Source: a virus. From it: DNA of 64,000 bases. This document shows positions 1 through 64,000 of this stretch, piece after piece. The notes beneath the pieces are model-generated. The model was not told the DNA's origin. It did not search any database and saw only the letters and a list, made by a program, of their open reading frames with translations. The first letter of the stretch is position 1, and the number at the start of each line of letters is the position of its first letter. A program made the position numbers and the translations under genes. The stretch is taken from positions 29,105 through 93,104 of IMG/VR virus record IMGVR_UViG_3300031519_008107; one strand, given 5' to 3'.

Positions 1-1
1 G

Positions 2-364
2 CCTACATTAAAGTGTTGGCTATATATAGATAAAATCACGGAAGAAAATGGAGCTTTAAGTTTAGTACCTCAATCCAGCTTACCTGTATCCAATAGAATT
101 GCATGGGATTATGAAAGATCACTAGACCCTAATGCTAAGGATAAGTCTTTTAGACTATCAGAGTTTGGTACAGAAGAAGATGAAGAACAAGCTATTAAAG
201 ATAATGGTTTTGATGATCCTATAACTATGCAAGGGCCAGCCAATACTTTTATTGCTTTAAACACATACGGCTTTCACAAAAGAGGGAAGAGTCAACCGGG
301 AGTAGAGCGTAATAGTTTATCTCTACAATACAGACCTATGGCATTTAGCGATTATAAATCATGA
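2..364 (+). CDS. PhyH-like 2OG-Fe(II) dioxygenase, C-terminal part (5' truncated by window)
   Basis: Not in ORF track. Frame 2 is open from the window edge: KCWLYIDKITEENGALSLVPQS...GPANTFIALNTYGFHKRG...ERNSL, matching the PhyH ENG.L..VP.S motif and distal H...R. Stop overlaps the next ATG (ATGA). Confidence 0.7.
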   Translation, partial: PTLKCWLYIDKITEENGALSLVPQSSLPVSNRIAWDYERSLDPNAKDKSFRLSEFGTEEDEEQAIKDNGFDDPITMQGPANTFIALNTYGFHKRGKSQPGVERNSLSLQYRPMAFSDYKS

Positions 365-660
365 TAATATATGTAGATATAGATAATACAATATGCTCCA
401 CACCAGAGTCTGGTGAATATTGGAAAGCTACACCTTTATATGAAAGGATAGCTAAGATGAATGATTTATACAACCAAGGTAATCAGATTATATATTGGAC
501 AGCAAGAGGAACAAGAACAGGCCACGATTGGAGAAAGTTAACAGAACAACAATTAGCTAAATGGTTAGTAAAATACCATCAACTACACTTAGGTAAACCT
601 GTATATGATTTATTTATAGATGATAAAAATATAAACAGTGAGACATTTTTTAATGAGTAA
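361..660 (+). CDS. small HAD-family phosphatase (capsule-biosynthesis phosphatase-like)
   Basis: VDIDNT (DxD), TARG, GKP and FIDDK HAD motifs. Confidence 0.8.
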   Translation: MIIYVDIDNTICSTPESGEYWKATPLYERIAKMNDLYNQGNQIIYWTARGTRTGHDWRKLTEQQLAKWLVKYHQLHLGKPVYDLFIDDKNINSETFFNE

Positions 661-1621
661 AACAGCTTTAGTTCTAGGTGCTGGTGGTTTTATAGGTTCG
701 CACTTAGTTAAAAAACTTAAATCCGAAGGATACTGGGTTCGTGGAGTAGATCTTAAACATCCTGAGTTTTCTGAAACAGAAGCAGATGAATTTATTATCG
801 GTGATTTAAGAGATCTTTCTGTGGTGGATAATGCTATCACTCATCCCCAAATATTTAATGAAGTTTATCAATTAGCTGCTGATATGGGTGGTGCTGGATA
901 TATTTTTACGGGAGATAATGATTATAGTATCATGCACAACTCAGCGCAAATTAATTTAAATGTTAGTAATATGTTGATTGGTCGAGGAATACGAAATATA
1001 TTTTATAGTAGTAGTGCTTGCATGTATCCATCCTATAATCAGTTAGATCCAGATAATCCTAGATGTCATGAAGATTCTGCTTATCCTGCTAGTCCTGATA
1101 GTGAATACGGCTGGGAAAAATTATTTAGTGAAAGATTATATCTATCAGCCAAAAGGAATTATTCTGTCAATACGCATATTGCTAGATTTCATAATATTTT
1201 TGGACCAGAAGGTGCGTGGCATGGAGGTAGAGAAAAAGCACCAGCAGCATTGTGCCGTAAAGTCGCCAAAGCTAAAGACAATACATCTATAGAAGTTTGG
1301 GGAAGCGGGAAACAGACAAGATCTTTTCTGTATATTGATGAGTGTATAGAAGGTGTGCTAAAATTAACCCGGTCAAATTTCTGTGGACCTGTTAATATTG
1401 GTTCAACAGAGATGTTGAGCATCAATGACTTTGCAAAATTAATTATAGACATTTCTGGGAAAACACTTAATATAAGAAATATTCGTGGTCCGGTAGGTGT
1501 CAATGGCCGCAATTCTGATAATAGACTAATTAGAGAACAGCTTAACTGGGAGCCTTCACTACCTTTAAGAACAGGTTTAGAAAAAACATATCAATGGATA
1601 AGAAGTCAAATAAAGAATTAG
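653..1621 (+). CDS. NAD-dependent epimerase, GDP-mannose 3,5-epimerase-like
   Basis: GAGGFIG, LAADMGGAG, YSSSACMYP, YGWEK and GGREKAPAALCRK are typical of GME. ATG at 653 (MSKT) preferred over GTG 638. Confidence 0.85.
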   Translation: MSKTALVLGAGGFIGSHLVKKLKSEGYWVRGVDLKHPEFSETEADEFIIGDLRDLSVVDNAITHPQIFNEVYQLAADMGGAGYIFTGDNDYSIMHNSAQINLNVSNMLIGRGIRNIFYSSSACMYPSYNQLDPDNPRCHEDSAYPASPDSEYGWEKLFSERLYLSAKRNYSVNTHIARFHNIFGPEGAWHGGREKAPAALCRKVAKAKDNTSIEVWGSGKQTRSFLYIDECIEGVLKLTRSNFCGPVNIGSTEMLSINDFAKLIIDISGKTLNIRNIRGPVGVNGRNSDNRLIREQLNWEPSLPLRTGLEKTYQWIRSQIKN

Positions 1622-2856
1622 AACATTTTATAAAACACGTTTCTATTCCACCAGAACAAGCTCTGAAAAGTTATGTAGAACACGACTGGAATATTACAGA
1701 GCTTCAAAATTATCTTTCTACATTTAATTATAGAGAATATAAACTGCATGAACTATTAGTAAAAACTAGTCTCGCTATATGCAAATCTAAAGGTCTATTC
1801 CCATTACATAATTTTATTCGTGAAATTTATAAGGATACATATAATCTATCAGAATTTGAGTATCTAACTATTTTTGAGTATGAAATTCCTAAAGGCTTGA
1901 AAAATGTAGTTAACTCATACAGCACTAAATTTAGTGGTGGAATTGGAGATTTTTTAAGAGGCTCTATATATCTTTATGACAAACTTAAAGATAAAGATGT
2001 GAACTTTTATATTGACTTTAGGCATCATCCTATGGGTAAATATATAAAAACATCATGCGATTTGGACTATACGCCAGATAATATTATAGACTTAGAAATC
2101 GAATCGGATATTAATAAGAATGGACTGCCTTGGTCTTTACAACTTAATTCTACATTAAGAAATTTAATTAATTTTTGTCCAGATGAAACTGTTACTCTAA
2201 GCTCATTTTTCTCCGATGTTTTACTAGTCCCTAATTATCAATCTAATGCCACGGTATATCTTGAAAAGTTCTGTCCATCAGAGGCTTGTAGTAGCTTTTT
2301 CCGTGATAATATTAAATTCGACACCTCTATAGAGACACTATTTAATCTGGGCGTTAAAGCTAAGATTCCAGACGATTATGAGGTGATTCACTTTAGGCTG
2401 GGTGATATGCAAATATTAACTAATTTAAAAGAGCAAATGAAAAGCTATTCAGCATCTATACAGCAAAATAGCAATTATCGTGATTTTAATCATAGCTATG
2501 AAACATACTATCAGATCATTGTTAACCACTTAAAAACCATTGATTGTAAAAATTTGGTAGTGATGTCAGACTGCAATGAATTTAAACAATATATATTAGA
2601 ACACAATAAAGACGAGAATATTCATGTATTACATACACAGAGCTGTCATACTTCATACGCTCCATCAACATTAACTTTTACAGACTTTCAGAACGCAGAC
2701 ATTCAAGACGAAAAGTTATTATATACTGCTCTTGATATTAAGATACTTTCACAAAGCAAAAAGAATACCTCTCACAGCGTTTATGATTGGGGTTCTGGCT
2801 TTGTCTACTGGATTAGCAAAATTTTTAATATCCCTTGCAGCATACAAAAATTATGA
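1594..2856 (+). CDS. putative GT-B glycosyltransferase, fucosyltransferase/NodZ-like
   Basis: GGIGD near the domain start, VIHFRLGD (HxRxGD GDP-sugar-binding motif), VMSD, SGF. Confidence 0.6.
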   Translation: MDKKSNKELEHFIKHVSIPPEQALKSYVEHDWNITELQNYLSTFNYREYKLHELLVKTSLAICKSKGLFPLHNFIREIYKDTYNLSEFEYLTIFEYEIPKGLKNVVNSYSTKFSGGIGDFLRGSIYLYDKLKDKDVNFYIDFRHHPMGKYIKTSCDLDYTPDNIIDLEIESDINKNGLPWSLQLNSTLRNLINFCPDETVTLSSFFSDVLLVPNYQSNATVYLEKFCPSEACSSFFRDNIKFDTSIETLFNLGVKAKIPDDYEVIHFRLGDMQILTNLKEQMKSYSASIQQNSNYRDFNHSYETYYQIIVNHLKTIDCKNLVVMSDCNEFKQYILEHNKDENIHVLHTQSCHTSYAPSTLTFTDFQNADIQDEKLLYTALDIKILSQSKKNTSHSVYDWGSGFVYWISKIFNIPCSIQKL

Positions 2857-3689
2857 CAAATCTGATTTCTATCTTTGGCTCTAGTGGTTTTATAGGAGAT
2901 CAATTCGTTTACTCTTATGGAGGTTATCCTGTTGCAAGAAATGGTGATTCTCCTTTGCATGATAGCGATGTTTTATATTTAATTAGTACAAATCATAATT
3001 ACAATATTTTTGATAATCCATTTATAGACATAAAAACCAACTTAATTAAATTAGTACAAGTATTAGAACGTTTTAAGGAATTATGTCCCAACAATGTTTT
3101 TAATTTTATAAGCTCTTGGTTTGTATACGGAGATACAGAGTATCCTGCAAAAGAAGATAGTTACTGCAACCCTAAAGGCTTTTACTCAATAACTAAAAGA
3201 ACAGCGGAACAACTGATAATCTCTTACTGCAATACATTTAATTTAAATTATAGAATACTAAGACTATGTAATGTATATGGAGAGCATGCTACTAATGTTT
3301 CTAGTAAAAGAAACGCATTGCAATTTATGATAAAACAGATAATTGATAATAAAGACATTAAATTATATAATGGAGGATCTGACGTTCGTGATTTTATGCA
3401 TGTAGAAGATGTTTGCAGGGCTATAAAATTGTGTGTTGACAAAGCATCAAAAAATACAATAATAAATATCGGGAGTGGGATACCTCAAGATTTTAAATCT
3501 ATAATGGAATATACGAAGATGAAAACAAACTCTAGATCTAACTTTATTGATATTGAACCTCCTGAGTTTCATAAGATTGCACAAGTCAAAGATATGTTTT
3601 TAGATGTGAACAAATTAAAAAGTCTAGGTTTTGAACAGCAAATCTCTATACATGATGGCATAGATAGAATTTGCAAATATCATGAATAA
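2853..3689 (+). CDS. NAD-dependent epimerase/dehydratase (extended SDR)
   Basis: GSSGFIG, SSWFVYG, YSITK, RLCNVYG, RDFMHVEDV. ATG at 2853 overlaps the upstream stop. Confidence 0.85.
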   Translation: MTNLISIFGSSGFIGDQFVYSYGGYPVARNGDSPLHDSDVLYLISTNHNYNIFDNPFIDIKTNLIKLVQVLERFKELCPNNVFNFISSWFVYGDTEYPAKEDSYCNPKGFYSITKRTAEQLIISYCNTFNLNYRILRLCNVYGEHATNVSSKRNALQFMIKQIIDNKDIKLYNGGSDVRDFMHVEDVCRAIKLCVDKASKNTIINIGSGIPQDFKSIMEYTKMKTNSRSNFIDIEPPEFHKIAQVKDMFLDVNKLKSLGFEQQISIHDGIDRICKYHE

Positions 3690-4785
3690 TAATTATACAA
3701 CCTTTTCGGGTGACAATCCGTTTGCAACGCAAGCAAAAATGCTACTGCATTTAGATAAGCTACATCAGTATACTACTCACGGTGATACTGATTGTCCTAT
3801 TTTTATGGAAGTAGGTCTGACAGATAAGTGCAATATGGCCTGTTATTGGTGCATTACAGAATTAGGGAGAGATAATAAAGCTGGATTGCACATCAGTATA
3901 GATGCTCTTAAAAAGTATTTTATAGACTTTGCTAACATGGGAGGTAAAGCTGTAACATTTGCTGGTCAGGGTGAACCTACATTTTATCCTCACTTTGAAG
4001 AGGCTGTTATATCAGCCAAAAAAGCTGGTCTAGAATTAGGAATGATGACCAATGCTGTATTCAAAACTAAATACTGTCAATTGATAGCCGAAAACTTTAA
4101 CTGGATTCGTATTTCTCTTGACACCTTAGATGAACAAAAATACAAAGAATGGAAAGAGGTTGATGGTGTTAAGGTTATTAAAAGAAATATTGAAACAATG
4201 CGTGGAATGGGTGATTGTCGTATTGGTATTAATTGTAATGTTGGTCCTAATATCTCTATGCGACATGCTGAGGATTTAGTTAATTGGGTAAATGAAAGTG
4301 ATAATATATCATATTTACAATTTAGACCTATCCTTCCAAGATTTTACAAAGAAGCGGAAACAGCATATAAAGAAACTGGCACAGCAGAAATTAATATAGA
4401 AGTGTGGGATTATCTAGACCATCTGCCTAAAGAACAAATGAAAAAGATCAACCTCAGTGATGATAAACGAAGAGACTTACAAAACGGTACAGCATTTTCT
4501 TTTAGAAGTTGTGAGGGTCATTTTTTTGAACCAATATTAACAGCGGCAGGAGATGTAAAAGTTTGCACATATCATCCTGACGACCCCAAATTATCATTCG
4601 GTAATATTAATACAGATTCCTTTAAAGATATTTGGCAGTCAGAACAACGTAAAGAAGCAATAAAATATGTTAGATCTCTGAATTATAAAGAAAAATGTCA
4701 GGTGTGTTGTAAATTATGTGAACCAAATAAGTTATTGGATTTTATTAATCATCCAGAAGAAACTCAGGATAAAAATTTCTTATGA
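3682..4785 (+). CDS. radical SAM protein with SPASM/twitch domain
   Basis: CNMACYWC, GQGEP, RISLD; C-terminal C...GDVKVC...FGNI...IW...CQVCC. Confidence 0.85.
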   Translation: MNNNYTTFSGDNPFATQAKMLLHLDKLHQYTTHGDTDCPIFMEVGLTDKCNMACYWCITELGRDNKAGLHISIDALKKYFIDFANMGGKAVTFAGQGEPTFYPHFEEAVISAKKAGLELGMMTNAVFKTKYCQLIAENFNWIRISLDTLDEQKYKEWKEVDGVKVIKRNIETMRGMGDCRIGINCNVGPNISMRHAEDLVNWVNESDNISYLQFRPILPRFYKEAETAYKETGTAEINIEVWDYLDHLPKEQMKKINLSDDKRRDLQNGTAFSFRSCEGHFFEPILTAAGDVKVCTYHPDDPKLSFGNINTDSFKDIWQSEQRKEAIKYVRSLNYKEKCQVCCKLCEPNKLLDFINHPEETQDKNFL

Positions 4786-5573
4786 GTAAAACCAATAAAG
4801 TAGCTTGTTTTTACACATCGCTAAAAAATAATGAGGGGACTATGGCATTTACAGAACAATGCTATCCTATGATTGATTATTGGAAGAAAAGCTGGGAAAC
4901 AAATGGATGGGAAGCTTTTGTTTTAAGCGAAGAAGATATTGAAAAAGACGAGGATTATTTTACTCTAAAATTTGATAAGTTCGAAGAATCTAATTTATGT
5001 AAATACACTATAGACTGGGACTGTGAATATTCTAGATCATGTTATCTTAGATGGTTAGCTTATCATCAGTTTGCTAAAAAACACGGAGACATTTTTTGGT
5101 GTGATTATGATATTATTAATTATGGGTTAAGTCCATATAATAGAATTTTACCAAATCATGCGCTTATAGGCTGTAATTCAGCAGGCAGAATGGTCGATCC
5201 TTTTGGTCAAAAGATTATAAACACATTCATTGAAGTAGAAAATGAAGAATATGATTTTAAGACTTTAGCGAAAATTATTAACTTCCATGATGATCGTGTG
5301 AAAATTAGTGATATGTTTATTACACAAAATCTTGCTAAGATAAGATTGTCTAAACCACATTTAGGTCGAGTCGCTAATGAAACCATTGTAGGTTCGCAGG
5401 AGTTACCCTTCTTAATTCATTACCATAATGGCATTTACAATAAACCAAGACCAAAAGAAAAACAACTAACAGACTTTTCACCTCTGCTATTTAAACCAAA
5501 TGATGATAAGTATTCTAGATTAGAATGTATAAAAATTCTAGAAAAACAACACGGACTTGAACACTATGGATGA
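4782..5573 (+). CDS. hypothetical protein, possible GT-A glycosyltransferase
   Basis: W..SW...GW, RWLAY, CDYD (DxD); context within the glycan cluster. Confidence 0.45.
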   Translation: MSKTNKVACFYTSLKNNEGTMAFTEQCYPMIDYWKKSWETNGWEAFVLSEEDIEKDEDYFTLKFDKFEESNLCKYTIDWDCEYSRSCYLRWLAYHQFAKKHGDIFWCDYDIINYGLSPYNRILPNHALIGCNSAGRMVDPFGQKIINTFIEVENEEYDFKTLAKIINFHDDRVKISDMFITQNLAKIRLSKPHLGRVANETIVGSQELPFLIHYHNGIYNKPRPKEKQLTDFSPLLFKPNDDKYSRLECIKILEKQHGLEHYG

Positions 5574-7242
5574 TATAGAAACATTTTTAAAAAAGAACGA
5601 AGTCCCAGACAGTTTCGATGAAGCTTTCTATATGGAGCGTTATGAAAAAGTATCAAGCTATTATGAACCATATTGTTCGGAAAATGGGATTACGGATAAA
5701 CAAAGACTTTATCATCATTATATATATTACGGCCAACAGATGGGTTTTCAACCACACCCTCGTAAACAAATAAAACAATATGAAGAATTTGACGCAGAAA
5801 TATTAAATGAGCCAATATCTCTGGTTGTTGGATGCAAAGACAGAGAAAATATGTTGAGTGTTAGTTTAAGGTCTTGGATTTTACATGACATTATTAAAGA
5901 AATTATTATCGTAGATTGGGGTTCTAAAAAAAGTTTAAAACATTTAGAAAAGGTAGATCCTCGAATCAGAGTTATCCGTGTTGCTAAAAGAAAATACTAT
6001 AATGCAAGCAAGCCTATTAATATGGCTATCAAGACAGCTAAACATGACAAGATTTTAAAAATGGATGTAGATTACATTCTTAATCCTTATCTACCACTAG
6101 CTAGTTTGATAGATATAAAAAAGGGAGAGTTCGTAGCAGGTGACTGGAGACAGCGACATTTTGATAATCGTCTAGGTTTTATTCAAAATCTAAACGGTAT
6201 AATTTGCTCTCATAGAGATTTATTTATAAAAGCTGGGCTGTATAACGAAAAAATTAATAATTATGGCAGAGAAGATTGTGAGATGTTTGAACGTCTTGAA
6301 GCGGCTGGTGGTATTAGAAAACATATAGCATTTTCCAAAGATCATGTTCCTGTATATCATAATCCACACAATGTAAAAGTCAGAGGCAGAAACAGACCAA
6401 ACCCAGACGTTATATCTACAATGATGTACTTTGAAAAGAAGTTTGGAACTAAAAACTTTGAATTAATAATAAATGTTTATAGAGACAAAGATCCCAAGAG
6501 ACGAAAAGAAATACTTGATTGCTTAAAACAGAACTTAAAAAATAAATACATAGAACATGTTCATATATTTCTTGAGGATTATGGATCTGGAATCTGGACA
6601 CAGAAAAAATTTCCAGAATTTTATAGAATTTTAAACAAATATAAAAACAAGATTACTGTCATAAATGTGGACAAGCGTGTATCTTTTAGAAGAATTTTTG
6701 ATTACTGTAACGAGAACATATCTAATAAACAATGTATAGTAGCTAATAATGATATATTGTTCACGAATGATTTGGGTAAGATAAGAGGGGTTAAACCTCA
6801 TGACTTTATAGCTCTAACCAGACATGAAGGTGATAAGCTAATCAAAAACACTAATAGAGAAGCATTTTGTTCACAAGACGCTTGGATTTTCACTAGTCCA
6901 ATGGTTGACGATTTAGAAGATATTAAAGACGACACGCTGATTGGCACATTCTTTTCAGATCATATTATAAACTATATGCTGTATCGTGGTCATCAATATA
7001 ATGCTTGGAATATATGTAAAGATATAAAAATTATACATATGCACGAACATGGTACGCCTGACCATAAGAAGTATACAAAGCGTGAAGGAGAAGCAATAAA
7101 AAATGAATACTGCAATAAATATGGAGATGATGAGTTCTTGCAAATGTTAGTGGCGACAGAAATAGAAGACTACTATCAATCTGAAAAATCTAATTACTTT
7201 ATTACATGGCCTGATTTTGAATTAAATGATTATAAGTACTGA
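5557..7242 (+). CDS. multidomain glycosyltransferase (GT2/GT7-like plus a second GT-like domain)
   Basis: N-terminal FDE.FY...HY..YG module; VDWGS, MDVD, YGRED; C-terminal domain with NNDI and SQDAWIF. Confidence 0.75.
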   Translation: MNTMDDIETFLKKNEVPDSFDEAFYMERYEKVSSYYEPYCSENGITDKQRLYHHYIYYGQQMGFQPHPRKQIKQYEEFDAEILNEPISLVVGCKDRENMLSVSLRSWILHDIIKEIIIVDWGSKKSLKHLEKVDPRIRVIRVAKRKYYNASKPINMAIKTAKHDKILKMDVDYILNPYLPLASLIDIKKGEFVAGDWRQRHFDNRLGFIQNLNGIICSHRDLFIKAGLYNEKINNYGREDCEMFERLEAAGGIRKHIAFSKDHVPVYHNPHNVKVRGRNRPNPDVISTMMYFEKKFGTKNFELIINVYRDKDPKRRKEILDCLKQNLKNKYIEHVHIFLEDYGSGIWTQKKFPEFYRILNKYKNKITVINVDKRVSFRRIFDYCNENISNKQCIVANNDILFTNDLGKIRGVKPHDFIALTRHEGDKLIKNTNREAFCSQDAWIFTSPMVDDLEDIKDDTLIGTFFSDHIINYMLYRGHQYNAWNICKDIKIIHMHEHGTPDHKKYTKREGEAIKNEYCNKYGDDEFLQMLVATEIEDYYQSEKSNYFITWPDFELNDYKY

Positions 7243-7912
7243 CCATAAAATTATATATCTTTCTAACTGTAAGTGCGCCAGTAGTTGCATTAGACAAAGA
7301 TTTATGCCTATTAATAATAAAAAACTTGTGGAGAAAGTTCAAAATTGCGGACTAGGCAATCCACATATGCCATATTCCAAAGTTTTAAAAGCTTTAGAAC
7401 AGGAAAATATAGATACTGATGGATTCTTTCTTTTCTCAACTATCAGAAATCCTTGGGAAAGGATAGTAAGTTTATATAAATACGCCAAACCTGATAAAAA
7501 CGGTGTGCCTTTTTGGAGTACAAAATTTGGAGTCGAACGTATTGAGGGTACAGAATGTAATTTTGAAGATTTTGTGCTACATGGTTTATACTTCAATTAC
7601 AATAGAACTGCTGGCTCATTTGTTTTTGCTTGTAGAAATGTACAAGATATGTTTGGTGAAGACTATAGTAAATTTAAATTATATAAAAGTGAAGAACTAG
7701 ATATAAACAAAATCATGGATGATATAAATGATCCTAGTCTTGAGAATAAAGTAGACAGAGCAGAGTTAAAAATTGTAGACTCTAATCAATGGCATGTTAC
7801 TAAACCAAAACGAGACAGCGAAAATTATAGAGAATATTATAATGATGATCTGCGAGACATAATAGCAAATCACTACAAGCTAGACATAGAGATAGGAGAA
7901 TATAAGTTTTGA
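7226..7912 (+). CDS. carbohydrate sulfotransferase (Sulfotransfer_2 family)
   Basis: 5'PSB-like KCASS, 3'PB RNPWERIVSLY, C-terminal Y..YY...I...Y..DI...Y.F. Confidence 0.75.
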   Translation: MIISTDHKIIYLSNCKCASSCIRQRFMPINNKKLVEKVQNCGLGNPHMPYSKVLKALEQENIDTDGFFLFSTIRNPWERIVSLYKYAKPDKNGVPFWSTKFGVERIEGTECNFEDFVLHGLYFNYNRTAGSFVFACRNVQDMFGEDYSKFKLYKSEELDINKIMDDINDPSLENKVDRAELKIVDSNQWHVTKPKRDSENYREYYNDDLRDIIANHYKLDIEIGEYKF

Positions 7913-8580
7913 TAGTATCACACTCTAATAAATTTATATATATAAAAGGAGTAAAAGTTGCTAGCACTTCTACGGAAATATTCTTTGAACAATTTTGTAA
8001 CGAAAAAGACATAATAGGATACAGAGGTAAACACCCTATTCCAGATGGTTGTGAGTGGTACAATCACATGAACCCTCAACAAATAAAGGAAAAACTAAAC
8101 AATGACCATGTATGGAAAGAATATTTTAAATTCGGCTGCATTAGAAATCCTTGGGATAGGGTTGTGTCTGAGTACTTTTGGTTAAAAGAAAAACTTAAGT
8201 ATGATCCGTACTGGTATAAAAGAACAGACAAATGGAAACTGGAAGTTGAGATGCTTGTAAAATTACCATTTGAAGATTATTGTACACAACGGACAATAAG
8301 ACAGAGTTTTTTCTGTTTAAGTCTATATAAGTTCTATCGATTAGATAAATATCATATAGATTTTTTTATAAGATTTGAACACCTATATGACGACATACAG
8401 ATTGCTTGCGATAAGCTTTCGTTAAATTGTGATATATCAACACTACTACACCAACAAAAATCAAACCATAAACACTATACAGAATATTATACAGATGAGA
8501 CAAGAAACCAAATAGCCAAAACGTATAAAGACGATATAGACTTTTTTAATTATAAATTCGGTGACTACACCTATGATTAG
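7909..8580 (+). CDS. carbohydrate sulfotransferase (Sulfotransfer_2 family), paralogue
   Basis: KVASTS, RNPWDRVVSEY, IRFEHL, HYTEYY...Y.DDI..F.Y.F. Confidence 0.8.
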   Translation: MIVSHSNKFIYIKGVKVASTSTEIFFEQFCNEKDIIGYRGKHPIPDGCEWYNHMNPQQIKEKLNNDHVWKEYFKFGCIRNPWDRVVSEYFWLKEKLKYDPYWYKRTDKWKLEVEMLVKLPFEDYCTQRTIRQSFFCLSLYKFYRLDKYHIDFFIRFEHLYDDIQIACDKLSLNCDISTLLHQQKSNHKHYTEYYTDETRNQIAKTYKDDIDFFNYKFGDYTYD

Positions 8581-9358
8581 TGCATGGTATTGGAATAACG
8601 ATTTAGATTATCTAAACTTTGGAGAACATATAAATTGGTTGTTGTTAGATTATTTTAATATTGATTGGCAACCATTAATACTTAGAGATACAAAAACACA
8701 CACTAAAGATTGTATCCTTATAGTCGGTTCTGAATTACACAAGTCTGCAATATCTCAGTTAAGCAAATGTGTTGACAACATACACGTTTGGGGTCAAGGA
8801 AAAGGTCATGGTGAGTGCTTTGATTATAAAAATTACAACATTATACCCCATTTAGTTAGAGGTGAATTAACTAGAGATGAATTAAATTTACCTCAAGATA
8901 CTCCTATAGGAGATCCGGGATTCGCCTTGCCTGCAATACAACAAATTGCTGATCATCCTAACGATAAAATATTGTACGTCCCGCACCATACACATAGACA
9001 AAATCTAAAACCTAAACGCAGACATCTAAAGTATGATGAATATGTAGATATTATATTTCACAAAAATCAATTTATACCAACTTTATATAAAATTGTAAAT
9101 AGTAGATTTGTTATCACTACATCATTGCATGTATCTATAGTTTGCATGGCTTATGGTACTCCGTTTATGATTTATTTAAGACATGATGAAGGAATGAATT
9201 TTCCAAATAAATGGAAAGATGTATACGATTCTCTTGACATAAATCTCAAAGCGTGCTACAATATACAAGACGGCATGAAGTGGTGGCAAACAAATGTTCA
9301 AAATGCTACTATCCCAAATCCTAGTAACATATTAAAAACATTTCCTCATGAACTCTAA
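8561..9358 (+). CDS. polysaccharide pyruvyl transferase family protein
   Basis: NFGE, VWGQG, VRG..T, GDPG, YVPH, TSLH...AYG.P. Confidence 0.75.
   Translation: MTTPMISAWYWNNDLDYLNFGEHINWLLLDYFNIDWQPLILRDTKTHTKDCILIVGSELHKSAISQLSKCVDNIHVWGQGKGHGECFDYKNYNIIPHLVRGELTRDELNLPQDTPIGDPGFALPAIQQIADHPNDKILYVPHHTHRQNLKPKRRHLKYDEYVDIIFHKNQFIPTLYKIVNSRFVITTSLHVSIVCMAYGTPFMIYLRHDEGMNFPNKWKDVYDSLDINLKACYNIQDGMKWWQTNVQNATIPNPSNILKTFPHEL
9234..9262 (+). promoter_or_regulatory. sigma70-type promoter inside the pyruvyltransferase CDS, upstream of dCMP deaminase
   Basis: TTGACA-17 nt-TACAAT with extended -10 TGn. Confidence 0.65.
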
Positions 9359-9815
9359 AACAAGACCAAGTTGGACAGACTATTTTTTAGGAATTGCAAA
9401 AGTTGCATCTCAACGCAGCCATGATATTCATACTAAACATGGTTGTGTAATTACAGATCGTAATCATAGAATTTTAGGCGTTGGTTATAATGGCTTCCCT
9501 AGAGGTATGGATGACACAAAATTACCGACATCTCGTCCAGAAAAATATTGTTGGATAATCCATGCCGAAAGAAATGCTTTGTCTAATTGCGTGGTGCGTC
9601 CAGACGATGGTGTGGCGTATGTCACTGGACAATGTTGCAATGATTGTATCAAAGCTCTTTGGCAAGAGGGTATCACCGAAGTGCATATGATTGACGGACA
9701 TGGTACACAATTATTTGATAATGCTGAGAAAAAACATTTTGACTTGTTTGTAAAGTCTACTAATATAGGTATATTCTATGAAACACCCGATCTGTCATGG
9801 ATAAGTAACATTTGA
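9348..9815 (+). CDS. dCMP deaminase
   Basis: GYNG.P.G, HAERNA, CCNDC zinc motifs. Confidence 0.9.
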   Translation: MNSKTRPSWTDYFLGIAKVASQRSHDIHTKHGCVITDRNHRILGVGYNGFPRGMDDTKLPTSRPEKYCWIIHAERNALSNCVVRPDDGVAYVTGQCCNDCIKALWQEGITEVHMIDGHGTQLFDNAEKKHFDLFVKSTNIGIFYETPDLSWISNI

Positions 9816-9828
9816 TAATTAGGTAATG

Positions 9829-9840
9829 GGTGTATATAAC
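9829..9840 (+). promoter_or_regulatory. GTGTA-type putative phage promoter motif
   Basis: GGTGTATATAAC; the same core occurs in the other long intergenic gaps. Confidence 0.5.
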
Positions 9841-9843
9841 AAC

Positions 9844-9948
9844 ATGCAAACACAACAGAAGACAGTTATTGCTATGGCAACACCTGCGAAAAACACACTC
9901 TCAATACTAATTGATCAACTCTCTGATCAATTTTTTCTTTTTAAATAA
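9844..9948 (+). CDS. possible 34-aa leader peptide upstream of nrdJ
   Basis: ATG 9844 to TAA 9948, MQTQQKTVIAMATPAKNTLSILIDQLSDQFFLFK; no Shine-Dalgarno. Confidence 0.25.
   Translation: MQTQQKTVIAMATPAKNTLSILIDQLSDQFFLFK
9909..9942 (+). terminator. AT-rich hairpin plus U-tract (possible terminator/attenuator)
   Basis: AATTGATCA-ACTCTC-TGATCAATT followed by TTTTCTTTTT. Confidence 0.4.
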
Positions 9949-9962
9949 GTCAAAGGAAGATT

Positions 9963-12161
9963 ATGTCTGCTCTTAATGAATTAAAAAACTATACGTTTGT
10001 TAGTAAATATGCTCGATGGATTGAAAGTGAAAACCGCAGAGAGACTTGGAAAGAAGCGGTTGATCGTGTGAAAAGTATGATGCATTCTTATTACAAAGAT
10101 AAAGATATTTCAGAGCAAATTGATTGGGCTTATGAGTTAATGTTGCAAAAAAAGGTGCTTGGCAGTCAAAGGGCGTTACAATTCGGTGGTGAACCTATTT
10201 TAAAAAGACATGCTAAAATTTATAATTGCACAAGTTCTCATTGTGATCGTTTAAGGTTTTTCCAAGAGTGCTTCTGGCTTCTGTTATGTGGAAGCGGGAC
10301 GGGTTTTAGTGTTCAAAAGCACCATATAGCAAAACTACCTAATTTAATCTCAAAACCTAAAGACACAGATAATGGTGTTAAGTATGTTATCGAAGACAGT
10401 ATTGAAGGTTGGGCAGACGCTTTGGGTGTATTACTAAGTTCTTACTTTAATAAGCCTTCAGAATCAAAATTCGCTACCTATAAAAGTCAATATATCGTTT
10501 TTGATTACAGCAATATTCGTGAGAAAGGCTCTACTCTTTCGTCTGGTGTAGGAAAGGCTCCGGGTTTTGAACCTCTGCAAAATGGGTTAGAAAAAATACG
10601 ATCAATTTTACAAAAGTGTGTAGAAAATGAACAGAAAAAACTTAGACCTATCGATGCTTACGATATTATTATGCACTCAAGTGATGCTGTATTATCTGGT
10701 GGTGTTCGCAGAAGTGCGTCGTTAGCATTATTTAGTGCTGATGATGAAGCAATGGCCAAAGCCAAAACAGGCAACTGGTACATCGATAATCCTCAAAGAG
10801 CAAGAAGTAATAATTCAGCATTGCTAATTAAAAACGAAATATCATACGAACAATTTGAGTCCCTTATGGAGTCTGTTAAAGAGTTTGGTGAGCCCGGTTT
10901 TATCTGGAGCGACTCAACAGAAATGACTTTTAATCCATGCGTTGAGGTAGGCATGTGGCCTGTAGACGAAGAAACTGGTAAGTCTGGATGGCAGGGTTGT
11001 AATCTTTCGACTGTCAATTGTTCATCAGTAACAGATGAAGAAGACTTTTTAGAAAGATGTAAGGCAGCAGCAATGATCGGTACTTTGCAAGCAGGTTTTA
11101 CCGATCTAGAATATCTGGGAGATATTAGTAAAAAGATTTTTGATAGAGAAGCATTATTGGGAGTGTCTTTAACAGGTATTATGGAGAAGCACGACTTGGT
11201 GTTAACCGAAAAGGTTTTAAAACAAGGAGCAAAGGTTGCTGTAGATACGAATAAAAAGCTATCTAAAACGATAGGAATTCGTCAAGCAGCTAGAGTGACA
11301 TGCTTAAAGCCAGAGGGAACTTCCAGCTCGATGCTAGGAACATCTTCAGGTATCCACCCACACCATGCTAAAAGATACATCAGACATGTGCAAGCTAATA
11401 TTTTAGAGCCTCCGTATCAGTATTTTAAAAGCTACAATCCACTAGCATGTGAAAAGTCAGCTTGGTCTGCTAATGATACAGATGAGGTCGTGAAATTCCC
11501 TATAGAAGTGCCTGACGGTTCTAAATTAAGAAATCAGTTGCCAGCAGTTGATATGCTAACTATTGTAAAAGACACACAAAAGAACTGGGTTCAGTCTGGG
11601 AAGAATAGATCATTATGCACTCAAGAATATCTCAGCCATAATGTTAGTAATACGGTTACAGTTCGTCCAGATGAATGGGCTGATGTTAGTAAGTATATTT
11701 ATGATAACCGTAAGTTTTTTGCTGGTATAAGTTTAATTCCACAAAGTGGTGATAAAGATTATCGTCAAGCCCCATTTACTACTGTATATACAAGTAGAGA
11801 AATCTCTAAAGAATATGGTGAAGCATCTATTTGGTGTTCTGGTTTAATTGAATTAGGATTGAATGCATTCGATAATAACCTATGGGCTGCTTGTGACTAT
11901 ATAACATTAAAACAAGACACAGATGCAGATACTGAAGATAAGAAATTATTTTCAATTAAAATGCAACGATTTGCTAAAAAGTATTTTGATAGCGATATTA
12001 AAAGACTTACATATTGTATGAAAGATGTTTATAATTGGAAAATCTATACAGATTTATTTGATAGTTATAGTAAGGTTGATTACACTCAACTGTTAGAAAC
12101 AGAGGACAATACGACAGGAATAGAGGAAATTAGCTGTTCAGGAGGCGCCTGTTTGATTTAA
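9963..12161 (+). CDS. nrdJ: class II (adenosylcobalamin-dependent) ribonucleotide reductase, monomeric RTPR type
   Basis: RRETW, YNC, GGVRRSA, NPCVE, CNL, KPEGT, Y.QAPF, C-terminal CSGGAC; SD AAGGA. Confidence 0.88.
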   Translation: MSALNELKNYTFVSKYARWIESENRRETWKEAVDRVKSMMHSYYKDKDISEQIDWAYELMLQKKVLGSQRALQFGGEPILKRHAKIYNCTSSHCDRLRFFQECFWLLLCGSGTGFSVQKHHIAKLPNLISKPKDTDNGVKYVIEDSIEGWADALGVLLSSYFNKPSESKFATYKSQYIVFDYSNIREKGSTLSSGVGKAPGFEPLQNGLEKIRSILQKCVENEQKKLRPIDAYDIIMHSSDAVLSGGVRRSASLALFSADDEAMAKAKTGNWYIDNPQRARSNNSALLIKNEISYEQFESLMESVKEFGEPGFIWSDSTEMTFNPCVEVGMWPVDEETGKSGWQGCNLSTVNCSSVTDEEDFLERCKAAAMIGTLQAGFTDLEYLGDISKKIFDREALLGVSLTGIMEKHDLVLTEKVLKQGAKVAVDTNKKLSKTIGIRQAARVTCLKPEGTSSSMLGTSSGIHPHHAKRYIRHVQANILEPPYQYFKSYNPLACEKSAWSANDTDEVVKFPIEVPDGSKLRNQLPAVDMLTIVKDTQKNWVQSGKNRSLCTQEYLSHNVSNTVTVRPDEWADVSKYIYDNRKFFAGISLIPQSGDKDYRQAPFTTVYTSREISKEYGEASIWCSGLIELGLNAFDNNLWAACDYITLKQDTDADTEDKKLFSIKMQRFAKKYFDSDIKRLTYCMKDVYNWKIYTDLFDSYSKVDYTQLLETEDNTTGIEEISCSGGACLI

Positions 12162-12180
12162 CTTTGTTCTGAGGTTTTGA

Positions 12181-12897
12181 ATGAAAAAAAATAGACAAAA
12201 AACGAAAACAGTTTCTAATATCCAAAAACCCCCGGTGAGAAAGATCTTATGTAAAAATAAACTTAAACCTAAGACTATTCATCAGGCTAGCTACATTAGG
12301 TCTATGGCTGAAAATGTTATGACATTTTGCCACGGTCCTGCTGGTAGTGGTAAAACACATATTGCAATTGGATTAGCCTTGGAGTACCTTCTTCAAGACA
12401 AAATTGAAAAAATTGTGATTACCAGACCAATTGTGGAAGCTGGTGAAAAGTTAGGTTTTCTTCCGGGAACAGCGGAAGAAAAACTTAATCCATATTTACT
12501 ACCTATTTTTGATGAGATAAATCATTTTATTAGCTACTCTGATCTATCATACTTAAAGAACGAAAAGAAAATATCTGTCGTACCTTTAGCTTTGATGAGA
12601 GGTCGTAGTTTTCATAATAGCTTTATCGTTGCTGACGAATGCCAGAATGCGTCATACGATCAGCTTAAAATGCTTTTGACTAGAATTGGCCATGACAGTA
12701 AAATGGTATTAACTGGTGATACAACACAATCTGACTTGCAATCGTTTAAACAAGGTGGTTTTATCCATCTTATGGGAATGCTTGAAGGTCTAGATAAAAT
12801 ATCTATGATGAATCTAGAATGTGCCGATATTATTAGAAATCCTATTATATCATCTATTGTTCATAGAATTAAATATCATGAAGACCAACAATTATAA
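12181..12897 (+). CDS. phoH: PhoH-like ATPase
   Basis: GPAGSGKT, TRP.VEAGE.LGFLPG, MRGRSF, DECQN, GD..QSDL. Confidence 0.93.
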   Translation: MKKNRQKTKTVSNIQKPPVRKILCKNKLKPKTIHQASYIRSMAENVMTFCHGPAGSGKTHIAIGLALEYLLQDKIEKIVITRPIVEAGEKLGFLPGTAEEKLNPYLLPIFDEINHFISYSDLSYLKNEKKISVVPLALMRGRSFHNSFIVADECQNASYDQLKMLLTRIGHDSKMVLTGDTTQSDLQSFKQGGFIHLMGMLEGLDKISMMNLECADIIRNPIISSIVHRIKYHEDQQL

Positions 12898-13501
12898 ATG
12901 TTTAGTTCTAAATAGTGACTACAGCCCACTAACCATAGTCAGTTGGGAAAAGGCTATGGTGTGGGTTTTTAGAGAACGTGGTAGTAATTCTGTAGATATC
13001 TTAGACTATCATAGAGATGATTATATCGTAGGAGCAAGTAGGCTTTACCCAATTCCTGCTGTTGCTAAAACAAACTTCTTTTATAAAAAGTTTAATCAAA
13101 GTGTTAAATTTACTAGAAAGAACCTATTCTTACGAGATAGTTATACTTGTCAATATTGCGGTATCAAAAAAGAATTAAAATATCTAACATACGACCACAT
13201 TATACCAAAAGCACAATGGGGTAAATACCCAAAAGATCAAACAGGAACCAACTGGACAAACGTAGTAACTGCCTGCAAACAATGTAATAGTAAAAAAGGA
13301 GGAAGAACGCCAAAACAAGCTAGTATGCCGCTGCAAAACTTAGCTACAGAACCATCAAATAACGAAAAATACTTGCCTGTAGTGGATCGTATTATTACTA
13401 TATCAGACATTCCAGAAGAATGGATGCTGTACTTACCTAAAAGATATTTAGAACTATGCCAATCTATACATATGTCTGTGAGAAATGTGAACGTAAAATA
13501 G
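12878..13501 (+). CDS. HNH endonuclease (McrA-like)
   Basis: LVLNSDYSPL, RD.YTCQYCG, TYDHIIP, W.NVVTACKQCN..KG. Start taken at ATG 12878 (MKTN). Confidence 0.88.
   Translation: MKTNNYKCLVLNSDYSPLTIVSWEKAMVWVFRERGSNSVDILDYHRDDYIVGASRLYPIPAVAKTNFFYKKFNQSVKFTRKNLFLRDSYTCQYCGIKKELKYLTYDHIIPKAQWGKYPKDQTGTNWTNVVTACKQCNSKKGGRTPKQASMPLQNLATEPSNNEKYLPVVDRIITISDIPEEWMLYLPKRYLELCQSIHMSVRNVNVK
13373..13401 (+). promoter_or_regulatory. possible sigma70-type promoter inside the HNH CDS
   Basis: TTGCCT-17 nt-TACTAT, 55 nt before the ATG at 13456. Confidence 0.4.
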
Positions 13502-13794
13502 AATTGATTGCTCATCACTCGAAATATCAAAAGACTATTGAATGCGATAAGTGTGGTACAGAATGTCAGAGATCGCTACAGGATGATTTACCTTCAGGAT
13601 TTGTTACATTATCAGATGGCGAATTAAAGCTAGGACATCTAGCCAAGAGAAATTCTGAAAAATTTAGTGATGACTATAAAGCACAGTTAAAACGAAAGCA
13701 TTATGATTATCAAGAACCAATTTCTCCTAAAGAGTTGCCTAAAGGCATGACGAGAATACCCAAACAACCAAAGATTAAATGGACAAAGGATTAA
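13456..13794 (+). CDS. FmdB-family zinc-ribbon protein
   Basis: MPIYTYVCEKC...CDKCG. Confidence 0.75.
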   Translation: MPIYTYVCEKCERKIELIAHHSKYQKTIECDKCGTECQRSLQDDLPSGFVTLSDGELKLGHLAKRNSEKFSDDYKAQLKRKHYDYQEPISPKELPKGMTRIPKQPKIKWTKD

Positions 13795-13795
13795 A

Positions 13796-14170
13796 ATGGA
13801 AAGCTTTAGAGTTAAAAAAGAAATGCCTAATTACACAAGTGCATACTATACTGTTATTGGTAATCACGATTATTTAGATGATAATAGCAATCCAATGCTT
13901 AATGATTTAGATGATGGCAAAGTAATGGCGGAGAAAATTATTTACAATGATGGCAGGGAAGCTTTTTACGTTAAAGTTGGAACATATGGTAAATTATATA
14001 ATCCTATAGGTATGTTTTCAGAAGGTCGTATCAAAAAGTATATGGCTAAGTTTGGTAAAAAAGAGTGGACACTTAAAAAAGTAAACCCAAAAGTATTCGA
14101 ATATTATGTGTCATTTTTAAGAACAAAGAATTTAGCATGGTTTAACAACGCAGAAAGGGAAATGGAATGA
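13796..14170 (+). CDS. hypothetical protein
   Basis: Tiles the operon; AAGGA SD. Confidence 0.7.
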   Translation: MESFRVKKEMPNYTSAYYTVIGNHDYLDDNSNPMLNDLDDGKVMAEKIIYNDGREAFYVKVGTYGKLYNPIGMFSEGRIKKYMAKFGKKEWTLKKVNPKVFEYYVSFLRTKNLAWFNNAEREME

Positions 14171-14490
14171 AAAAATTATCTCGTGTAAAGGAATATGCAG
14201 CTAGGTATCTGCATAAGGACTGCTCGATGTCTTTCAAAGAAATAGCTAAAGAGCTAGCAGTTACAGAAGAAACTGTTAAAAATACTTTAGAAATTGAAAC
14301 GAAGGAATCACCTTTAAAAACAGTTACATCTAAGACCTCAGATTTTATTAATGAAACGTCTATGAAGGGAACTCAAAGTGTCATGATTATGACAGAAGGA
14401 GCATCTCAGCAATTAGACGGAATTTCAGAAACACATAGATCAGCACCAAACACAAAATACGAAAATGTCATCAGAAAAGCCCGCGAATAA
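14167..14490 (+). CDS. hypothetical protein with N-terminal helix-turn-helix
   Basis: MSFKEIAKELAVTEETVK HTH pattern. Confidence 0.6.
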   Translation: MKKLSRVKEYAARYLHKDCSMSFKEIAKELAVTEETVKNTLEIETKESPLKTVTSKTSDFINETSMKGTQSVMIMTEGASQQLDGISETHRSAPNTKYENVIRKARE

Positions 14491-14899
14491 ATATTTGTCA
14501 AAATATTCTAATGGTAAAGAGGTTTCCGATGCACAATATATTACAGAAATAATATGTGAGCATAAGGCCCTTTTAGAGAAAAAAGATTTACACTATAAGT
14601 TCTGGCAAAATAAAGAATGGTCAAAATTTTATAGGGATCAAATATCATCATCACATAAACTGCTTAAAAAGTATAGTGCAAAATCCATTATAGCAGCTTT
14701 AAAAGATGAAAAATCTAAAAGAATTTTCTCTCTAAGGGCTCCTTCTTTACCTCCCTTAATTAAAAAACATGAACAGCTAATTAGTTCGCAGAATACAGAA
14801 TTAAAACTAAAAATAGAAAGAAAAGAAAATTCGACTTATCGAAAGAACGACAACAAAGGTATACTATCGAAATTAGAGGATTTAGATAATGAGCGTTAA
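14465..14899 (+). CDS. hypothetical protein
   Basis: Tiles the operon upstream of recA. Confidence 0.65.
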   Translation: MSSEKPANKYLSKYSNGKEVSDAQYITEIICEHKALLEKKDLHYKFWQNKEWSKFYRDQISSSHKLLKKYSAKSIIAALKDEKSKRIFSLRAPSLPPLIKKHEQLISSQNTELKLKIERKENSTYRKNDNKGILSKLEDLDNER

Positions 14900-15902
14900 A
14901 GAAGAGGTGAACAAGAGTTTTGGTGATGGTATTGTATTATCAGCAAACGCAGTTCTAGATACTAAACTTTTAAATGTTCCTGTGGGGCCATCTCTAGATA
15001 TTGTTTTAAATGGTGGTGTTCCAGAAGGTAGCTTTGTTATATTCACGGGACAGCCTAAATGTGGAAAGACCACAACCTCTTTATACTTAGCAGCTAATGC
15101 TCAAAAACCAGAGTATGCTTATGGGTCATTTAAAGACGGCAGGGAAGTCTATTATCTTAATATTGAGGGCAGATTAAAGAAAAGAGATTTAGAAGGTATT
15201 CCCCATATTAATAAAGATAAATTTCATATTATTGGTTCGCAACAAGGTAAAATTCTACATGCTGAAGAATATTTACAAATTGCTGAAAAAATTATTAATC
15301 AAGTTCCCGGATCTGTTGTAATCATTGATTCATATTCAGCCCTATGTACAGAAGCCGAAATTACATCCGATATGAGTAAAATGCAAAGAGCAGATGGCGC
15401 AAAGCTGTTAGCTAAATTTTGCAGAAAAGTGGCTAACGTTATCCCCGTTAATAAGAATATTGTAATTGGTATTACTCACCTAATGGGTAATCCTACAGGA
15501 TACGGTGCTGAATTTAAAGAAAAGTCTGGTCAAGCAGTAGCTTATCAAACAGATATCAAATTACGGGCTAAAAGATTTACTCCGTGGTTAGTAGGAAAAG
15601 ATAACACTCAAATAGGTCAAGAAGTAGAATGGCAAGTCATAACTTCTGCTCTAGGCTCTCCCGGAGGTAATATCAAAAGCTATATAAGATATGGAACAGG
15701 TATTGATAAACACATGGAGTTATTTAATCTTGCTGTGGATATCGGTATAGTAGCTAAAGGTGGTGCTTGGTATACGTTTACATGCTTACCTGATAGCCCT
15801 AAATTCCAAGGTGCTGAAAAAGCTAGAGACTTTTTAGTCTCTCAACCAGAATTATATGATAGTTTGTGGAAAGAAGTTAAAGACACTATGGGACTCAAAT
15901 GA
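14889..15902 (+). CDS. recA: RecA/UvsX-like recombinase
   Basis: SLD..L.GGVP.G, Walker A GQPKCGKT, Walker B VIIDS, GIDK, GAWY. Confidence 0.88.
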   Translation: MSVKEEVNKSFGDGIVLSANAVLDTKLLNVPVGPSLDIVLNGGVPEGSFVIFTGQPKCGKTTTSLYLAANAQKPEYAYGSFKDGREVYYLNIEGRLKKRDLEGIPHINKDKFHIIGSQQGKILHAEEYLQIAEKIINQVPGSVVIIDSYSALCTEAEITSDMSKMQRADGAKLLAKFCRKVANVIPVNKNIVIGITHLMGNPTGYGAEFKEKSGQAVAYQTDIKLRAKRFTPWLVGKDNTQIGQEVEWQVITSALGSPGGNIKSYIRYGTGIDKHMELFNLAVDIGIVAKGGAWYTFTCLPDSPKFQGAEKARDFLVSQPELYDSLWKEVKDTMGLK

Positions 15903-16306
15903 ATGTTACTGACTTAAATGGTAATATAAACAAATGGCATTTGTCTGGTTATATAGCTAAGGGGTCTATGACAAAAAAATCTAGCTTGCATTTGAAAGCT
16001 AGACAGCTTATTAAAGATTGTCATCCTACACTACAGATTTTAGAAGAAGTGCCGATAAAACCCAGACGCTCAGAGACATTATACTTAGACTTTTATCTAC
16101 CTTTAATTAAAACATGTGTAGAAGTTCATGGAGAACAACACTATAAGTTTGTTGCTTTTTATCATACTAATAAATTAAGTTTTTTTAAACATAAAAAGAG
16201 AGATCAAGAAAAAAAAGATTGGTGCGAACTCAATGACATATCTATTATAGAATTGTCATATGAAGAAGAATTAGAAGAATGGAAGAGAAAAATCAATGAT
16301 ACATAG
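15899..16306 (+). CDS. Vsr/DUF559-like PD-(D/E)xK endonuclease
   Basis: LDFYLP...VEVHGEQH...RD..K..WC..N.I. Confidence 0.65.
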   Translation: MNVTDLNGNINKWHLSGYIAKGSMTKKSSLHLKARQLIKDCHPTLQILEEVPIKPRRSETLYLDFYLPLIKTCVEVHGEQHYKFVAFYHTNKLSFFKHKKRDQEKKDWCELNDISIIELSYEEELEEWKRKINDT

Positions 16307-16796
16307 TCCTAGCACTGCTAAAGAAGAACTTCATAATTGGGATAATCTTTTAGATGAATATGAACATAGCGTAGGCTTACCATTATATCATGCAAAAGGA
16401 TTAAATGAAACAGATCTACAACAGTATTTAATTATGAATAGAAATCAATTAGAAAAATTAGGCCCTCAAGAATGTGCAGAGATAGCATATATATTAGGTC
16501 AGTTTTCTTTTCATACTCAAAGAACAGCAAACAGAGAAACAGCTAGATTTAATTGGGCTGATGAAACTATTAAAGAAGTTATTGCTGATGAAATTAATAA
16601 TTACAAAGGCTATGGCTACGTAGAAAAATCTATGCAAGCAATTAAGCATAATGAGAAAGCTAACAAGCTTAATAAAATTAAAAAATACGCAAAACAAAGA
16701 GTAGACAGATTGTGTTATCTATCTAATAGTATTAAAAACCTTTCAGATATTTTATTATCAATTCAAAGAGCAAAGATGGTGAAACAAAATGGATGA
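16296..16796 (+). CDS. hypothetical helical protein (possible recombination mediator)
   Basis: Coiled-coil character; lies between recA and dnaB. Confidence 0.55.
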   Translation: MIHSPSTAKEELHNWDNLLDEYEHSVGLPLYHAKGLNETDLQQYLIMNRNQLEKLGPQECAEIAYILGQFSFHTQRTANRETARFNWADETIKEVIADEINNYKGYGYVEKSMQAIKHNEKANKLNKIKKYAKQRVDRLCYLSNSIKNLSDILLSIQRAKMVKQNG

Positions 16797-17118
16797 TCTT
16801 AATCAGTTAAGCGATGAGCAATTAGACGTTATGATTCAAATGTTACAAAAAACTTTGAGTTCTAGAAGCACTGAAAAAAAACCAGCGGACGAACGTCCAA
16901 ACAAGTTTTTAGAAATGGCTGAGTTCTCAATGCATAAGGCTGACTCTATTATAGATAAGAAGTTGGCTGTTCAACCTCTGACTCCTAGAACTAGAAAGTT
17001 CACTACTATAAAAGTTAGATGCAGAGTTTGTGGTAAGGAAGAAGAGATAAATCCAGCGTTATTGGCTTCAGAAAAGCAAAGATATAAGTGTAACACATGT
17101 TCATCGATTGCGGGTTAG
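16789..17118 (+). CDS. hypothetical protein with C-terminal zinc ribbon
   Basis: CRVCG...YKCNTC. Confidence 0.65.
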   Translation: MDDLNQLSDEQLDVMIQMLQKTLSSRSTEKKPADERPNKFLEMAEFSMHKADSIIDKKLAVQPLTPRTRKFTTIKVRCRVCGKEEEINPALLASEKQRYKCNTCSSIAG

Positions 17119-17119
17119 A

Positions 17120-18577
17120 ATGAAACTTTCAGATAGTGCAGCGGAACGAGCCGTTTTGTCGGGTATCTTCAATTATGGGGAAGATGTCTATTTTGATATT
17201 TGCGACTTGGTGCAAGAACAATCTTTCACGATAGACAGCAATGTTTATCTGTATAAATGTTTTAGGCACATTTTTACTAATAATCAAAATCCTAAGCTAG
17301 ATGTAGCTTTAGTATTATCAGCGGCAGAAGAACTGTCTTTGTCTAAGATATTAACTACAAAAGAAGAAATACAACATCTTCAGGCTATCATTAATTTCCC
17401 TGTAGATAAAGGCAATCTTAGAAAATTTGCGTCTAAGATTAAGAAGTTAGAGATCGCTAGATTATTACAACAACAACTCGAAGAAGCGAAAGATAAAGTT
17501 CTTAAAATCAGCGGTAATGAATCTATTGGAAATATCGTAGGTATTGCTGAAGACATTATCTTTAATTTTACATCAATGTTAAACGACACTGAGGACGCTC
17601 CTACAGAACTTGGTAAAAATATTGAAGATTACATTAAAGATATTATAGAAAACCCTATAGATCAGATAGGTATTCCTACAGGCTTTCCCGTATATGATAA
17701 ATCTATTGGTGGCGGCTTAAGAAAAAGCACTGTCAACGTAATTGCAGCAAGACCTAAAACCGGTAAAACTTTATTGGCAGATAATATGAGTTACAATATT
17801 GCTGCTCACTGTGATGTTCCAGTACTTAATCTAGATACAGAAATGACTAGAGAAGACCATATAAATAGAACATTAGCTATGATGACTGATGTAGAAATTA
17901 ACGAAATAGAAACAGGTAAATTTTCTCAATCTCCCACTAAAACAGATAAGATCACAAAATCTGTAGGTAAATTAAAAAACCTTAAAATTTTCCACAAGTC
18001 TATAGCAGGCAAACCTTTTGAAGATCAGTTGTCTTTAGTTCGTCGATGGTTAATTAAAGATGTGGGATTGAATGAGGACGGCACGGCTAAAGACTGCGTT
18101 ATATTTTATGATTATTTAAAACTGATGGATAGTCAAGGTATGAGTCAAGATATGAAAGAATATCAAGTTCTTGGTTTTATGATGACTCAATTACATAATT
18201 TTGCTACGAAATATAAAGTACCTGTTGTAGCTTTTGTTCAGTTGAATAGGGATGGTATTACTAAAGAAACCACAGATACCGCTAGTGGTTCTGATAGAAT
18301 TATATGGCTCTGTAGTAACTTTACTATTTTTAAAAGAAAAACAGATGAAGAGATAGCAGAGGATGGTCCTGCTGCTGGGAATAGAAAATTACTGCCTGTA
18401 ATCAGTAGACATGGTGGTGGCTTAGACGATAATGATTACATTAACTGTCACATGGAAGGACAGTTTGCTAAAATTAAAGAAGGTAAAACCAGATTGGAGT
18501 TAATGAAATCTGATGACAGCAGCAACGACATACAGGAGTACATTGGTGACAACCAAGAAGAGATTCCCTTCGGTTGA
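17120..18577 (+). CDS. dnaB: replicative DNA helicase
   Basis: AERAVL, GIPTGF..D...GG, AARPKTGKT, DTEM, DYLKLM, QLNR, SGS..I. Confidence 0.92.
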   Translation: MKLSDSAAERAVLSGIFNYGEDVYFDICDLVQEQSFTIDSNVYLYKCFRHIFTNNQNPKLDVALVLSAAEELSLSKILTTKEEIQHLQAIINFPVDKGNLRKFASKIKKLEIARLLQQQLEEAKDKVLKISGNESIGNIVGIAEDIIFNFTSMLNDTEDAPTELGKNIEDYIKDIIENPIDQIGIPTGFPVYDKSIGGGLRKSTVNVIAARPKTGKTLLADNMSYNIAAHCDVPVLNLDTEMTREDHINRTLAMMTDVEINEIETGKFSQSPTKTDKITKSVGKLKNLKIFHKSIAGKPFEDQLSLVRRWLIKDVGLNEDGTAKDCVIFYDYLKLMDSQGMSQDMKEYQVLGFMMTQLHNFATKYKVPVVAFVQLNRDGITKETTDTASGSDRIIWLCSNFTIFKRKTDEEIAEDGPAAGNRKLLPVISRHGGGLDDNDYINCHMEGQFAKIKEGKTRLELMKSDDSSNDIQEYIGDNQEEIPFG

Positions 18578-19700
18578 TCAAAACAAACTGAAAGTTTTGT
18601 GTGATGTCTTATGTGACAAAATTACAGACTTATTAGACTATTTTGATATAGACTATAAAGAAAATGGCAAGATGATCACAATGGCTTGCCCTATTCATGA
18701 TGGCGATAATACATCTGCTATTAATATTTATCATGAAGGAGACATGTATAGAGGTAATTGGAAGTGTAGAACGCATAATTGTGAAGAATGTTTTAAAGGT
18801 TCTATCATTGGATTTATCAGAGGTGTGCTATCAAACAGACAAAAGAACTGGATGAAGCCCGGTGATGAAATGGTGTCTTTCAAAGAGGTTCTAGATTTCT
18901 GCACCAAGTTTACAAACCAGACACTAGAAGATATTAAGATAAATGAAGTTCATACCAATAAGAAAAACTTTACAAATGTTATTAACAATATCTCTAACAA
19001 ACAAGAAAAACATTTAACATACATTAGCCGTAAACAAATTAGATCATCACTAAAAATACCTTCTAAATATTATATTGACCGTGGTTATTCGTCAGGAATC
19101 TTAGATAAATATGATGTCGGGAACTGTACTAGACCTAAAAGAGAAATGTCTGGCAGGATAGTTGTTCCAATTTATAATCCAGAATACAACAATATGATTG
19201 GGTGTTCTGGTAGAAGTGCTTATAATAAGTGCGACAAATGTGGAGGATTCCATGACCCATTGAAGGATTGCCCATCTGCTGAAAATTTATGGAAATATTC
19301 AAAATGGAAACATAACTCTGGATTTAAAGCTCAAGATCATTTATATAATTTTTGGTTTGCGAAAGAAAATATTATTAAGTCATCTTTTGCTATTATACTA
19401 GAAAGTCCCGGCAATGTTTGGAAATTAGAAGAAAATGGTATACATAATAGTGTAGCTATTTTTGGAACTAATTTAAGTGCTAGACAAAAACTATTACTAG
19501 ATAGCTCTGGTGCTATGAGTTTAATTATAATTATGGATAATGATGAAGCTGGTCAAAGAGCAGCACAAAAGATTATAGAGAAATGCGACAGAACATATAA
19601 CACGTATTCTTTAAAAATTAATCAAAACGACATTGGGGATATGTCTCCTGACGAAATACAGAATCAAATAGTTCATAAAATAAAGGGATTGCCTATATGA
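18546..19700 (+). CDS. dnaG: DNA primase (zinc-binding domain plus TOPRIM)
   Basis: CPIH...WKC...C zinc-binding domain, R.VVPI, TOPRIM LESPGN and DNDEAG. Start chosen at GTG 18546 after AGGAG (track start 18513). Confidence 0.85.
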   Translation: MTTKKRFPSVDQNKLKVLCDVLCDKITDLLDYFDIDYKENGKMITMACPIHDGDNTSAINIYHEGDMYRGNWKCRTHNCEECFKGSIIGFIRGVLSNRQKNWMKPGDEMVSFKEVLDFCTKFTNQTLEDIKINEVHTNKKNFTNVINNISNKQEKHLTYISRKQIRSSLKIPSKYYIDRGYSSGILDKYDVGNCTRPKREMSGRIVVPIYNPEYNNMIGCSGRSAYNKCDKCGGFHDPLKDCPSAENLWKYSKWKHNSGFKAQDHLYNFWFAKENIIKSSFAIILESPGNVWKLEENGIHNSVAIFGTNLSARQKLLLDSSGAMSLIIIMDNDEAGQRAAQKIIEKCDRTYNTYSLKINQNDIGDMSPDEIQNQIVHKIKGLPI

Positions 19701-20269
19701 TTATTGCTTTTGCTGGAAGAAAACAATCTGGTAAGACCACCTCCTGTGAATTTGTTCAAAGCCTATTCGCAAACAAAGAAATAAAAACATACAACTTTGC
19801 AGATCCTCTGAAACAATTATGTTTAGATGTTTTAGGACTAAAGTATGAACAGTGTTATGGAACAGACGATAACAAAAACGAATTTGTAGACTGTTATTAC
19901 AATAAACAACAAATGACTGCTAGAGAAGTTCTACAATACGTTGGCACAGATATATTTAGAACTATGCAGCACAATGTTTGGTCATCAGCGACTATTCGAT
20001 TGATACAAAAAGACAAGCCGGATATTGCTTTAGTAGCTGATTGTCGATTCCCGAACGAGGTTGAGGCTGTTAAAAATGCTGGTGGTATAGTAGTAAAACT
20101 TAATAGAAACCTTTATGAGTCTACACATGCAAGCGAAACGGCTCTAGATGACAACAACTATGACCAATCTAATTTCGATCTAGTGATTGCTAACCTTGAG
20201 GGAAGCATTGAAGAAAAGAATAATATCATTAAAAACTTTCTAGCACACAAAGGAATATTACAATTATAA
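19697..20269 (+). CDS. deoxynucleoside monophosphate kinase
   Basis: GRKQSGKT, FADPLK, REVLQ.VGTD, DCRFPNE, HASE. Confidence 0.88.
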   Translation: MIIAFAGRKQSGKTTSCEFVQSLFANKEIKTYNFADPLKQLCLDVLGLKYEQCYGTDDNKNEFVDCYYNKQQMTAREVLQYVGTDIFRTMQHNVWSSATIRLIQKDKPDIALVADCRFPNEVEAVKNAGGIVVKLNRNLYESTHASETALDDNNYDQSNFDLVIANLEGSIEEKNNIIKNFLAHKGILQL

Positions 20270-21294
20270 TCACATATTTCCGCAGTTCGTCTTACAACAC
20301 ACATAATATGTGCGAACAGCAATACTTTTTCGACTATGTATTAGGTTATAGACAGCCATCAAACAAAAAAGCTGACAAAGGGACTATAGTACATAAAGCT
20401 TTAGAAATATTAGCCTTTATCAAGTTCACTGAGCAAAAGGGTGAATCAAGTTTCATTGATGATATTATAGGTGAAGTGAATGTTGGTAACTATAATGTAG
20501 ATAAAATTATTAAACAGGTATACACTTATTATACAGACAACTTTGATCATCACGAGTGGACTGAGAAAGATTTTAAGGATTGCTATAAATGGACTTATAA
20601 AGCAATTAATTACGCTGACGGTATGTTTGATCCAAGAAATCGTAATATCTTATATCCTGAACAGCGTTTCGACATAACTATAGATAAACCTTGGGCAAAA
20701 TATGATTATGGTGATTTAAAAGGCCAATTAGCAATGAAGGGTACTATAGATTTAATAACCAGACCTAGTGAAGATACTTTAGAAATTATTGACTGGAAAA
20801 CAGGACGCAGACTAGATTGGGCTACTGGACAAGAAAAAACACAAGAGAAGTTAGAAACAGATCCTCAACTTATGATTTATTTCTATGCTGCTAAAAAACT
20901 ATATCCCGAAATTAAAAACTGTATAGTAACTATATTTTTTATTAATGATGGTGGACCTTTTAGTGTGAGTTTTAATGATAGCGACGTACATGCAACAGAA
21001 GATCTAATTAGAGAAAAATTCTCACATATTAAAAAGTGCAAGCTGCCTAAACTCAGTAAAAGCTGGAAATGCACAAAACTGTGTATGTATGGCAAAACAA
21101 CGTTTGAAAACACTCGAATACCGGCAATATCTGAATATAGAGATCGTCAGTGCTGTAATGTTGGAGAGACTATGACTATGTGTGAACAGGTTAAACATGA
21201 CATTCAGCTGAAAGGCATAAAAGAAGTGGTTGACGAATACACTGTTCCCGGTTATAATGTAGGACATTACCAAGCACCCGGAAGTACGGAATGA
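20263..21294 (+). CDS. Cas4/AddB-like PD-(D/E)xK exonuclease with putative Fe-S cysteines; probable ATT start
   Basis: SSS....MC, GTIVH.ALE, GTIDL, IIDWKTG, QL..Y, C..LC. Frame is open upstream of ATG 20308 to ATT 20263, which has an AAGGA SD. Confidence 0.8.
   Translation: MIITYFRSSSYNTHNMCEQQYFFDYVLGYRQPSNKKADKGTIVHKALEILAFIKFTEQKGESSFIDDIIGEVNVGNYNVDKIIKQVYTYYTDNFDHHEWTEKDFKDCYKWTYKAINYADGMFDPRNRNILYPEQRFDITIDKPWAKYDYGDLKGQLAMKGTIDLITRPSEDTLEIIDWKTGRRLDWATGQEKTQEKLETDPQLMIYFYAAKKLYPEIKNCIVTIFFINDGGPFSVSFNDSDVHATEDLIREKFSHIKKCKLPKLSKSWKCTKLCMYGKTTFENTRIPAISEYRDRQCCNVGETMTMCEQVKHDIQLKGIKEVVDEYTVPGYNVGHYQAPGSTE
21230..21258 (+). promoter_or_regulatory. sigma70-type promoter inside the nuclease CDS, upstream of dnaE-N
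   Basis: TTGACG-17 nt-TATAAT, 33 nt before the ATG at 21291. Confidence 0.7.
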
Positions 21295-23147
21295 AGAAAT
21301 ATACCCCCTTGCATGTGCATACGCACTACTCATTATTGGACGGTCTTAGTAAACCAGAAGATATTGCACAACGATGTAATAAATTAGAAGTCTCTAGTTG
21401 TGCCATCACAGATCATGGCACTATCTCTGGATGTATTCAATTTTATTCTACGATGAAAAGTCATGGCATTAAACCAATCTTAGGTACGGAGTTATATCTT
21501 TGTGAGAATTCTCCTGAAGTCAAAGATACTAACAATAAAAAACTATCTCATATTGTTCTTTTAGCCAAGAACTTACAGGGTTGGAAAAATTTAATTAATA
21601 TTGTTTCTCATTCTAATAAACCAGAACATTATTATTATAAACCAAGACTTGATCTCAATAGCTTGTATGAATTAGTAGATGGTAATATCATTTGTCTTTG
21701 TGGACATCCCGGTTCGTATTTAGCTAATCAAATTTATCAAGAAGGAAAATTCGTTAATGATCGTACTATAGAATCAAAAGTTAAAGAACTACAAGAAATT
21801 TTTGGTAAGCAAAATACATTTGTAGAAATTCAACTTAATGATCAGACTAATGAGTATCAACAAAATGTTGGATTAAAACTCAGAGATTTTTGTAAGTCTA
21901 GAGATATTCAAACAATGGCTAGTCTAGATGCCCATTACTGTGAATCTCAAGACAGTGCGGATCAACGAATACTATTATGTAGTAATCTCAAACTTACTTT
22001 GCCTCAAGTCGCATCTAAAATGAGTAATGATGAAAACTTTAGCATGAGCAGTTTCTTTAAATCAGATCAATATCACATATTATCTCATGAAGAAATGCAT
22101 CAGGTTAATACTGAACAAGAGATAGAGAATACTAATTTGATAGACGGTATGTGTGAAGAGTATGAAATATTAAACAAGCCAGTACTGCCTAACTTTAGTT
22201 GTCCTAATAATTTAACACCTGATGAATATTTAAGACAACTGTCTCGTGATGGCTGGAAAGATAAAATTCAAGGCAATGTTGATAATCAAAACCAACAAGA
22301 ATATGTAGATCGTATTAAATATGAATTAGAAGTTTTGCAATCTGCCAATTTATCAAGCTACTTTCTAATAGTTCAAGATATTGTTAACTATCTTAGGCAG
22401 GAAGAATGGCTACCGGGGCCCGGAAGAGGAAGTGCTGCTGGCTGTTTGGTATCTTACTTAATTGGTATCACATCTATTGACCCAATTAAATATGATCTTA
22501 TTTTTGAAAGATTTTACAATGCTGGTAGAAATACTGGCGGTAGAGTATCCATGCCTGATATTGATGTTGACGTACCTATTAATCATAGGGAAGAAATTAT
22601 AGATTATATCAAAAATACATATGGTAGCAATAAAGTTTCTCAAATGATTACATATAATACGCTTAAAGGTAGGGGAGCCTTAAAAGAAGTACTAAGAGTA
22701 TATGGTAATATATCTTTTGATGAAATGAATCAAATCACTAAATTCCTACCTGACGAAGCTAAAATTGCAGACGAATTACAAGAAATGAAAGACGAAAGCG
22801 GAGAATCATCTATTATACAATGGGCTTTAGAAAACAACTCTAAAAAACTAAAAGATTGGTGCCACATAAAAGATGGTAAACTACAAGGCCCTCTTGCTAA
22901 AAGATTTGAACAGGCTATTCGATTGGAGGGAACCAAATATAATCAGTCGAAACATGCTGCTGGGATCGCCATATCTAGGCACGATCTATCAACAGTATGT
23001 CCCATGATCTATGATACCAAAACAAAACAAAGTATTGCTGGATTAGAAATGAATGATTTGGAATCTATAGGTGTGGTTAAGTTCGATATTCTTGGTATAG
23101 CATTATTAGATAAAATTATGCAAATTAAACAATATCTAAAGGAGTAA
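21291..23147 (+). CDS. dnaE: DNA polymerase III alpha, N-terminal half (PHP, palm, thumb)
   Basis: HVHTHYSLLDG, TDHG, DAHY, GRGSAAG, FERF, PDIDVD, HAAG, KFDILG, then stop. Confidence 0.93.
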   Translation: MKKYTPLHVHTHYSLLDGLSKPEDIAQRCNKLEVSSCAITDHGTISGCIQFYSTMKSHGIKPILGTELYLCENSPEVKDTNNKKLSHIVLLAKNLQGWKNLINIVSHSNKPEHYYYKPRLDLNSLYELVDGNIICLCGHPGSYLANQIYQEGKFVNDRTIESKVKELQEIFGKQNTFVEIQLNDQTNEYQQNVGLKLRDFCKSRDIQTMASLDAHYCESQDSADQRILLCSNLKLTLPQVASKMSNDENFSMSSFFKSDQYHILSHEEMHQVNTEQEIENTNLIDGMCEEYEILNKPVLPNFSCPNNLTPDEYLRQLSRDGWKDKIQGNVDNQNQQEYVDRIKYELEVLQSANLSSYFLIVQDIVNYLRQEEWLPGPGRGSAAGCLVSYLIGITSIDPIKYDLIFERFYNAGRNTGGRVSMPDIDVDVPINHREEIIDYIKNTYGSNKVSQMITYNTLKGRGALKEVLRVYGNISFDEMNQITKFLPDEAKIADELQEMKDESGESSIIQWALENNSKKLKDWCHIKDGKLQGPLAKRFEQAIRLEGTKYNQSKHAAGIAISRHDLSTVCPMIYDTKTKQSIAGLEMNDLESIGVVKFDILGIALLDKIMQIKQYLKE

Positions 23148-23152
23148 ACTAA

Positions 23153-23332
23153 ATGCAATTTTATAAATTGACTGATGATTGCCCATTTTTTATTAATGGT
23201 GAAGAGTATCAAAAAGTAAAAGAGGAAAGAATAAGCTGTTGCAAGATTAAACTAAATGCCTACAAGTTAATGGAGGACGGAGAAAAGAAACCCGTTGTCA
23301 TACAGCCTAAACAAGAGGTTTCACTACCATAA
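23153..23332 (+). CDS. 59-aa hypothetical protein between the dnaE halves
   Basis: Below the track cutoff. AAGGAG SD, ATG 23153, MQFYKLTDDCPFFINGEEYQKVKEERISCCKIK...; TAATG overlap with the next gene. Confidence 0.75.
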   Translation: MQFYKLTDDCPFFINGEEYQKVKEERISCCKIKLNAYKLMEDGEKKPVVIQPKQEVSLP

Positions 23333-24042
23333 TGAATAATAATAAAATATGTGTATTTGATTTTGAAACTGATGGTATCGACCCTACAGTATGTAGTCCC
23401 GTGCAATTATCTGCGGTTATAGTAGATCCCCATAAATTAGAGATCGTAAAAAACTCTGAATTTAATATTTATCTAAAGCCAGAAAAATTAGAAAAAGCTA
23501 AATCTGTAACCATAGATAATCATCCGTATACTGACTCTGATATTTTGGAGTGGCATGGTAAGGTTAAGGGCGTTGATAAATCAGAGATATTAAACAGTTG
23601 GATGGAATATCCTGACGCTAAACTATCATGGAAACAATTCATGGATTATTTAGACTCTTACCACCTGTTTAGAACTGGAGGCAAGAAAACTAAATTCTCA
23701 GCCCCCATAGCATCAGGATATAATATCATGAGTTTTGACATGAAGATTATAGACCGACTTGCTAAAAAACATGGTGGGTACGACAATAAAGGAAAAGCTA
23801 ACTCCATATTCCATCCTAGAGATAAGATTGATATTATGAACCTTGTCTATATTTGGTTTAGATTTATACCAGAAATTAAGTCTATATCATTAGATAATGT
23901 CAGAGGGTATTTGGGAGTTGATGCCACCAATGCACATGATGCGGTAAAGGATGTTAAAGATTGTGCGGACATTCTTATCAGATTTTTAAAACTTCATAAG
24001 AATTTTGCCTCTAAAGTACAATTTAAAGATTCATTTAGATGA
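23332..24042 (+). CDS. DEDDh 3'-5' exonuclease (DnaQ/epsilon-like)
   Basis: ExoI DFETDG, ExoII YNIMSFD, ExoIII HDAVKD. Confidence 0.88.
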   Translation: MNNNKICVFDFETDGIDPTVCSPVQLSAVIVDPHKLEIVKNSEFNIYLKPEKLEKAKSVTIDNHPYTDSDILEWHGKVKGVDKSEILNSWMEYPDAKLSWKQFMDYLDSYHLFRTGGKKTKFSAPIASGYNIMSFDMKIIDRLAKKHGGYDNKGKANSIFHPRDKIDIMNLVYIWFRFIPEIKSISLDNVRGYLGVDATNAHDAVKDVKDCADILIRFLKLHKNFASKVQFKDSFR

Positions 24043-25637
24043 TAAAGAAAAAAATACAATTTAAATCTTGTGGTTGCGTTTTTCCAACAATGGACGGACG
24101 TATTGATTACGATATTAATACAGCCAATATGAATCTTGAATGTCAGGAAACTTGGAATCTAATAGGTTCTGGCAATACCAAGGGATGTTTTCAGCTTGAG
24201 TCTCGACTTGGGCAAATGATGTCTAAAAAGTTAAAGCCTGAAAATATAGAACAATTAGCTGCTCTAATCAGTATTATGAGGCCGGGTTGCCTAGAGGCTT
24301 ATAGAGAAGGTAAAAGTGTTAGTGATCATTATATTGATAAGAAGAATGGCTCTGAATCAGTAGATTATTTCCATCCGTCTTTAGAGCCTGTGTTAAAATC
24401 GACTTATGGTGAAATGATCTATCAAGAACAATCTATGGAGATAGCTAGAGTAATTGCTGGTTTTAATCTAGAAGATGCAGATGTTTTGCGTAAGGCAATC
24501 GGGAAAAAGAAAGTTGACCTTATGACACAAGTTAAACGATCTTTTCTCTTAGGGGCAGAAAAATCTAACATAGTTTCAAATGAAATTGCTGAAGAAATCT
24601 TTGGCTGGATTGAAAAGAGCCAGAGGTATAGCTTTAACAAATCACATGCTATTAGTTATGCTTTAAACGCATATCTGTCAGCATATTCTAAATGTCATTT
24701 CCCATCATACTTTTTTGCGTCTTATCTCAAGTTTGCTCCAGATAAGATAGATCCAATGAAAGAAATTTATGAACTAATTAATAATTGTAGAGAAATGCAC
24801 ATAGATGTACACAAGCCTGACTTTAAAAAGATATCTAGTACATTTAGTATAGATAACGGCAAAGATATATTCTTTGGTTTAACAAATATTAAAGGCGTAG
24901 GGAATTCTGTATACAATAAACTTGAAGTGTTAGTTGAAAATATAGACATAGATAATATGTCTTACCTAGAAATTATATTGAATATTTTAATCAACATCAA
25001 TCAAACTGCTAGTAAAGCTATGATTAGTGTTGGTTGTTTTGATTATTTAGGGGTAGGTAGAAAAGAAATGCTATTCCACTTCGGACTGCTAAATGATTTA
25101 ACAAAAAAAGAAAAGGGTATTCTCTTAGCTAATATAAATGATCTTAAAAAAGTTGGGGATTGTTTAGACTTTTTAGGAGATAAAGTTAATATCAGGCGTA
25201 AACAAAAGATATTAGCATTACACAGTACTCTTAAACACCCTCCATATAAGTTAGAAGACTCATGTTCATGGATAGCAGATCAAGAAAATCAATTGCTAGG
25301 TATAAGTGTTACATGCTCTAAAATAGATGAGTATAGTTTAGAAAATGTTAATACAACCTGTAGAGAAATAAATCAAGAAAAATGTTTATATAGAAGCATG
25401 ATATTAGGTGTCGAAATTAAAGATGTCAATATCATCAAGACTAAAAGAGGGGCTAATCCCGGACAAGAAATGTGTTTTGCTAAAGTCTCTGATAACACTG
25501 GCTCTACAGATATTGTGGTATTCCCGGATAAGTATCTCCAATATAAGAATATTATAACGTCAGATAATACAGCTATTGTTAGTTTAGAGAAGTCTAAAAA
25601 TGGAAGCATGGTTTTAAGTAAAATTTGGCAATTATGA
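24039..25637 (+). CDS. dnaE: DNA polymerase III alpha, C-terminal half (fingers, HhH, OB)
   Basis: G.FQLES, RPG, YQEQ, LRKAIGKK, YSFNKSHA, FGL..IKGVG, OB-fold M.F...D.TG...VVFP. Confidence 0.92.
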   Translation: MIKKKIQFKSCGCVFPTMDGRIDYDINTANMNLECQETWNLIGSGNTKGCFQLESRLGQMMSKKLKPENIEQLAALISIMRPGCLEAYREGKSVSDHYIDKKNGSESVDYFHPSLEPVLKSTYGEMIYQEQSMEIARVIAGFNLEDADVLRKAIGKKKVDLMTQVKRSFLLGAEKSNIVSNEIAEEIFGWIEKSQRYSFNKSHAISYALNAYLSAYSKCHFPSYFFASYLKFAPDKIDPMKEIYELINNCREMHIDVHKPDFKKISSTFSIDNGKDIFFGLTNIKGVGNSVYNKLEVLVENIDIDNMSYLEIILNILININQTASKAMISVGCFDYLGVGRKEMLFHFGLLNDLTKKEKGILLANINDLKKVGDCLDFLGDKVNIRRKQKILALHSTLKHPPYKLEDSCSWIADQENQLLGISVTCSKIDEYSLENVNTTCREINQEKCLYRSMILGVEIKDVNIIKTKRGANPGQEMCFAKVSDNTGSTDIVVFPDKYLQYKNIITSDNTAIVSLEKSKNGSMVLSKIWQL

Positions 25638-25638
25638 A

Positions 25639-25672
25639 TTGACTATTGAAGAAGCATTTGTATTATAGTGTA
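25639..25672 (+). promoter_or_regulatory. ssb promoter region: sigma70-like TTGACT-16-TATTAT plus GTGTA motif
   Basis: Intergenic; GTGTA at 25668, 44 nt before the ATG. Confidence 0.5.
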
Positions 25673-25711
25673 TGTTGAGTTTTCGTTACTTTAATTGAAA
25701 AAGGAGCTGAT

Positions 25712-26089
25712 ATGAACCTTTGTGTTTTAAAGGGTAATCTTGCCCGTGACCCTGAACTGCGGAGTGTAACTACTGGCAGTCGTGAAACTTCGGTAGTAAA
25801 TTTTACCGTTGCTGTTTCTAGGGAATATCGTAAGTCAGATGGTTCTACTGACAAAAATACCACGTTTGTTAATTGTGAGGCTTGGGATAGTGGAGCAGAA
25901 GCTATTGCCTCTTCCTTTAATAAGGGTGACCTAGTTATGTTGGAAGGATCTTTAAGGAATGACAACTGGGAAAAGGATGGAGTAAAGCACTCATCTATGA
26001 AGGTGAGAGTAAGTAACTTTGGTAAGATCACTAAAACCAAGGTTAATAAACAACAGGAAACCAAGGAAGAAGCCGTAACGGCATTCTGA
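25712..26089 (+). CDS. ssb: single-stranded DNA-binding protein
   Basis: GNLARDPELR, F.VAV, W...AE, KGD.V..EG.L...W; SD AAGGAG. Confidence 0.95.
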   Translation: MNLCVLKGNLARDPELRSVTTGSRETSVVNFTVAVSREYRKSDGSTDKNTTFVNCEAWDSGAEAIASSFNKGDLVMLEGSLRNDNWEKDGVKHSSMKVRVSNFGKITKTKVNKQQETKEEAVTAF

Positions 26090-26096
26090 GAATATT

Positions 26097-27716
26097 ATGA
26101 AAAGAAGGATAATGATGCTGACCGAATCTGGACATATACATTCCGGATTTGGAAACTATACTCGTAACATATTGTCTAGACTTCATAGTACTGGAAAATA
26201 TGAATTAGCCGAATTGTCCTGCTATCGTGATAAACATGTTCCTAACAAAGAACCTTGGAAAATTTATCCAAATGTTCCCACAGAGCCAGAAGCGTCTAAA
26301 AGATTCAATACTGTTTCTTCTTCCGCTTTTGGTGCTTGGGGTTTTGAGCCAGCATGTTTAGACTTTAGACCTGATATTGTATTTGACGTTAGAGATTACT
26401 GGATGCTTAATTTCCCAGAATACTCTCCATTACGACCATTTTTTAATTGGGTTTTAGCACCAACCATAGACTCCGCACCACAAAGAAAAGAGTGGATGCA
26501 GACATATAGTAATGCAGATCTAGTATCTGGTCATACTCAATGGGGTGTGGATGTTTTAAATAAAGCTAAATATATCAACACTACAGAACCAGTAAACGAC
26601 TCTGTTGATGTTAATGTTTTTTATCCTGAGTCTATAGACAAAAAGGCTAATAAGGCCAATCATTTTATAGATCCTAATGATTTTCTGGTCGGTTCTGTTA
26701 TGCGTAATCAAAAACGCAAGCTTATCCCTAACTTAATTAAAGTTATAAAACAATTAAGTAATAAATACCCTAATATAAAATTACACCTTCATACTAGCTA
26801 TCCAGATCACGCTGGATGGGCATTACCTGATATATTATTAGAGCATAACGCCTCTGACTTAGTTTATTTGACATATAAGTGTAGAAGTTGTGGAGCTATG
26901 TCAGTGATGAAATTCAAGAATGGGATGGCAATGTGCCCTCATTGTAACAAACCTACAGCTACAATATGCAACGTTTCTCATGGCCTAGACGATAGTCAAT
27001 TAAAGACAGTGTTTAACTTATTTGACTGTTATGTTCAATATGCTATTTGTGAAGGCTTTGGTATTCCTGTAGTAGAAGCCGCAGCTTGTGGAGTGCCTGT
27101 TATAACAGCTAATCATGGAGCTATGGCTGAAATTGGTGAGAATTTAAATGCAAGAATTACTAAGGTTGGTACAACGTTTAGAGAACTAGAAACAAACGCT
27201 GACAGAATTTTACCTGACGACGAAGATCTTTATAAGCATATTGAAGCAGAATACTTGCAGCAAAAAGATAGAAGTTGGATCAGTAACCTAAAAGCTATTC
27301 AAGAGAATAGAGACAATCTTGTTAGTCATTATACTTGGGACAAAACAGCAGAAACTTTTGAACGAATTTTTGACAACATAGAATTAACTGGATTGCAGGG
27401 CAAGTGGGACTCTCCTCCTTTACCTCTTAGCGATAATACCAATATAGATGTTGGTACAAATAATAGGGAAACTATAGGTCGTATTATATGCGATGTGATT
27501 AAGTCTCCATACTTACTTAGAACAGCTCTAGTTCAAGGAATGATTCAAAACTTAGACAATGGTTTCGTAATGGATGGTGGCAGTATTAAAAATTATGATT
27601 TCGGAACTGCTGGTAAATTATTAGACCAACTTTACAATTCTAAAAAAACGTGGGAAAGTATTAGATTGGGTAAAACTGCTTTACCTAATGACTTTAAAGA
27701 AGTTATAACATATTAA
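26097..27716 (+). CDS. GT4-family glycosyltransferase with zinc-ribbon insertion
   Basis: SGFG, RNQKRK, EGFGIPVVEAAACGVP; insert CRSC...CPHC. Confidence 0.85.
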   Translation: MKRRIMMLTESGHIHSGFGNYTRNILSRLHSTGKYELAELSCYRDKHVPNKEPWKIYPNVPTEPEASKRFNTVSSSAFGAWGFEPACLDFRPDIVFDVRDYWMLNFPEYSPLRPFFNWVLAPTIDSAPQRKEWMQTYSNADLVSGHTQWGVDVLNKAKYINTTEPVNDSVDVNVFYPESIDKKANKANHFIDPNDFLVGSVMRNQKRKLIPNLIKVIKQLSNKYPNIKLHLHTSYPDHAGWALPDILLEHNASDLVYLTYKCRSCGAMSVMKFKNGMAMCPHCNKPTATICNVSHGLDDSQLKTVFNLFDCYVQYAICEGFGIPVVEAAACGVPVITANHGAMAEIGENLNARITKVGTTFRELETNADRILPDDEDLYKHIEAEYLQQKDRSWISNLKAIQENRDNLVSHYTWDKTAETFERIFDNIELTGLQGKWDSPPLPLSDNTNIDVGTNNRETIGRIICDVIKSPYLLRTALVQGMIQNLDNGFVMDGGSIKNYDFGTAGKLLDQLYNSKKTWESIRLGKTALPNDFKEVITY

Positions 27717-28772
27717 ATGAATATTTTATATTTGGGTCATTATAGAGAAAATACAGGCTTAGGTATTTCTTCTCTCAGATTTGTTCATGGATTAAAACAA
27801 AAGTATGAAAACTTAGCAATAAGACCTTTATATGAATTTCGTGATAAAAGACTTCATGCAATAGAAGACATAGAAGAATTAGAGAAAAAATCTTTTAACA
27901 AATATGATTGCGTAATTCAGCACACTCTGCCCACATTACTGTCCTATGACAAAAACATGGGTAAAAACATAGGAGTCGTAAATATACCAACCATTAACAT
28001 AGCTCAAAGCGTTGTTCCTGACTATTTAAATTTAATGGACGAAATTTATGTACGTTCCACATACAGTTATAACAATATTGAGAAGTTAATAAATAATAAA
28101 TGCAAAGTTGTTTATGAACCATTTGATGAAGTGGTGGATGATACAGATGCTAAACGTACAGGAACATTTAAATTCTTTGCTACTGGAACTTTAGAAGATA
28201 GGTATAACCTTAAAAAAATAGTAATGGCTTTTTTGTCAGAGTTTTCTACTGAAAATCTAGTTGAATTAATTTTACATATAGATGGTGATGTTCGAAAATC
28301 TGCTAATATGGTTCACCAAGTTTATGATAGATTAAGAATTCCTATTACAAATGAGAACAAAGTTACTATTCTCAATGAACAAAAGACAGAAAAAAATCAA
28401 AAAACTATATTAAAAAACATAGACTGTTCTATAGTGTTAGATAAAGCTGATGATAGTGGGATTGTATCTATTCAAAGCTTGCTATATAATAACATTGTTA
28501 TCACGCAAGATCGGTCTGCATCTTGTGATTTTGTAAATGAAGACAACGGCTTTATTGTAGATAGTTATGAAATTGGTGTTGAAGATCTTTCTAACAACCA
28601 TGACAACAGTATTTACTCCATCTATGAGTCTTATTACGACGCAGACATAGGTTCTTTAAAAACATGTATGAGGAATGCCTGCACTTTAACATCATCAGAG
28701 AAAAGACTTAAACAGCTTAACATCGACAAAAGTAAATTTTCTTACAAAACTTTCATAAACGGTTTGCCATGA
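27717..28772 (+). CDS. divergent GT-B glycosyltransferase
   Basis: MNILYLGHY...G.G, QH.LP, R.NL...V.AF..EF, NGF.V; the GT4 EX7E motif is degenerate. Confidence 0.6.
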   Translation: MNILYLGHYRENTGLGISSLRFVHGLKQKYENLAIRPLYEFRDKRLHAIEDIEELEKKSFNKYDCVIQHTLPTLLSYDKNMGKNIGVVNIPTINIAQSVVPDYLNLMDEIYVRSTYSYNNIEKLINNKCKVVYEPFDEVVDDTDAKRTGTFKFFATGTLEDRYNLKKIVMAFLSEFSTENLVELILHIDGDVRKSANMVHQVYDRLRIPITNENKVTILNEQKTEKNQKTILKNIDCSIVLDKADDSGIVSIQSLLYNNIVITQDRSASCDFVNEDNGFIVDSYEIGVEDLSNNHDNSIYSIYESYYDADIGSLKTCMRNACTLTSSEKRLKQLNIDKSKFSYKTFINGLP

Positions 28773-29209
28773 TAGGTAATTTATTAAATAAAGAAAAGGG
28801 ACAAATATCTATATTATGGATACCTTCTCAAGATACTATGTTTGAAAAAAACTTTAAAACGCTCAATTATTCGTGTTGCAATCTAGACAATTTATTTTTA
28901 GGTAAATATCACCCTAATTTAATTATAACAAATAATAAACTCATAAAATTAGATCATATCATTAATCTTTGTTTAATACATTATTGTAATTTAATTGTCA
29001 TAGATCATGAAGAACAACCAGACATTGTATCGGTAGATAAAATTACAGCTAAACTTAAGTTGGTTCCCAATGTTTTAGAAATTTCTATGAGTGACAGAAT
29101 TTATAATTCTTGGGGGAAAAGACATGATGTAGTTTGCAAATCAGATTTCCAAATATTAGATTTAAAAGAAATTATAGATAAATTTGCGGAGAAATTATTT
29201 ATACTATGA
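28769..29209 (+). CDS. hypothetical protein
   Basis: Overlap-coupled within the GT operon. Confidence 0.6.
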   Translation: MIGNLLNKEKGQISILWIPSQDTMFEKNFKTLNYSCCNLDNLFLGKYHPNLIITNNKLIKLDHIINLCLIHYCNLIVIDHEEQPDIVSVDKITAKLKLVPNVLEISMSDRIYNSWGKRHDVVCKSDFQILDLKEIIDKFAEKLFIL

Positions 29210-29625
29210 CTAAAATACATATACATAAAGATGAACAGGCAAATTTTGAGATACCTAAATATACACCTATGTCATATGATAGATTTGTAAATTTAGAAAA
29301 TAATAGCATAGAGTCAATATACATTGTAGACATATTAGATTATTTCACTAAAGAAGATAGCGATGTTGTTTTAAGATGTATACATGATAAATTAATAGAT
29401 AGTGGAGATATTGTTATTCAAGGGCCTGATTTTTATCAGCTTCTTATAGCCATCAATTTTAATAAAATACAACCAGATTTAGGCAAGCAAGTTATATATA
29501 GCGGTAGAGTCATTATGCATTCTATGGAAGATATATTAAGCAAAGTGAATCTTGCGGGCTTCGAATGTTACATTAAAAAGTATATAAATATATTTGAATA
29601 CTATGTAGAATTTAAAAAAATATGA
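29206..29625 (+). CDS. hypothetical protein, partial SAM-methyltransferase-like fold
   Basis: NNSIESI...DILDY...L...G.I.I..PD resembles the post-motif-I part of class I MTases. Confidence 0.45.
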   Translation: MTKIHIHKDEQANFEIPKYTPMSYDRFVNLENNSIESIYIVDILDYFTKEDSDVVLRCIHDKLIDSGDIVIQGPDFYQLLIAINFNKIQPDLGKQVIYSGRVIMHSMEDILSKVNLAGFECYIKKYINIFEYYVEFKKI

Positions 29626-30305
29626 AAGATTTATCAACTATAATTTTGTGTACAAATACAGTCAAAGGGACAAAGTCTTTAGGCAGTATACCATTGCTTA
29701 AAGTTAATGACAAAAAAACTATCCTTACATATATGCACAATAATATAAAAGGATGTTGGCCTAACGGCGATATTATATGTATTACCAAACAGCAGGATCA
29801 AAGACTTAATAAACATATTGAGAATAAATATCCTGATGTAAAATGCGAATCTTATGTTGTAGACGAATGGTTTAATGAATCACAAGCCTTAGTTCAGACT
29901 TTTAATAAATATGGGGCCTTTAACTGTTTAGTCTTAGATATTAACTGTGTTCTGGATAAGAATATATTCAAAAAAATAAAAACATATGATACTAATAGGT
30001 CTTTCTTAATGCATAATGCTCACTCTGATTTTAAGTCAAAGCTTGGATGTATTCTGGATAGTAAGACACAACAAACGCAAAACATTTTTTTTGGTTTACC
30101 AAATCTGTTACTGAGATACTATTATATATCTAAAGCACATGCTCAAACGATAAAAGACAGTAATCCGATAAAGTCTAAGTTTCTGTTTGAAGTATTAAAT
30201 GATATTTCTCAAGATATAGATGTTCACAGTGTAAAAACTAAAAAATGTATACATATTAATTGCATTAGGGATTATAAAAAATTAAAGGAGATCAACTTTG
30301 TATAA
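29622..30305 (+). CDS. nucleotidyltransferase-like (GT-A fold) protein
   Basis: IIL...KG.KS.G..PLL.V...IL resembles a sugar-phosphate nucleotidyltransferase N-terminus. Confidence 0.5.
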   Translation: MKDLSTIILCTNTVKGTKSLGSIPLLKVNDKKTILTYMHNNIKGCWPNGDIICITKQQDQRLNKHIENKYPDVKCESYVVDEWFNESQALVQTFNKYGAFNCLVLDINCVLDKNIFKKIKTYDTNRSFLMHNAHSDFKSKLGCILDSKTQQTQNIFFGLPNLLLRYYYISKAHAQTIKDSNPIKSKFLFEVLNDISQDIDVHSVKTKKCIHINCIRDYKKLKEINFV

Positions 30306-30675
30306 TATTAGTTTATTCACACAATATCTTGAAGAATCAAAACATATACTAAATATGGTTACTAATCAAACAATATTTCGACCACAAGAAATGTTCTGTG
30401 ATAAAAATAGTATAATAAATCATAACACACCAATATTTCATAGTTATTTCATGATAGGCGAAAATAAGTTAATATTAACAGATGCTTCTGTTTATTCTGT
30501 AGCTGAGATATTTAACAGTAACCAATTTATCTGTATTGATAGCCTAGCAGAAAAACCGAAAGATTTAGCTAATGTGGATTTCTATGATATAGAACAGATA
30601 GATCCTGAGAAAATAAATGAAGGATTGTTGAAAATTTTACAACAAGAGAAGTATGATGAATATAGAATACAATAA
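30298..30675 (+). CDS. hypothetical protein
   Basis: TTG start with AAGGAG SD. Confidence 0.6.
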   Translation: MYNISLFTQYLEESKHILNMVTNQTIFRPQEMFCDKNSIINHNTPIFHSYFMIGENKLILTDASVYSVAEIFNSNQFICIDSLAEKPKDLANVDFYDIEQIDPEKINEGLLKILQQEKYDEYRIQ

Positions 30676-31453
30676 CCTAACAGACGAACAAAAGCGTAAA
30701 TTAATTACAAAGCATTATACAAATGCAAAACAAAGCTTTCCAGAGATTGCTGAACAATATGGCACTTACCCTAATAAACTAAGGCGTGACGCTATTAAAT
30801 TCGGAATTCGTACTAGAAATTTAAGCGAAGCTCAAAAAACAGCTATGTCATCAGGCAGGAATAAACACCCAACCAAAGATAAAAAACATACAGCAGAAAC
30901 AAAAGCAAAAATGGGTTTATCTCATTATAAAAGTAGAAAATCTGAGAGTAAAGAAAAAAGAAAACAAAGGTCAGAGAATGGCAAAAAACAATGGAGATCG
31001 ATGTCTGATATTGAAAAGTCTAATTTACAACAATCAGCAAACCAAGCAATAAGAAATACCAGTAAAACAGGATCAAAATTAGAGAAATATTTACTAAGGA
31101 AATTAATAGAATCTGGATATAAACCAGAATTTCACAAAGAACAAATCTTATCAAATACAAAATTACAAATTGACATTTTTGTTACAGACGCTAATACAGC
31201 AATAGAGGTCGATGGACCTTCTCACTTCAAAGCTGTATGGGGTAATGAATCATTACAACGAAATCAAAAGTATGATCAAAATAAAAACGGTCTGATTATT
31301 GGTAAAGGCATGAGATTGATTCGCATAAAACAGCTAAACGATTACTCCGACACTAGAGCAAAACTAATTTTCGATAAACTTAATAATTTGTTGCAAGGTA
31401 TTAAAAATAATACTGTAGCTGGTTCCCAGAAGATTTTATACATAGAGGATTAA
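30653..31453 (+). CDS. NUMOD3 plus Vsr/DUF559-like endonuclease (homing-endonuclease architecture)
   Basis: KHTAETKAKM (NUMOD3), QIDIF...AIEVDGPSH...D..K...IRI. Confidence 0.7.
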   Translation: MMNIEYNNLTDEQKRKLITKHYTNAKQSFPEIAEQYGTYPNKLRRDAIKFGIRTRNLSEAQKTAMSSGRNKHPTKDKKHTAETKAKMGLSHYKSRKSESKEKRKQRSENGKKQWRSMSDIEKSNLQQSANQAIRNTSKTGSKLEKYLLRKLIESGYKPEFHKEQILSNTKLQIDIFVTDANTAIEVDGPSHFKAVWGNESLQRNQKYDQNKNGLIIGKGMRLIRIKQLNDYSDTRAKLIFDKLNNLLQGIKNNTVAGSQKILYIED

Positions 31454-32128
31454 ATGAGTAAAGCTAAATTAAACATTAACGATATTGGTTGGACTGATCA
31501 TGTTTTAGGTCTTTTATCTGATGATGAAAAGATTAAAGGAAACCCTACCACTGATGGTCTAAGAAGAATTTTTGAAATTGCTCTAGACTGTACTGTAATT
31601 AATTCTAGTTCTGAAGTGGTTCAATCACCAAGTCCGGACAATGAAAAAAGAGCTACTGTAGTACACTGTCTAACCTATGTTTTAAATAGTAAGTCTATAG
31701 CTGTAGAAATTAAAACTAGGTCTGTAAACGGAGCAGCGGACGTCTATTGGGGTAATTGTGATAAAATATATAGAAATCATCCTGTTGCTGTGGCTGAAAC
31801 TAGAGCTGAGGGCAGAGCCTTACGAAGAGGGTTGAAATTAAGAAAAGTTGTGGCTGCAGAAGAGATTGCAGATCAAATTGAAGACAATCCAGATATGGAC
31901 TCCGTAACTAAGATTACTAATAATCAAGTCGGCTTTATGGATGTCTTATGTAAGAGACTTAATGTTAACCCTATTTCTTTAATAAGTCATTTAAAATTTG
32001 AAGTTCAAGACTTTAGAAACTTGACCCATACAGATGCTGTGACTATTATAAGACAACTATCTTCTTTCCAACAAAATCTAGATAGTATTCCAGAAGAAGT
32101 CATGGGTTATACGGAGGACTGGCGATGA
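31454..32128 (+). CDS. putative single-strand annealing protein (Rad52/Sak-like)
   Basis: GL.R, G.AD, AETRA..RALR...L...EE pattern. Confidence 0.55.
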   Translation: MSKAKLNINDIGWTDHVLGLLSDDEKIKGNPTTDGLRRIFEIALDCTVINSSSEVVQSPSPDNEKRATVVHCLTYVLNSKSIAVEIKTRSVNGAADVYWGNCDKIYRNHPVAVAETRAEGRALRRGLKLRKVVAAEEIADQIEDNPDMDSVTKITNNQVGFMDVLCKRLNVNPISLISHLKFEVQDFRNLTHTDAVTIIRQLSSFQQNLDSIPEEVMGYTEDWR

Positions 32129-32448
32129 TTGAAGGCGAAATTAAAGTTAATGATAAGTTGACTCTGAAAATTAGTGCGGAAGGACAGAAGGAATTATTTA
32201 AAGACCTTTCTACTGTGCAAGAAATTTTTGGAGAAAACAATTGCGGTATGTGTGGCAGTACTGACATTAAGTACGTTGTTCGTACTGTTGATGGTAACGA
32301 TTATTTTGAACTAAGATGTAATAAATGTGGAGCTATCCTTTCCTTTGGTCAGCATAAAAAGGGTGGTACAATTTTCCCTAAGCGTAAAGACGCTGACGGC
32401 AAATGGTTAGACGATAAAGGTTGGCACAAATATATTCCGAAAAAGTAA
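32125..32448 (+). CDS. hypothetical zinc-ribbon protein
   Basis: CGMCG...CNKCG; GGAGG SD. Confidence 0.7.
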   Translation: MIEGEIKVNDKLTLKISAEGQKELFKDLSTVQEIFGENNCGMCGSTDIKYVVRTVDGNDYFELRCNKCGAILSFGQHKKGGTIFPKRKDADGKWLDDKGWHKYIPKK

Positions 32449-32451
32449 TTA

Positions 32452-32937
32452 TTATTTTTTCTTAATTTTATTTTCTATTGTTTTTGCTTGTTGTTTCCTA
32501 GAATTAGCAACAGCTTTTTTCACTAAAATTTTACCGGCTGTCTTTAAAAACGGCAGCCTTCTTTTTCTAGCTTCTTGTTGTAGCCATCCTACTACAGTAT
32601 CTATGTTCTCTTCTACCCATTCATTTCCGTTTTCATCCATAGTATCAGCTCTTTTATTACAGCTACAATTAGCTTGAGAATGTATACCAAATTTTTTTAA
32701 AAGCTTTTTTAATTCAGTCCCGGGACCATCAGCTGGACTAGCAAGGGCAAATTGTCTGGGATCATCTTTTAATAGAATTATTATATCTTGTCTAAGTTCT
32801 TGCATTCTGTTAATTTCATCATGATTTATTTTTGAAGACATTACCCCTAGAACATTGCCTACTGGATTAAAATTAATCTCTATACCTTTTCCTTGCATTT
32901 CTTTTAAAAAATAATATGCTTCATTATATTCTTTCAT
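32452..32937 (-). CDS. hypothetical protein (GPGTELK...CxC type)
   Basis: GPGTELKKLL...CSC...WLQQEARKRRLPF; AAGGAG SD. Confidence 0.75.
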   Translation of the reverse strand: MKEYNEAYYFLKEMQGKGIEINFNPVGNVLGVMSSKINHDEINRMQELRQDIIILLKDDPRQFALASPADGPGTELKKLLKKFGIHSQANCSCNKRADTMDENGNEWVEENIDTVVGWLQQEARKRRLPFLKTAGKILVKKAVANSRKQQAKTIENKIKKK

Positions 32938-32955
32938 AATTTATACTCCTTTGTA

Positions 32956-35900
32956 TTAATCTACATAATTACTCGGATCATCTATATAACCTTGTGGTGT
33001 TGGATTCCAACAGGTACCTCTACATGCTTTTCTGATAGGAAAACCTCCACCAACACCATCAGCAAGTGAATTGCTACCACCCACATTAGGAGGGAATTTT
33101 CCGTCAAAAGTATCACGAGAACATACTCTACCAGAACCTACATCTCTATCACAGTCTTGGAAGGCTTGCGATCCGACAGGACATAAAACAGTATTCCAAT
33201 CACAACCCGCCTGAGTGCTTATACCATTCTCATCACAGTAACCTCTAGCAAGACAGTTTTTGAAGTTTCTAACCATGCTGTCTGGCTGAAAAAACAATCC
33301 CTCCCAATCCCAAGTTACAACTACGGATCCTCCGTCACCACTAAAAGCTAATGTAATAGGAGTTGTTTCACCGTTTTTTGGGCAGGGCAGCTCTATGGGA
33401 GGGCTAGTAAAACTAGAAGTACAGCCACAACTGTTTAACCACTGTCTTTCCAGTGCATAATAGTCCGGCCACCACTCTTCTGCCGGGGTTCCAAAAGGAT
33501 TGTCACCATCACCATAGGGTGAAGGTGGATTAAGAACAAATACGTCAGCTTGGTTGATGTTGGCATCATTACTGGGGTATACTTCATCAATAAGAGTTTC
33601 AGGGAAAGGGAATTCATCTAGATCTCTACCTGCAGTCATTCCAACATGAGCGTTATGACATTGAACCGAACAGGTTGCAGTAAGCTCAAAGTCACCCCCA
33701 TATCCAGTAGATTTCTTACAGCCTCCTTCAATCACTACTAGGATTCCATTCCCACCCTCGTCGGTACTTCCCTCGCAACATCCACCTGCCGCACCTATTT
33801 CGATAGTAAACGTAGGGCAAAGATCGCTTTTAGGAGCAGCACAACATGAATGCTTTCCTATCAGGGGCCCAATCTTGAATAGTGGTTCGTACAGGAAAAA
33901 TCCTGCTATAGAATTTGGATCTATACTACCCGGACCTCCATCTAACGGAAACATTGCATTATTGGATTCATACCACTTGGGTCCAGTTATAGTATTAAGA
34001 TTACAACCCATATCGGGCTTGGTTGCTGATACGTTTACAATGGCTGTTAGAGCAGTGTCATATGGATCAGCAAAACCTTGATTCATAAGATCTATTCCGA
34101 AGTTGTCATACACTATGCCTAGTTTTGTAAAACTAGTTTGCCCAACAGAATTTGAAAACATAGTACATCTACAATTTTCACAACAATAGTATGGATCATC
34201 ATCACTACATATATCGGTTTGTCTCAAGGTCCATCCAACAGGTAGGTCTTGATATGGCATCCCCATGCCTTGAGGTGTGCAAAACGGGCCGGGACTATAT
34301 TTATCATAATCACTAGGGATATCCCTAGCAGTTGGAAGATACTCACCAGTCTCAAGATCTACTCTCCACCCTAAAGTGTTTACGCTATCTGTTCTTACAA
34401 AATTTCTTTCTCCTTGTAGAATACCACCATAACAAGGATTAACACCACCCTGAAAAACACCGTCAGGTACAATATCTTTCATCTTTGTGCTAATTAATAA
34501 ACCGTTTTTACCTAAAACTCTTGGTAAACCATCATCTAATCTCGTATTCGATAGCTGTCCCCCATTTTCCTGCGTGCTCTCATAACGATAACAAGTATCT
34601 GAAGGCCCATGCTCCAGAGTAATCGTACCTTGCGGAACCTTAGAATCTTTAGGACTAAGTCCTGTAGGTCTGATTTTATTAATATGTACATTATTTAAGA
34701 AAAGATTAGCCGAAGGTGCTATAGTTGCAGCCTCCCCTCGACGAAGTTGCACAGCAGGTCTACATCTCCGTTGTAATCTCTCTTGTTCTGTTAAATCTGG
34801 TGGGTCAACAATCACCTCCATATCCCCCTCAACAGTAACTAATAATTGAGCATAACCTGCAGGGGCTTTATAGTAACCTGTACAAGCATCATAATAAGGA
34901 TAATTAAACGGATAACTGTTGTTTATTCTATCATCTGGTAAGAAGTTTTGAAAACTACTACCTCCTTGTCCCTTATAAGTTTGATTAGCTGTAGGGTCTG
35001 TGCCAAAAGGATGTGTTTGATCCTCGCTGAACAATTTGGGCAGAATAATCGCTTCACCATCATAAGTACCCTCTACATCCTCTGCATTCACGTTAATACT
35101 ACTATCAAACGGGTCCTCCGTTACATCTCTAAACACCGTATCATTTTGTCTATATGTAACATAAAAGGTGAGACTTTCTTTAGGTAAGATTTGGGTAGTG
35201 CTTCCTTCTCCATCTACAGTATATTCGACTACACCGGGGCTTGAGGGTGATAATACTTTACTCACTACCCGAGCATTTGTTATATCTTGATCCTCATCCT
35301 CTATCTCACCCTCCACAGTAAATTTAGCACTCCAGTTTTTGAGAATTTGTTCAGCCTTATTGGTTATTGTTACAAAAAAAGATATTACAGGATTATCATA
35401 AGGATCCAATGGAATGGGGCTTGTCGTTGCAAATACAATACTGACTCTAACCTCACCTTGAGGGATTTCTTCAAAAAGTTTAGGAATATACAATTTGTCG
35501 TCCCTTAAAACTTTTTTATAAGCCCTTGTATCGTAAGGCCAATCTCTCATCATAGGATTAAATGGACTTTCTGGCACAGCTCCATCGTGTCTATAAAAAG
35601 TTCTATTATTGGTCTTATGATAAATTCCGTACAAGTTAGTAAGAGGGTTGTCTGCTCCTGTTCGTGTAATATAATCAGGTCTGTGTGCAGGTCTAGCTAT
35701 ATACCAAATATCACCAGCTGTTCCTCCAAGACCAGCCTCTATTATCCACTCAGGAAAGAACCTATCAACTTTGATTCCATTCATATATGCAAAATTATCT
35801 ATACTACATTGTTGATGCATTCTAACATTTGGTATTACGCGAGCGCTGTTAAAAAGCCTATCACAAAAGTCAAAGTCCCAACCGCCATAATCAGGCAGCA

Positions 35901-38508
35901 AGCACTCTCTCATATATTGTTCTGTCATGTCTCCGTAAGGAGAGTCACTAGCGTCAAAAAAGCCTATAATACTACCATAAAAGTTTTTTAAAAGTTCAAT
36001 CTGTGAGTCAGTATATTTCTTATAAAAAGGAGTGACATCATGATCTATGATTCTGACACCTCCTGATTGAGTAGGATCCATTACTGGCGTATATCTAGGA
36101 ATATCCAATGGGCCACTTACAGGTCTAGTACTATCTTTATAGTTGTTTGTTTCAGGTCTAGCGAATGCTATTACAATTATTTTTGAATCTGTCCAAAGAG
36201 GACGACTAGAACGCAAAACACAATCCAACCTTACTTGACTGTCGCTCACTCTAATGAAACCATCGCCACCTCTAATGCCAAGTATATCAGTAAAGAATAT
36301 GTTATCGTAGTATGGTATCGTGATAGTGTTAATTGGTTTACCGGTGAGGTCGCCTCTTCCCGGCTCGTCAGGATTGCCGTGTAAATACAGATAAAAATTA
36401 TTTGGACCCCAGTGAAACAGACTTTCATCTTCTGGAGTTGCTGGGTTATCTTCCTGATAAACTCTAAATATAATAAATCCCGGAACTGCCACACCTTGAC
36501 TGTGATACGACTCTAAAGAGTTAGGGTAGTTCCAAGGGGTATATGGGATTGCTTCTCCCACAGTAGCGTTGTCAGGAACAAAAGGACCATGAATAGGCAT
36601 ACCGAAATAACACATACTAATATCTTCAATGCAATGTAGGTGATTAAGTGGCTGAATAAAATTCTCTCCTACAGTCAGATGAGATTGAAAACAATTGCCT
36701 AACCCCGCCTGTTTAACTTGAGCAGGATGCAAGGCTCTCCGAACAAAGTCTCCTCTTCCAGATTGAAATCCAGTAGTCATATGAGTAGAACCATTGGTCA
36801 CAGAAAGATCTGTTAAATTTGTAACATCAATGATTTTACCCACCCCTGCTGTAATCTCTAAATTAAAGCTAGCATGACCTGCATTTGGGTTGTCTCCAAA
36901 ATTAGCTATTTCTACTATATATTTCCTATGCTGGTTAGTCTGGTTTTTGAAATCGTTGGTTGGTCCACCGCCGCGAGGATTATAACAATGATGATATCTA
37001 TACGTACCAACACCACCTTCACTACTAAAGAGAGAACTAAAAATAGTGTCACGTTTGCCCCGGCCACCAACCGCATAATTAGGACCTCCAGTACTAACAT
37101 AAGGTCTTTCAGCATCTTCTTGTCTAACAAAACCTTGATCTGCTACTCTTTCATGAACATAATACATATTCATATGAATATCAGTATGACTAGCAATATC
37201 CCAAGTAATAATATTCGATGCTGTAAGAGTAACTCCAGAACTTAAAGATACTCCTCCATGAAGAATACCATCGGTATCTGGTCTTTGCTTCTGATACAAC
37301 AAATGAGTGCCTTTATCTCCCGGATAGTATACAGTGTTTGCGCTTAGTTCGTCGAAAGAAGTATCTTCAATAAAAAAGCGATTACTCAGATACATCCCAT
37401 AAGTACCCGGGAATTTAGCGCTTTGTGTAAAGGGGTCTATATCATCAATAAATTTAACTTTAGCTGATCTACCATCATCAGCTAGTTCTAATGAAGGCAC
37501 TCCTATATTAAATTTAACATCATTATGCCCAGATCTACCACCACCAAACATGTAATATTGTCGAGAATTAGGGTCTGTAATAAACCCTTGCTCATCAAGA
37601 GGGATTCTAATAGTTTGAAAAAAAGGATTATCCGGATCAGCAGGATTTCCAAATGGAGATCTGATTGTATCCCAAGTTCTACGACCAAATTGATTCATCG
37701 CAGCAAAAACAACATGACCTAAAGAAATATTTTCAATTCCTTGAAATGGATGATCTCTATATAAAGACACACCGTTTTCAGAACCATCATCACGAGTTCC
37801 TGTAATAACACTTAATAAGGGTGCATCAAACTTAATATTTATTTCGTCAACAGGCTGATCAATAAACTCTACAGGTACATTATTAATTTTAAGATCAGGA
37901 TGCGTATAAGTATGGTATGATCCTGATGGATTTTCAAGTTCAGCAGTCAAAAATCCTGCTGGGGCAGCATTTAACCCTGCAGTTTCTTCCGACACAATTA
38001 GTCTATCAATTTTTGGAAAAGGTAATTCAGTTAGACTGGATCCGATATCCAAAATTCGAAAATTTTCTGAAGTGATAGATCTTACATTATCATCTGCTGG
38101 GCATCCAAAAGCTTCTGTGGGAGGTTGTATTGCAAAATTGTCAATTAAACCTGATCTAACAGCTCTACTTTTACCTAAAGACTCTACCTGTTCTGGTGCT
38201 ACTCCTGTATATGGGGGAGGTCCTTGAGAACCGTCAATAGTAAAAAATTTATGTAATAAATATCCACAATATTTTTCAATATATTTTAATCCTAAATTAG
38301 CATCATACTCACTAATTGGTTTTTCTCTAGGCATAATAACAGAACCATCTTCTAATACTTGGACTAGATCAATTGGTTCGTACGGAGCTAGTAATCTAGT
38401 AACTAAATCTCTAGCTGTCTTAGAAGTATTGAGATTATCATCATCTCTAATTTTTTTTAATATAACTTGAATTTCCTTGGGCTCTATGCTCCCAAAATTA
38501 ACTCTCAT
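32956..38508 (-). CDS. 1850-aa virion/tail-tip protein with CBM2/Ig-like segment and Cys-rich C-terminus
   Basis: Long ORF downstream of the TMP; Pro/Gly/Asp-rich; about 25 Cys in the last ~430 aa. Confidence 0.7.
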   Translation of the reverse strand: MRVNFGSIEPKEIQVILKKIRDDDNLNTSKTARDLVTRLLAPYEPIDLVQVLEDGSVIMPREKPISEYDANLGLKYIEKYCGYLLHKFFTIDGSQGPPPYTGVAPEQVESLGKSRAVRSGLIDNFAIQPPTEAFGCPADDNVRSITSENFRILDIGSSLTELPFPKIDRLIVSEETAGLNAAPAGFLTAELENPSGSYHTYTHPDLKINNVPVEFIDQPVDEINIKFDAPLLSVITGTRDDGSENGVSLYRDHPFQGIENISLGHVVFAAMNQFGRRTWDTIRSPFGNPADPDNPFFQTIRIPLDEQGFITDPNSRQYYMFGGGRSGHNDVKFNIGVPSLELADDGRSAKVKFIDDIDPFTQSAKFPGTYGMYLSNRFFIEDTSFDELSANTVYYPGDKGTHLLYQKQRPDTDGILHGGVSLSSGVTLTASNIITWDIASHTDIHMNMYYVHERVADQGFVRQEDAERPYVSTGGPNYAVGGRGKRDTIFSSLFSSEGGVGTYRYHHCYNPRGGGPTNDFKNQTNQHRKYIVEIANFGDNPNAGHASFNLEITAGVGKIIDVTNLTDLSVTNGSTHMTTGFQSGRGDFVRRALHPAQVKQAGLGNCFQSHLTVGENFIQPLNHLHCIEDISMCYFGMPIHGPFVPDNATVGEAIPYTPWNYPNSLESYHSQGVAVPGFIIFRVYQEDNPATPEDESLFHWGPNNFYLYLHGNPDEPGRGDLTGKPINTITIPYYDNIFFTDILGIRGGDGFIRVSDSQVRLDCVLRSSRPLWTDSKIIVIAFARPETNNYKDSTRPVSGPLDIPRYTPVMDPTQSGGVRIIDHDVTPFYKKYTDSQIELLKNFYGSIIGFFDASDSPYGDMTEQYMRECLLPDYGGWDFDFCDRLFNSARVIPNVRMHQQCSIDNFAYMNGIKVDRFFPEWIIEAGLGGTAGDIWYIARPAHRPDYITRTGADNPLTNLYGIYHKTNNRTFYRHDGAVPESPFNPMMRDWPYDTRAYKKVLRDDKLYIPKLFEEIPQGEVRVSIVFATTSPIPLDPYDNPVISFFVTITNKAEQILKNWSAKFTVEGEIEDEDQDITNARVVSKVLSPSSPGVVEYTVDGEGSTTQILPKESLTFYVTYRQNDTVFRDVTEDPFDSSINVNAEDVEGTYDGEAIILPKLFSEDQTHPFGTDPTANQTYKGQGGSSFQNFLPDDRINNSYPFNYPYYDACTGYYKAPAGYAQLLVTVEGDMEVIVDPPDLTEQERLQRRCRPAVQLRRGEAATIAPSANLFLNNVHINKIRPTGLSPKDSKVPQGTITLEHGPSDTCYRYESTQENGGQLSNTRLDDGLPRVLGKNGLLISTKMKDIVPDGVFQGGVNPCYGGILQGERNFVRTDSVNTLGWRVDLETGEYLPTARDIPSDYDKYSPGPFCTPQGMGMPYQDLPVGWTLRQTDICSDDDPYYCCENCRCTMFSNSVGQTSFTKLGIVYDNFGIDLMNQGFADPYDTALTAIVNVSATKPDMGCNLNTITGPKWYESNNAMFPLDGGPGSIDPNSIAGFFLYEPLFKIGPLIGKHSCCAAPKSDLCPTFTIEIGAAGGCCEGSTDEGGNGILVVIEGGCKKSTGYGGDFELTATCSVQCHNAHVGMTAGRDLDEFPFPETLIDEVYPSNDANINQADVFVLNPPSPYGDGDNPFGTPAEEWWPDYYALERQWLNSCGCTSSFTSPPIELPCPKNGETTPITLAFSGDGGSVVVTWDWEGLFFQPDSMVRNFKNCLARGYCDENGISTQAGCDWNTVLCPVGSQAFQDCDRDVGSGRVCSRDTFDGKFPPNVGGSNSLADGVGGGFPIRKACRGTCWNPTPQGYIDDPSNYVD

Positions 38509-38540
38509 ATTTAAATCCTTTTTTCTCGTCTTTTTTGTTC

Positions 38541-41500
38541 TTAACTTATGACCTCATCACAAGTAGCTACACCAGCATATTTCACTAAATTAGATCCATT
38601 CATACCTATAAAATAAGTTGGAACTTGACTAGCTAAAGGCAATGCGTCAAACAGTAAACCTCCAACACTACTATTGAAACCAACAGCACCCTTTGGAACA
38701 CCAACACTAACAACACACGAATTGCTTTCTCCGATGTCGGCAATAGTTATAGGGGTATCTTGAGGTATGGAATAAGGTATAATGTTAAGATAATCGGTAA
38801 CCACAACCTCATTATCTCTATCATCGGTAAGCTCAAAGTTACCACCAGCATCTACAACTTCTGCAGTAAATGTGCCACCTGTACCAGCTCCACTTATAGT
38901 CCTTGCTGGAATCACAGCACCACCTCCACCACCAGCACTCTTTTGATTAATCACTATATACTTACCATCATCATAATATAAATACGCAAAAGCGCCTTTC
39001 GATACTGTCATTCCCAAATAATCATAGACAATGACAGTAGCATTACGAACATCTTGTCGAATATCCTCTCCATCAGGACCCCAAAGATTGGTGTCTTTGT
39101 AATATGCAACTTTATCATCAGTGTTTCCAGCAGAACCATTAAACAACTCAGCCTCAGCTTGGCTATTAGGAGTTAAATTTTCCTTCATACGAGCTAATAA
39201 AACTTTGCTGTGTGTAGGAGCAACCCATACTCCTCTGTTTCTATCAAATCTTAAATCTATGGGGGCAACAGGCCAAGTCTTAGGGTTAGATAGCCAGTTT
39301 TTCAAAAACTTATCTTTTAATCCAGTATCTCTAAATTTACCCTTCTCGCAATTTTTAGCAGAGTCATTATCATTAGGGATAGGCTTACCGTCAGTATCAT
39401 AACCCCAACCTTGTAAAACTAAAGGGCCTCTGATGGCATTAAATCTAAAGTCTTGTTGCTCTTGTCTATCAAATTCTACTTCAACATTAGCAGTCGGTGT
39501 TACACCATCTTCTTCATATATGTCTTCAACGACAATTGAGGTATCCTTTCTTTTAACAACTTTATCTATCCTAGTAAAATATTGAGGATCTTTATCTACA
39601 GCAATTTTACCAACATTAAACCCAACAGCAGATTCATTAGTTCTATCATCTAATCTATCATCCATAACTTTTTTAGTCATATATGGATTAAGATAATTTG
39701 AGCATATTTGTAAATCAAAAAATGTATCATTTGTATTTCCTTCAGAATCAGTTACTTCTATAGAAGTTATTTTTAAAGGAGGAATAGATGAGTATGGTCT
39801 ATTTCTCATTCCACTAACACAACTACTTAAAGTATTAACAAAGCTCTGTAGATTGCCTTCATCCTTACCTCCAAAACCACCACTAATAGAAACTGGTAAA
39901 AAATGTGCGTCCAAACTAGTCATAGCCATATTCCTATAATATTGTTGATTATAGTCTTGACTGTAAGCATTACTAATCTGTGTTCTTACTACTCTTTTAA
40001 CTATATTACCTTCATCTGAAGCTGTGGGTTTTTTAGTTATACTTAAAGGAGCGTCGTCTACTTTTGTAGAAATCTCGGTAACTTTTAGATCCGTTACAAC
40101 ATCACTGCCCTCATCACTATTTTTATCTGCTTTTCCACGTTGCAATCCGTAATGAGACACAACTGTTTCAGCTCCGCCACCTCTGTTACCATCTTCAGCA
40201 CTATTGTTAAATCTAGCTGTAGGGGTTCCAGCCTTAGTAGATACCCCACCATCTGAAGGACTGCCATCATCCGCCATTCCCGGACTACCATCAGAAGATC
40301 CTCCTTTTTTCTTAGCTACTTTTGCTTTAGGTATTTTAAGGCTGTTTTTAAAACTAATATCACTTTTTTTATCTTGATCACTGGTTATTTTTTTTAATGT
40401 TTGTCTTCTTTCTTTAACTAATGACTGAACAGATTCTCTCACGTATTCTTCTGTTTGACCAAATTTCCTTGTATATGAAGAAAAAGATACATCAGTACTA
40501 GCCCCATTACTACCATAACTGATATTAAGACTATCTATTATGGCTCCAAAGTTACCAAAACTATCGGCTACAACAGCAGAATCACTTGATAGATCAAAAG
40601 TTGGAGTACCAACCATTGAAACACTTGCTTTTTCCTGAAAGACCCTAGAGTTTACACCATCTATAGCAATATTTTGCCCAGCCCGCACCATACCGTTTGT
40701 CCAGCTAATTGGCACAATATTAGGAGCCTGTAAGTTAGAAACAAACTGCCAAGGAGCTAAATCTGTCTCTACGATTTCAGTGCCACCATCAGTATCTGCT
40801 GTAACACTAAAAGGACCATAAACCTGAGTGTTACTTAAAAAAGGTATACACACTTCACATGGAACACAAGACAGAGGATTAAAGTCGCTATACTTGATAG
40901 TTTCCGCACTAGAAATAGCCCCATCTGTTTTTTTATTTTTATCATCATCGACTTCTTCCGCATCAACAGCGTCGGGATTCTTACTATCAATATCTTTGTC
41001 CCCAACAGGCTTCTTCCGGGGGTCTTGATCTTTATCTTTAAGGGTTACTGTGGTACCCGTAAGAAACAGCTCCATATTATGAAACACTTCTGCAGGATTA
41101 AAGTCCTCATTGTTAACAACAATCGCTTCTTGAGTTAAATCAACTTTAGGAATACTGAATCTTACTAAAACAGCATCTCCACCACTTTCATAATCCAATA
41201 TTGACGCATCATCTAATCGAGCAAATATCATTTCAGGATGAAACTGCGCTTTGACAAATATATCATCAAAAGGATCACCTATAACATTAAACGCTACATC
41301 GTCATGGTCTGTCGGTGTTCTCGGATTAACGGCTGTGACTTCTTCTAGTGGAGGTCCAATACAATTGTCAGCTCTCATATTGGGAGCCTCCTGATCTCCG
41401 GGGTGAAACAGAAACTGATCATGATTTAAGTTGGATAGTTCAGGTTTATACTTACCCCACAGATGACCTAGTTGAGCACACTGTACTTTAGCCGGTCCTA

Positions 41501-43718
41501 AATTAACAAAACCTGCTATTGTTCCGTCTGTATTTTGAAATTTATTTAAAGTTCTCCACGGAATACCCATCACTCCAGTTTGACTAGGGCCAGAAGCCCA
41601 ACCTCCATTTGTTGGAGTGTCGCTAGTATCAAAATTATTTTCATCTCCACTAATTCTGTAACCATATATATAACCTTCATTTAAATCTGATACTGGACTG
41701 TTAGGAGGAATTAATTTAGTGCTAGGCACAACAGGAAACTGGTTGTCAACTATAGACTGAGCCAAAGTCGTATTATAACTACTATTAAAACAAACGTCAT
41801 GACTATTAAGATTACTGCTTATGCCAGCATCTCTAAGATGACTTAAGAGCTGTCTATCTAAGAGAACAGCAAACTCTTTACCATAATAATCATCATATAT
41901 TTTTTTAACGTGCATTTGCACTAATTCCAATTGTTTTTTATTTCTTTTAGTAATGCATGGGTAGGCTCCGGGATCTAAGGTCTCACCTTTTTGAAAAGTA
42001 TCCATCAAGCCCATGACAATCTTATCGGACATGTTCTCCCAGCCATCTATAAGAATGATTGCACAAAAATATCCAACACTATTCTTATGATTAGCTATCC
42101 ATTTCGTATAAGTATCATAATTACTAGAAGCTAAAAGTTCTTCTAGAGTAAGTCTTGGCTTCCAAATTGCAAATAAGTCCTCGGCATACAGCTTATATCG
42201 ACCTGCTTGATCGTCAAGTGGCTCACTAGTAAGCTGTAATCCTTGCAATAAAACTTTAGCATTCGGCTTCCAGTCAATATCAAAACCATTTACGTTCTCT
42301 TCAGATCCATATCTTGTGAGATGTATTTTTTGAACAGGTGGGAACCTAACATTGTTTTCGTTGGGAATTTGTATCGTATCTTCTCCAAGAATTTGGAAAA
42401 TACGATGTCTATTAGGTAGCAGGCAGTCATTGGGTTGCAAATCTGGTCCGGGATCATTACCCTGATTATTAATATTTCTATCTAATCTCACCAAGTCTAC
42501 ATTAGAAGTTTGTGTGCCATTATCTCCACCAGTTTCACCCTGATAAACATCTTGAGCCTTAAAACTCAGACCATCTAGATCATTGTCTTTTCCTACGGTA
42601 TCTAAATAAATGTCTGGAGTAGCGTCTACTCTATGTTCTTCATGATCTACAATAGTTATTATATCGTCAGGAGTAACATCGGGAGTAATAGAAATAGCAT
42701 TATTACCAAAACCACTATCCCAGTCATTTAGGAAAGGGCCTGATTGCACATGAGAACGAAAACAGATATTCCCCCTATTGTAATCATGTATCTGTAAAAA
42801 ATATCTATAATTATCACCCATGACCACTTTTCTTGTTGTGACATTGGTGGATTCTTGTCCATAATCAAGTTCTTTAGTAAGATTAAAATTTGCAAAATTG
42901 TCATTGACATAATCTCTTAAAGCAAAAGCTGTAGGGACTTGTTGTCTGTTTATTACGTCTACAACTATATTAAAATCTGAAATTCCAACAGTACCAGCTG
43001 TTAATCTAATATTAAAGTCTGCTGCAATATCATCGCAAACACTTTGAATTAACTCCATGATACTAAGAGAATTAGAATCTATAATGCTATAGAAACCTTT
43101 AACTGTAGAGGTTAATGCACTTTGAAGATTGCTTAAATCAATTCTGATTGTTTGATTAGACAATGGTAGTTTTATTACTTGCGGAGCTGTCACAAACAGA
43201 GCTATGACATTACGAGATGGTATACCATGTTTATCTCTGTAAGAAGCTCCAAAACCAGCAGTAGAAGAACATTTCTCTGTACTGTAGCCACCACAATTAG
43301 AAGCTGTTAAAAATTGACTTGAAGATCCGGGTTCCAAACTTCGTAAAGCACTTAAAATATTTTGCCCAGAATCACAGCTAAGATAAATACCATCTACGCC
43401 ATATTGACGTCCTGTTATAATCTGTATATTTTCTAACGTATCTCTACCATCTGTCAGGGTAACGGAAATAGACCTACCAGAAGCACCTACTTTTATAGAA
43501 TGATTTGTTAATAAGCCAATAAAAAAAACGTTATCTACTGTAATGCTATATATCTTGCCTAATTCCCCAGTATATCCGACAAAACTTGATGGATTCTGAC
43601 CAGCAACTATAGTTTCTACCAACTGAAGATTAACAGATGTATTTGATTTACCTATACCTATACTAAAACTAGCGCTTACAACTTCACATCCTTCAAAAGT
43701 TATTCTAGATAATGCCAT
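38541..43718 (-). CDS. 1725-aa tail hub/baseplate-like protein
   Basis: Position downstream of the TMP; beta-rich N-terminus; LRGPL-like AIRGPLVLQGWGYD motif. Confidence 0.65.
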   Translation of the reverse strand: MALSRITFEGCEVVSASFSIGIGKSNTSVNLQLVETIVAGQNPSSFVGYTGELGKIYSITVDNVFFIGLLTNHSIKVGASGRSISVTLTDGRDTLENIQIITGRQYGVDGIYLSCDSGQNILSALRSLEPGSSSQFLTASNCGGYSTEKCSSTAGFGASYRDKHGIPSRNVIALFVTAPQVIKLPLSNQTIRIDLSNLQSALTSTVKGFYSIIDSNSLSIMELIQSVCDDIAADFNIRLTAGTVGISDFNIVVDVINRQQVPTAFALRDYVNDNFANFNLTKELDYGQESTNVTTRKVVMGDNYRYFLQIHDYNRGNICFRSHVQSGPFLNDWDSGFGNNAISITPDVTPDDIITIVDHEEHRVDATPDIYLDTVGKDNDLDGLSFKAQDVYQGETGGDNGTQTSNVDLVRLDRNINNQGNDPGPDLQPNDCLLPNRHRIFQILGEDTIQIPNENNVRFPPVQKIHLTRYGSEENVNGFDIDWKPNAKVLLQGLQLTSEPLDDQAGRYKLYAEDLFAIWKPRLTLEELLASSNYDTYTKWIANHKNSVGYFCAIILIDGWENMSDKIVMGLMDTFQKGETLDPGAYPCITKRNKKQLELVQMHVKKIYDDYYGKEFAVLLDRQLLSHLRDAGISSNLNSHDVCFNSSYNTTLAQSIVDNQFPVVPSTKLIPPNSPVSDLNEGYIYGYRISGDENNFDTSDTPTNGGWASGPSQTGVMGIPWRTLNKFQNTDGTIAGFVNLGPAKVQCAQLGHLWGKYKPELSNLNHDQFLFHPGDQEAPNMRADNCIGPPLEEVTAVNPRTPTDHDDVAFNVIGDPFDDIFVKAQFHPEMIFARLDDASILDYESGGDAVLVRFSIPKVDLTQEAIVVNNEDFNPAEVFHNMELFLTGTTVTLKDKDQDPRKKPVGDKDIDSKNPDAVDAEEVDDDKNKKTDGAISSAETIKYSDFNPLSCVPCEVCIPFLSNTQVYGPFSVTADTDGGTEIVETDLAPWQFVSNLQAPNIVPISWTNGMVRAGQNIAIDGVNSRVFQEKASVSMVGTPTFDLSSDSAVVADSFGNFGAIIDSLNISYGSNGASTDVSFSSYTRKFGQTEEYVRESVQSLVKERRQTLKKITSDQDKKSDISFKNSLKIPKAKVAKKKGGSSDGSPGMADDGSPSDGGVSTKAGTPTARFNNSAEDGNRGGGAETVVSHYGLQRGKADKNSDEGSDVVTDLKVTEISTKVDDAPLSITKKPTASDEGNIVKRVVRTQISNAYSQDYNQQYYRNMAMTSLDAHFLPVSISGGFGGKDEGNLQSFVNTLSSCVSGMRNRPYSSIPPLKITSIEVTDSEGNTNDTFFDLQICSNYLNPYMTKKVMDDRLDDRTNESAVGFNVGKIAVDKDPQYFTRIDKVVKRKDTSIVVEDIYEEDGVTPTANVEVEFDRQEQQDFRFNAIRGPLVLQGWGYDTDGKPIPNDNDSAKNCEKGKFRDTGLKDKFLKNWLSNPKTWPVAPIDLRFDRNRGVWVAPTHSKVLLARMKENLTPNSQAEAELFNGSAGNTDDKVAYYKDTNLWGPDGEDIRQDVRNATVIVYDYLGMTVSKGAFAYLYYDDGKYIVINQKSAGGGGGAVIPARTISGAGTGGTFTAEVVDAGGNFELTDDRDNEVVVTDYLNIIPYSIPQDTPITIADIGESNSCVVSVGVPKGAVGFNSSVGGLLFDALPLASQVPTYFIGMNGSNLVKYAGVATCDEVIS

Positions 43719-43731
43719 AATTATTTAATTC

Positions 43732-44622
43732 CTAATAAAAAACTTTAAATGCTTGGTTCAATGCTGGTGGGGCTTTTTTGCTAATACTACTAGCTTCAAA
43801 TGTTATAGAACTTTGAAGTGATGTAGTATCTATAGATATTTTACCTTCAAAAAAATCTAATCCATTAACCGTTTCAATAGTTGCACCATTCCTATCCTCT
43901 AACCAAAACCGGTATTTACTTTTTGATAGTCTCTCTTCATGACCGAAACGACTAATCATTTTTTCCTCTACAGTATTATACACTAAATTCTCTAATATTA
44001 GTTTGTATCTTGCATTCCCCTCTACATCAAATGGGTATCCTCCACCGACATATATGAATAATCTAACATCTAAAGCCTTTCGGGGATTATCCAAGACTTG
44101 TATGTATAAGTTATCATTTTCACTAATAAAATTAGATAATTCTTCATTGCCAGAAAATGCAATCTCTATGCAAGGAATCCCATAAGATTGAGTATTTTTA
44201 CTATTGACAAAATCTGCATCAAAACTCAAGAACGTATGTACATCATTATCTTGATTAATTATTCTAAATTTTTTATATTTATACAGAATAGTCGACTTCA
44301 TCACATCTGGTAGTAATAAAGAGCCAATACTAATAAAATTATCTTCATTTATTTCATATGAAACATCATTGACTTGAACGGTCCATTGAGAGATATTATC
44401 TATGTCTTGAAAGGCTGGACCAAAAAATATCTGATTATCATTAGTTCTAACTATCTTTGCCTTAAAACTTTTAGATGGATTGGCATTATGAAGAAATTGC
44501 ACGGTTTTTACTTCTTCATTAAAATCTTTAATATTTAAGCAGTTATAGAGTTTCAAACATTCTGTTGGCTCATATAAAAGCACTTCTCTACAATTATCTG
44601 TAATCGAATAATCTACGTTCAT
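43732..44622 (-). CDS. hypothetical protein (tail module)
   Basis: Tiles the tail operon. Confidence 0.65.
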   Translation of the reverse strand: MNVDYSITDNCREVLLYEPTECLKLYNCLNIKDFNEEVKTVQFLHNANPSKSFKAKIVRTNDNQIFFGPAFQDIDNISQWTVQVNDVSYEINEDNFISIGSLLLPDVMKSTILYKYKKFRIINQDNDVHTFLSFDADFVNSKNTQSYGIPCIEIAFSGNEELSNFISENDNLYIQVLDNPRKALDVRLFIYVGGGYPFDVEGNARYKLILENLVYNTVEEKMISRFGHEERLSKSKYRFWLEDRNGATIETVNGLDFFEGKISIDTTSLQSSITFEASSISKKAPPALNQAFKVFY

Positions 44623-44632
44623 AATACATGTC

Positions 44633-46351
44633 CTATGATTCTAAAAAATGTCTCGTGTACTTAACCGTCCTTCTGTATGACCCACCATTGCCGTAATTAC
44701 AAGTATCTGATACTTTTGCCCAAGTACTACAACCAACTCTTATTGCCATCTTTTCTATAGCAGTATCTGCTCCAGTAGAGATTGAGTCATAAGCATCCTG
44801 TTGCGGTTCTTTTTGTGCTGTGCAACTAATGCTATAACTTTCTAAATTTGTACAATCTATATCCTGAACAATAGGATATTTCCTACCGGGAATCACATGT
44901 TCTATAATTTTAGTAGCAGGTTTCTCATGGTCAACACTTATCTCTGCCCATAAAGCACCAGCTATTCTAAATCTTTTATTAGAATATTTAACACTAAAGT
45001 CAATTGAATTATTACTATAATCTCTTTTTAAACTTTTAGATACTAACATATAGTCATTATTTTCTGTGCCTATTGCAGACGCAGCGGGCTCACTAAGTAG
45101 ACTACCTGCCTGTAGATGTCCCGGTTTACCAATACCAACCCCTTCAGCAGTGCCACCCGCATGATTACTACTTGTATCCATAAAGGCTTGGTTTTTTATG
45201 TTTGTAAAAAATGCATTATCCTGTATCTTATCAGTATTAAATAATTTTTCTATAGCAGTCTCTGCGTTATCTATACATTGTGAATTAGAACTAGTTATAA
45301 TACGATCTAATAGCCCATCACCATCTACAACACCTGCAGTTATATTGGATTCATCAATTAAACCTTCATTATTATTTAATCCTATAGCCTTACCGTTAAT
45401 GGTTATAGTTTTTTCAGCAGAATCTAAACTATTAGAATGATCGACAGACATTGTTAATAAACATTTGTTGTCATTGGAGGATGGCAAGAATATTAATTCA
45501 CCTTGTATACCAGCTTTATTACCCATTTCATCTATATTATAGCCTAATTTTTGAAGAAAAGGTTTGGTTTGATATGAGGCAGGTAAAGAAAAATTACTAA
45601 ATAATACCTCACTTCTAAAATCAGAACCTAAATAGTGCTTAAGTCTCTGTTCTAAAACATGATTCAATCCTTTAACACCATACAAACCATTAAATGAATT
45701 CAGTGATGTAGCTCCTTCTACACTTAAAGTAAAATTAATTTTAAGATGTTTACCACCTACAGTACTAACACTATCAGCATAAGGCTCAAAATATAACGAA
45801 CTATCAAAGTCATAACTAAATGTTTCCTGAATGTTACTAATTCCTCTGGCTGTTGTATTTGAATCTGCCTCATTCTCCCATAAATTAAATTTTGATGCTA
45901 AACCACTATTAGGAGCAATTGCTGGTCCGGGGATCGATCCAGTTTCATAAATAGTTAATTTCATACTATAAGGTATAACATTCATCCAATTCCTTTGCGG
46001 ACCTTGATCAAAACTTAAACCATTTAATACACCGACACCATCCTGTAAAATATTTGTATCACCACATTTAATATTAATATTATTAATATAACCATTTTTA
46101 GTACTAGCATCTCTAATAGACTCTAAATTAGCTATACCAGTAGCAGTTTGACTAAAATTAGAACCATAAATAAAACCTTCTAAATCTACTTCTATACTAC
46201 CGCCTATAGTATAAGGTCCAGACTTAAACTCATTCTTAGTTAAGGTAACGAAAGGAATAGGTTCTAAGGACACATTATTAACTTTAATCTCAGAAGCTTC
46301 TGGTACTGCTTGAGATTGAAAATTTTGTGTATTAATATTGTTGAATTTCAT
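44633..46351 (-). CDS. putative distal tail protein
   Basis: Immediately downstream of the TMP; beta-rich. Confidence 0.55.
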   Translation of the reverse strand: MKFNNINTQNFQSQAVPEASEIKVNNVSLEPIPFVTLTKNEFKSGPYTIGGSIEVDLEGFIYGSNFSQTATGIANLESIRDASTKNGYINNINIKCGDTNILQDGVGVLNGLSFDQGPQRNWMNVIPYSMKLTIYETGSIPGPAIAPNSGLASKFNLWENEADSNTTARGISNIQETFSYDFDSSLYFEPYADSVSTVGGKHLKINFTLSVEGATSLNSFNGLYGVKGLNHVLEQRLKHYLGSDFRSEVLFSNFSLPASYQTKPFLQKLGYNIDEMGNKAGIQGELIFLPSSNDNKCLLTMSVDHSNSLDSAEKTITINGKAIGLNNNEGLIDESNITAGVVDGDGLLDRIITSSNSQCIDNAETAIEKLFNTDKIQDNAFFTNIKNQAFMDTSSNHAGGTAEGVGIGKPGHLQAGSLLSEPAASAIGTENNDYMLVSKSLKRDYSNNSIDFSVKYSNKRFRIAGALWAEISVDHEKPATKIIEHVIPGRKYPIVQDIDCTNLESYSISCTAQKEPQQDAYDSISTGADTAIEKMAIRVGCSTWAKVSDTCNYGNGGSYRRTVKYTRHFLES

Positions 46352-46360
46352 AATTTATTC

Positions 46361-49300
46361 CTATGCTATTGGACTCCCGTCGAGGAATGCACCCATTTGA
46401 TCATCTACAGCAGACTCAACTTTAAGCTGAATGCCACCATTCGTTGCCTTATTAATTAACTGACTGACTTGAGAAACACTAGCTGAAACAATTTGTGATT
46501 GCAGGGCTTCATAATTTGGTATGGAAGCAACTACATTTACATTTGTATCTAAACTTAAAGAATCAGGCAAAGACGATGAGTCTATAGTGACTGAGGAAGA
46601 AGCCGCACCACCTCCACCAGCACCACCAGCACCAGCACCACCGCCACCAGTAGGAGCACCGACTGGAGGGTTGGGATTCACGCTCATGTCAACTCCAAGT
46701 AGTTCTCTACCTAGCTGTTCCGTAGTAGCATTAGGATTCATTAAGGGGTTGTCTAATGGTACAGGAGCCATTATTGGTTTTTGTGTTTTTATATCATATG
46801 TACGACCGGGATCTCTAGATACTTTTTCTTGCTCAATAGTTTCATTAGCTGTTAATACTGCTGTTCTAATTGCTGATATTAATTCTTCATTAATAATTCG
46901 AGCAAGTTTAGCCATACTTTCTTCGACCGACTTAACACCCTGCTGTTCCATTCTTTGGAGAGCTTCATTTGCTTGTTGTCTAATGTTAGCTTCATCCATC
47001 GCAAGCTGTTTTCTAGTCTGATACTCTCCATCCTCTTCTCTATTCTGTGACTTCGACAAGTTAGCAGCCTCCGCTGCACTAATAGCCCCAGATTGTTGAC
47101 CTCCATCCAAAACCTCCTTCCTTCTTCTTTGGTATTCTTCTTCTCCTAATGATGCTCTTTGACTTTCTACAAACTGTAAAGCCTGTCCTACTTGCTTTCT
47201 ATCACCCTGTCCTGCTGCAACAGCAGCAAAGTTAGCTAAACTTTTACCTAATTGTTCAGGGTCTGTTAATGCGCTCATATAGCTATTCTGCTGCGCTTCT
47301 AATTGTCTTGTTCTTTCTGCCAAAGAATTCATAGCTGCATCTAATGCTGTAGTATCATTTGCTAAAAATTCTAAAGCCTGTCTGGTAGTATCAGATTGAG
47401 CATTAAGTCTACCCATTGCTTTGCCTGTTTCTTCTAACTCTTTGGCCCTGCTTTCACGTTGATCTGCTGTGTCTGTTGGCATAGCCGTTGCATCTATTTG
47501 TCTTTGTTCAACTTCTTTTCTTTCTGCTGTTAAAGTGTTCATTCGGCTTTCAAAAGCATCAACAGACGTACCTCCTGCATTTGTACGTTTTTTGAAGACC
47601 TCTAATTGTGCATCTGCTGGGGCTCGTCTTTCTGCTACACTTAGTCTGTTGCCTCCAGCTTCTGAAATTCTATTCGTATCATTAGCAAAATTAGCAGCAC
47701 CTTGCAACTGTAACTGAGTAACTCTCTGTAACGCAGCAGACAGTTTGTTTGCTTGAACATTTAATTTTTTCAATGCGTCAAATTTTATTTGAGCAATCTC
47801 TGTAAATAATTTTTGAGCTACTGCAACTTTGTCATTAAACGCTTTCATTGCTTCAGGATCGTCGCTTGTAGCAGCCTGTGTAACAAGAGTGTCCTTAATC
47901 TTCTGAAACTCTGGTCCTAAGTCTTTACCAATATCCTTAAATGCTTTTTCAAATTGCTCTGCTCTAAATTGACCACTAGCTTCTTTAGGCAATTTAGCAG
48001 TTACTTCTTCTTGAGCTCTCTTGAGTTCTAATAATCCCGCAGCAGTTTCTAACTCCGAGCCTCCTCCGCCAGCATTCACAACACTATTTAAACTACTTTT
48101 AAACTCTTCAGAAGTAAATCCTTGTCTATTGCTTAGTCTTTCGCTATCTATGTCTCTCATAGATGTTGTGGCATCAGCTCGTCCTGCAATTGAGCTTAAT
48201 CTTGAATCAGATTCAGCAACAACCTGATTCATATCATTAGTCAATTTTTTAATATTTGAGCTGGTTTTTAAAGCTATATATCCTAATGTTTTTGTAGCTT
48301 GTGCTAACACATCCGCATTAATAGCAGTCATTGCTAACGAAGCCGCTGTCCTGTTCTGTGATGCTACATAATTGTCAAAAGCTTTTTTCATTTGCGGGTC
48401 ATCTTCAAACCCGCCTTTCATCTTCTTCTCAGCCTCTGCACCAGTGAATCCACGATCCGCCAAAAATCCTCTCATCATATCCTGTTCAAAGCTCTTACCA
48501 ATATCTTCTTCAGATCTCGTGTCTCCTCGCTCTCTTGCGTATTGTATAGACGCTGCTCTTAATAGGCTAGTACTGGCATCGTCTAACTTAGCAAATTGTT
48601 TATTAGCTGTGGCTCTATCTCCTTCGAGTAAAGTTCTTACTTTTGCAAGATCAAAATCTTTAAGACCTTCTCTTTGCTCGGCGCTCCCAGCAGCTTGAAT
48701 ATCAGGAAGCCTATTGCCTATAGCTTTAGCTAATTCAGTTACTTTAAGAGCAGCTTGCTTGGAAGCTTCTGCTTGAGCTATTTGAGCTTCTTTATTTCCG
48801 GTAACCCAATTCCATACACTTGCTGTAGCTGCTACAAGACCCGCACCAAGTCCTACAACATTTTTTTTGGCAAATGCATAACTTTTAGATAAAAGAGTAG
48901 TGTTTTTAACTACGTCTTTAGTAGCTTTTTCTGTCCCTTCTTTACCTGCAGCTTTTGTTGCTTTAGTACCTGCTCCAAAAAGAAAACCCGTTATACTTTT
49001 CTTAACACTTCCAAAAGCATCAGTAACAGCTTTACTCATTCTAGGAATTAAAGTTTTTAAACTTTTCTTCGCAGCTTTTTGAGCTTGATCAGTTGCAACT
49101 TGTTCTGCCATACCCAAAGCAGTAGCAGGAGCAGCACCAGCTACACTAAGATCACCAGCAGCTTGAAGGGTATCTGTAGCAGCATCGAACAAACCAAAAC
49201 CAACATCAACAATAGCGTCTAGCCATTTGCCTTCGTATATATTAGCCGCAGCACTAGCAAAGTCTTTAGCTGCTCCAACATATGGTATAGCTCCGGTAGC

Positions 49301-52300
49301 CATTGATGCTGCAATTTCAGCACTTATATTAAGAGCCTGACTCTCAGATTCCATTTGAATAACATCAACAAAATCTCCAGCAATACCTTCACCACCAGCC
49401 CTACCACCACCAGCTAAATATTGTGGTGTTATACCTCCCTTATTTTTATTAATAGCTTTTAATACATTTAAATTATCTTTAGTTGATCTTGCATTTACAA
49501 CAAACTCACCGGGAGTTAACATCGTAGGAACAGTATCAGTGCCTTTTTCTTGAAAGTCAATTAATTGACCCTCACTAGCATAAACAACACTACCTCCTTT
49601 AGACTTCGACCTTGACCTTCCAGCACGGCGTCCGCCTTTGGTGAACATGGCTAAAGTGGCAAGACTAGATATTATCGTTAAGAACGTACTGGCAGCTGAG
49701 GCTCCTTTTGATGCAAAACTATTCGCAGCTGCTGCTGCATCTTCTTGAGCAGTTCCTACACTAACAAGAGCTGTCTTTAATTCATCGAAAGTTTGTAATC
49801 TCTCTTTAATCCCCTGAGCAGCACTAAAATTTTCTTCAGCAAATTTTAAATCTTGTTCTGCTGATAATAATGCCTTTTGGGCTCTAGCTTTTTCTGCTGC
49901 AACTATGCCGTCCAATATACCTTTAGCTCCACCAATAGCAGCTCCACCCACAGCTCCAATTTTTCTTCCTTTTTTACCGCCTATCATTTGTCCAGCCAAG
50001 GATCCAGATTGAAGGCCGCTACCGGCGCCTGCTAAACCTTTAGTTGCTGCTTGAAAAGCAGTAGAAGTTTCGGCAGCAGTGCCTGACAGACCTTCAAAGG
50101 CAGTGCCCATTTCAGATAACTTGCCAGCAAAAAGAGTCAAACCCATACCAGCAGCAGTAGTAACACCACCAAAAGCTGAAAATTTCTCATCCACACTCTC
50201 TCCAAAAGCAAGTATTTTCTTTTTTGTTTTATCAAAAGTTTGTGCTAGTTGAGAGCCAATTTTTTTCTGTTTCTTTGCGTTCTCTTCAGCCGCTTCAGCC
50301 AACGCGTCTAATGCTTCAGCCGCTTCTGCTTCGCCAACAAGACCACCGCCAGCAACGGGAGCTGTTGCAACATTACCACCATTTTCAAAATGCTGCACAC
50401 CACCTACAGGACCACCCTTATTATATCCATTAATCTTTTTAAGATTGCCATACCCAAACGATTGAGCCGATGTCTTATTGACTACAAACTCACCGGGAGT
50501 AAGCATAGCGGGTACAGTATCAGAACCAGAAATACCTCCACCTTTAGCTTTTTTCTCAAATCTACCAGTTAATAACGATGCGTTTTGGCCTCTATAATCT
50601 ACTCCCTTTCTTAATAAATTAAGTAAATCTGGAGCATCAAACATAGGTCTACCGAAACCATCATATTGATTTGCTTTAGAGAAAGAGTCTTTTAAATTAT
50701 CTCCTTGCGATTTAGCCCATTTATCAGTTACTTTTGTTGCTGCATCTGCTAAGAATTTAGATTTTGATTTAGGAGGGCTGTCTGTTTCGTAAGTGTCTCC
50801 ACCTTTTAGTCTAGTGCTAGTTTTGTAAGGCTTTTCTGCTGGAGAAAAATTTACACTTAAACTGTCACCATCTATAGCATTTATTAAATCAACACCATGA
50901 ACAGCACCACCTTGTTTATACTTATTAATTTTAGACAAGTTACCAGCACCAAAAGCTTCTACAGCACTTTTACGAATAACAAATTCACCCGGAGTAAGCA
51001 TTGCTGGTACAGTATCTCCACTGCCACTGCCGGGAACACTACCTCCGCTAGCCATTCCCACAGAAGGACTACCAGACATTTTAGCTGTTAAACTCTTGAC
51101 TTCAGTTGTAAGAGCGACAAGAGCTGCTGTATTAGCACTCATGTTTTGCTTACCAGCTTCTTTACTACCTCCGCCGATTGCGTCTCCCATATTAGCGCCA
51201 ATACCAGAAACAGCACCAGCAGCACCGCCAACACCTTTTAATGCACCACTAAAACCTTTACCAAACTGACTTAAAAACTCAAAACCTTTACTAGCTGTTA
51301 AAGCTACTAATAAAGGAATGATAGGTTTAAAGGCACCTACTACTTTTATTAATGCACTAGCAAATGATAATGCTGTGCCTGTAAGGAATTGAAAAGTCTT
51401 ACTCTCTCCAATATCTCTAATTAATCCTAAAAATTGTTCACGGACTTTTGTTAACTGGACAGCTAATGCTCCCTGTGCTTTTGTTGCAGCATCGGTCAGA
51501 GAACCTGATCCTCGTTGAGCAACGCCTAATGCTTCTTGTGCTGTAGCAAATTCTTGGAGTAAAGGAATAACTTTACCAACCTGACGGAAACCACCCAACT
51601 CTTCAATAATTTTACTGAAGGTTGTAGATCTAGGATCTATACCAGCCAATCCTTCACTCAATCTTTGAATAGCTTTATAAGGACCAATAAAGTTACCCTC
51701 TAAATCTTGTAGTTCAACACCAAGTTCTTTTAAGAAATTGATGGTACTACCTCTTTGAATACGTGTAAAAATAGTTCGCAAACCAGTAGCGATAGTCTCG
51801 GCACTTTCACGAGTCGTAGCTCGAACACTAGTAAATAAAGCAATAAATTCATTAAGAGCATCTTGCCCTTGACTGATACCCCTACTGGATGATGCAAACA
51901 CACCACCAACACGCTGGATGGCAGTAATAATGTCGCTAGATTCTACAGCAAATCTACCAGCCACAGCATTGATACTTCCTAATGCACCCTCTAGATCATG
52001 TGCAGCTAAACCAAACTGCCTAAGAGAAGCAATAGCACCTTCTGTTGTATTTTTAAGATTATCAAATGTTGGAGCTAAATCAGCTTTCGCTAAAGCCTGT
52101 AAGGCTATTTTAGTTTCCGTAGCTGATAAACCAGCCTGAGATAATGTAACGCTAACCTCTGCTAAACTACTAGAACTCACACCAAATGATGTTGCCAGTC
52201 TAGTGATTTCACCAGATAAATCTTTGAGTTGTTTTTTAGTATCTCCTGTAACCTGAGAAATCCTAGTCATTTGTCTATCAAATTCTACAAATTCTCCAGT

Positions 52301-52759
52301 AGCATTCGCAATAGCTCCTGTAAATTGATTGACAATACTAGTAACCACACTAAAAGCGGCAAACCTTTTAACAGCTAACGCCGACTGTTTACCGAAGTCC
52401 TCTATAGCTGTAGTAGCTTTGCCAACGTCCTGTTTAGTTTGTTTAAAACTGGTGTTGCTCTTAGCTGTAACAGAAGCTAACTTGGAGGATGCGTCTGATA
52501 ACTTTCGATAATGTCCTGTTGCGGTTTTAGCCGTTGCTCCTAGTTGAGCTAGAGATGTCTGGGCGGCTATAGCATTTTTCCGAAGAGCAATTAAATTTTT
52601 ATTCAATTGTCCAATACTTTTACCAGCATTTTTAGCAACAGATAACTTGACATCTACACTGACATTACCCAGCTGCTTCTTAATTTGAGAAGCAACTTGT
52701 TTAACGTTTTTAGGGCCTTGCAGATTAATCTGTGCTGTGAGATTAAAAGAATTAGCCAT
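46361..52759 (-). CDS. tail tape measure protein with internal SNase domain and GG repeats
   Basis: TP901-type TMP core (L.QAG.S, AVES.D, ESAETIATGL.TIF.R), Ala-rich helices, hydrophobic segments, 2132 aa. Confidence 0.92.
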   Translation of the reverse strand: MANSFNLTAQINLQGPKNVKQVASQIKKQLGNVSVDVKLSVAKNAGKSIGQLNKNLIALRKNAIAAQTSLAQLGATAKTATGHYRKLSDASSKLASVTAKSNTSFKQTKQDVGKATTAIEDFGKQSALAVKRFAAFSVVTSIVNQFTGAIANATGEFVEFDRQMTRISQVTGDTKKQLKDLSGEITRLATSFGVSSSSLAEVSVTLSQAGLSATETKIALQALAKADLAPTFDNLKNTTEGAIASLRQFGLAAHDLEGALGSINAVAGRFAVESSDIITAIQRVGGVFASSSRGISQGQDALNEFIALFTSVRATTRESAETIATGLRTIFTRIQRGSTINFLKELGVELQDLEGNFIGPYKAIQRLSEGLAGIDPRSTTFSKIIEELGGFRQVGKVIPLLQEFATAQEALGVAQRGSGSLTDAATKAQGALAVQLTKVREQFLGLIRDIGESKTFQFLTGTALSFASALIKVVGAFKPIIPLLVALTASKGFEFLSQFGKGFSGALKGVGGAAGAVSGIGANMGDAIGGGSKEAGKQNMSANTAALVALTTEVKSLTAKMSGSPSVGMASGGSVPGSGSGDTVPAMLTPGEFVIRKSAVEAFGAGNLSKINKYKQGGAVHGVDLINAIDGDSLSVNFSPAEKPYKTSTRLKGGDTYETDSPPKSKSKFLADAATKVTDKWAKSQGDNLKDSFSKANQYDGFGRPMFDAPDLLNLLRKGVDYRGQNASLLTGRFEKKAKGGGISGSDTVPAMLTPGEFVVNKTSAQSFGYGNLKKINGYNKGGPVGGVQHFENGGNVATAPVAGGGLVGEAEAAEALDALAEAAEENAKKQKKIGSQLAQTFDKTKKKILAFGESVDEKFSAFGGVTTAAGMGLTLFAGKLSEMGTAFEGLSGTAAETSTAFQAATKGLAGAGSGLQSGSLAGQMIGGKKGRKIGAVGGAAIGGAKGILDGIVAAEKARAQKALLSAEQDLKFAEENFSAAQGIKERLQTFDELKTALVSVGTAQEDAAAAANSFASKGASAASTFLTIISSLATLAMFTKGGRRAGRSRSKSKGGSVVYASEGQLIDFQEKGTDTVPTMLTPGEFVVNARSTKDNLNVLKAINKNKGGITPQYLAGGGRAGGEGIAGDFVDVIQMESESQALNISAEIAASMATGAIPYVGAAKDFASAAANIYEGKWLDAIVDVGFGLFDAATDTLQAAGDLSVAGAAPATALGMAEQVATDQAQKAAKKSLKTLIPRMSKAVTDAFGSVKKSITGFLFGAGTKATKAAGKEGTEKATKDVVKNTTLLSKSYAFAKKNVVGLGAGLVAATASVWNWVTGNKEAQIAQAEASKQAALKVTELAKAIGNRLPDIQAAGSAEQREGLKDFDLAKVRTLLEGDRATANKQFAKLDDASTSLLRAASIQYARERGDTRSEEDIGKSFEQDMMRGFLADRGFTGAEAEKKMKGGFEDDPQMKKAFDNYVASQNRTAASLAMTAINADVLAQATKTLGYIALKTSSNIKKLTNDMNQVVAESDSRLSSIAGRADATTSMRDIDSERLSNRQGFTSEEFKSSLNSVVNAGGGGSELETAAGLLELKRAQEEVTAKLPKEASGQFRAEQFEKAFKDIGKDLGPEFQKIKDTLVTQAATSDDPEAMKAFNDKVAVAQKLFTEIAQIKFDALKKLNVQANKLSAALQRVTQLQLQGAANFANDTNRISEAGGNRLSVAERRAPADAQLEVFKKRTNAGGTSVDAFESRMNTLTAERKEVEQRQIDATAMPTDTADQRESRAKELEETGKAMGRLNAQSDTTRQALEFLANDTTALDAAMNSLAERTRQLEAQQNSYMSALTDPEQLGKSLANFAAVAAGQGDRKQVGQALQFVESQRASLGEEEYQRRRKEVLDGGQQSGAISAAEAANLSKSQNREEDGEYQTRKQLAMDEANIRQQANEALQRMEQQGVKSVEESMAKLARIINEELISAIRTAVLTANETIEQEKVSRDPGRTYDIKTQKPIMAPVPLDNPLMNPNATTEQLGRELLGVDMSVNPNPPVGAPTGGGGAGAGGAGGGGAASSSVTIDSSSLPDSLSLDTNVNVVASIPNYEALQSQIVSASVSQVSQLINKATNGGIQLKVESAVDDQMGAFLDGSPIA
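49499..51055 (-). repeat. three copies of the GG...DTVP(A/T)MLTPGEFV module in the TMP
   Basis: Copies at about 50978-51016, 50483-50521 and 49499-49537. Confidence 0.85.
50552..50905 (-). other. staphylococcal nuclease (thermonuclease) domain within the TMP
   Basis: IDGDS...RLKGGDTYET...DGFGR matches SNase D19/D21, R35-x4-D40-x2-E43 and D83-x3-R87. Confidence 0.75.
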
Positions 52760-52783
52760 AGTTATTTACTCTGAGGATTATTT

Positions 52784-53659
52784 TTAAGCTTGAACTTTCT
52801 TTTTCCTAGTTCTAGGCTTTTTAGGTTTAGGTTCTTCTTCTGTTGTCTTCTCTTCTTCTTCTTGATTTAATACTACAGGCTTACCTTTACTATCTAAAAA
52901 TGGTTTAAAGTCACTAACATAATCACCATCATAAGTGACCCTATTACCTTCAGCATCGACATACTCACCTTCGGTATTAATAAATCTATTATTTATATCT
53001 ACGAGCTTACCATTTCTATCAGTTTTTCGACCTTGCGAATCCACAAAGTCAAGAGCTTCATTTACAAACCCATATTCTTTCAAGAACTTGTTTTCTGGTA
53101 AAGTTGCTTCAAAATTATCTTCTAGACCATAAATCATATTAGCTAATTTATAAGCAGCTTTTACACCAACCATGTCAGCAGATCTATTGTTGTAATCCTC
53201 ATATCCCTGAAAATAAGTCTTGCCAGTCTCTTTATACACCACGCAAGCAGATACTAAGTAATTAAATTTAGCGTTATCAGCTTGTCCTTCAGCAGTATTA
53301 CTATCTAAATTATTTTTAACCGCAATGAGCTGTCTAAGTTCTTCTCTAGAATCTCTCATGTCTACAGCTACGGTTCTAGCTTCATCTAAGGTGATACCAC
53401 CGCTAGCTAGTGTCTTTTCGCCACTATTAATCTTAGTCTGTAATTCACTAAATTTTTTATCTTTATCCTGATCCCATAAACCTTGTTTTATTAGAATATC
53501 ATCTAACCTAGCTCTAATAATACTACCAGAATTAATAGCGTCGCTAAAAGCCTTATTATAAATCTTCTGTGCTTCCCTCTGACTTTTAAAAGACGGGCTT
53601 AACACCTTAAATGTGGTATCTTTACCTTCAACGTTTACTGTATACTCATGATTGTTCAT
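52784..53659 (-). CDS. putative tail assembly chaperone
   Basis: Directly upstream of the TMP; short VD..G repeats; AAGGAG SD. Confidence 0.55.
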   Translation of the reverse strand: MNNHEYTVNVEGKDTTFKVLSPSFKSQREAQKIYNKAFSDAINSGSIIRARLDDILIKQGLWDQDKDKKFSELQTKINSGEKTLASGGITLDEARTVAVDMRDSREELRQLIAVKNNLDSNTAEGQADNAKFNYLVSACVVYKETGKTYFQGYEDYNNRSADMVGVKAAYKLANMIYGLEDNFEATLPENKFLKEYGFVNEALDFVDSQGRKTDRNGKLVDINNRFINTEGEYVDAEGNRVTYDGDYVSDFKPFLDSKGKPVVLNQEEEEKTTEEEPKPKKPRTRKKKVQA

Positions 53660-53671
53660 AATATCTCCTTA

Positions 53672-53986
53672 TTACTTATCAGTAATATTAAATTTGTAAG
53701 AATAACTATCTTTTATATCCCCGGTTTCGTGTAAATAATCCTCCAACTCGTATAGACCTTCTCTTAAATTATAATTTCCATGATTTAAAATTTCATTTCT
53801 TAAATCCTCCCAAATATCTAAACACTGTTCCTGTTGAGGTGTCAGCTTATCTTTGCCTTCATGCCCCCATAAAAAACCAAAATGGCTCTCTACTCTTGAT
53901 AAACTACCTATCATAATTGTTTTAAATCTAGTTTCTAACTGATTTAATACATGTCTTGTATCATGTCTTTTTTTAGAATTACTCAT
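53672..53986 (-). CDS. hypothetical protein
   Basis: Start at MSNSKK (53986) overlaps the upstream stop (ATGA). Confidence 0.65.
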   Translation of the reverse strand: MSNSKKRHDTRHVLNQLETRFKTIMIGSLSRVESHFGFLWGHEGKDKLTPQQEQCLDIWEDLRNEILNHGNYNLREGLYELEDYLHETGDIKDSYSYKFNITDK

Positions 53987-55017
53987 AAACGGCCCTCTTT
54001 TTCTCTCATTTTTCTTTTTTGTACAGCAGGGATGTCTACCCAATCTATTTTCTTTTTACCTTTACCTAATTCCTGATCTGCAAATTGTTCCATCTCTTTA
54101 ATAAATTGTTTACTAGCAGGATCGTTTAAATCGTGTATTTCTTTTGATGTCTGTTCTTTATCAGCCATAAAGTAAACTTCACCAGCTTCTTTGTTTTTGC
54201 CCTGTAAAGCATTTTCAGCTTTTTGCAATTTAGCGTCTCTTTCTCTCTTTCGACTCTGACTAATAACCCAACCTTCTGTAGCATCAGGATTATCTAGAAT
54301 ATAACTATTAGGACACTCAGGATGTTTTCTAATACTATCCAAAGATAAATTACTATTTATAGCAAATAATTGTTCGTCATTTAAGTCTTTAGTGGGGTTT
54401 CCTATAAGTCTACCCTTAGATGCAGTCCAGTAATTACTCCATTCGTAACTCCTTATTAATTTAGGTATTTTATCAAAAATTCTTTCATAAGAATATTGAC
54501 TTAAAAAATTATCTAAAACAAAAGGATTTGTATCTTTTCTACGAAAGAATAGTCTACCCCTTAAATACACCGTATGTTTTAGTAAAAAGTGGTTTTTACA
54601 CTTCAGTAAAAAAAAGCTTTTAGTTAAATCCTTATATGTATCTTTACAGTTATATAAAGAAAGGGTCTCTCTTCTGTTTGTCTGTAGCTCTTTTTCAAAT
54701 AATTCTTTAGTTTTTTTAACATTAAAACCTAAAAATAAACCCAATTTTAATTCTTCTTGATTTTTTTCTAATTCTTCTAGCCTCTGTTGTTTTGTGTTGT
54801 TCCAAATACCAAAATGACTTAATATTTTTTGTCGTTTTATTTCGCTTAACCAATCATCACGCTCGTGATACTTAATCTCATCTTGTATTTTATTGAAATA
54901 AATATTAGCTTCATATTTAATTTTAGCTGTCGGAGTGACTACCTTAAATTTTTTCCCATGAAAATCACTATAATAGTAACCATTGATAAGTCTGTATAGT
55001 AAAAATTGTTGATTCAT
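53983..55017 (-). CDS. hypothetical protein (possible tail chaperone)
   Basis: Between the tube genes and the TMP. Confidence 0.6.
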   Translation of the reverse strand: MNQQFLLYRLINGYYYSDFHGKKFKVVTPTAKIKYEANIYFNKIQDEIKYHERDDWLSEIKRQKILSHFGIWNNTKQQRLEELEKNQEELKLGLFLGFNVKKTKELFEKELQTNRRETLSLYNCKDTYKDLTKSFFLLKCKNHFLLKHTVYLRGRLFFRRKDTNPFVLDNFLSQYSYERIFDKIPKLIRSYEWSNYWTASKGRLIGNPTKDLNDEQLFAINSNLSLDSIRKHPECPNSYILDNPDATEGWVISQSRKRERDAKLQKAENALQGKNKEAGEVYFMADKEQTSKEIHDLNDPASKQFIKEMEQFADQELGKGKKKIDWVDIPAVQKRKMREKEGRL

Positions 55018-55958
55018 TATGGTATCTTTTTAAGAGTAAACTGGTTGGCTGACTCAAAAGTTAGTGAAACTTCTACACTTCCACCACCAGTATCACCACC
55101 ATCATATGACACACTAGTTAAACTGCCTGTTCCTACATTCAATTCTTGACTACCACACAATATAAATTTAAGTGGAACTATACCACTATTTAATCCTGAG
55201 AATTTACATAAATGAGTAGCTTCACTAGAGTTGGTATCTATATCATAAAAGTCTAAACCAGAACCATTAATTACAGCGTTTACAGTTGTTGTTACAGTAA
55301 TAGGTAAGGTAGCATACCTATATTGCTGATTAGGATTGCTAACGTTCATACCAAACTCTTTAATGTCCTGAATGCCAAAATTAGCATCAATAGTAACGTT
55401 TGTAATATTAGAGTCTGCTGGTAGTAAACCCTGAGCTATTATACTCTCGGATGAACTCAAATGTTGTCTTCGATTTACGAGACCACTACTTCGTAACTGT
55501 GAAAATACAGTATTAGAAACAAGACATTGATTAAAATATTTATGATAACATTTAAGCTCGATATCTTCAGTGAAATTACCATTTGCTGGAAAATTATAAG
55601 CCACAGAATTAATGCTAACTCCACTTAAAAGTATGTTATAAGTATCACTAGCAGGAGATTCAGCTAATTTGCTCTCAGTATCTTTACCAATGAATAAACA
55701 CAAATTATTATTATGAGTATTTATATTGTCTTCTATCGTGCCACTATATATAAGACCTATACCGCTACTTATAATTCTCGAAACACCTATAGTAACTTCA
55801 GGATAGTTAGGTACATACTTATGTATTTTGAGACTACCGTACTGATCTAAGATAATATTTTCCTGCTGAGTGTTCAAAGTCACGCTCTGAACACCCTCTA
55901 CAGGTACATCATTATAACATATCCCTTGACAGGCATAAAATACCCGTTGATTTCCCAT
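55017..55958 (-). CDS. tail tube protein paralogue
   Basis: RVFYA, QSV..N, GNFTE, R.H, GGDTGGG shared with 55990-57000. Confidence 0.65.
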   Translation of the reverse strand: MGNQRVFYACQGICYNDVPVEGVQSVTLNTQQENIILDQYGSLKIHKYVPNYPEVTIGVSRIISSGIGLIYSGTIEDNINTHNNNLCLFIGKDTESKLAESPASDTYNILLSGVSINSVAYNFPANGNFTEDIELKCYHKYFNQCLVSNTVFSQLRSSGLVNRRQHLSSSESIIAQGLLPADSNITNVTIDANFGIQDIKEFGMNVSNPNQQYRYATLPITVTTTVNAVINGSGLDFYDIDTNSSEATHLCKFSGLNSGIVPLKFILCGSQELNVGTGSLTSVSYDGGDTGGGSVEVSLTFESANQFTLKKIP

Positions 55959-55989
55959 AACAGTCCTTTTAAATATTTAACCTAGTATC

Positions 55990-57000
55990 CTATAAAAGAG
56001 CTCTTTCAGGTTGAGCGCCAGAAGAAGAAATATGTAAGTCATTAAATGTAACATAACTATACGAAAGCGTTGCATTACCACCACCAGTGTCACCACCAGC
56101 AAATGCCACACTTGTCAACTTAACCTTGTTACCAAGATCAATAGTGTAAGCCCCATTAACATTTCCTGTAGGCGAACACATAACAAACTTAGCGGAACTT
56201 TCGCTAAGGCTTAGGTTTTGGCAAGATGTGTCAGGCACAGTTACTGTCGTATCGTCAAGACCTGTTGCAATACATTCGATATCTAAGCTAATTTCTAGAG
56301 GAAAGTTAACATAACGATGGAATGTAGAAAGCCTACCAAGCTTAAACATTTCTTCACGACCGAAGTCAGCACTAATACTAATACTGGTAATAGACTGTCC
56401 TTGTACCTCAGTTGGGAAAGAACAAATACCTGTATTAAGATGCTGTCGTTGGAAAGCTTTACTAACGCCCTGAGCAGCTTTTGCAGCTCCGCTGAACATA
56501 ACGTTCGATGCTGCACTAATAGACTTATCATTACCCACGAAACTACACTCTTCGGTAAAGTTACCATCCGTACCAATAGTATAGCTTACAGAACTCAGAT
56601 AAATAGGATCGCAGACAATAGCTCTTGTGTTAGCAAGTGTCGAAGCTGTATCACTACCTACGCCCATAACTAATTTTGTTCGTTTGTTTGCATTAGATAC
56701 AATACTACCTGTACCTACAGCAAGCTCATAAATGGTTGGATGACCATCTAAAACCTTATTAATAGTGACCTCAACATTAGGGTCTGTTACAACATTATCA
56801 TAAAGCTCTAATTGACCAAGCTGGAAGACCTGCTCAAGATTAAAGTTAGTGTTCATAGTAACACTTTGAGCACCAGCTACAGCTATTAGTCCTGTTGATA
56901 CACCCGATTTGTTGTATTGAGGGTCTGCGAGGCTTGTGTTGCCTGTTTCCTTCGCTAAGGCGACACCATGCGAAGCATAAAATACTCTATTATTGGCCAT
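55990..57000 (-). CDS. major tail tube protein
   Basis: Position in the tail operon; F.LGQLE.Y motif; duplicated beta-domain; own upstream motif and GGAG SD. Confidence 0.7.
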   Translation of the reverse strand: MANNRVFYASHGVALAKETGNTSLADPQYNKSGVSTGLIAVAGAQSVTMNTNFNLEQVFQLGQLELYDNVVTDPNVEVTINKVLDGHPTIYELAVGTGSIVSNANKRTKLVMGVGSDTASTLANTRAIVCDPIYLSSVSYTIGTDGNFTEECSFVGNDKSISAASNVMFSGAAKAAQGVSKAFQRQHLNTGICSFPTEVQGQSITSISISADFGREEMFKLGRLSTFHRYVNFPLEISLDIECIATGLDDTTVTVPDTSCQNLSLSESSAKFVMCSPTGNVNGAYTIDLGNKVKLTSVAFAGGDTGGGNATLSYSYVTFNDLHISSSGAQPERALL

Positions 57001-57032
57001 TTGAAGTCTCCGATAAAATTGGTAAGGATGGT

Positions 57033-57050
57033 ATTACTATAAAGTACACC
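57033..57050 (-). promoter_or_regulatory. GTGTA-type putative late promoter
   Basis: GGTGTACTTTATAGTAAT, 49 nt upstream of the tube ATG. Confidence 0.55.
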
Positions 57051-57058
57051 AAAAACAG

Positions 57059-58063
57059 TTATACTATAATAATTTCAGCTGTTGTGCGGATAGTGCTTTC
57101 AAATAGGTCTGGATTTACACTTTCAACACTAGAAACTACCATATTTTTTAATCTACAGTGATTATAATAGAAGTTATCGTTATTAACCAATTTATTATAT
57201 TGTATACGAGTAACGTTTAATGTACCATCCATAGTGTAAGGAGATACACCACTTTGTGCTACAGTATTTATATCATATAGTTTAATTACTCTATCTTCTT
57301 GCAATCTAATTATATCGCATATATTATTTCTATCATAATGATTATCAGCTACAACATGAATTAAAATGTCTTGATCTAAAACCATAGATTGGTCACCAAG
57401 CCTCCAAGGGGAAGATGAACTTCTAGGAACTATCTCAATAACTACAGCTGGTAATTGAACTCTATTTTTAGGATCTACAAAAAAATCTCCTTTATCTTTA
57501 CTTTTGTGATGTTTACTATTTTCGTCAGTAGCATATTGAATTTCTTGCCACCATTCAGCATCAGCATAGGTATAAACTTGAACCCATTTATAAGTATAAT
57601 TTAGTCTTAAATTTGTAGTCATAGGAATATTTGTATCAAATATAACCCGACCATTTAAATAATCTTGAGAATGAGCATAGGTTCCAGCAGCATTAGTGGC
57701 AATAAATCCAGTATTATTAATTGTTATTCCTGAGATAGTAACAGGTGCCGCTTGAGCCGCAACACCACCTGCAAACGAGTATAGTCCACCTACGCCCGTT
57801 TCATAAACCCAGTTTTTCCTCATGGTTTGCCAAACTTGACCATTTTTATAGTTAGGGTCTTGTACTGGATATAATCTATCCGGAGAACTACCATGAATAT
57901 TGTTTATATTTTTCTTAACATTTATATAACCCCCAGCAGCTAATAATCCATAATCAATAAAATCTTTTAGATTATACTCTAATTGATTACTGACGTAATT
58001 AAAGCTAGCCGAACCATCATATTGACCGTTTCGTAAATAAAATTTAGGATCATATTCTGCCAT
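57059..58063 (-). CDS. putative tail terminator/neck protein
   Basis: Upstream of the tube; QLPAVVIE motif. Confidence 0.55.
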   Translation of the reverse strand: MAEYDPKFYLRNGQYDGSASFNYVSNQLEYNLKDFIDYGLLAAGGYINVKKNINNIHGSSPDRLYPVQDPNYKNGQVWQTMRKNWVYETGVGGLYSFAGGVAAQAAPVTISGITINNTGFIATNAAGTYAHSQDYLNGRVIFDTNIPMTTNLRLNYTYKWVQVYTYADAEWWQEIQYATDENSKHHKSKDKGDFFVDPKNRVQLPAVVIEIVPRSSSSPWRLGDQSMVLDQDILIHVVADNHYDRNNICDIIRLQEDRVIKLYDINTVAQSGVSPYTMDGTLNVTRIQYNKLVNNDNFYYNHCRLKNMVVSSVESVNPDLFESTIRTTAEIIIV

Positions 58064-58707
58064 TATTGTAACGCTTCTGCTAGAGTTCTGTCTATTATAC
58101 CTGAGACACTTTGTATAGCCCTAGTAATCCAATTATCGTTGGGACTACCAGCAAACCCTGATGGTACACCCCACTTGCCAGTAACAGTTTTTTTCATAAC
58201 CAATCTACCAGCTCTACCTTCACCACCAGATATTTCATATTCTTTAATAATAATTTTATCGCCTTGTATTAATAACCAATCCAACCATGCTAAACTTTGA
58301 CCTTTTTTAGTTTTCTGTTTAGCTGATGGTGAACTAAGAACATCTGAATAATCAGATCGAATAGCTTCTATAGATATAGAGCTAATAATCTGACCAGATC
58401 TAATTTTTGGAGATTGATAGGTAACCTCAATATTTTTCCATAATTTCAATAAATTGTCTATTTTACTCGCAGCATCTGGAACGCCAAACTCATCTCTTAA
58501 TCTACCCCCAATTAAAGAACTATACTCTGGTTGAGAAACTATAGCTGATTCTATAATATTAGGAATTCTTCTTTTTAACTGTTTTACTGCTTTGAGCATG
58601 ATCTTGTTTGCATCACCTAGCAATGCTGATAAAATAGCTTTTTGTATTTGTTGTTCAGTGTCTATTAATTCAAGAGAAAGTCTCATTCTGCTCCTCCTCT
58701 TTGCCAA
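58063..58707 (-). CDS. putative neck/tail completion protein
   Basis: Position; WL.WLL...NW.TRA. Confidence 0.5.
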   Translation of the reverse strand: MAKRRSRMRLSLELIDTEQQIQKAILSALLGDANKIMLKAVKQLKRRIPNIIESAIVSQPEYSSLIGGRLRDEFGVPDAASKIDNLLKLWKNIEVTYQSPKIRSGQIISSISIEAIRSDYSDVLSSPSAKQKTKKGQSLAWLDWLLIQGDKIIIKEYEISGGEGRAGRLVMKKTVTGKWGVPSGFAGSPNDNWITRAIQSVSGIIDRTLAEALQ

Positions 58708-59198
58708 TTCGTAACAATATATCTATTGTCCCCTAAACTTACAAACTCAGGTTCACTCATTCTGGTATAAGAATTTTGCCTATAATCAGAAATGCCATTT
58801 CCTGAAGGAATAACATAGTCAGCACTTTTAATTTTAGGATAAGATGCTATTGTTGATATAGATTGCATATTACCAACAGCCGTAGAAACAGAACCTATTT
58901 GCATGAAATCTTTTTGATTAAACACCAAGGTCAACTGAACCGTCTCTTCCTTAGTTGTTGTAGTTTTACCTTCTCCAGCACATACCGGGCATAGCTGACC
59001 ATAAGGGAACGGCATAATACCGCTGCCGTTATACACGCCGTTGGATCTTTTAGAAAGAGGGTCATAGCCACAATTGGGACATTTTACGCCACCCTGTTCG
59101 TAAACAAACACGCAAGGTTGAGCAAAACCTGACGAACTTACTAACATGTCAATAGCACTATTATACATAGCCTTGACACCATTTAAATTAATGTTCAT
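58683..59198 (-). CDS. putative head-closure protein with zinc finger
   Basis: CPNC...CPVC.G.G; position in the head-tail joining block. Confidence 0.5.
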   Translation of the reverse strand: MNINLNGVKAMYNSAIDMLVSSSGFAQPCVFVYEQGGVKCPNCGYDPLSKRSNGVYNGSGIMPFPYGQLCPVCAGEGKTTTTKEETVQLTLVFNQKDFMQIGSVSTAVGNMQSISTIASYPKIKSADYVIPSGNGISDYRQNSYTRMSEPEFVSLGDNRYIVTNWQRGGAE

Positions 59199-59719
59199 TA
59201 TGAATAAAAATTTCTAAGTCTAGAATAGTGGTCATGTAAATACCTTGGATCAAAATTATTACCAACAAACGGACCAAGAATAGCCTCTATACCATTAGCA
59301 TTACTAATCTCATATTGCATCCTTAGCTTATCATACATGTAACAAGGACCGACATCTAAAATATCTTTATAGCCCCTTAGGTTGCCTTGAACACTTACCT
59401 GAGCAGCACCTAGCCCAGCTTTGATTCCTTCGTTAGCAGCTTTAGTTCTAAACGTACTTTGATCAAAAAAGCAGGCAGCCTTTAGCGTCACAAAACCAAT
59501 AAAGTCTTCATCCCTATCGGCAAGAGTGCATGGGTCAGGATCAATGGTTAAGTTTGTTAAATTTACTTTATAATCATTAGGTAAATTAATTTCTCTGGTT
59601 ACATATTGTGCAGAAACTACGAGAACTTGTTGTAGTCTGTCATCTTCATATGTAGGCTTGTCTCCTAAATCATTAATCCAAGTACGGACTATGATAGGTA
59701 ATTCTAACTGCCATGACAT
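59198..59719 (-). CDS. putative head-tail adaptor
   Basis: VR..I.D......Y.D..L pattern; AGGAG SD. Confidence 0.55.
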   Translation of the reverse strand: MSWQLELPIIVRTWINDLGDKPTYEDDRLQQVLVVSAQYVTREINLPNDYKVNLTNLTIDPDPCTLADRDEDFIGFVTLKAACFFDQSTFRTKAANEGIKAGLGAAQVSVQGNLRGYKDILDVGPCYMYDKLRMQYEISNANGIEAILGPFVGNNFDPRYLHDHYSRLRNFYS

Positions 59720-59743
59720 GCGGTTTTCTCCTAGAATACGGTA

Positions 59744-59761
59744 ATAATAGTGTTATACACC
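59744..59761 (-). promoter_or_regulatory. GTGTA-type putative late promoter
   Basis: GGTGTATAACACTATTAT, 41 nt upstream of the ATG at 59719. Confidence 0.55.
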
Positions 59762-59771
59762 TAATCAACAA

Positions 59772-61160
59772 TTATCCTGAAGGAACTACAGGGCCTAAGA
59801 AACTACTGAACGTGCCAGTTCCAATGGTATTAATAGCAGCGATACTGACAAAATAACCGGTTCCATTAATCAAACCTGTAATAGACCCACTAGAAATTGA
59901 ACTCACCCCATCATTATATGTTATCGGTGGACCACCAGCATTCTGTCCACTGTACTGTATGACATAATCACTGATGGCATTGCCATTATTAGCAGGCTCA
60001 TTCCAGTTGACACCAATTTGAGTATTGCCAGTTGTAAAAACGAAAGGAGCTGCAACATTTGACGGAACTGATGCTGGCATACCTGTACCGCTAGCACTGT
60101 AAACTCCAGTACCTAAATCATTAGTAGCCCCCACAGCAAAGAAATATTGATTACCATTGGTCAGTCCTGTTATTGTTGCTGTAAGACCTGTACCTACTCC
60201 ATCATTATATACTGTTTCATTAGTGACTGGGTTGCCAAAGCCATCTATTCCAGTAGATCCAACTTTTACTATATAGTCTTGAATAGGATATCCTCCATCG
60301 GATGGTAATACCCATGATAGCCCTAATTGTCCACCCACACCACTAGAGATAGATAAGCCAGCTATTTGTGAAGGCACTGTTCCAGAAGCTATATGATTTA
60401 GTATAACAATTCCACTGTTGGTTGTAGAACTATTAGCGAATATAGAAGATGCTGTCACATTCACATAAAAGGTTTCTGTTTGCCCAAAAATTCCTGTTAT
60501 GTTGAAAGTTTCTAATCTATACTTTCTCCCATATGAAGACCCTCTAGCATTGCCTGTAGAGCCAGTAAGACTCCAAGTGTAAACTATATCATTAACATTT
60601 GTGTTATTGATCAATCCATGAAAATAAGTATTTGTAGTTCCTGATAAATTGCTAGAGCTAGGAACTACTAAGGAGCCACTCAAAACCGCTGTAGTAGGAT
60701 TACCTGTAACATTAATGACACCTTTAAAATTAGAGTCATTGCTAGCACGATAATAGTATGTTCCAGTATTACCCACACCCGGATAAAATTTCACAACACC
60801 ACTATCTACATTATTGTTTAACAAAGTGTGCTTTGTTGGAACAGCTATTGTTCCTGTCTCTGTTAAGGATATATTAAAAAGTTTAGATGGACTATCAGTA
60901 TCAACATCAAAAACTAAAACGTCAGTATCTCTTATAGTTAATGTTGGATCTGATGCTGATGAGTAGGTTGTACTACGATCAGAACCTGTTACTAAAAAAT
61001 TAAAAACACTTTGACCTATAGTAAGAGCATGAACATTACCAATAACAGGTTTCTGTATATTGGCAGCATAATGCTTCTTATTGCCTGAATATTTAATTAT
61101 AAATCCAGACGCAGGTGTACCTGAAGTAGAACTGTAATGGGCTAATTTCATCCTTTTCAT
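59772..61160 (-). CDS. virion protein with two fibronectin type III domains
   Basis: Two copies of W..P...G..I.DY...ITGL.NG..Y...V.A.N..GTG. Confidence 0.85.
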   Translation of the reverse strand: MKRMKLAHYSSTSGTPASGFIIKYSGNKKHYAANIQKPVIGNVHALTIGQSVFNFLVTGSDRSTTYSSASDPTLTIRDTDVLVFDVDTDSPSKLFNISLTETGTIAVPTKHTLLNNNVDSGVVKFYPGVGNTGTYYYRASNDSNFKGVINVTGNPTTAVLSGSLVVPSSSNLSGTTNTYFHGLINNTNVNDIVYTWSLTGSTGNARGSSYGRKYRLETFNITGIFGQTETFYVNVTASSIFANSSTTNSGIVILNHIASGTVPSQIAGLSISSGVGGQLGLSWVLPSDGGYPIQDYIVKVGSTGIDGFGNPVTNETVYNDGVGTGLTATITGLTNGNQYFFAVGATNDLGTGVYSASGTGMPASVPSNVAAPFVFTTGNTQIGVNWNEPANNGNAISDYVIQYSGQNAGGPPITYNDGVSSISSGSITGLINGTGYFVSIAAINTIGTGTFSSFLGPVVPSG

Positions 61161-61175
61161 AATCGAATTTTATCC

Positions 61176-61763
61176 TTAGAATGTGGATATCGCAGCACGC
61201 TTCCAAGTGTTATCTTTAATAGCTATATATATATGAGTTTGAGTAAATCTAAGCTCACCTTGAGAACCAGCAGCAGTAGCATTAGCTGGAGCACCAGACA
61301 TATTTGCAAGTATCTGACCAGATACAGCAACGGATAAAGTAGCTGGAGATGCTACATATGTTAAAACTATACCACTAGCCGATTGTAGCTTGGCGTTTAA
61401 ATCGCCTGTTTGTATAACAGTCGCGTCAATATCTAATCTTTTAGCTGCAAGGTTTAAGTTTAAACCCGATCCAGCTAATAAGTTACCTGTAGTTATAACG
61501 GAAGTGTCGATATTAAGAGTGACACCGCCTGCAGCACCTCCACCATCAAGACCAGTACCAGCAGTAACAGCGGTTATATCTCCAGCACCACCACCTCCAG
61601 CAACAGCACTAATGCTATTATAAAATCCGGGACCAATCTTTAAAGCATTAGTATCCCGAGCAAAAGCTGCTTCTCCACTAGCTAATCTTGGATTTGTTCC
61701 AGATAGGTTGGCTACTGTATCATTTCTTAATTGTATTCTGACTTTTCCGTATTCGTAGGCCAT
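61176..61763 (-). CDS. short fibre/decoration protein
   Basis: IQLRNDT..N....NP.LA.GE...D....KIG N-terminus; GDITAVTAGTGL.GG; C-terminal WKR module. Confidence 0.75.
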   Translation of the reverse strand: MAYEYGKVRIQLRNDTVANLSGTNPRLASGEAAFARDTNALKIGPGFYNSISAVAGGGGAGDITAVTAGTGLDGGGAAGGVTLNIDTSVITTGNLLAGSGLNLNLAAKRLDIDATVIQTGDLNAKLQSASGIVLTYVASPATLSVAVSGQILANMSGAPANATAAGSQGELRFTQTHIYIAIKDNTWKRAAISTF

Positions 61764-61791
61764 TTTTAACCTCTACTTGTTTTGGGGGGTA

Positions 61792-61810
61792 ATTTACATT
61801 AATATACACA
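61792..61810 (-). promoter_or_regulatory. GTGTA-type putative late promoter
   Basis: TGTGTATATTAATGTAAAT, 46 nt upstream of the ATG at 61763. Confidence 0.5.
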
Positions 61811-62125
61811 TTATGGTGTATCAACGATGTTATTTTCAATACCTAATTTAGCTACGTAATTTATAATAGCTCCCATAGCTGTTTGAAGATCACCATCCTC
61901 ATCTGATTTTTCTAGCATATTTTGAACTACAATCCAATCACCTCCATTTGGATCTAATTCTGCTACACCGTCTATCATGCCATACTTATGTAATTTTACT
62001 TCTCCATTAACCTCTCCATTGGGATCTGGAGCTTTAATTATTACTTCTTCTACCCAAACTCTATCATAAACTTTTTCTGGAATAGTGGTTGGATCTGCTG
62101 CGTTTAAAACTGGTAAAGAGGCCAT
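61811..62125 (-). CDS. hypothetical protein (possible fibre chaperone)
   Basis: Follows the long fibre gene; AGGAG SD. Confidence 0.65.
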   Translation of the reverse strand: MASLPVLNAADPTTIPEKVYDRVWVEEVIIKAPDPNGEVNGEVKLHKYGMIDGVAELDPNGGDWIVVQNMLEKSDEDGDLQTAMGAIINYVAKLGIENNIVDTP

Positions 62126-62150
62126 AATATTTTCTCCTACGAATTATTAA

Positions 62151-63998
62151 TTAAAAAGATGAATGAGCAATTCTTCTCCAATGATTATTTCCAATGGCTA
62201 AGTATACATAACTTGAATCAAATCTGAGGGAACCCATGCCTCCAGCAGCGGTTGAACTGGCTGGTGCTCCTGACATATTAGCAAGTATTTGACCTGATGT
62301 TGCAATTTCTAACGAACTTTGTGAAGCATTGTATGTTAAATTTATACCACTAGCCGCTTGTAACTTTGTATTCAATGTTCCTGTTGTTAATACTTCACCA
62401 CCACTAGCAGTAATAACACCATTAACCTCTAGTTTTGTTGCTGGTGTGGATGTGCCAATACCGACCCTGTCTGTACTAGCATCTGAAAAAATCAAATTAG
62501 AATCTGTATCACCTGCAACTCTAAAGTCACAATTCCGAAGACCATCATTAAAAATAAAGTTGCCAGCAGTATCAAATCTAGCGAGTTCTACTTGCTGACC
62601 TATAAAACGAAGATTAATAGTACCACTAGTTCCAACGTTAAAACTACTGGTAGAAACGCCTATTCCTGCAATTCCGTTAGTCTCATCATAAAAACGTAAA
62701 TAACCAAAATCATCTATAGCAGTATCCAGCGATTTGGCTGGATATTCCCATCTTACTAAATCATTAAACCGAACAGTTCCACTAACGTCTAGTTTTGCTT
62801 GCGGAGAAGATGTGCCAATTCCAATTCTGTCTGTACTAGCATCTACGAATAATAGATTTGCATCAGAATCACCTTCTACTCTAAAATCAGAATTGCCTCC
62901 ACCTTCATTAATAACAACAGCAGCAGACTGCACTTGAATCTCTGAACTAGAGTTGTTATTTGGTCCACGAACGTAAGTAATACCATTTGCGTTTGAAGAA
63001 ACAAAAGTGTGCCGACCATTACTAATCATCATATAAGTAGAATCAGGATAGTCTTTATGGGTAATAGAACTATATGCTGTAGCAGGAGGCCACTCCTTAA
63101 TAACTATATCGTCAACTTTTGCATTTCCTACAACCTGTAATGTGTGATCAGGAGAGGCAGTGCCAATACCAATATTCGTCCCGTTGTCATAAATAATACC
63201 ACTTGTTAAACTATCTACATCACTCCATTTAGCAATATAATTTGCTGTACCAGTACCATCAATGTTACCACCACCAGTAACCCCGCTAAACACAATATTT
63301 CCAGCACCGTCTGTAACTAAGCTGTGTCCAGCTGTACCATCAACACTTGGGAATGTATAGACGCCATTAACATTTAAACTATTAATTCTACCAGTACCAA
63401 CGACATGGAGTGGATGTAAAGGAGTAGCTGTTCCTAAGCCTACATTTCCAGCAAAATAGTTTTTATCATCAGTACCTTCTTGATACATACCAAATTTATT
63501 AGAGGTAGCAACTTCACTAGTTGGCCTTAAACGTATATGATAAGCATTTTGTATACTTCCACCAAAAGTTCCAGAACCTGAAGATATTTCTGAATATAAA
63601 CCATAAGCAGTAGTCATTTCACCAGAGCCAAGATTCAATACTCTATTACGAATACCAAAACTTTCATTTATAACACCACTAGATTGAAAACTAGTATGAC
63701 CACCAGCATATGTACGAAGACCATAAGCTCCCACTATTGTTCCGCTACCATTAACCAATCCGTTAGCATCTATAGCCATGCAGTAACCAGAATTTGTTAC
63801 TCCATGATTCACTGATTGAGTCATATTAACTTCTAGACCGTGACTATAGTTTAATCTTGAAACAGCATCAAACACATGATCACAATCTACATCTATTCCT
63901 CTTGCAGTTCCACCAGCAGAAAGATCAGAGAAATTTTTATCTTGATAGATTGAAAGTTTATAATTTGCTATTGCTGTTCTACCGATACCTATAGCATC
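62151..63998 (-). CDS. long tail fibre/adhesin (5' truncated by window)
   Basis: Frame is open to the window edge; repeated (V/I)GIGT..P...L.V.G and DFRV.GD.D.NL.F.DASTDR.GIGT units. Confidence 0.85.
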   Translation of the reverse strand, partial: DAIGIGRTAIANYKLSIYQDKNFSDLSAGGTARGIDVDCDHVFDAVSRLNYSHGLEVNMTQSVNHGVTNSGYCMAIDANGLVNGSGTIVGAYGLRTYAGGHTSFQSSGVINESFGIRNRVLNLGSGEMTTAYGLYSEISSGSGTFGGSIQNAYHIRLRPTSEVATSNKFGMYQEGTDDKNYFAGNVGLGTATPLHPLHVVGTGRINSLNVNGVYTFPSVDGTAGHSLVTDGAGNIVFSGVTGGGNIDGTGTANYIAKWSDVDSLTSGIIYDNGTNIGIGTASPDHTLQVVGNAKVDDIVIKEWPPATAYSSITHKDYPDSTYMMISNGRHTFVSSNANGITYVRGPNNNSSSEIQVQSAAVVINEGGGNSDFRVEGDSDANLLFVDASTDRIGIGTSSPQAKLDVSGTVRFNDLVRWEYPAKSLDTAIDDFGYLRFYDETNGIAGIGVSTSSFNVGTSGTINLRFIGQQVELARFDTAGNFIFNDGLRNCDFRVAGDTDSNLIFSDASTDRVGIGTSTPATKLEVNGVITASGGEVLTTGTLNTKLQAASGINLTYNASQSSLEIATSGQILANMSGAPASSTAAGGMGSLRFDSSYVYLAIGNNHWRRIAHSSF

Positions 63999-64000
63999 AA

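Follow-up and report, generated by a model that had tools for sequence, protein, structure and literature searches.

Textbooks present Pol III alpha, the bacterial replicase, as a single chain; in E. coli the epsilon proofreader has a gene of its own, and PolC carries its exonuclease as an in-frame domain set into the PHP. Intein-less split polymerases are already known as a kind; examples are gp43, which is split in some T4-like phages, and the split PolB of Methanothermobacter. Non-covalent assembly from two ORFs has been demonstrated for the family B polymerase of PhiKZ, whose DNAP-N and DNAP-C form a 1:1 complex (PMC13648687), and for NrdA of Aeh1, which is split by mobE and whose pieces assemble (PMC3045599). 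Dassa et al. 2009 described 'fractured genes', including split-intein DnaE (PMC2677866), and Iyer et al. 2021 predicted for group 2.2 jumbo phages a minimal Pol III alpha module that is split (PMC7824862).

Here we analyse an uncultured marine phage in which a polymerase of the Pol III alpha type, the only DNA polymerase detectable, is made as two separate proteins encoded in the order N-(micro)-exo-C, for which no published description was found in the literature. The window is a stretch of 64,000 nucleotides from a viral record (IMGVR_UViG_3300031519_008107) that is 66% complete. Single-chain DnaE of Taq (2HPI/3E0D) and E. coli (2HNH/5FKU) shares with our locus the set and order of domains, the Asp triad, the fingers motifs and a nine-ligand PHP, and Bacillus phages PK-1, GBK1 and vB_BpsS-36 encode single-chain DnaE of the same domain plan; in contrast, our locus has two chains, a leader on the C half, two genes between the halves and no tau-binding C-terminal domain. 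Cyanobacterial split DnaE, the fractured genes and the sister loci L111/L112 likewise have dnaE in two pieces, and phages of the same wider group possess the fractured form with the same PDDEXK...SSB synteny, but there the break lies after the fingers or at FNKSH and split inteins splice the pieces to one chain. Moreover, fractured genes carry a homing endonuclease between the halves, whereas none is found here and the inner genes encode a microprotein and a DEDDh exonuclease. In comparison with PhiKZ DNAP and Aeh1 NrdA, whose complexes are demonstrated, our polymerase, with its predicted assembly, belongs to family C and has a proofreader gene as functional partner and a conserved microprotein gene between its halves in place of a homing endonuclease; the leader may act like the new terminal segments that serve NrdA as adaptors at its break. 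Reconstitution of Pol III alpha from two proteins is predicted for the jumbo-phage module as it is here, yet that module lacks PHP, HhH and OB, has distant genes and accompanies a family B polymerase, whereas here neighbouring genes encode a full-length DnaE as the sole polymerase. PolC of Firmicutes also has a DEDDh exonuclease within the polymerase coding region, although inside the PHP and not, as here, as a separate gene at the palm/fingers break. The cultured Bacillaceae phage phiT1 of Rossellomorea (PV767480; gp20/gp19/gp18) has its DnaE broken at this loop too, past the KFDxLG helix, but the small ORF between its halves (49 aa) is unrelated and Cys-free, and the exonuclease is missing there.

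Organization of the replication module

Four close-packed genes at 21291-25637 encode DnaE-N, a 59-aa ORF, a DEDDh exonuclease and DnaE-C, exactly as in the preliminary description, within a replication module that runs from the helicase to SSB:

17108..18577, + strand: DnaB-type replicative helicase (Pfam DnaB_C 4e-28 and DnaB N-terminal domain), start of the module
18513..19700, + strand: Toprim-domain primase (Pfam Toprim_4 1e-12)
19697..20269, + strand: dNMP kinase (Pfam DNMK 3e-15)
20308..21294, + strand: PD-(D/E)XK nuclease (Pfam PDDEXK_1 6e-16), stop overlapping the DnaE-N start (ATGA)
21291..23147, + strand: DnaE-N, 618 aa, with PHP, palm, thumb and the first helix after KFDILG (Pfam, PHROG, TIGR00594)
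23136..23152, + strand: N/micro junction, with the last codons of N (AAG GAG TAA), read directly
23153..23332, + strand: 59-aa microprotein, stop overlapping the exonuclease start (TAATG)
23332..24042, + strand: DnaQ-like DEDDh 3'-5' exonuclease, 236 aa, stop overlapping the DnaE-C start (ATGA)
24039..24119, + strand: N-terminal leader of DnaE-C, ~27 aa (junction comparison, AF2 model)
24039..25637, + strand: DnaE-C, 532 aa, with fingers, HhH and C-terminal OB fold (Pfam, PHROG, TIGR00594, AF2)
25712..26089, + strand: SSB (Pfam SSB 1.5e-23), end of the conserved block, syntenic in related loci

Direct reading of the junctions bore out the overlaps that had been described as linking the 59-aa ORF and the exonuclease, and the last codons of DnaE-N provide a Shine-Dalgarno-like AAGGAG 8 nt 5' of the microprotein ATG. 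DnaE-C starts at its own ATG as a separate ORF, 892 nt downstream of the DnaE-N stop. No terminator-like site was found within the four-gene block.

Of 130 independent IMG/VR contigs, about 125 show the same N-(micro)-exo-C order, with identity as low as 37%. This answers the earlier call to check split point and gene order in related phages. The PD-(D/E)XK nuclease gene keeps its place across all related loci, and N and C are neighbours in every case examined. Cargo genes can part the halves by up to ~3.5 kb (microprotein, cargo and exonuclease together) while leaving both intact; therefore they are independent cistrons. Among the nearest 50%-identity clusters, about 143 of 150 end no more than ~45 residues from the third catalytic Asp motif, and ~620-aa protein clusters with the identical break number in the thousands. 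In each of four CheckV-complete relatives (160-231 kb) a single DnaE palm is encoded, and PolA and PolB are absent. No clamp or clamp loader was detected.

The two DnaE halves and their break point

DnaE-N, which has a real stop after residue 618, 16 residues past KFDILG as previously reported, matches PHP (E 7e-39) and DNA_pol3_alpha (1e-71) in Pfam. Its catalytic triad, D423, D425 and D599, aligns to Taq D463/D465/D618, and 158-159 of 159 relatives keep it unchanged. The same alignment to Taq upholds the view that the PHP metal ligands are intact, since all nine positions are ligand-competent (H8, H10, D17, H42, E67, H87, H139, D213, H215). Across the family, PHP ligands decay whereas the Asp triad and the fingers motifs stay invariant, and the PHP is degenerate in 20 of the 21 relatives that have no microprotein. 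The proposal of two proofreading activities is thus plausible, judging from sequence, for this phage with its intact PHP and DEDDh exonuclease, but does not hold in general.

DnaE-C aligns to E. coli 586-1053, matches DNA_pol3_finger (5e-44) and, above cut-off, HHH_6 in Pfam, and is given a confident fold on its own by AF2 (pLDDT 91.4). Its OB domain scores below the Pfam cut-off (20.2 vs 27), and the AF2 model has a beta-barrel at 453-531. The dNTP-binding fingers motifs, GCFQLES, LRKAIGKKK and FNKSH, are invariant among 58 C halves, and the tau-binding tail is absent. The lack of an obvious QLxLF clamp motif noted earlier stands with a qualification: a weak LDFL aligns to the internal beta-binding site of E. 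coli, although it is not conserved in the family consensus.

The single-polypeptide catalytic core usual for the DnaE type is thus divided here over two ORFs, which together cover the whole ancestral protein colinearly and are both under selection, as in genes in pieces. Profile matches join without loss (PHROG 405 positions 41-616 and 623-1059; TIGR00594 positions 1-572 and 578-1022), and N plus C align end to end with continuous DnaE with no ancestral residue lost at the break. In this respect the preliminary description was right; the break itself, however, is not at the textbook palm/fingers border but one helix beyond it, in a variable surface loop at ~E. coli 574/575. Purifying selection acts on all four genes and is strong on both DnaE halves, with dN/dS of 0.02-0.05 for N, 0.02-0.07 for C, 0.005-0.07 for the exonuclease and 0-0.28 for the microprotein, so that the relaxed selection named beforehand as a contrary sign is not seen.

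Leader, microprotein and exonuclease

DnaE-C had been described as restarting just before G.FQLES, which proved incorrect, as the protein begins with a new leader of ~27 aa and homology to continuous DnaE resumes only at ~residue 28, some 20 residues before GCFQLES. The leader, whose counterpart is missing in continuous DnaE, bears a conserved [FY]xCGCxF motif and is predicted to form a beta-hairpin with CGC at the tip (AF2 strands 4-7 and 14-18, pLDDT about 80-87). It mostly co-occurs with the microprotein, and whole clades lack both, but the pairing is not strict: two loci have the microprotein without CGC (L081, L020) and one has CGC without the microprotein (L026).

The microprotein matched no Pfam family. 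F12, C29, C30 and V56 are invariant in an alignment of 64 sequences (A1), and AF2 (pLDDT 95.7) together with fold searches predicts an SH3-like beta-barrel in which the two adjacent cysteines sit at the tip of a hairpin. A relation to Pol III theta (HolE), the small three-helix-bundle partner of epsilon, was considered and rejected, given that the model is an all-beta, SH3-like barrel. No fused protein containing the microprotein, which would back an interaction, was found, a weak negative. The exonuclease matches Pfam RNase_T over 8-215 (37.6 bits, cut-off 24) and PHROG 192, 'DNA polymerase exonuclease subunit' (6e-21); it carries FDFETDG (Exo I, DxE), YNIMSFD (Exo II, NxxxFD) and HDAVKD (Exo III, Hx4D), and among solved structures it is closest to 2P1J, the exonuclease domain of PolC.

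Proposed assembly of the replicase

We propose, with a probability of about 0.8, that the phage encodes a replicative C-family polymerase built from separate polypeptides that assemble without covalent joining. This interpretation, which agrees with the heteromeric replicase of the preliminary description, is favoured because it is the only one that fits full domain coverage, invariant motifs, absence of inteins, a conserved and selected split and sole-polymerase status together. DnaE-N would supply PHP, palm, thumb and the three catalytic aspartates, and DnaE-C the fingers for binding the incoming dNTP, HhH and OB fold, the two meeting at the native palm/fingers interface so that a single active site results; the break lies in a variable surface loop, so each half can presumably fold on its own. 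The exonuclease between them would be the epsilon-like proofreader, and the operon layout, with overlapping stops and starts and no terminator, would favour co-production of the subunits. In the subclade of this phage, the SH3-like microprotein with its exposed Cys-Cys hairpin probably stabilises the complex, as does, probably, the CGC hairpin leader, and the two may act jointly, by sharing a metal site or by adding a beta-sheet. Physical association, stoichiometry and activity, as well as the roles of microprotein and leader, are what we infer from these features.

Other explanations were weighed against the same data. Joining of the halves after translation by unrecognised trans-splicing or ligation, with leader and microprotein as a non-canonical splicing module, for example, could draw on the conserved cysteines of the microprotein (CC) and of the newly gained N-terminus of C (CGC) and on split-intein DnaE genes in sister phages (L111; PMC2677866). 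We consider it very unlikely. No Hint or intein blocks occur in N, microprotein or C; Pfam searches at E<=0.01 gave no Hint/Intein_splicing match in either half, as the preliminary description had read from their ends, while the equal search readily detected inteins in relatives (P0156, P0159, P0194, L111, L067, L125). The cyanobacterial split-intein site is indeed intact, RYSFNKSH being continuous inside DnaE-C. Further, the end of N has no Cys/Ser nucleophile block, the microprotein has an SH3-like and not a Hint fold, and in clades with neither CGC nor microprotein (L116-L132, L025) the same split is under selection. A continuous polymerase restored in the RNA by an intron holding the two inner ORFs, or on the ribosome by translational bypass, is scarcely credible, even though phage DnaE genes with intron-typical gaps exist, such as that of Bacillus phage WH1 in three pieces: cmscan of 20000-27000 found no Rfam group I/II intron at E<=1, the inner genes are conserved, selected proteins whose stops and starts overlap the flanking genes, the gap varies from 0.7 to ~3.5 kb among relatives with unrelated cargo genes, and DnaE-C has its own ATG and a conserved leader. 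The only Rfam match in that region was a chance histone stem-loop on the opposite strand.

The failure to detect clamp and clamp loader might instead suggest that there is no polymerase at all, N being a PHP nuclease or phosphoesterase, C a DNA-binding factor, and host polymerases copying the phage genome. This is unlikely, since it is the Asp triad and fingers motifs that are invariant and the PHP ligands that decay, and the genes belong to a complete replication module (DnaB, primase, SSB) with N and C always side by side. An assembly artefact or a recently broken pseudogene could be suspected in an incomplete metagenomic contig, but it is refuted by the identical break in about 125 independent contigs from many samples, by the thousands of ~620-aa clusters and by dN/dS far below 1.

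Beyond the non-covalent replicase itself, we tentatively entertain, as doubtful but possible, a metal clasp combined with a recurrently split and re-fused break loop. In the main subclade the Cys-Cys tip of the microprotein and the CGC tip of the leader would form an intermolecular zinc-ribbon-like metal site, by which the fingers would be fastened to the palm and, perhaps, also to the exonuclease or the active PHP. If so, four proteins would make up the replicase, and its assembly might be under redox or metal control. The break loop would be a hot spot at which splitting and re-fusion occurred on several occasions; in support, continuous relatives fall in two nested clades (AU p=0.009) and phiT1 is split at the same place.

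Split DnaE predominates in a very large group of aquatic phages sampled worldwide, and thousands of ~620-aa entries annotated as 'DNA polymerase III alpha' are halves, not fragments. With an exonuclease gene nested between the halves, DnaE would be linked to a proofreader in a third manner, and the locus offers a test case for an active site shared between subunits without inteins as well as a split point, validated by nature, at which C-family polymerases could be engineered in two pieces. The proposed assembly is directly testable by ordinary co-expression and in the cultured phage phiT1, whose N half is ~32% identical to the DnaE-N described here.

Gene anatomy and position of the break

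The source record of the window is a viral IMG/VR record of 93 kb (66% complete, 33% GC), in which the two halves of DnaE are encoded within a four-gene block of a replication module.

Replication module and its four-gene block; all genes lie in one direction
17108-26089: replication module, with DnaB helicase, Toprim primase, dNMP kinase, PD-(D/E)XK nuclease, the four-gene block and SSB
21291-23147: DnaE-N, 618 aa, PHP and DNA_pol3_alpha
23153-23332: microprotein, 59 aa, no family in Pfam or PHROG
23332-24042: DEDDh exonuclease, RNase_T above cut-off; PHROG 192 "DNA polymerase exonuclease subunit"
24039-25637: DnaE-C, 532 aa, fingers, HhH and a weak OB

Direct reading of the junctions confirmed the TAATG and ATGA overlaps claimed in the preliminary description: TAATG joins the microprotein gene to the exonuclease gene and ATGA joins the latter to DnaE-C, and a further ATGA is shared by the PD-(D/E)XK nuclease gene and DnaE-N. 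The 3' end of DnaE-N reads AAG GAG TAA, which places AAGGAG 8 nt upstream of the microprotein ATG. No terminator-like sites were found within the four-gene block, and a promoter scan returned matches at chance level. The C-terminal residues of the exonuclease (window 24010-24039) share the pattern K-[VI]-x-F-K-D-[SAC]-F with related loci from distant clades (L081, L020, L026, L025), and this segment may serve to dock the exonuclease onto the polymerase or a clamp.

By alignment, Taq alpha 636 corresponds to DnaE-N residue 617, and Taq 647 and E. coli 586 to DnaE-C residues 30 and 28, respectively. The halves meet with nothing lost on both PHROG 405 (N covering positions 41-616, C 623-1059) and TIGR00594 (N 1-572, C 578-1022). 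Compared with L111, a sister phage gene uncut at the palm/fingers point, DnaE-N ends directly after the helix behind KFDILG, and the next ancestral residues pick up at about residue 28 of DnaE-C, the first ~27 residues being new. When residues are counted from DnaE-N D599 (E. coli D555), the third catalytic Asp, the break falls at about E. coli 574/575, in a variable loop one helix beyond the palm/fingers border reported by Lamers et al. 2006. Based on this junction, profile and Asp-count mapping, the earlier placement of the split at the palm/fingers junction with nothing lost is right except for small details, namely the new residues of DnaE-C and a break one helix further on. LDFL aligns to the E. 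coli clamp-motif site, yet it is not conserved in the family.

Conservation, selection and history of the split

Scoring of the 8,000 candidates that matched best gave at least 7,966 N-half relatives among 90%-identity clusters; the best 120 are nearly all 610-636 aa long and originate in metagenomes of marine and fresh water. In the library clustered at 50% identity, about 143 of the top 150 clusters (37-63% identity) end no more than ~45 residues from the third catalytic Asp motif, and six are continuous. In one of these 150, P0269 (762 aa), an unrelated C-terminal domain of ~150 aa, starting ...SGGQTGADIAGL, stands in place of the stop. Gene order was surveyed at 130 IMG/VR loci: 102 have N-microprotein-exonuclease(-C), 22 have N-exonuclease(-C) and lack the microprotein (the L116-L132 subclade, L113-L115, L025 and L026), and in two of fractured-intein form (L111/L112) the exonuclease precedes a gene uncut across palm/fingers. 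The comparison with related phages proposed in the preliminary description returned the same break in nearly all of the 150 clusters and the same order, with or without the microprotein, in nearly all of the 130 loci. Of the continuous relatives used as queries for related loci, P0152 retrieved none, and P0175 and P0209 retrieved only split loci or L111/L112, the only loci where the exonuclease is seen beside a continuous DnaE. At L133 (4274-6261) the N half consists of two overlapping ORFs of 376 and 289 aa, broken in the palm at Pfam DNA_pol3_alpha position 99, which may be either a natural break, the third one, or a frameshift error.

Across 14 pairs, dN/dS was 0.02-0.05 for DnaE-N and 0.02-0.07 for DnaE-C, values at odds with the relaxed selection on the halves that had been considered earlier, and 0.005-0.07 for the exonuclease and 0-0.28 for the microprotein. 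In 158-159 of 159 family rows, with and without the microprotein alike, the polymerase Asp triad is invariant, as are the fingers motifs in 58 C halves. A single DnaE palm, with no PolA, PolB or beta clamp, was found in each of four relatives (160-231 kb) rated 100% complete; PolA, PolB and beta clamp were not found in the window's own record (66% complete) either.

The genes flanking the exonuclease are not always contiguous with it, and the N|exonuclease and exonuclease|C gaps are a hot spot for cargo genes, which encode ThyX, a DUF1559 pilin-like protein, UDG, a NaeI-like endonuclease and RCC1-like proteins of 792-863 aa. Cargo adds ~0.3 to 2.8 kb per slot and the N-C distance reaches ~3.5 kb, so N and C are independent cistrons. 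Examples are L019 8066-10444, L020 8077-10668, L087 8764-11391, L026 7756-10218 and L121 7466-7984; the RCC1 cargo has RCC1 repeats, the DUF1559 cargo a pilin N-methylation motif, and the UDG cargo is a UDG-family protein.

Splicing elements were not found: a Pfam search gave zero Hint/intein matches in DnaE-N, the microprotein and DnaE-C, and an Rfam scan found no introns. FNKSH, where the cyanobacterial split intein sits, is uninterrupted in DnaE-C of the window, and the earlier claim of an intact site and no intein motifs holds. The same Pfam search did find inteins in relatives, within the N halves of P0159 and P0194 and within the fingers of P0156, L067 and L125. In L067 (8750-11113) and L125 (8328-10673) the fingers of the C half are interrupted by a full intein that carries an HNH endonuclease, showing that split and intein-invaded states coexist in the family. 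Split inteins with a Vsr/NUMOD3 endonuclease occur in L111/L112, P0150 and P0172, a layout that corresponds to the "fractured gene" of Dassa et al. 2009 (PMC2677866). At L111/L112 (5312-10687) the exonuclease gene precedes dnaE and overlaps it by 4 nt, and DnaE, uncut across palm/fingers, is broken after the fingers by the split intein and a NUMOD3/Vsr-like endonuclease.

In both trees (FastTree, 162 rows; IQ-TREE, 56 rows) the continuous forms fall into two distinct clades, both well supported and each nested within split forms, and an AU test rejected a single group of all continuous forms (delta lnL 144, p=0.009), the group having been named after the tree was seen. These data imply either re-fusion on at least two occasions or repeated cutting of the same loop. 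A nucleotide search of phage GenBank records, which may lack the window's own genome or one very close to it, gave only a 78-nt match, to Bacillus phage G, and thus no close cultured relative. The cultured Bacillaceae phage phiT1 of Rossellomorea (L134, PV767480; 3986-7268) has a DnaE that is split at the equivalent loop, behind the KFDxLG helix, into gp20 (573 aa) and gp18 (469 aa, starting MFDILDIPLDD), with gp19 (49 aa), unrelated to the microprotein, encoded between them. In contrast to the window, it lacks the exonuclease between the halves. Among Bacillus/Geobacillus-host phages with DnaE matches, PK-1, GBK1 and vB_BpsS-36 have one continuous gene, and their identity to phiT1 is only 33-37%, which does not support a recent split within a Bacillus phage lineage; given the distance of phiT1 from these phages and from the window, its break may reflect either homology or convergence. 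Two further phages have DnaE genes broken at different sites, Jayan at about residue 410 and WH1 into three pieces.

Proposed assembly and precedents

We consider non-covalent assembly of DnaE-N and DnaE-C into a single catalytic core the most likely mechanism; what was observed is the gene anatomy, the conservation, the selection and the lack of splicing elements, whereas association, stoichiometry and activity are inferred. The DEDDh exonuclease, probably co-transcribed, would act as the proofreader of this core and, in the window phage, a probably active PHP site would add a second nuclease. There is precedent for intein-less splits in phage enzymes, in the PhiKZ family-B polymerase, which forms a 1:1 N/C complex (PMC13648687), and in Aeh1 NrdA (PMC3045599). 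A further, predicted case is a minimal split Pol III module of jumbo phages, whose genes lie far apart, which lacks PHP and which accompanies a family B polymerase (PMC7824862). Full-text literature searches turned up no account of a full-length DnaE broken at this loop around a nested exonuclease, and a 2026 survey of bacterial polymerases does not mention split DnaE. phiT1 is a possible laboratory model.

The microprotein, the CGC leader and the PHP site

F12, C29, C30 and V56 are invariant in the alignment of 64 microprotein sequences (mean identity 33%). The AlphaFold2 model of the microprotein (pLDDT 95.7) is an SH3-like barrel, all beta, and places the S-C-C triplet in the loop linking strands 17-26 and 32-39, a fold that rules out a theta-like helical protein. 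ESM Atlas returned only unnamed viral clusters at 0.85, and the fold matches were generic SH3, Tudor, KOW and EF-P domain I only (Foldseek E>=0.1; VIA Z<=4.8), so the function of the microprotein cannot be read off its predicted fold. A Rosetta-stone search found no fusion to another domain, a weak negative.

DnaE-C alone is predicted to fold confidently (AlphaFold2, pLDDT 91.4), its leader forming a beta-hairpin of strands 4-7 and 14-18 whose tip carries CGC.

Co-occurrence of microprotein and CxC leader among unique C halves
Microprotein present, leader present: 63
Microprotein absent, leader absent: 16
Microprotein present, leader absent: 2
Microprotein absent, leader present: 1

A strict CC-CGC coupling is ruled out by L081, L020 and L026. 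Of 82 loci with the microprotein, 74 keep the nine-ligand PHP signature, vs. 1 of 21 without it, the clades divided by microprotein presence being those divided by intact vs. degenerate PHP, and the microprotein, CxC and PHP contrasts are few and phylogenetically dependent. That the two Cys hairpins, of the microprotein and the C leader, form a clasp is a tentative and rather unlikely hypothesis. PHP metal ligands are lost in the N halves of 20 of the 21 loci lacking the microprotein (L116-L132 and L026, e.g. the L116 N ORF). At L025 (7282-7497), L026 (7554-7775) and L113 (5266-5493), which have no Cys-Cys microprotein there, a different ORF of 72-76 aa directly follows DnaE-N, and by eye its C-terminal helix resembles AP2-type DNA-binding modules.

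Follow-up and report, generated by a model that had tools for sequence, protein, structure and literature searches.

Can the tape measure protein (TMP) of a phage tail carry a nuclease, and could such an enzyme be delivered to the host? A TMP is usually regarded as a ruler and a channel former, with a cell-wall enzyme as its only cargo, if any. The question is raised by a locus in a stretch of viral DNA of 64,000 nucleotides (the window, which is the whole of the DNA analyzed), for which an initial annotation had proposed that a thermonuclease domain is held inside the TMP as cargo. The identity of the domain, the state of its catalytic residues, its distribution among related proteins and its possible roles are taken here in turn.

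A giant tape measure protein with repeat modules

The 2,132-residue product of gene P0001 (Table 1) is identified by sequence as a phage tail TMP, since both PF10145 (76.9 bits, Pfam cut-off 33.2) and TIGR01760 (91 bits, cut-off 28.8) scored above their curated cut-offs; several PHROG TMP families also matched. P0001 is encoded on the minus strand, a correction to the initial annotation. The N-terminal part of the protein is ~25% identical to the SPbeta YomI-type TMP, and relatives with unrelated downstream parts share 79-86% identity over the N-terminal core.

The motif DTVPxMLTPGEFV is present three times, at residues 582, 747, and 1075, in each case as the hairpin of a module of ~45 residues that continues with two helices and ends in a hydrophobic residue, two variable positions and Gly-Gly. 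About 4,600 TMPs bear the repeat. The strands and helices of the first module were modeled by AF2 with pLDDT values of 65-76, and this module also matches many PHROG TMP families close to their C termini. The segment between the second and third modules (slot 2) contains three hydrophobic or glycine-zipper segments in a hydropathy scan (aa 860-878, 934-954, and 1022-1040) and is likely to be the membrane-inserting part of the TMP, while a Pfam search of the C-terminal ~1,020 residues found no domain. Same-strand genes upstream of the TMP gene match minor tail and tail fiber PHROGs; the immediate neighbors have no family match, and nothing else was returned when the neighboring genes were searched against Pfam and PHROG. 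A search for a cultured relative of this phage found none, and the giant-TMP family belongs to uncultured, apparently marine, phages.

Table 1. Positions in the window of the TMP gene, its segments and the residues aligned with staphylococcal nuclease (SNase)
Feature	Position	Strand	Basis or description
TMP gene P0001	46361..52759	(-)	2,132-aa ORF; Pfam, NCBIfam and PHROG matches
Conserved N-terminal TMP core, aa 1-560	51080..52759	(-)	includes PF10145 (aa 185-386) and a strongly hydrophobic segment (aa 458-497)
Repeat module 1, aa 574-618	50906..51040	(-)	Gly-rich lead, DTVPAMLTPGEFV beta-hairpin, two short helices, end KYKQGG
SNase-like nuclease domain, aa 619-736	50552..50905	(-)	phmmer, family profile, AF2, Foldseek, VIA-align, phrog_452
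D630-G-D632, aligned with SNase D19/D21 (putative Ca2+ site)	50864..50872	(-)	SNase alignment; invariant in 36 homologues
R650-x4-D655-T656-x-E658, aligned with SNase R35, D40, T41, E43	50786..50812	(-)	SNase alignment; R, D and E invariant
D700-G-F-G-R704, aligned with SNase D83-K-Y-G-R87	50648..50662	(-)	SNase alignment; Phe at Y85
Repeat module 2, aa 739-784	50408..50545	(-)	end GYNKGG
Slot 2, aa 785-1066	49562..50407	(-)	Gly/Ala-rich; hydropathy scan; conserved at the same slot in 11 relatives
Repeat module 3, aa 1067-1111	49427..49561	(-)	end KNKGG
TMP C-terminal ~1,020 aa	46361..49426	(-)	charged; one further hydrophobic segment, aa 1301-1319

The insert is a divergent member of the SNase superfamily

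The initial annotation described an insert of 118 residues between repeats 1 and 2. A stop-free minus-strand translation (AVHGVDLINAIDGDSLSV...TRLKGGDTYET...YDGFGRP...LLRKG) is indeed found at that place, flanked by the first two of the three DTVPxMLTPGEFV motifs and bounded, as had been claimed, by ...KYKQGG and ...KKAKGG.

When this segment was compared by phmmer with all PDB sequences, the only protein returned was staphylococcal nuclease (86 sequences, best E 0.015), in an alignment that placed IDGD on D19/D21, RLxxxDTxET on R35/D40/T41/E43, and DxxGR on D83/R87. A profile built from 17 related TMPs again gave SNase alone as the best matches, in this case with an E value of 2.6e-8 and with SNase residues 12-132 covered. 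The HMMER comparison with PF00565 that the initial annotation had suggested turned out differently: at the gathering threshold of 21 bits the family was matched neither by the segment, nor by the whole TMP, nor by the six-frame genome, and two relatives stayed below the cut-off (P0113 with 20.7 bits and P0128 with 18.5 bits). The domain of the window scores nothing against this model and is therefore outside the family by Pfam's curated threshold; Pfam and NCBIfam together gave no match to the insert. The phage endonuclease family phrog_452 matched 11 of the 23 TMP relatives at E 0.01 or better (best 1.7e-12), and its match to the window's own domain was weak (E 0.13). The SNase-like domain is basic in most homologues, with a median pI of 9.35.

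Two AF2 models of the domain were obtained, in which the core has pLDDT values above 90. The top Foldseek matches of the segment were all SNase, with a probability of 1.0, and VIA-align superposed the model on SNase and Tudor-SN domains with Z 9.4-10.2 and an rmsd of 3.7-4.2 Å over 103-109 residues. In an exhaustive fold scan of 48,161 chains, ranks 1-15 were all SNase, Tudor-SN or extended-Tudor structures (the extended-Tudor matches at Z 5-7.6), while the next fold reached Z 3.2. The thermonuclease identity given in the initial annotation is thus borne out at the level of the superfamily by the profile and fold results, and residues 619-736 are, on sequence and model evidence, a domain with a divergent SNase-superfamily fold. 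The segment is, however, not 'non-helical' as had been stated, because a helix of 31 residues is predicted in its middle. The model also departs from SNase in detail: helix 1 runs on in place of the fourth barrel strand, little is left of strand 5, and there is no C-terminal helix. With an rmsd of ~4 Å and a TM-score to SNase of 0.37-0.47 the core is remodeled, and activity could therefore be altered.

Two other accounts of the insert were rejected. The GC content of the insert is 34.7%, against 40.4% for the TMP, but this gap reflects the Gly/Ala-rich composition of the TMP and not a recent transfer. An intein or homing endonuclease was discarded on the grounds that the insert is in frame, is of the SNase family, has conserved flanks and is without splicing motifs.

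The active-site residues are conserved

The alignment with SNase was examined residue by residue (Table 1). The equivalents of D19/D21, R35, D40-T41, E43, D83, and R87 are all in place, as the initial annotation had read them; the exception to its complete match is Y85, which is Phe. The Ca2+ ligands of SNase, D21 and D40 together with the T41 backbone, align with D632, D655, and T656, and the catalytic residues R35, E43, and R87 align with R650, E658, and R704. A Tyr aligned with SNase Y113 is also present in the domain of the window.

D630, D632, R650, D655, and E658 were kept in 36 of 36 homologues, the aligned ones being 36-76% identical. R704 forms an invariant column in alignments of 17 and 23 rows and, in the wider set, was kept in all of the ~30 homologues that span the site, with a shift of about one residue in four. 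The domain thus retains the two Asp ligands for Ca2+, both transition-state arginines and the general-base Glu, and it appears to be enzymatically competent.

The domain occupies a slot in which modules are exchanged

An exhaustive phmmer search against 1.84 billion representatives identified 15 clusters with the domain. Eleven are proteins of 1,129-5,486 residues, the twelfth is the 2,132-residue TMP itself, and the rest are P0008 (1,589 residues, N-terminally truncated) and two short fragments. No free-standing relatives of the domain in the range of 64-207 residues were found, and the subfamily thus appears to occur solely inside giant TMPs, as a dedicated cargo. When an HMM of the domain was iterated over 359 inter-repeat segments it converged at 32 holders, all 32 of which have the domain in slot 1, directly after the first DTVPxMLTPGEFV repeat; a weak-match scan for more divergent copies added none. 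A search of viral contigs with the single sequence gave no confirmed related locus. The Ralstonia phages YO163_3 and YO026_2 were rejected as full-length relatives, having two repeats only and no SNase-like insert.

The survey of homologous TMPs for alternative cargoes, proposed in the initial annotation, showed that slot 1 of the relatives contains the SNase domain alone, the SNase domain with an ADP-ribosyltransferase, the transferase alone, or other modules. The transferase modules carry STS and ExE motifs and occur with or without the SNase domain. The two are combined in P0006, P0007, P0113, and P0126, whereas the TMP of the window has one recognizable enzyme. Pfam returned nothing for the alternative slot-1 modules X, Y, and Z, and a search of the ESM Atlas with the slot-1 module of P0063 gave only uninformative matches below 0.9. 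No processing metallopeptidase (zincin-like MPTase) was detected by Pfam in the TMP of the window; one relative has a weak match to a zincin aminopeptidase-like model (20.3 bits, cut-off 25).

Presence of the SNase domain is patchy on a tree of the N-terminal TMP region, on which at least eight changes are needed. P0006 and P0084 share 86% identity as far as residue 511, after which they are unrelated, and the breakpoints of module exchange fall at the repeat.

Possible roles of the domain

The interpretation preferred here, with a probability of roughly 0.6, is that the domain is a divergent SNase-superfamily enzyme forming an exchangeable TMP module, carried in the virion and delivered to the host at ejection. 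Its presence in the virion is suggested by the identity of the protein as a TMP, and the delivery mechanism is proposed because a TMP occupies the tail tube and exits the virion before the DNA does. Since other enzymes fill this slot in related phages, it is probable that ready-made enzymes reach the host by way of the tail. About three copies of the nuclease per virion would travel with the TMP and, at ejection, would become exposed in the host envelope or cytoplasm. There they would cut nucleic acid non-specifically and in a Ca2+-dependent manner, the possible substrates being DNA or RNA of the host, or nucleic acids of competitors or of defence systems. During assembly, the low free Ca2+ of the producer-cell cytoplasm would keep the nuclease quiet. 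The initial annotation had spoken of a cassette-based effector-delivery system. Of this, the nuclease-domain identity and the exchangeable module between conserved repeats inside the TMP are supported, whereas delivery itself, like nuclease activity, Ca2+ gating, packaging in the tail lumen, release at the Gly-Gly boundaries, site of action, target and self-protection, is something that we infer. The glycosyltransferase genes may, as the initial annotation had suggested, be linked to self-protection.

Several points count against this interpretation. The domain has no score against PF00565, its modeled core is remodeled and Y85 is replaced by Phe. Canonical SNase needs millimolar Ca2+, and such levels are absent from the cytoplasm; in contrast, the ADP-ribosyltransferase that shares the slot in relatives needs cytoplasmic NAD+. 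In addition, a non-specific nuclease placed just ahead of the phage's own DNA would need a mechanism of protection, for which the analysis identified no candidate.

It could also be, more tentatively and with the odds somewhat against it, that the giant TMPs of this lineage of uncultured marine phages are polyvalent effector carriers shuffled by recombination. The ~45-residue repeat modules would then act as joints, and possibly as cleavage sites, between swappable enzymes injected ahead of the DNA against nucleic acids and defences of the host or of rivals, with the nuclease silenced by Ca2+ availability until ejection. Besides the SNase-type nuclease and the ADP-ribosyltransferase, the enzymes may include a PD-(D/E)xK nuclease, which is a possible reading of an alternative module of 105-147 residues, and several modules of unknown kind.

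Alternatively, the nuclease could be active without acting in the newly infected cell. It might serve in late host DNA breakdown or nucleotide scavenging, or clear virion-trapping DNA in the Ca2+-rich lysate or in seawater, and fusion to the TMP would then provide co-expression or latching. The domain is homologous to the stand-alone endonucleases of phrog_452 and to SNase-like nucleases of viruses, among them an endonuclease from a cyanophage, this phage also has nucleotide-metabolism genes such as those for a class II ribonucleotide reductase and PhoH, and canonical SNase needs extracellular levels of Ca2+, all of which would be in keeping with such a role. However, the subfamily was never seen as a free protein in the searches, and it has one fixed position in the TMP beside effector-type modules such as the ADP-ribosyltransferase, which argues for selection on co-delivery rather than on co-expression. 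This explanation is considered unlikely.

A different site of action would be the envelope, if the domain stayed there with the TMP channel and degraded DNA arriving later, as a form of superinfection exclusion directed at phages or foreign DNA in a Ca2+-rich periplasm. Ca2+ levels in seawater and the periplasm fit an enzyme of the SNase type. Hydrophobic stretches of the TMP lie on either side of the domain (aa 458-497 and aa 860-1040), and it could therefore sit at a membrane face. Host-side nucleases that act on DNA during injection, adjacent to the TMP, are known (10.1101/2025.11.03.685801). However, each infection would bring in just three or so copies, injected DNA normally passes through a protein conduit, and the dependence on NAD+ of the transferase found in this slot in relatives speaks for the cytoplasm. 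This role is considered quite improbable.

A similarly low probability is given to a non-catalytic SNase-like or OB-like scaffold, comparable to Tudor-SN and extended-Tudor, that would attach to a protein of the tail or host, or to the end of the phage DNA that leads, and so serve within the tail lumen as plug, adaptor or spacer. Many SNase-like scaffolds lack nuclease activity, and the extended-Tudor matches, the remodeled barrel of the model and the missed Pfam threshold could all be taken in this sense. Such scaffolds are, however, generally reported to have lost the metal-binding and catalytic residues, and here all of these are kept in every homologue spanning them, although identity over the remainder of the domain falls to ~36%. 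Finally, a chance motif match in a low-complexity TMP linker without a folded domain, to which the modest single-sequence E value against PDB and the lack of Pfam and NCBIfam matches might have pointed, is scarcely credible and is refuted by the profile, the confident AF2 core, the unique fold match and the conservation in 36 homologues.

Significance and comparison with known systems

If the delivery interpretation is correct, the single published case of a cytoplasmic enzyme borne on a TMP, the polymerase of phage P23-45, would be extended by a competent-looking and swappable nuclease, and pre-loading of the tail with effectors would be indicated as a general strategy of long-tailed phages. 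A further problem would be raised, namely how a non-specific nuclease could go in directly before the genome of the same phage. Standard domain libraries miss the SNase cargo, and TMP effectors are therefore probably under-counted.

Compared with Staphylococcus aureus nuclease A (1STN, 1SNC; PF00565), the domain is of the same superfamily and fold class, has the same local motif spacing, is 20-27% identical over ~105 residues and is likewise basic. Nuclease A is, however, a secreted protein of 149 residues, whereas the present domain comprises ~105 residues embedded in what would be a virion protein of 2,132 residues, and it differs in the helix in place of strand 4, the shortened strand 5, the absent last helix, the Phe in place of Y85 and the sub-Pfam score. 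The closest viral sequence family is that of the stand-alone SNase-like phage endonucleases of phrog_452 (for example the 'endonuclease' of Synechococcus phage S-RIM2, found by Foldseek). Its members are free proteins of ~150-200 residues expressed in the infected cell, whereas the subfamily described here was found inside TMPs only.

The polyvalent proteins of phages and conjugative elements (Iyer et al. 2017, PMC5512222) are likewise modular: several conflict-type enzymes, such as nucleases and ADP-ribosyltransferases, are combined in one large polypeptide that presumably enters the host together with the DNA. The paper makes no mention of TMPs or of SNase domains. Unlike these proteins, the TMP of the window has one recognizable enzyme module and, by Pfam, no processing metallopeptidase. 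Modular reshuffling is also a feature of the TMP-related modular effectors of contractile injection systems (Sle1, PMC13277306).

A literature search found no report of an SNase or thermonuclease as a fused TMP domain, and the nearest likenesses are TMPs that carry other enzymes. In the peptidoglycan-hydrolase TMPs (the transglycosylase of SPbeta YomI, and T5 pb2) the TMP is likewise the vehicle for an enzyme acting at or just after ejection, and the SPbeta YomI-type TMP has an N-terminal core homologous to that of the window. Gp96 of Thermus phage P23-45 is a TMP-fused virion RNA polymerase that acts on DNA inside the host, and thus a precedent for a TMP-borne enzyme acting on the infecting genome (PMC10770324). 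In contrast to the hydrolase and polymerase TMPs, the cargo described here is a nuclease, is held in an internal slot bracketed by repeats rather than at a terminus, and is exchanged among relatives.

The tape measure gene and its repeat modules

The 118-residue sequence quoted in the initial annotation was found to match exactly the stop-free minus-strand translation of positions 50552-50905, and represents residues 619-736 of a 2,132-residue open reading frame at 46361-52759 (-). The identification of this frame as a tape measure protein (TMP) was borne out by matches to PF10145, to TIGR01760 (91 bits) and to several PHROG TMP families, and its N-terminal 560 residues share ~25% identity with TMPs of the SPbeta YomI type, the closest cultured relatives. 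Genes upstream on the same strand match minor-tail and fibre families, and the immediate neighbors of the TMP gene gave no family match. The TMP and tail-tip genes are closely followed downstream by two giant open reading frames, for which Pfam gave no match at all. The IMG/VR record itself is AT-rich and 93,104 bp long (completeness estimate 66%), and its genes include those for class II ribonucleotide reductase, PhoH, RecA, DnaB, primase and glycosyltransferases; the gene content of its replication and nucleotide module is that of a typical marine phage.

Features of the window and of related TMPs (P-numbers denote related TMPs from the protein searches)
Feature	Position	Strand	Detail
Replication and nucleotide module	9963-21294	(+)	Class II ribonucleotide reductase, PhoH, RecA, DnaB helicase, Toprim primase, PD-(D/E)XK nuclease
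Giant open reading frame	32956-38508	(-)	1,850 aa
Giant open reading frame	38541-43718	(-)	1,725 aa
PF10145 match	TMP aa 185-386	(-)	76.9 bits
Strongly hydrophobic segment	TMP aa 458-497	(-)	Before repeat module 1
DTVPxMLTPGEFV modules 1, 2, 3	50906-51040, 50408-50545, 49427-49561	(-)	~45 residues each
Slot 2 (TMP aa 785-1066)	49562-50407	(-)	Gly/Ala-rich; three hydrophobic or glycine-zipper segments
D630, D632	Segment	(-)	SNase D19, D21
R650; D655-T656; E658	Segment	(-)	SNase R35; D40-T41; E43
D700/R704	Segment	(-)	SNase D83/R87
Y722	Segment	(-)	Aligned to SNase Y113
ADP-ribosyltransferase modules	P0006 aa 689-780; P0113 aa 655-835; P0048 aa 923-1135		PF03496
ADP-ribosyltransferase modules, further holders	P0081, P0104, P0105, P0126		PF03496

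The TMP carries three DTVPxMLTPGEFV motifs, at residues 582, 747 and 1075, each within a repeat module that is predicted to form a beta-hairpin and two short helices (AlphaFold, pLDDT 58-76) and that ends in K-x-G-G. The module gives a single-site match near the C-terminal end of many ordinary, unrelated PHROG TMP families, and is a TMP element of wide occurrence that is multiplied here. It also matches lysozyme- or endolysin-annotated proteins of Synechococcus phage S-SCSM1 and Streptomyces phage VWB. The segment of interest occupies the interval between modules 1 and 2 (slot 1). The content of the interval between modules 2 and 3 (slot 2) is conserved in 11 relatives, and this is probably where the TMP inserts into the membrane.

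All module junctions, in the window (49427-51040 (-)) and in relatives including P0113 and P0006, follow the pattern hydrophobic-x-x-Gly-Gly, with MASGG, YKQGG, KAKGG, YNKGG, FENGG, KSKGG and KNKGG as examples from the window and FAEGG, LAEGG, YANGG and others from relatives; these may be linkers or processing sites. A Pfam search of the window TMP found no peptidase or protease. P0126, a 4,652-residue TMP that also bears nuclease and ADP-ribosyltransferase modules, weakly matched the zincin-type aminopeptidase family PF10023 at residues 3138-3270 (20.3 bits; cut-off 25), and this region could be a processing peptidase of the kind seen in polyvalent proteins.

A divergent staphylococcal nuclease domain

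The relationship of the segment to staphylococcal nuclease (SNase) was studied at the level of sequence, profile and predicted structure. The PF00565 search proposed in the initial annotation was negative: the model matched neither the segment, which alone gave no Pfam or NCBIfam match, nor the six-frame translated genome. A phmmer search with the segment against all PDB sequences returned 86 matches, every one of them staphylococcal nuclease (best E 0.015), and the alignment spanned IDGD, R-x4-DTxE and DxxGR. A family profile built from an alignment of 17 related TMPs with the segment gave only SNase as top PDB matches (E 2.6e-8), covering SNase residues 12-132. With the Pfam SNase model (cut-off 21 bits), two relatives scored 20.7 and 18.5 bits, and only two of 23 reached E 0.01. 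Of the 23, 11 matched phrog_452, a family of phage endonucleases (best E 1.7e-12); for the window domain the E-value was 0.13.

Two AlphaFold models made with the relatives' alignments had a core pLDDT above 90. The top Foldseek matches were all SNase (probability 1.0, E about 5e-5), at a TM-score of only 0.37-0.47. Alignment to SNase with VIA-align covered 103-109 residues, with Z 9.5-10.2 and an rmsd of 3.7-4.2 Å. When 48,161 chains were scanned exhaustively, SNase, Tudor-SN and extended-Tudor (SNase-scaffold) proteins took ranks 1-15, the first fold outside these groups having Z 3.2. The top BFVD matches were viral SNase-like nucleases. We put the probability that the segment is a genuine SNase-superfamily domain at about 0.9. 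Because the model departs from SNase in three ways, with a single 31-residue helix spanning the position of helix 1 and strand 4, a strand 5 of three residues and no C-terminal helix, it is filed here, on its predicted structure, as a divergent, trimmed member below Pfam-threshold membership.

The SNase motif set had been described as fully matched, and this holds for the equivalents of D19/D21, R35, D40-T41, E43 and D83/R87, but Y85 is replaced by Phe. All 36 homologous domains keep the DGD, R and D..E residues unchanged; the arginine of the GR pair is present in all of the ~30 homologues spanning the site, though in four of them it is offset by about one residue. Aligned relatives are 36-76% identical to the window segment, and the domains are mostly basic (median pI 9.35; window domain 9.1). 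As judged from sequence, this pattern of conservation is that of an enzyme under selection rather than a decayed scaffold, and the segment is likely, if putatively, an active nuclease.

Distribution and exchange of modules

An exhaustive phmmer search of 1.84 billion representatives with the segment matched only 15 clusters, 11 of them proteins of 1,129-5,486 residues and a twelfth the window TMP; the others were P0008 (1,589 residues, N-terminally truncated) and two short fragments. No relatives of 64-207 residues were found in a 5.8-billion-protein collection. The DTVPxMLTPGEFV repeats occur in ~4,600 proteins. Of 126 first-slot segments taken from the TMPs that the searches retrieved, 32 contained the SNase domain, a fraction inflated by ranking with a query that included this domain. 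It lies in slot 1 in every holder, starting ~37-47 residues past the first motif.

The proposed survey of homologous TMPs for other cargoes identified an ADP-ribosyltransferase module (PF03496, at most 42 bits) in eight TMP segments, four with SNase and four without it, the latter in slot 1 or slot 2. The STS and ExE motifs are retained; the aromatic-R-G position, where the Arg of a canonical R-S-E triad usually lies, shows no obvious equivalent. Further shared modules of ~150, 220 and 490 residues gave no family match. Slot 1 of P0063 (residues 629-733), P0044, P0099, P0114 and P0093 holds an alternative module of 105-147 residues, which lies where sister TMPs have SNase and has a conserved KG..[FY]E ... 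FPD ... [AL]E[LV]K motif. This resembles the PD-(D/E)xK signature, and the module could be a candidate non-homologous nuclease replacement; an Atlas search with it gave uninformative matches.

In a phylogeny of the N-terminal TMP core, the presence of SNase requires at least eight changes, on well-supported branches; P0085 and P0129 were scored there as SNase-less though holders, and the patchiness persists. Over residues 1-511, P0006 and P0084 share 86% identity, and P0117 and P0119 share 79% over residues 1-548; past these points neither pair is related, and both breakpoints fall at the end of repeat module 1. The view of the TMP as a carrier of exchangeable cassettes was thus upheld, the same slot containing SNase, ADP-ribosyltransferase or other modules, with breakpoints at the repeat.

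Discussion

What stands of the initial interpretation is that the TMP contains, in a conserved and exchangeable slot, an SNase-type domain whose catalytic set is intact. TMPs lie within the tail tube, are the first to leave it and make up or line the channel for the DNA (PMC10770324). For this reason the domain would travel in the virion and, ahead of the DNA, become exposed in either the envelope or the cytoplasm of the host. SNase chemistry needs Ca2+ for activity. Such a requirement would silence the enzyme in the cytoplasm of the producer cell and would favor action where Ca2+ is high; the transferase that relatives have in this slot, however, depends on NAD+ and points to the cytoplasm instead. 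That the domain acts as a delivered effector is a tentative reading, with the odds leaning slightly against it.

No published description of an SNase or thermonuclease domain within a TMP was found in the literature. Databases may already contain unremarked cases, since A0A6J5NQ80 (UniProt, 1,342 residues, uncultured Caudovirales phage) bears the automatic name SNase-like. The nearest published relatives include TMPs with peptidoglycan hydrolases, the RNA-polymerase-fused TMP gp96 of Thermus phage P23-45 (PMC10770324), the TMP-related modular effectors of contractile injection systems (PMC13277306) and the polyvalent proteins, in the description of which neither TMPs nor SNase are mentioned (Iyer et al. 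2017, PMC5512222). Enzyme-bearing TMPs are therefore known, and what is new here is the SNase-type cargo together with a clear modular architecture.
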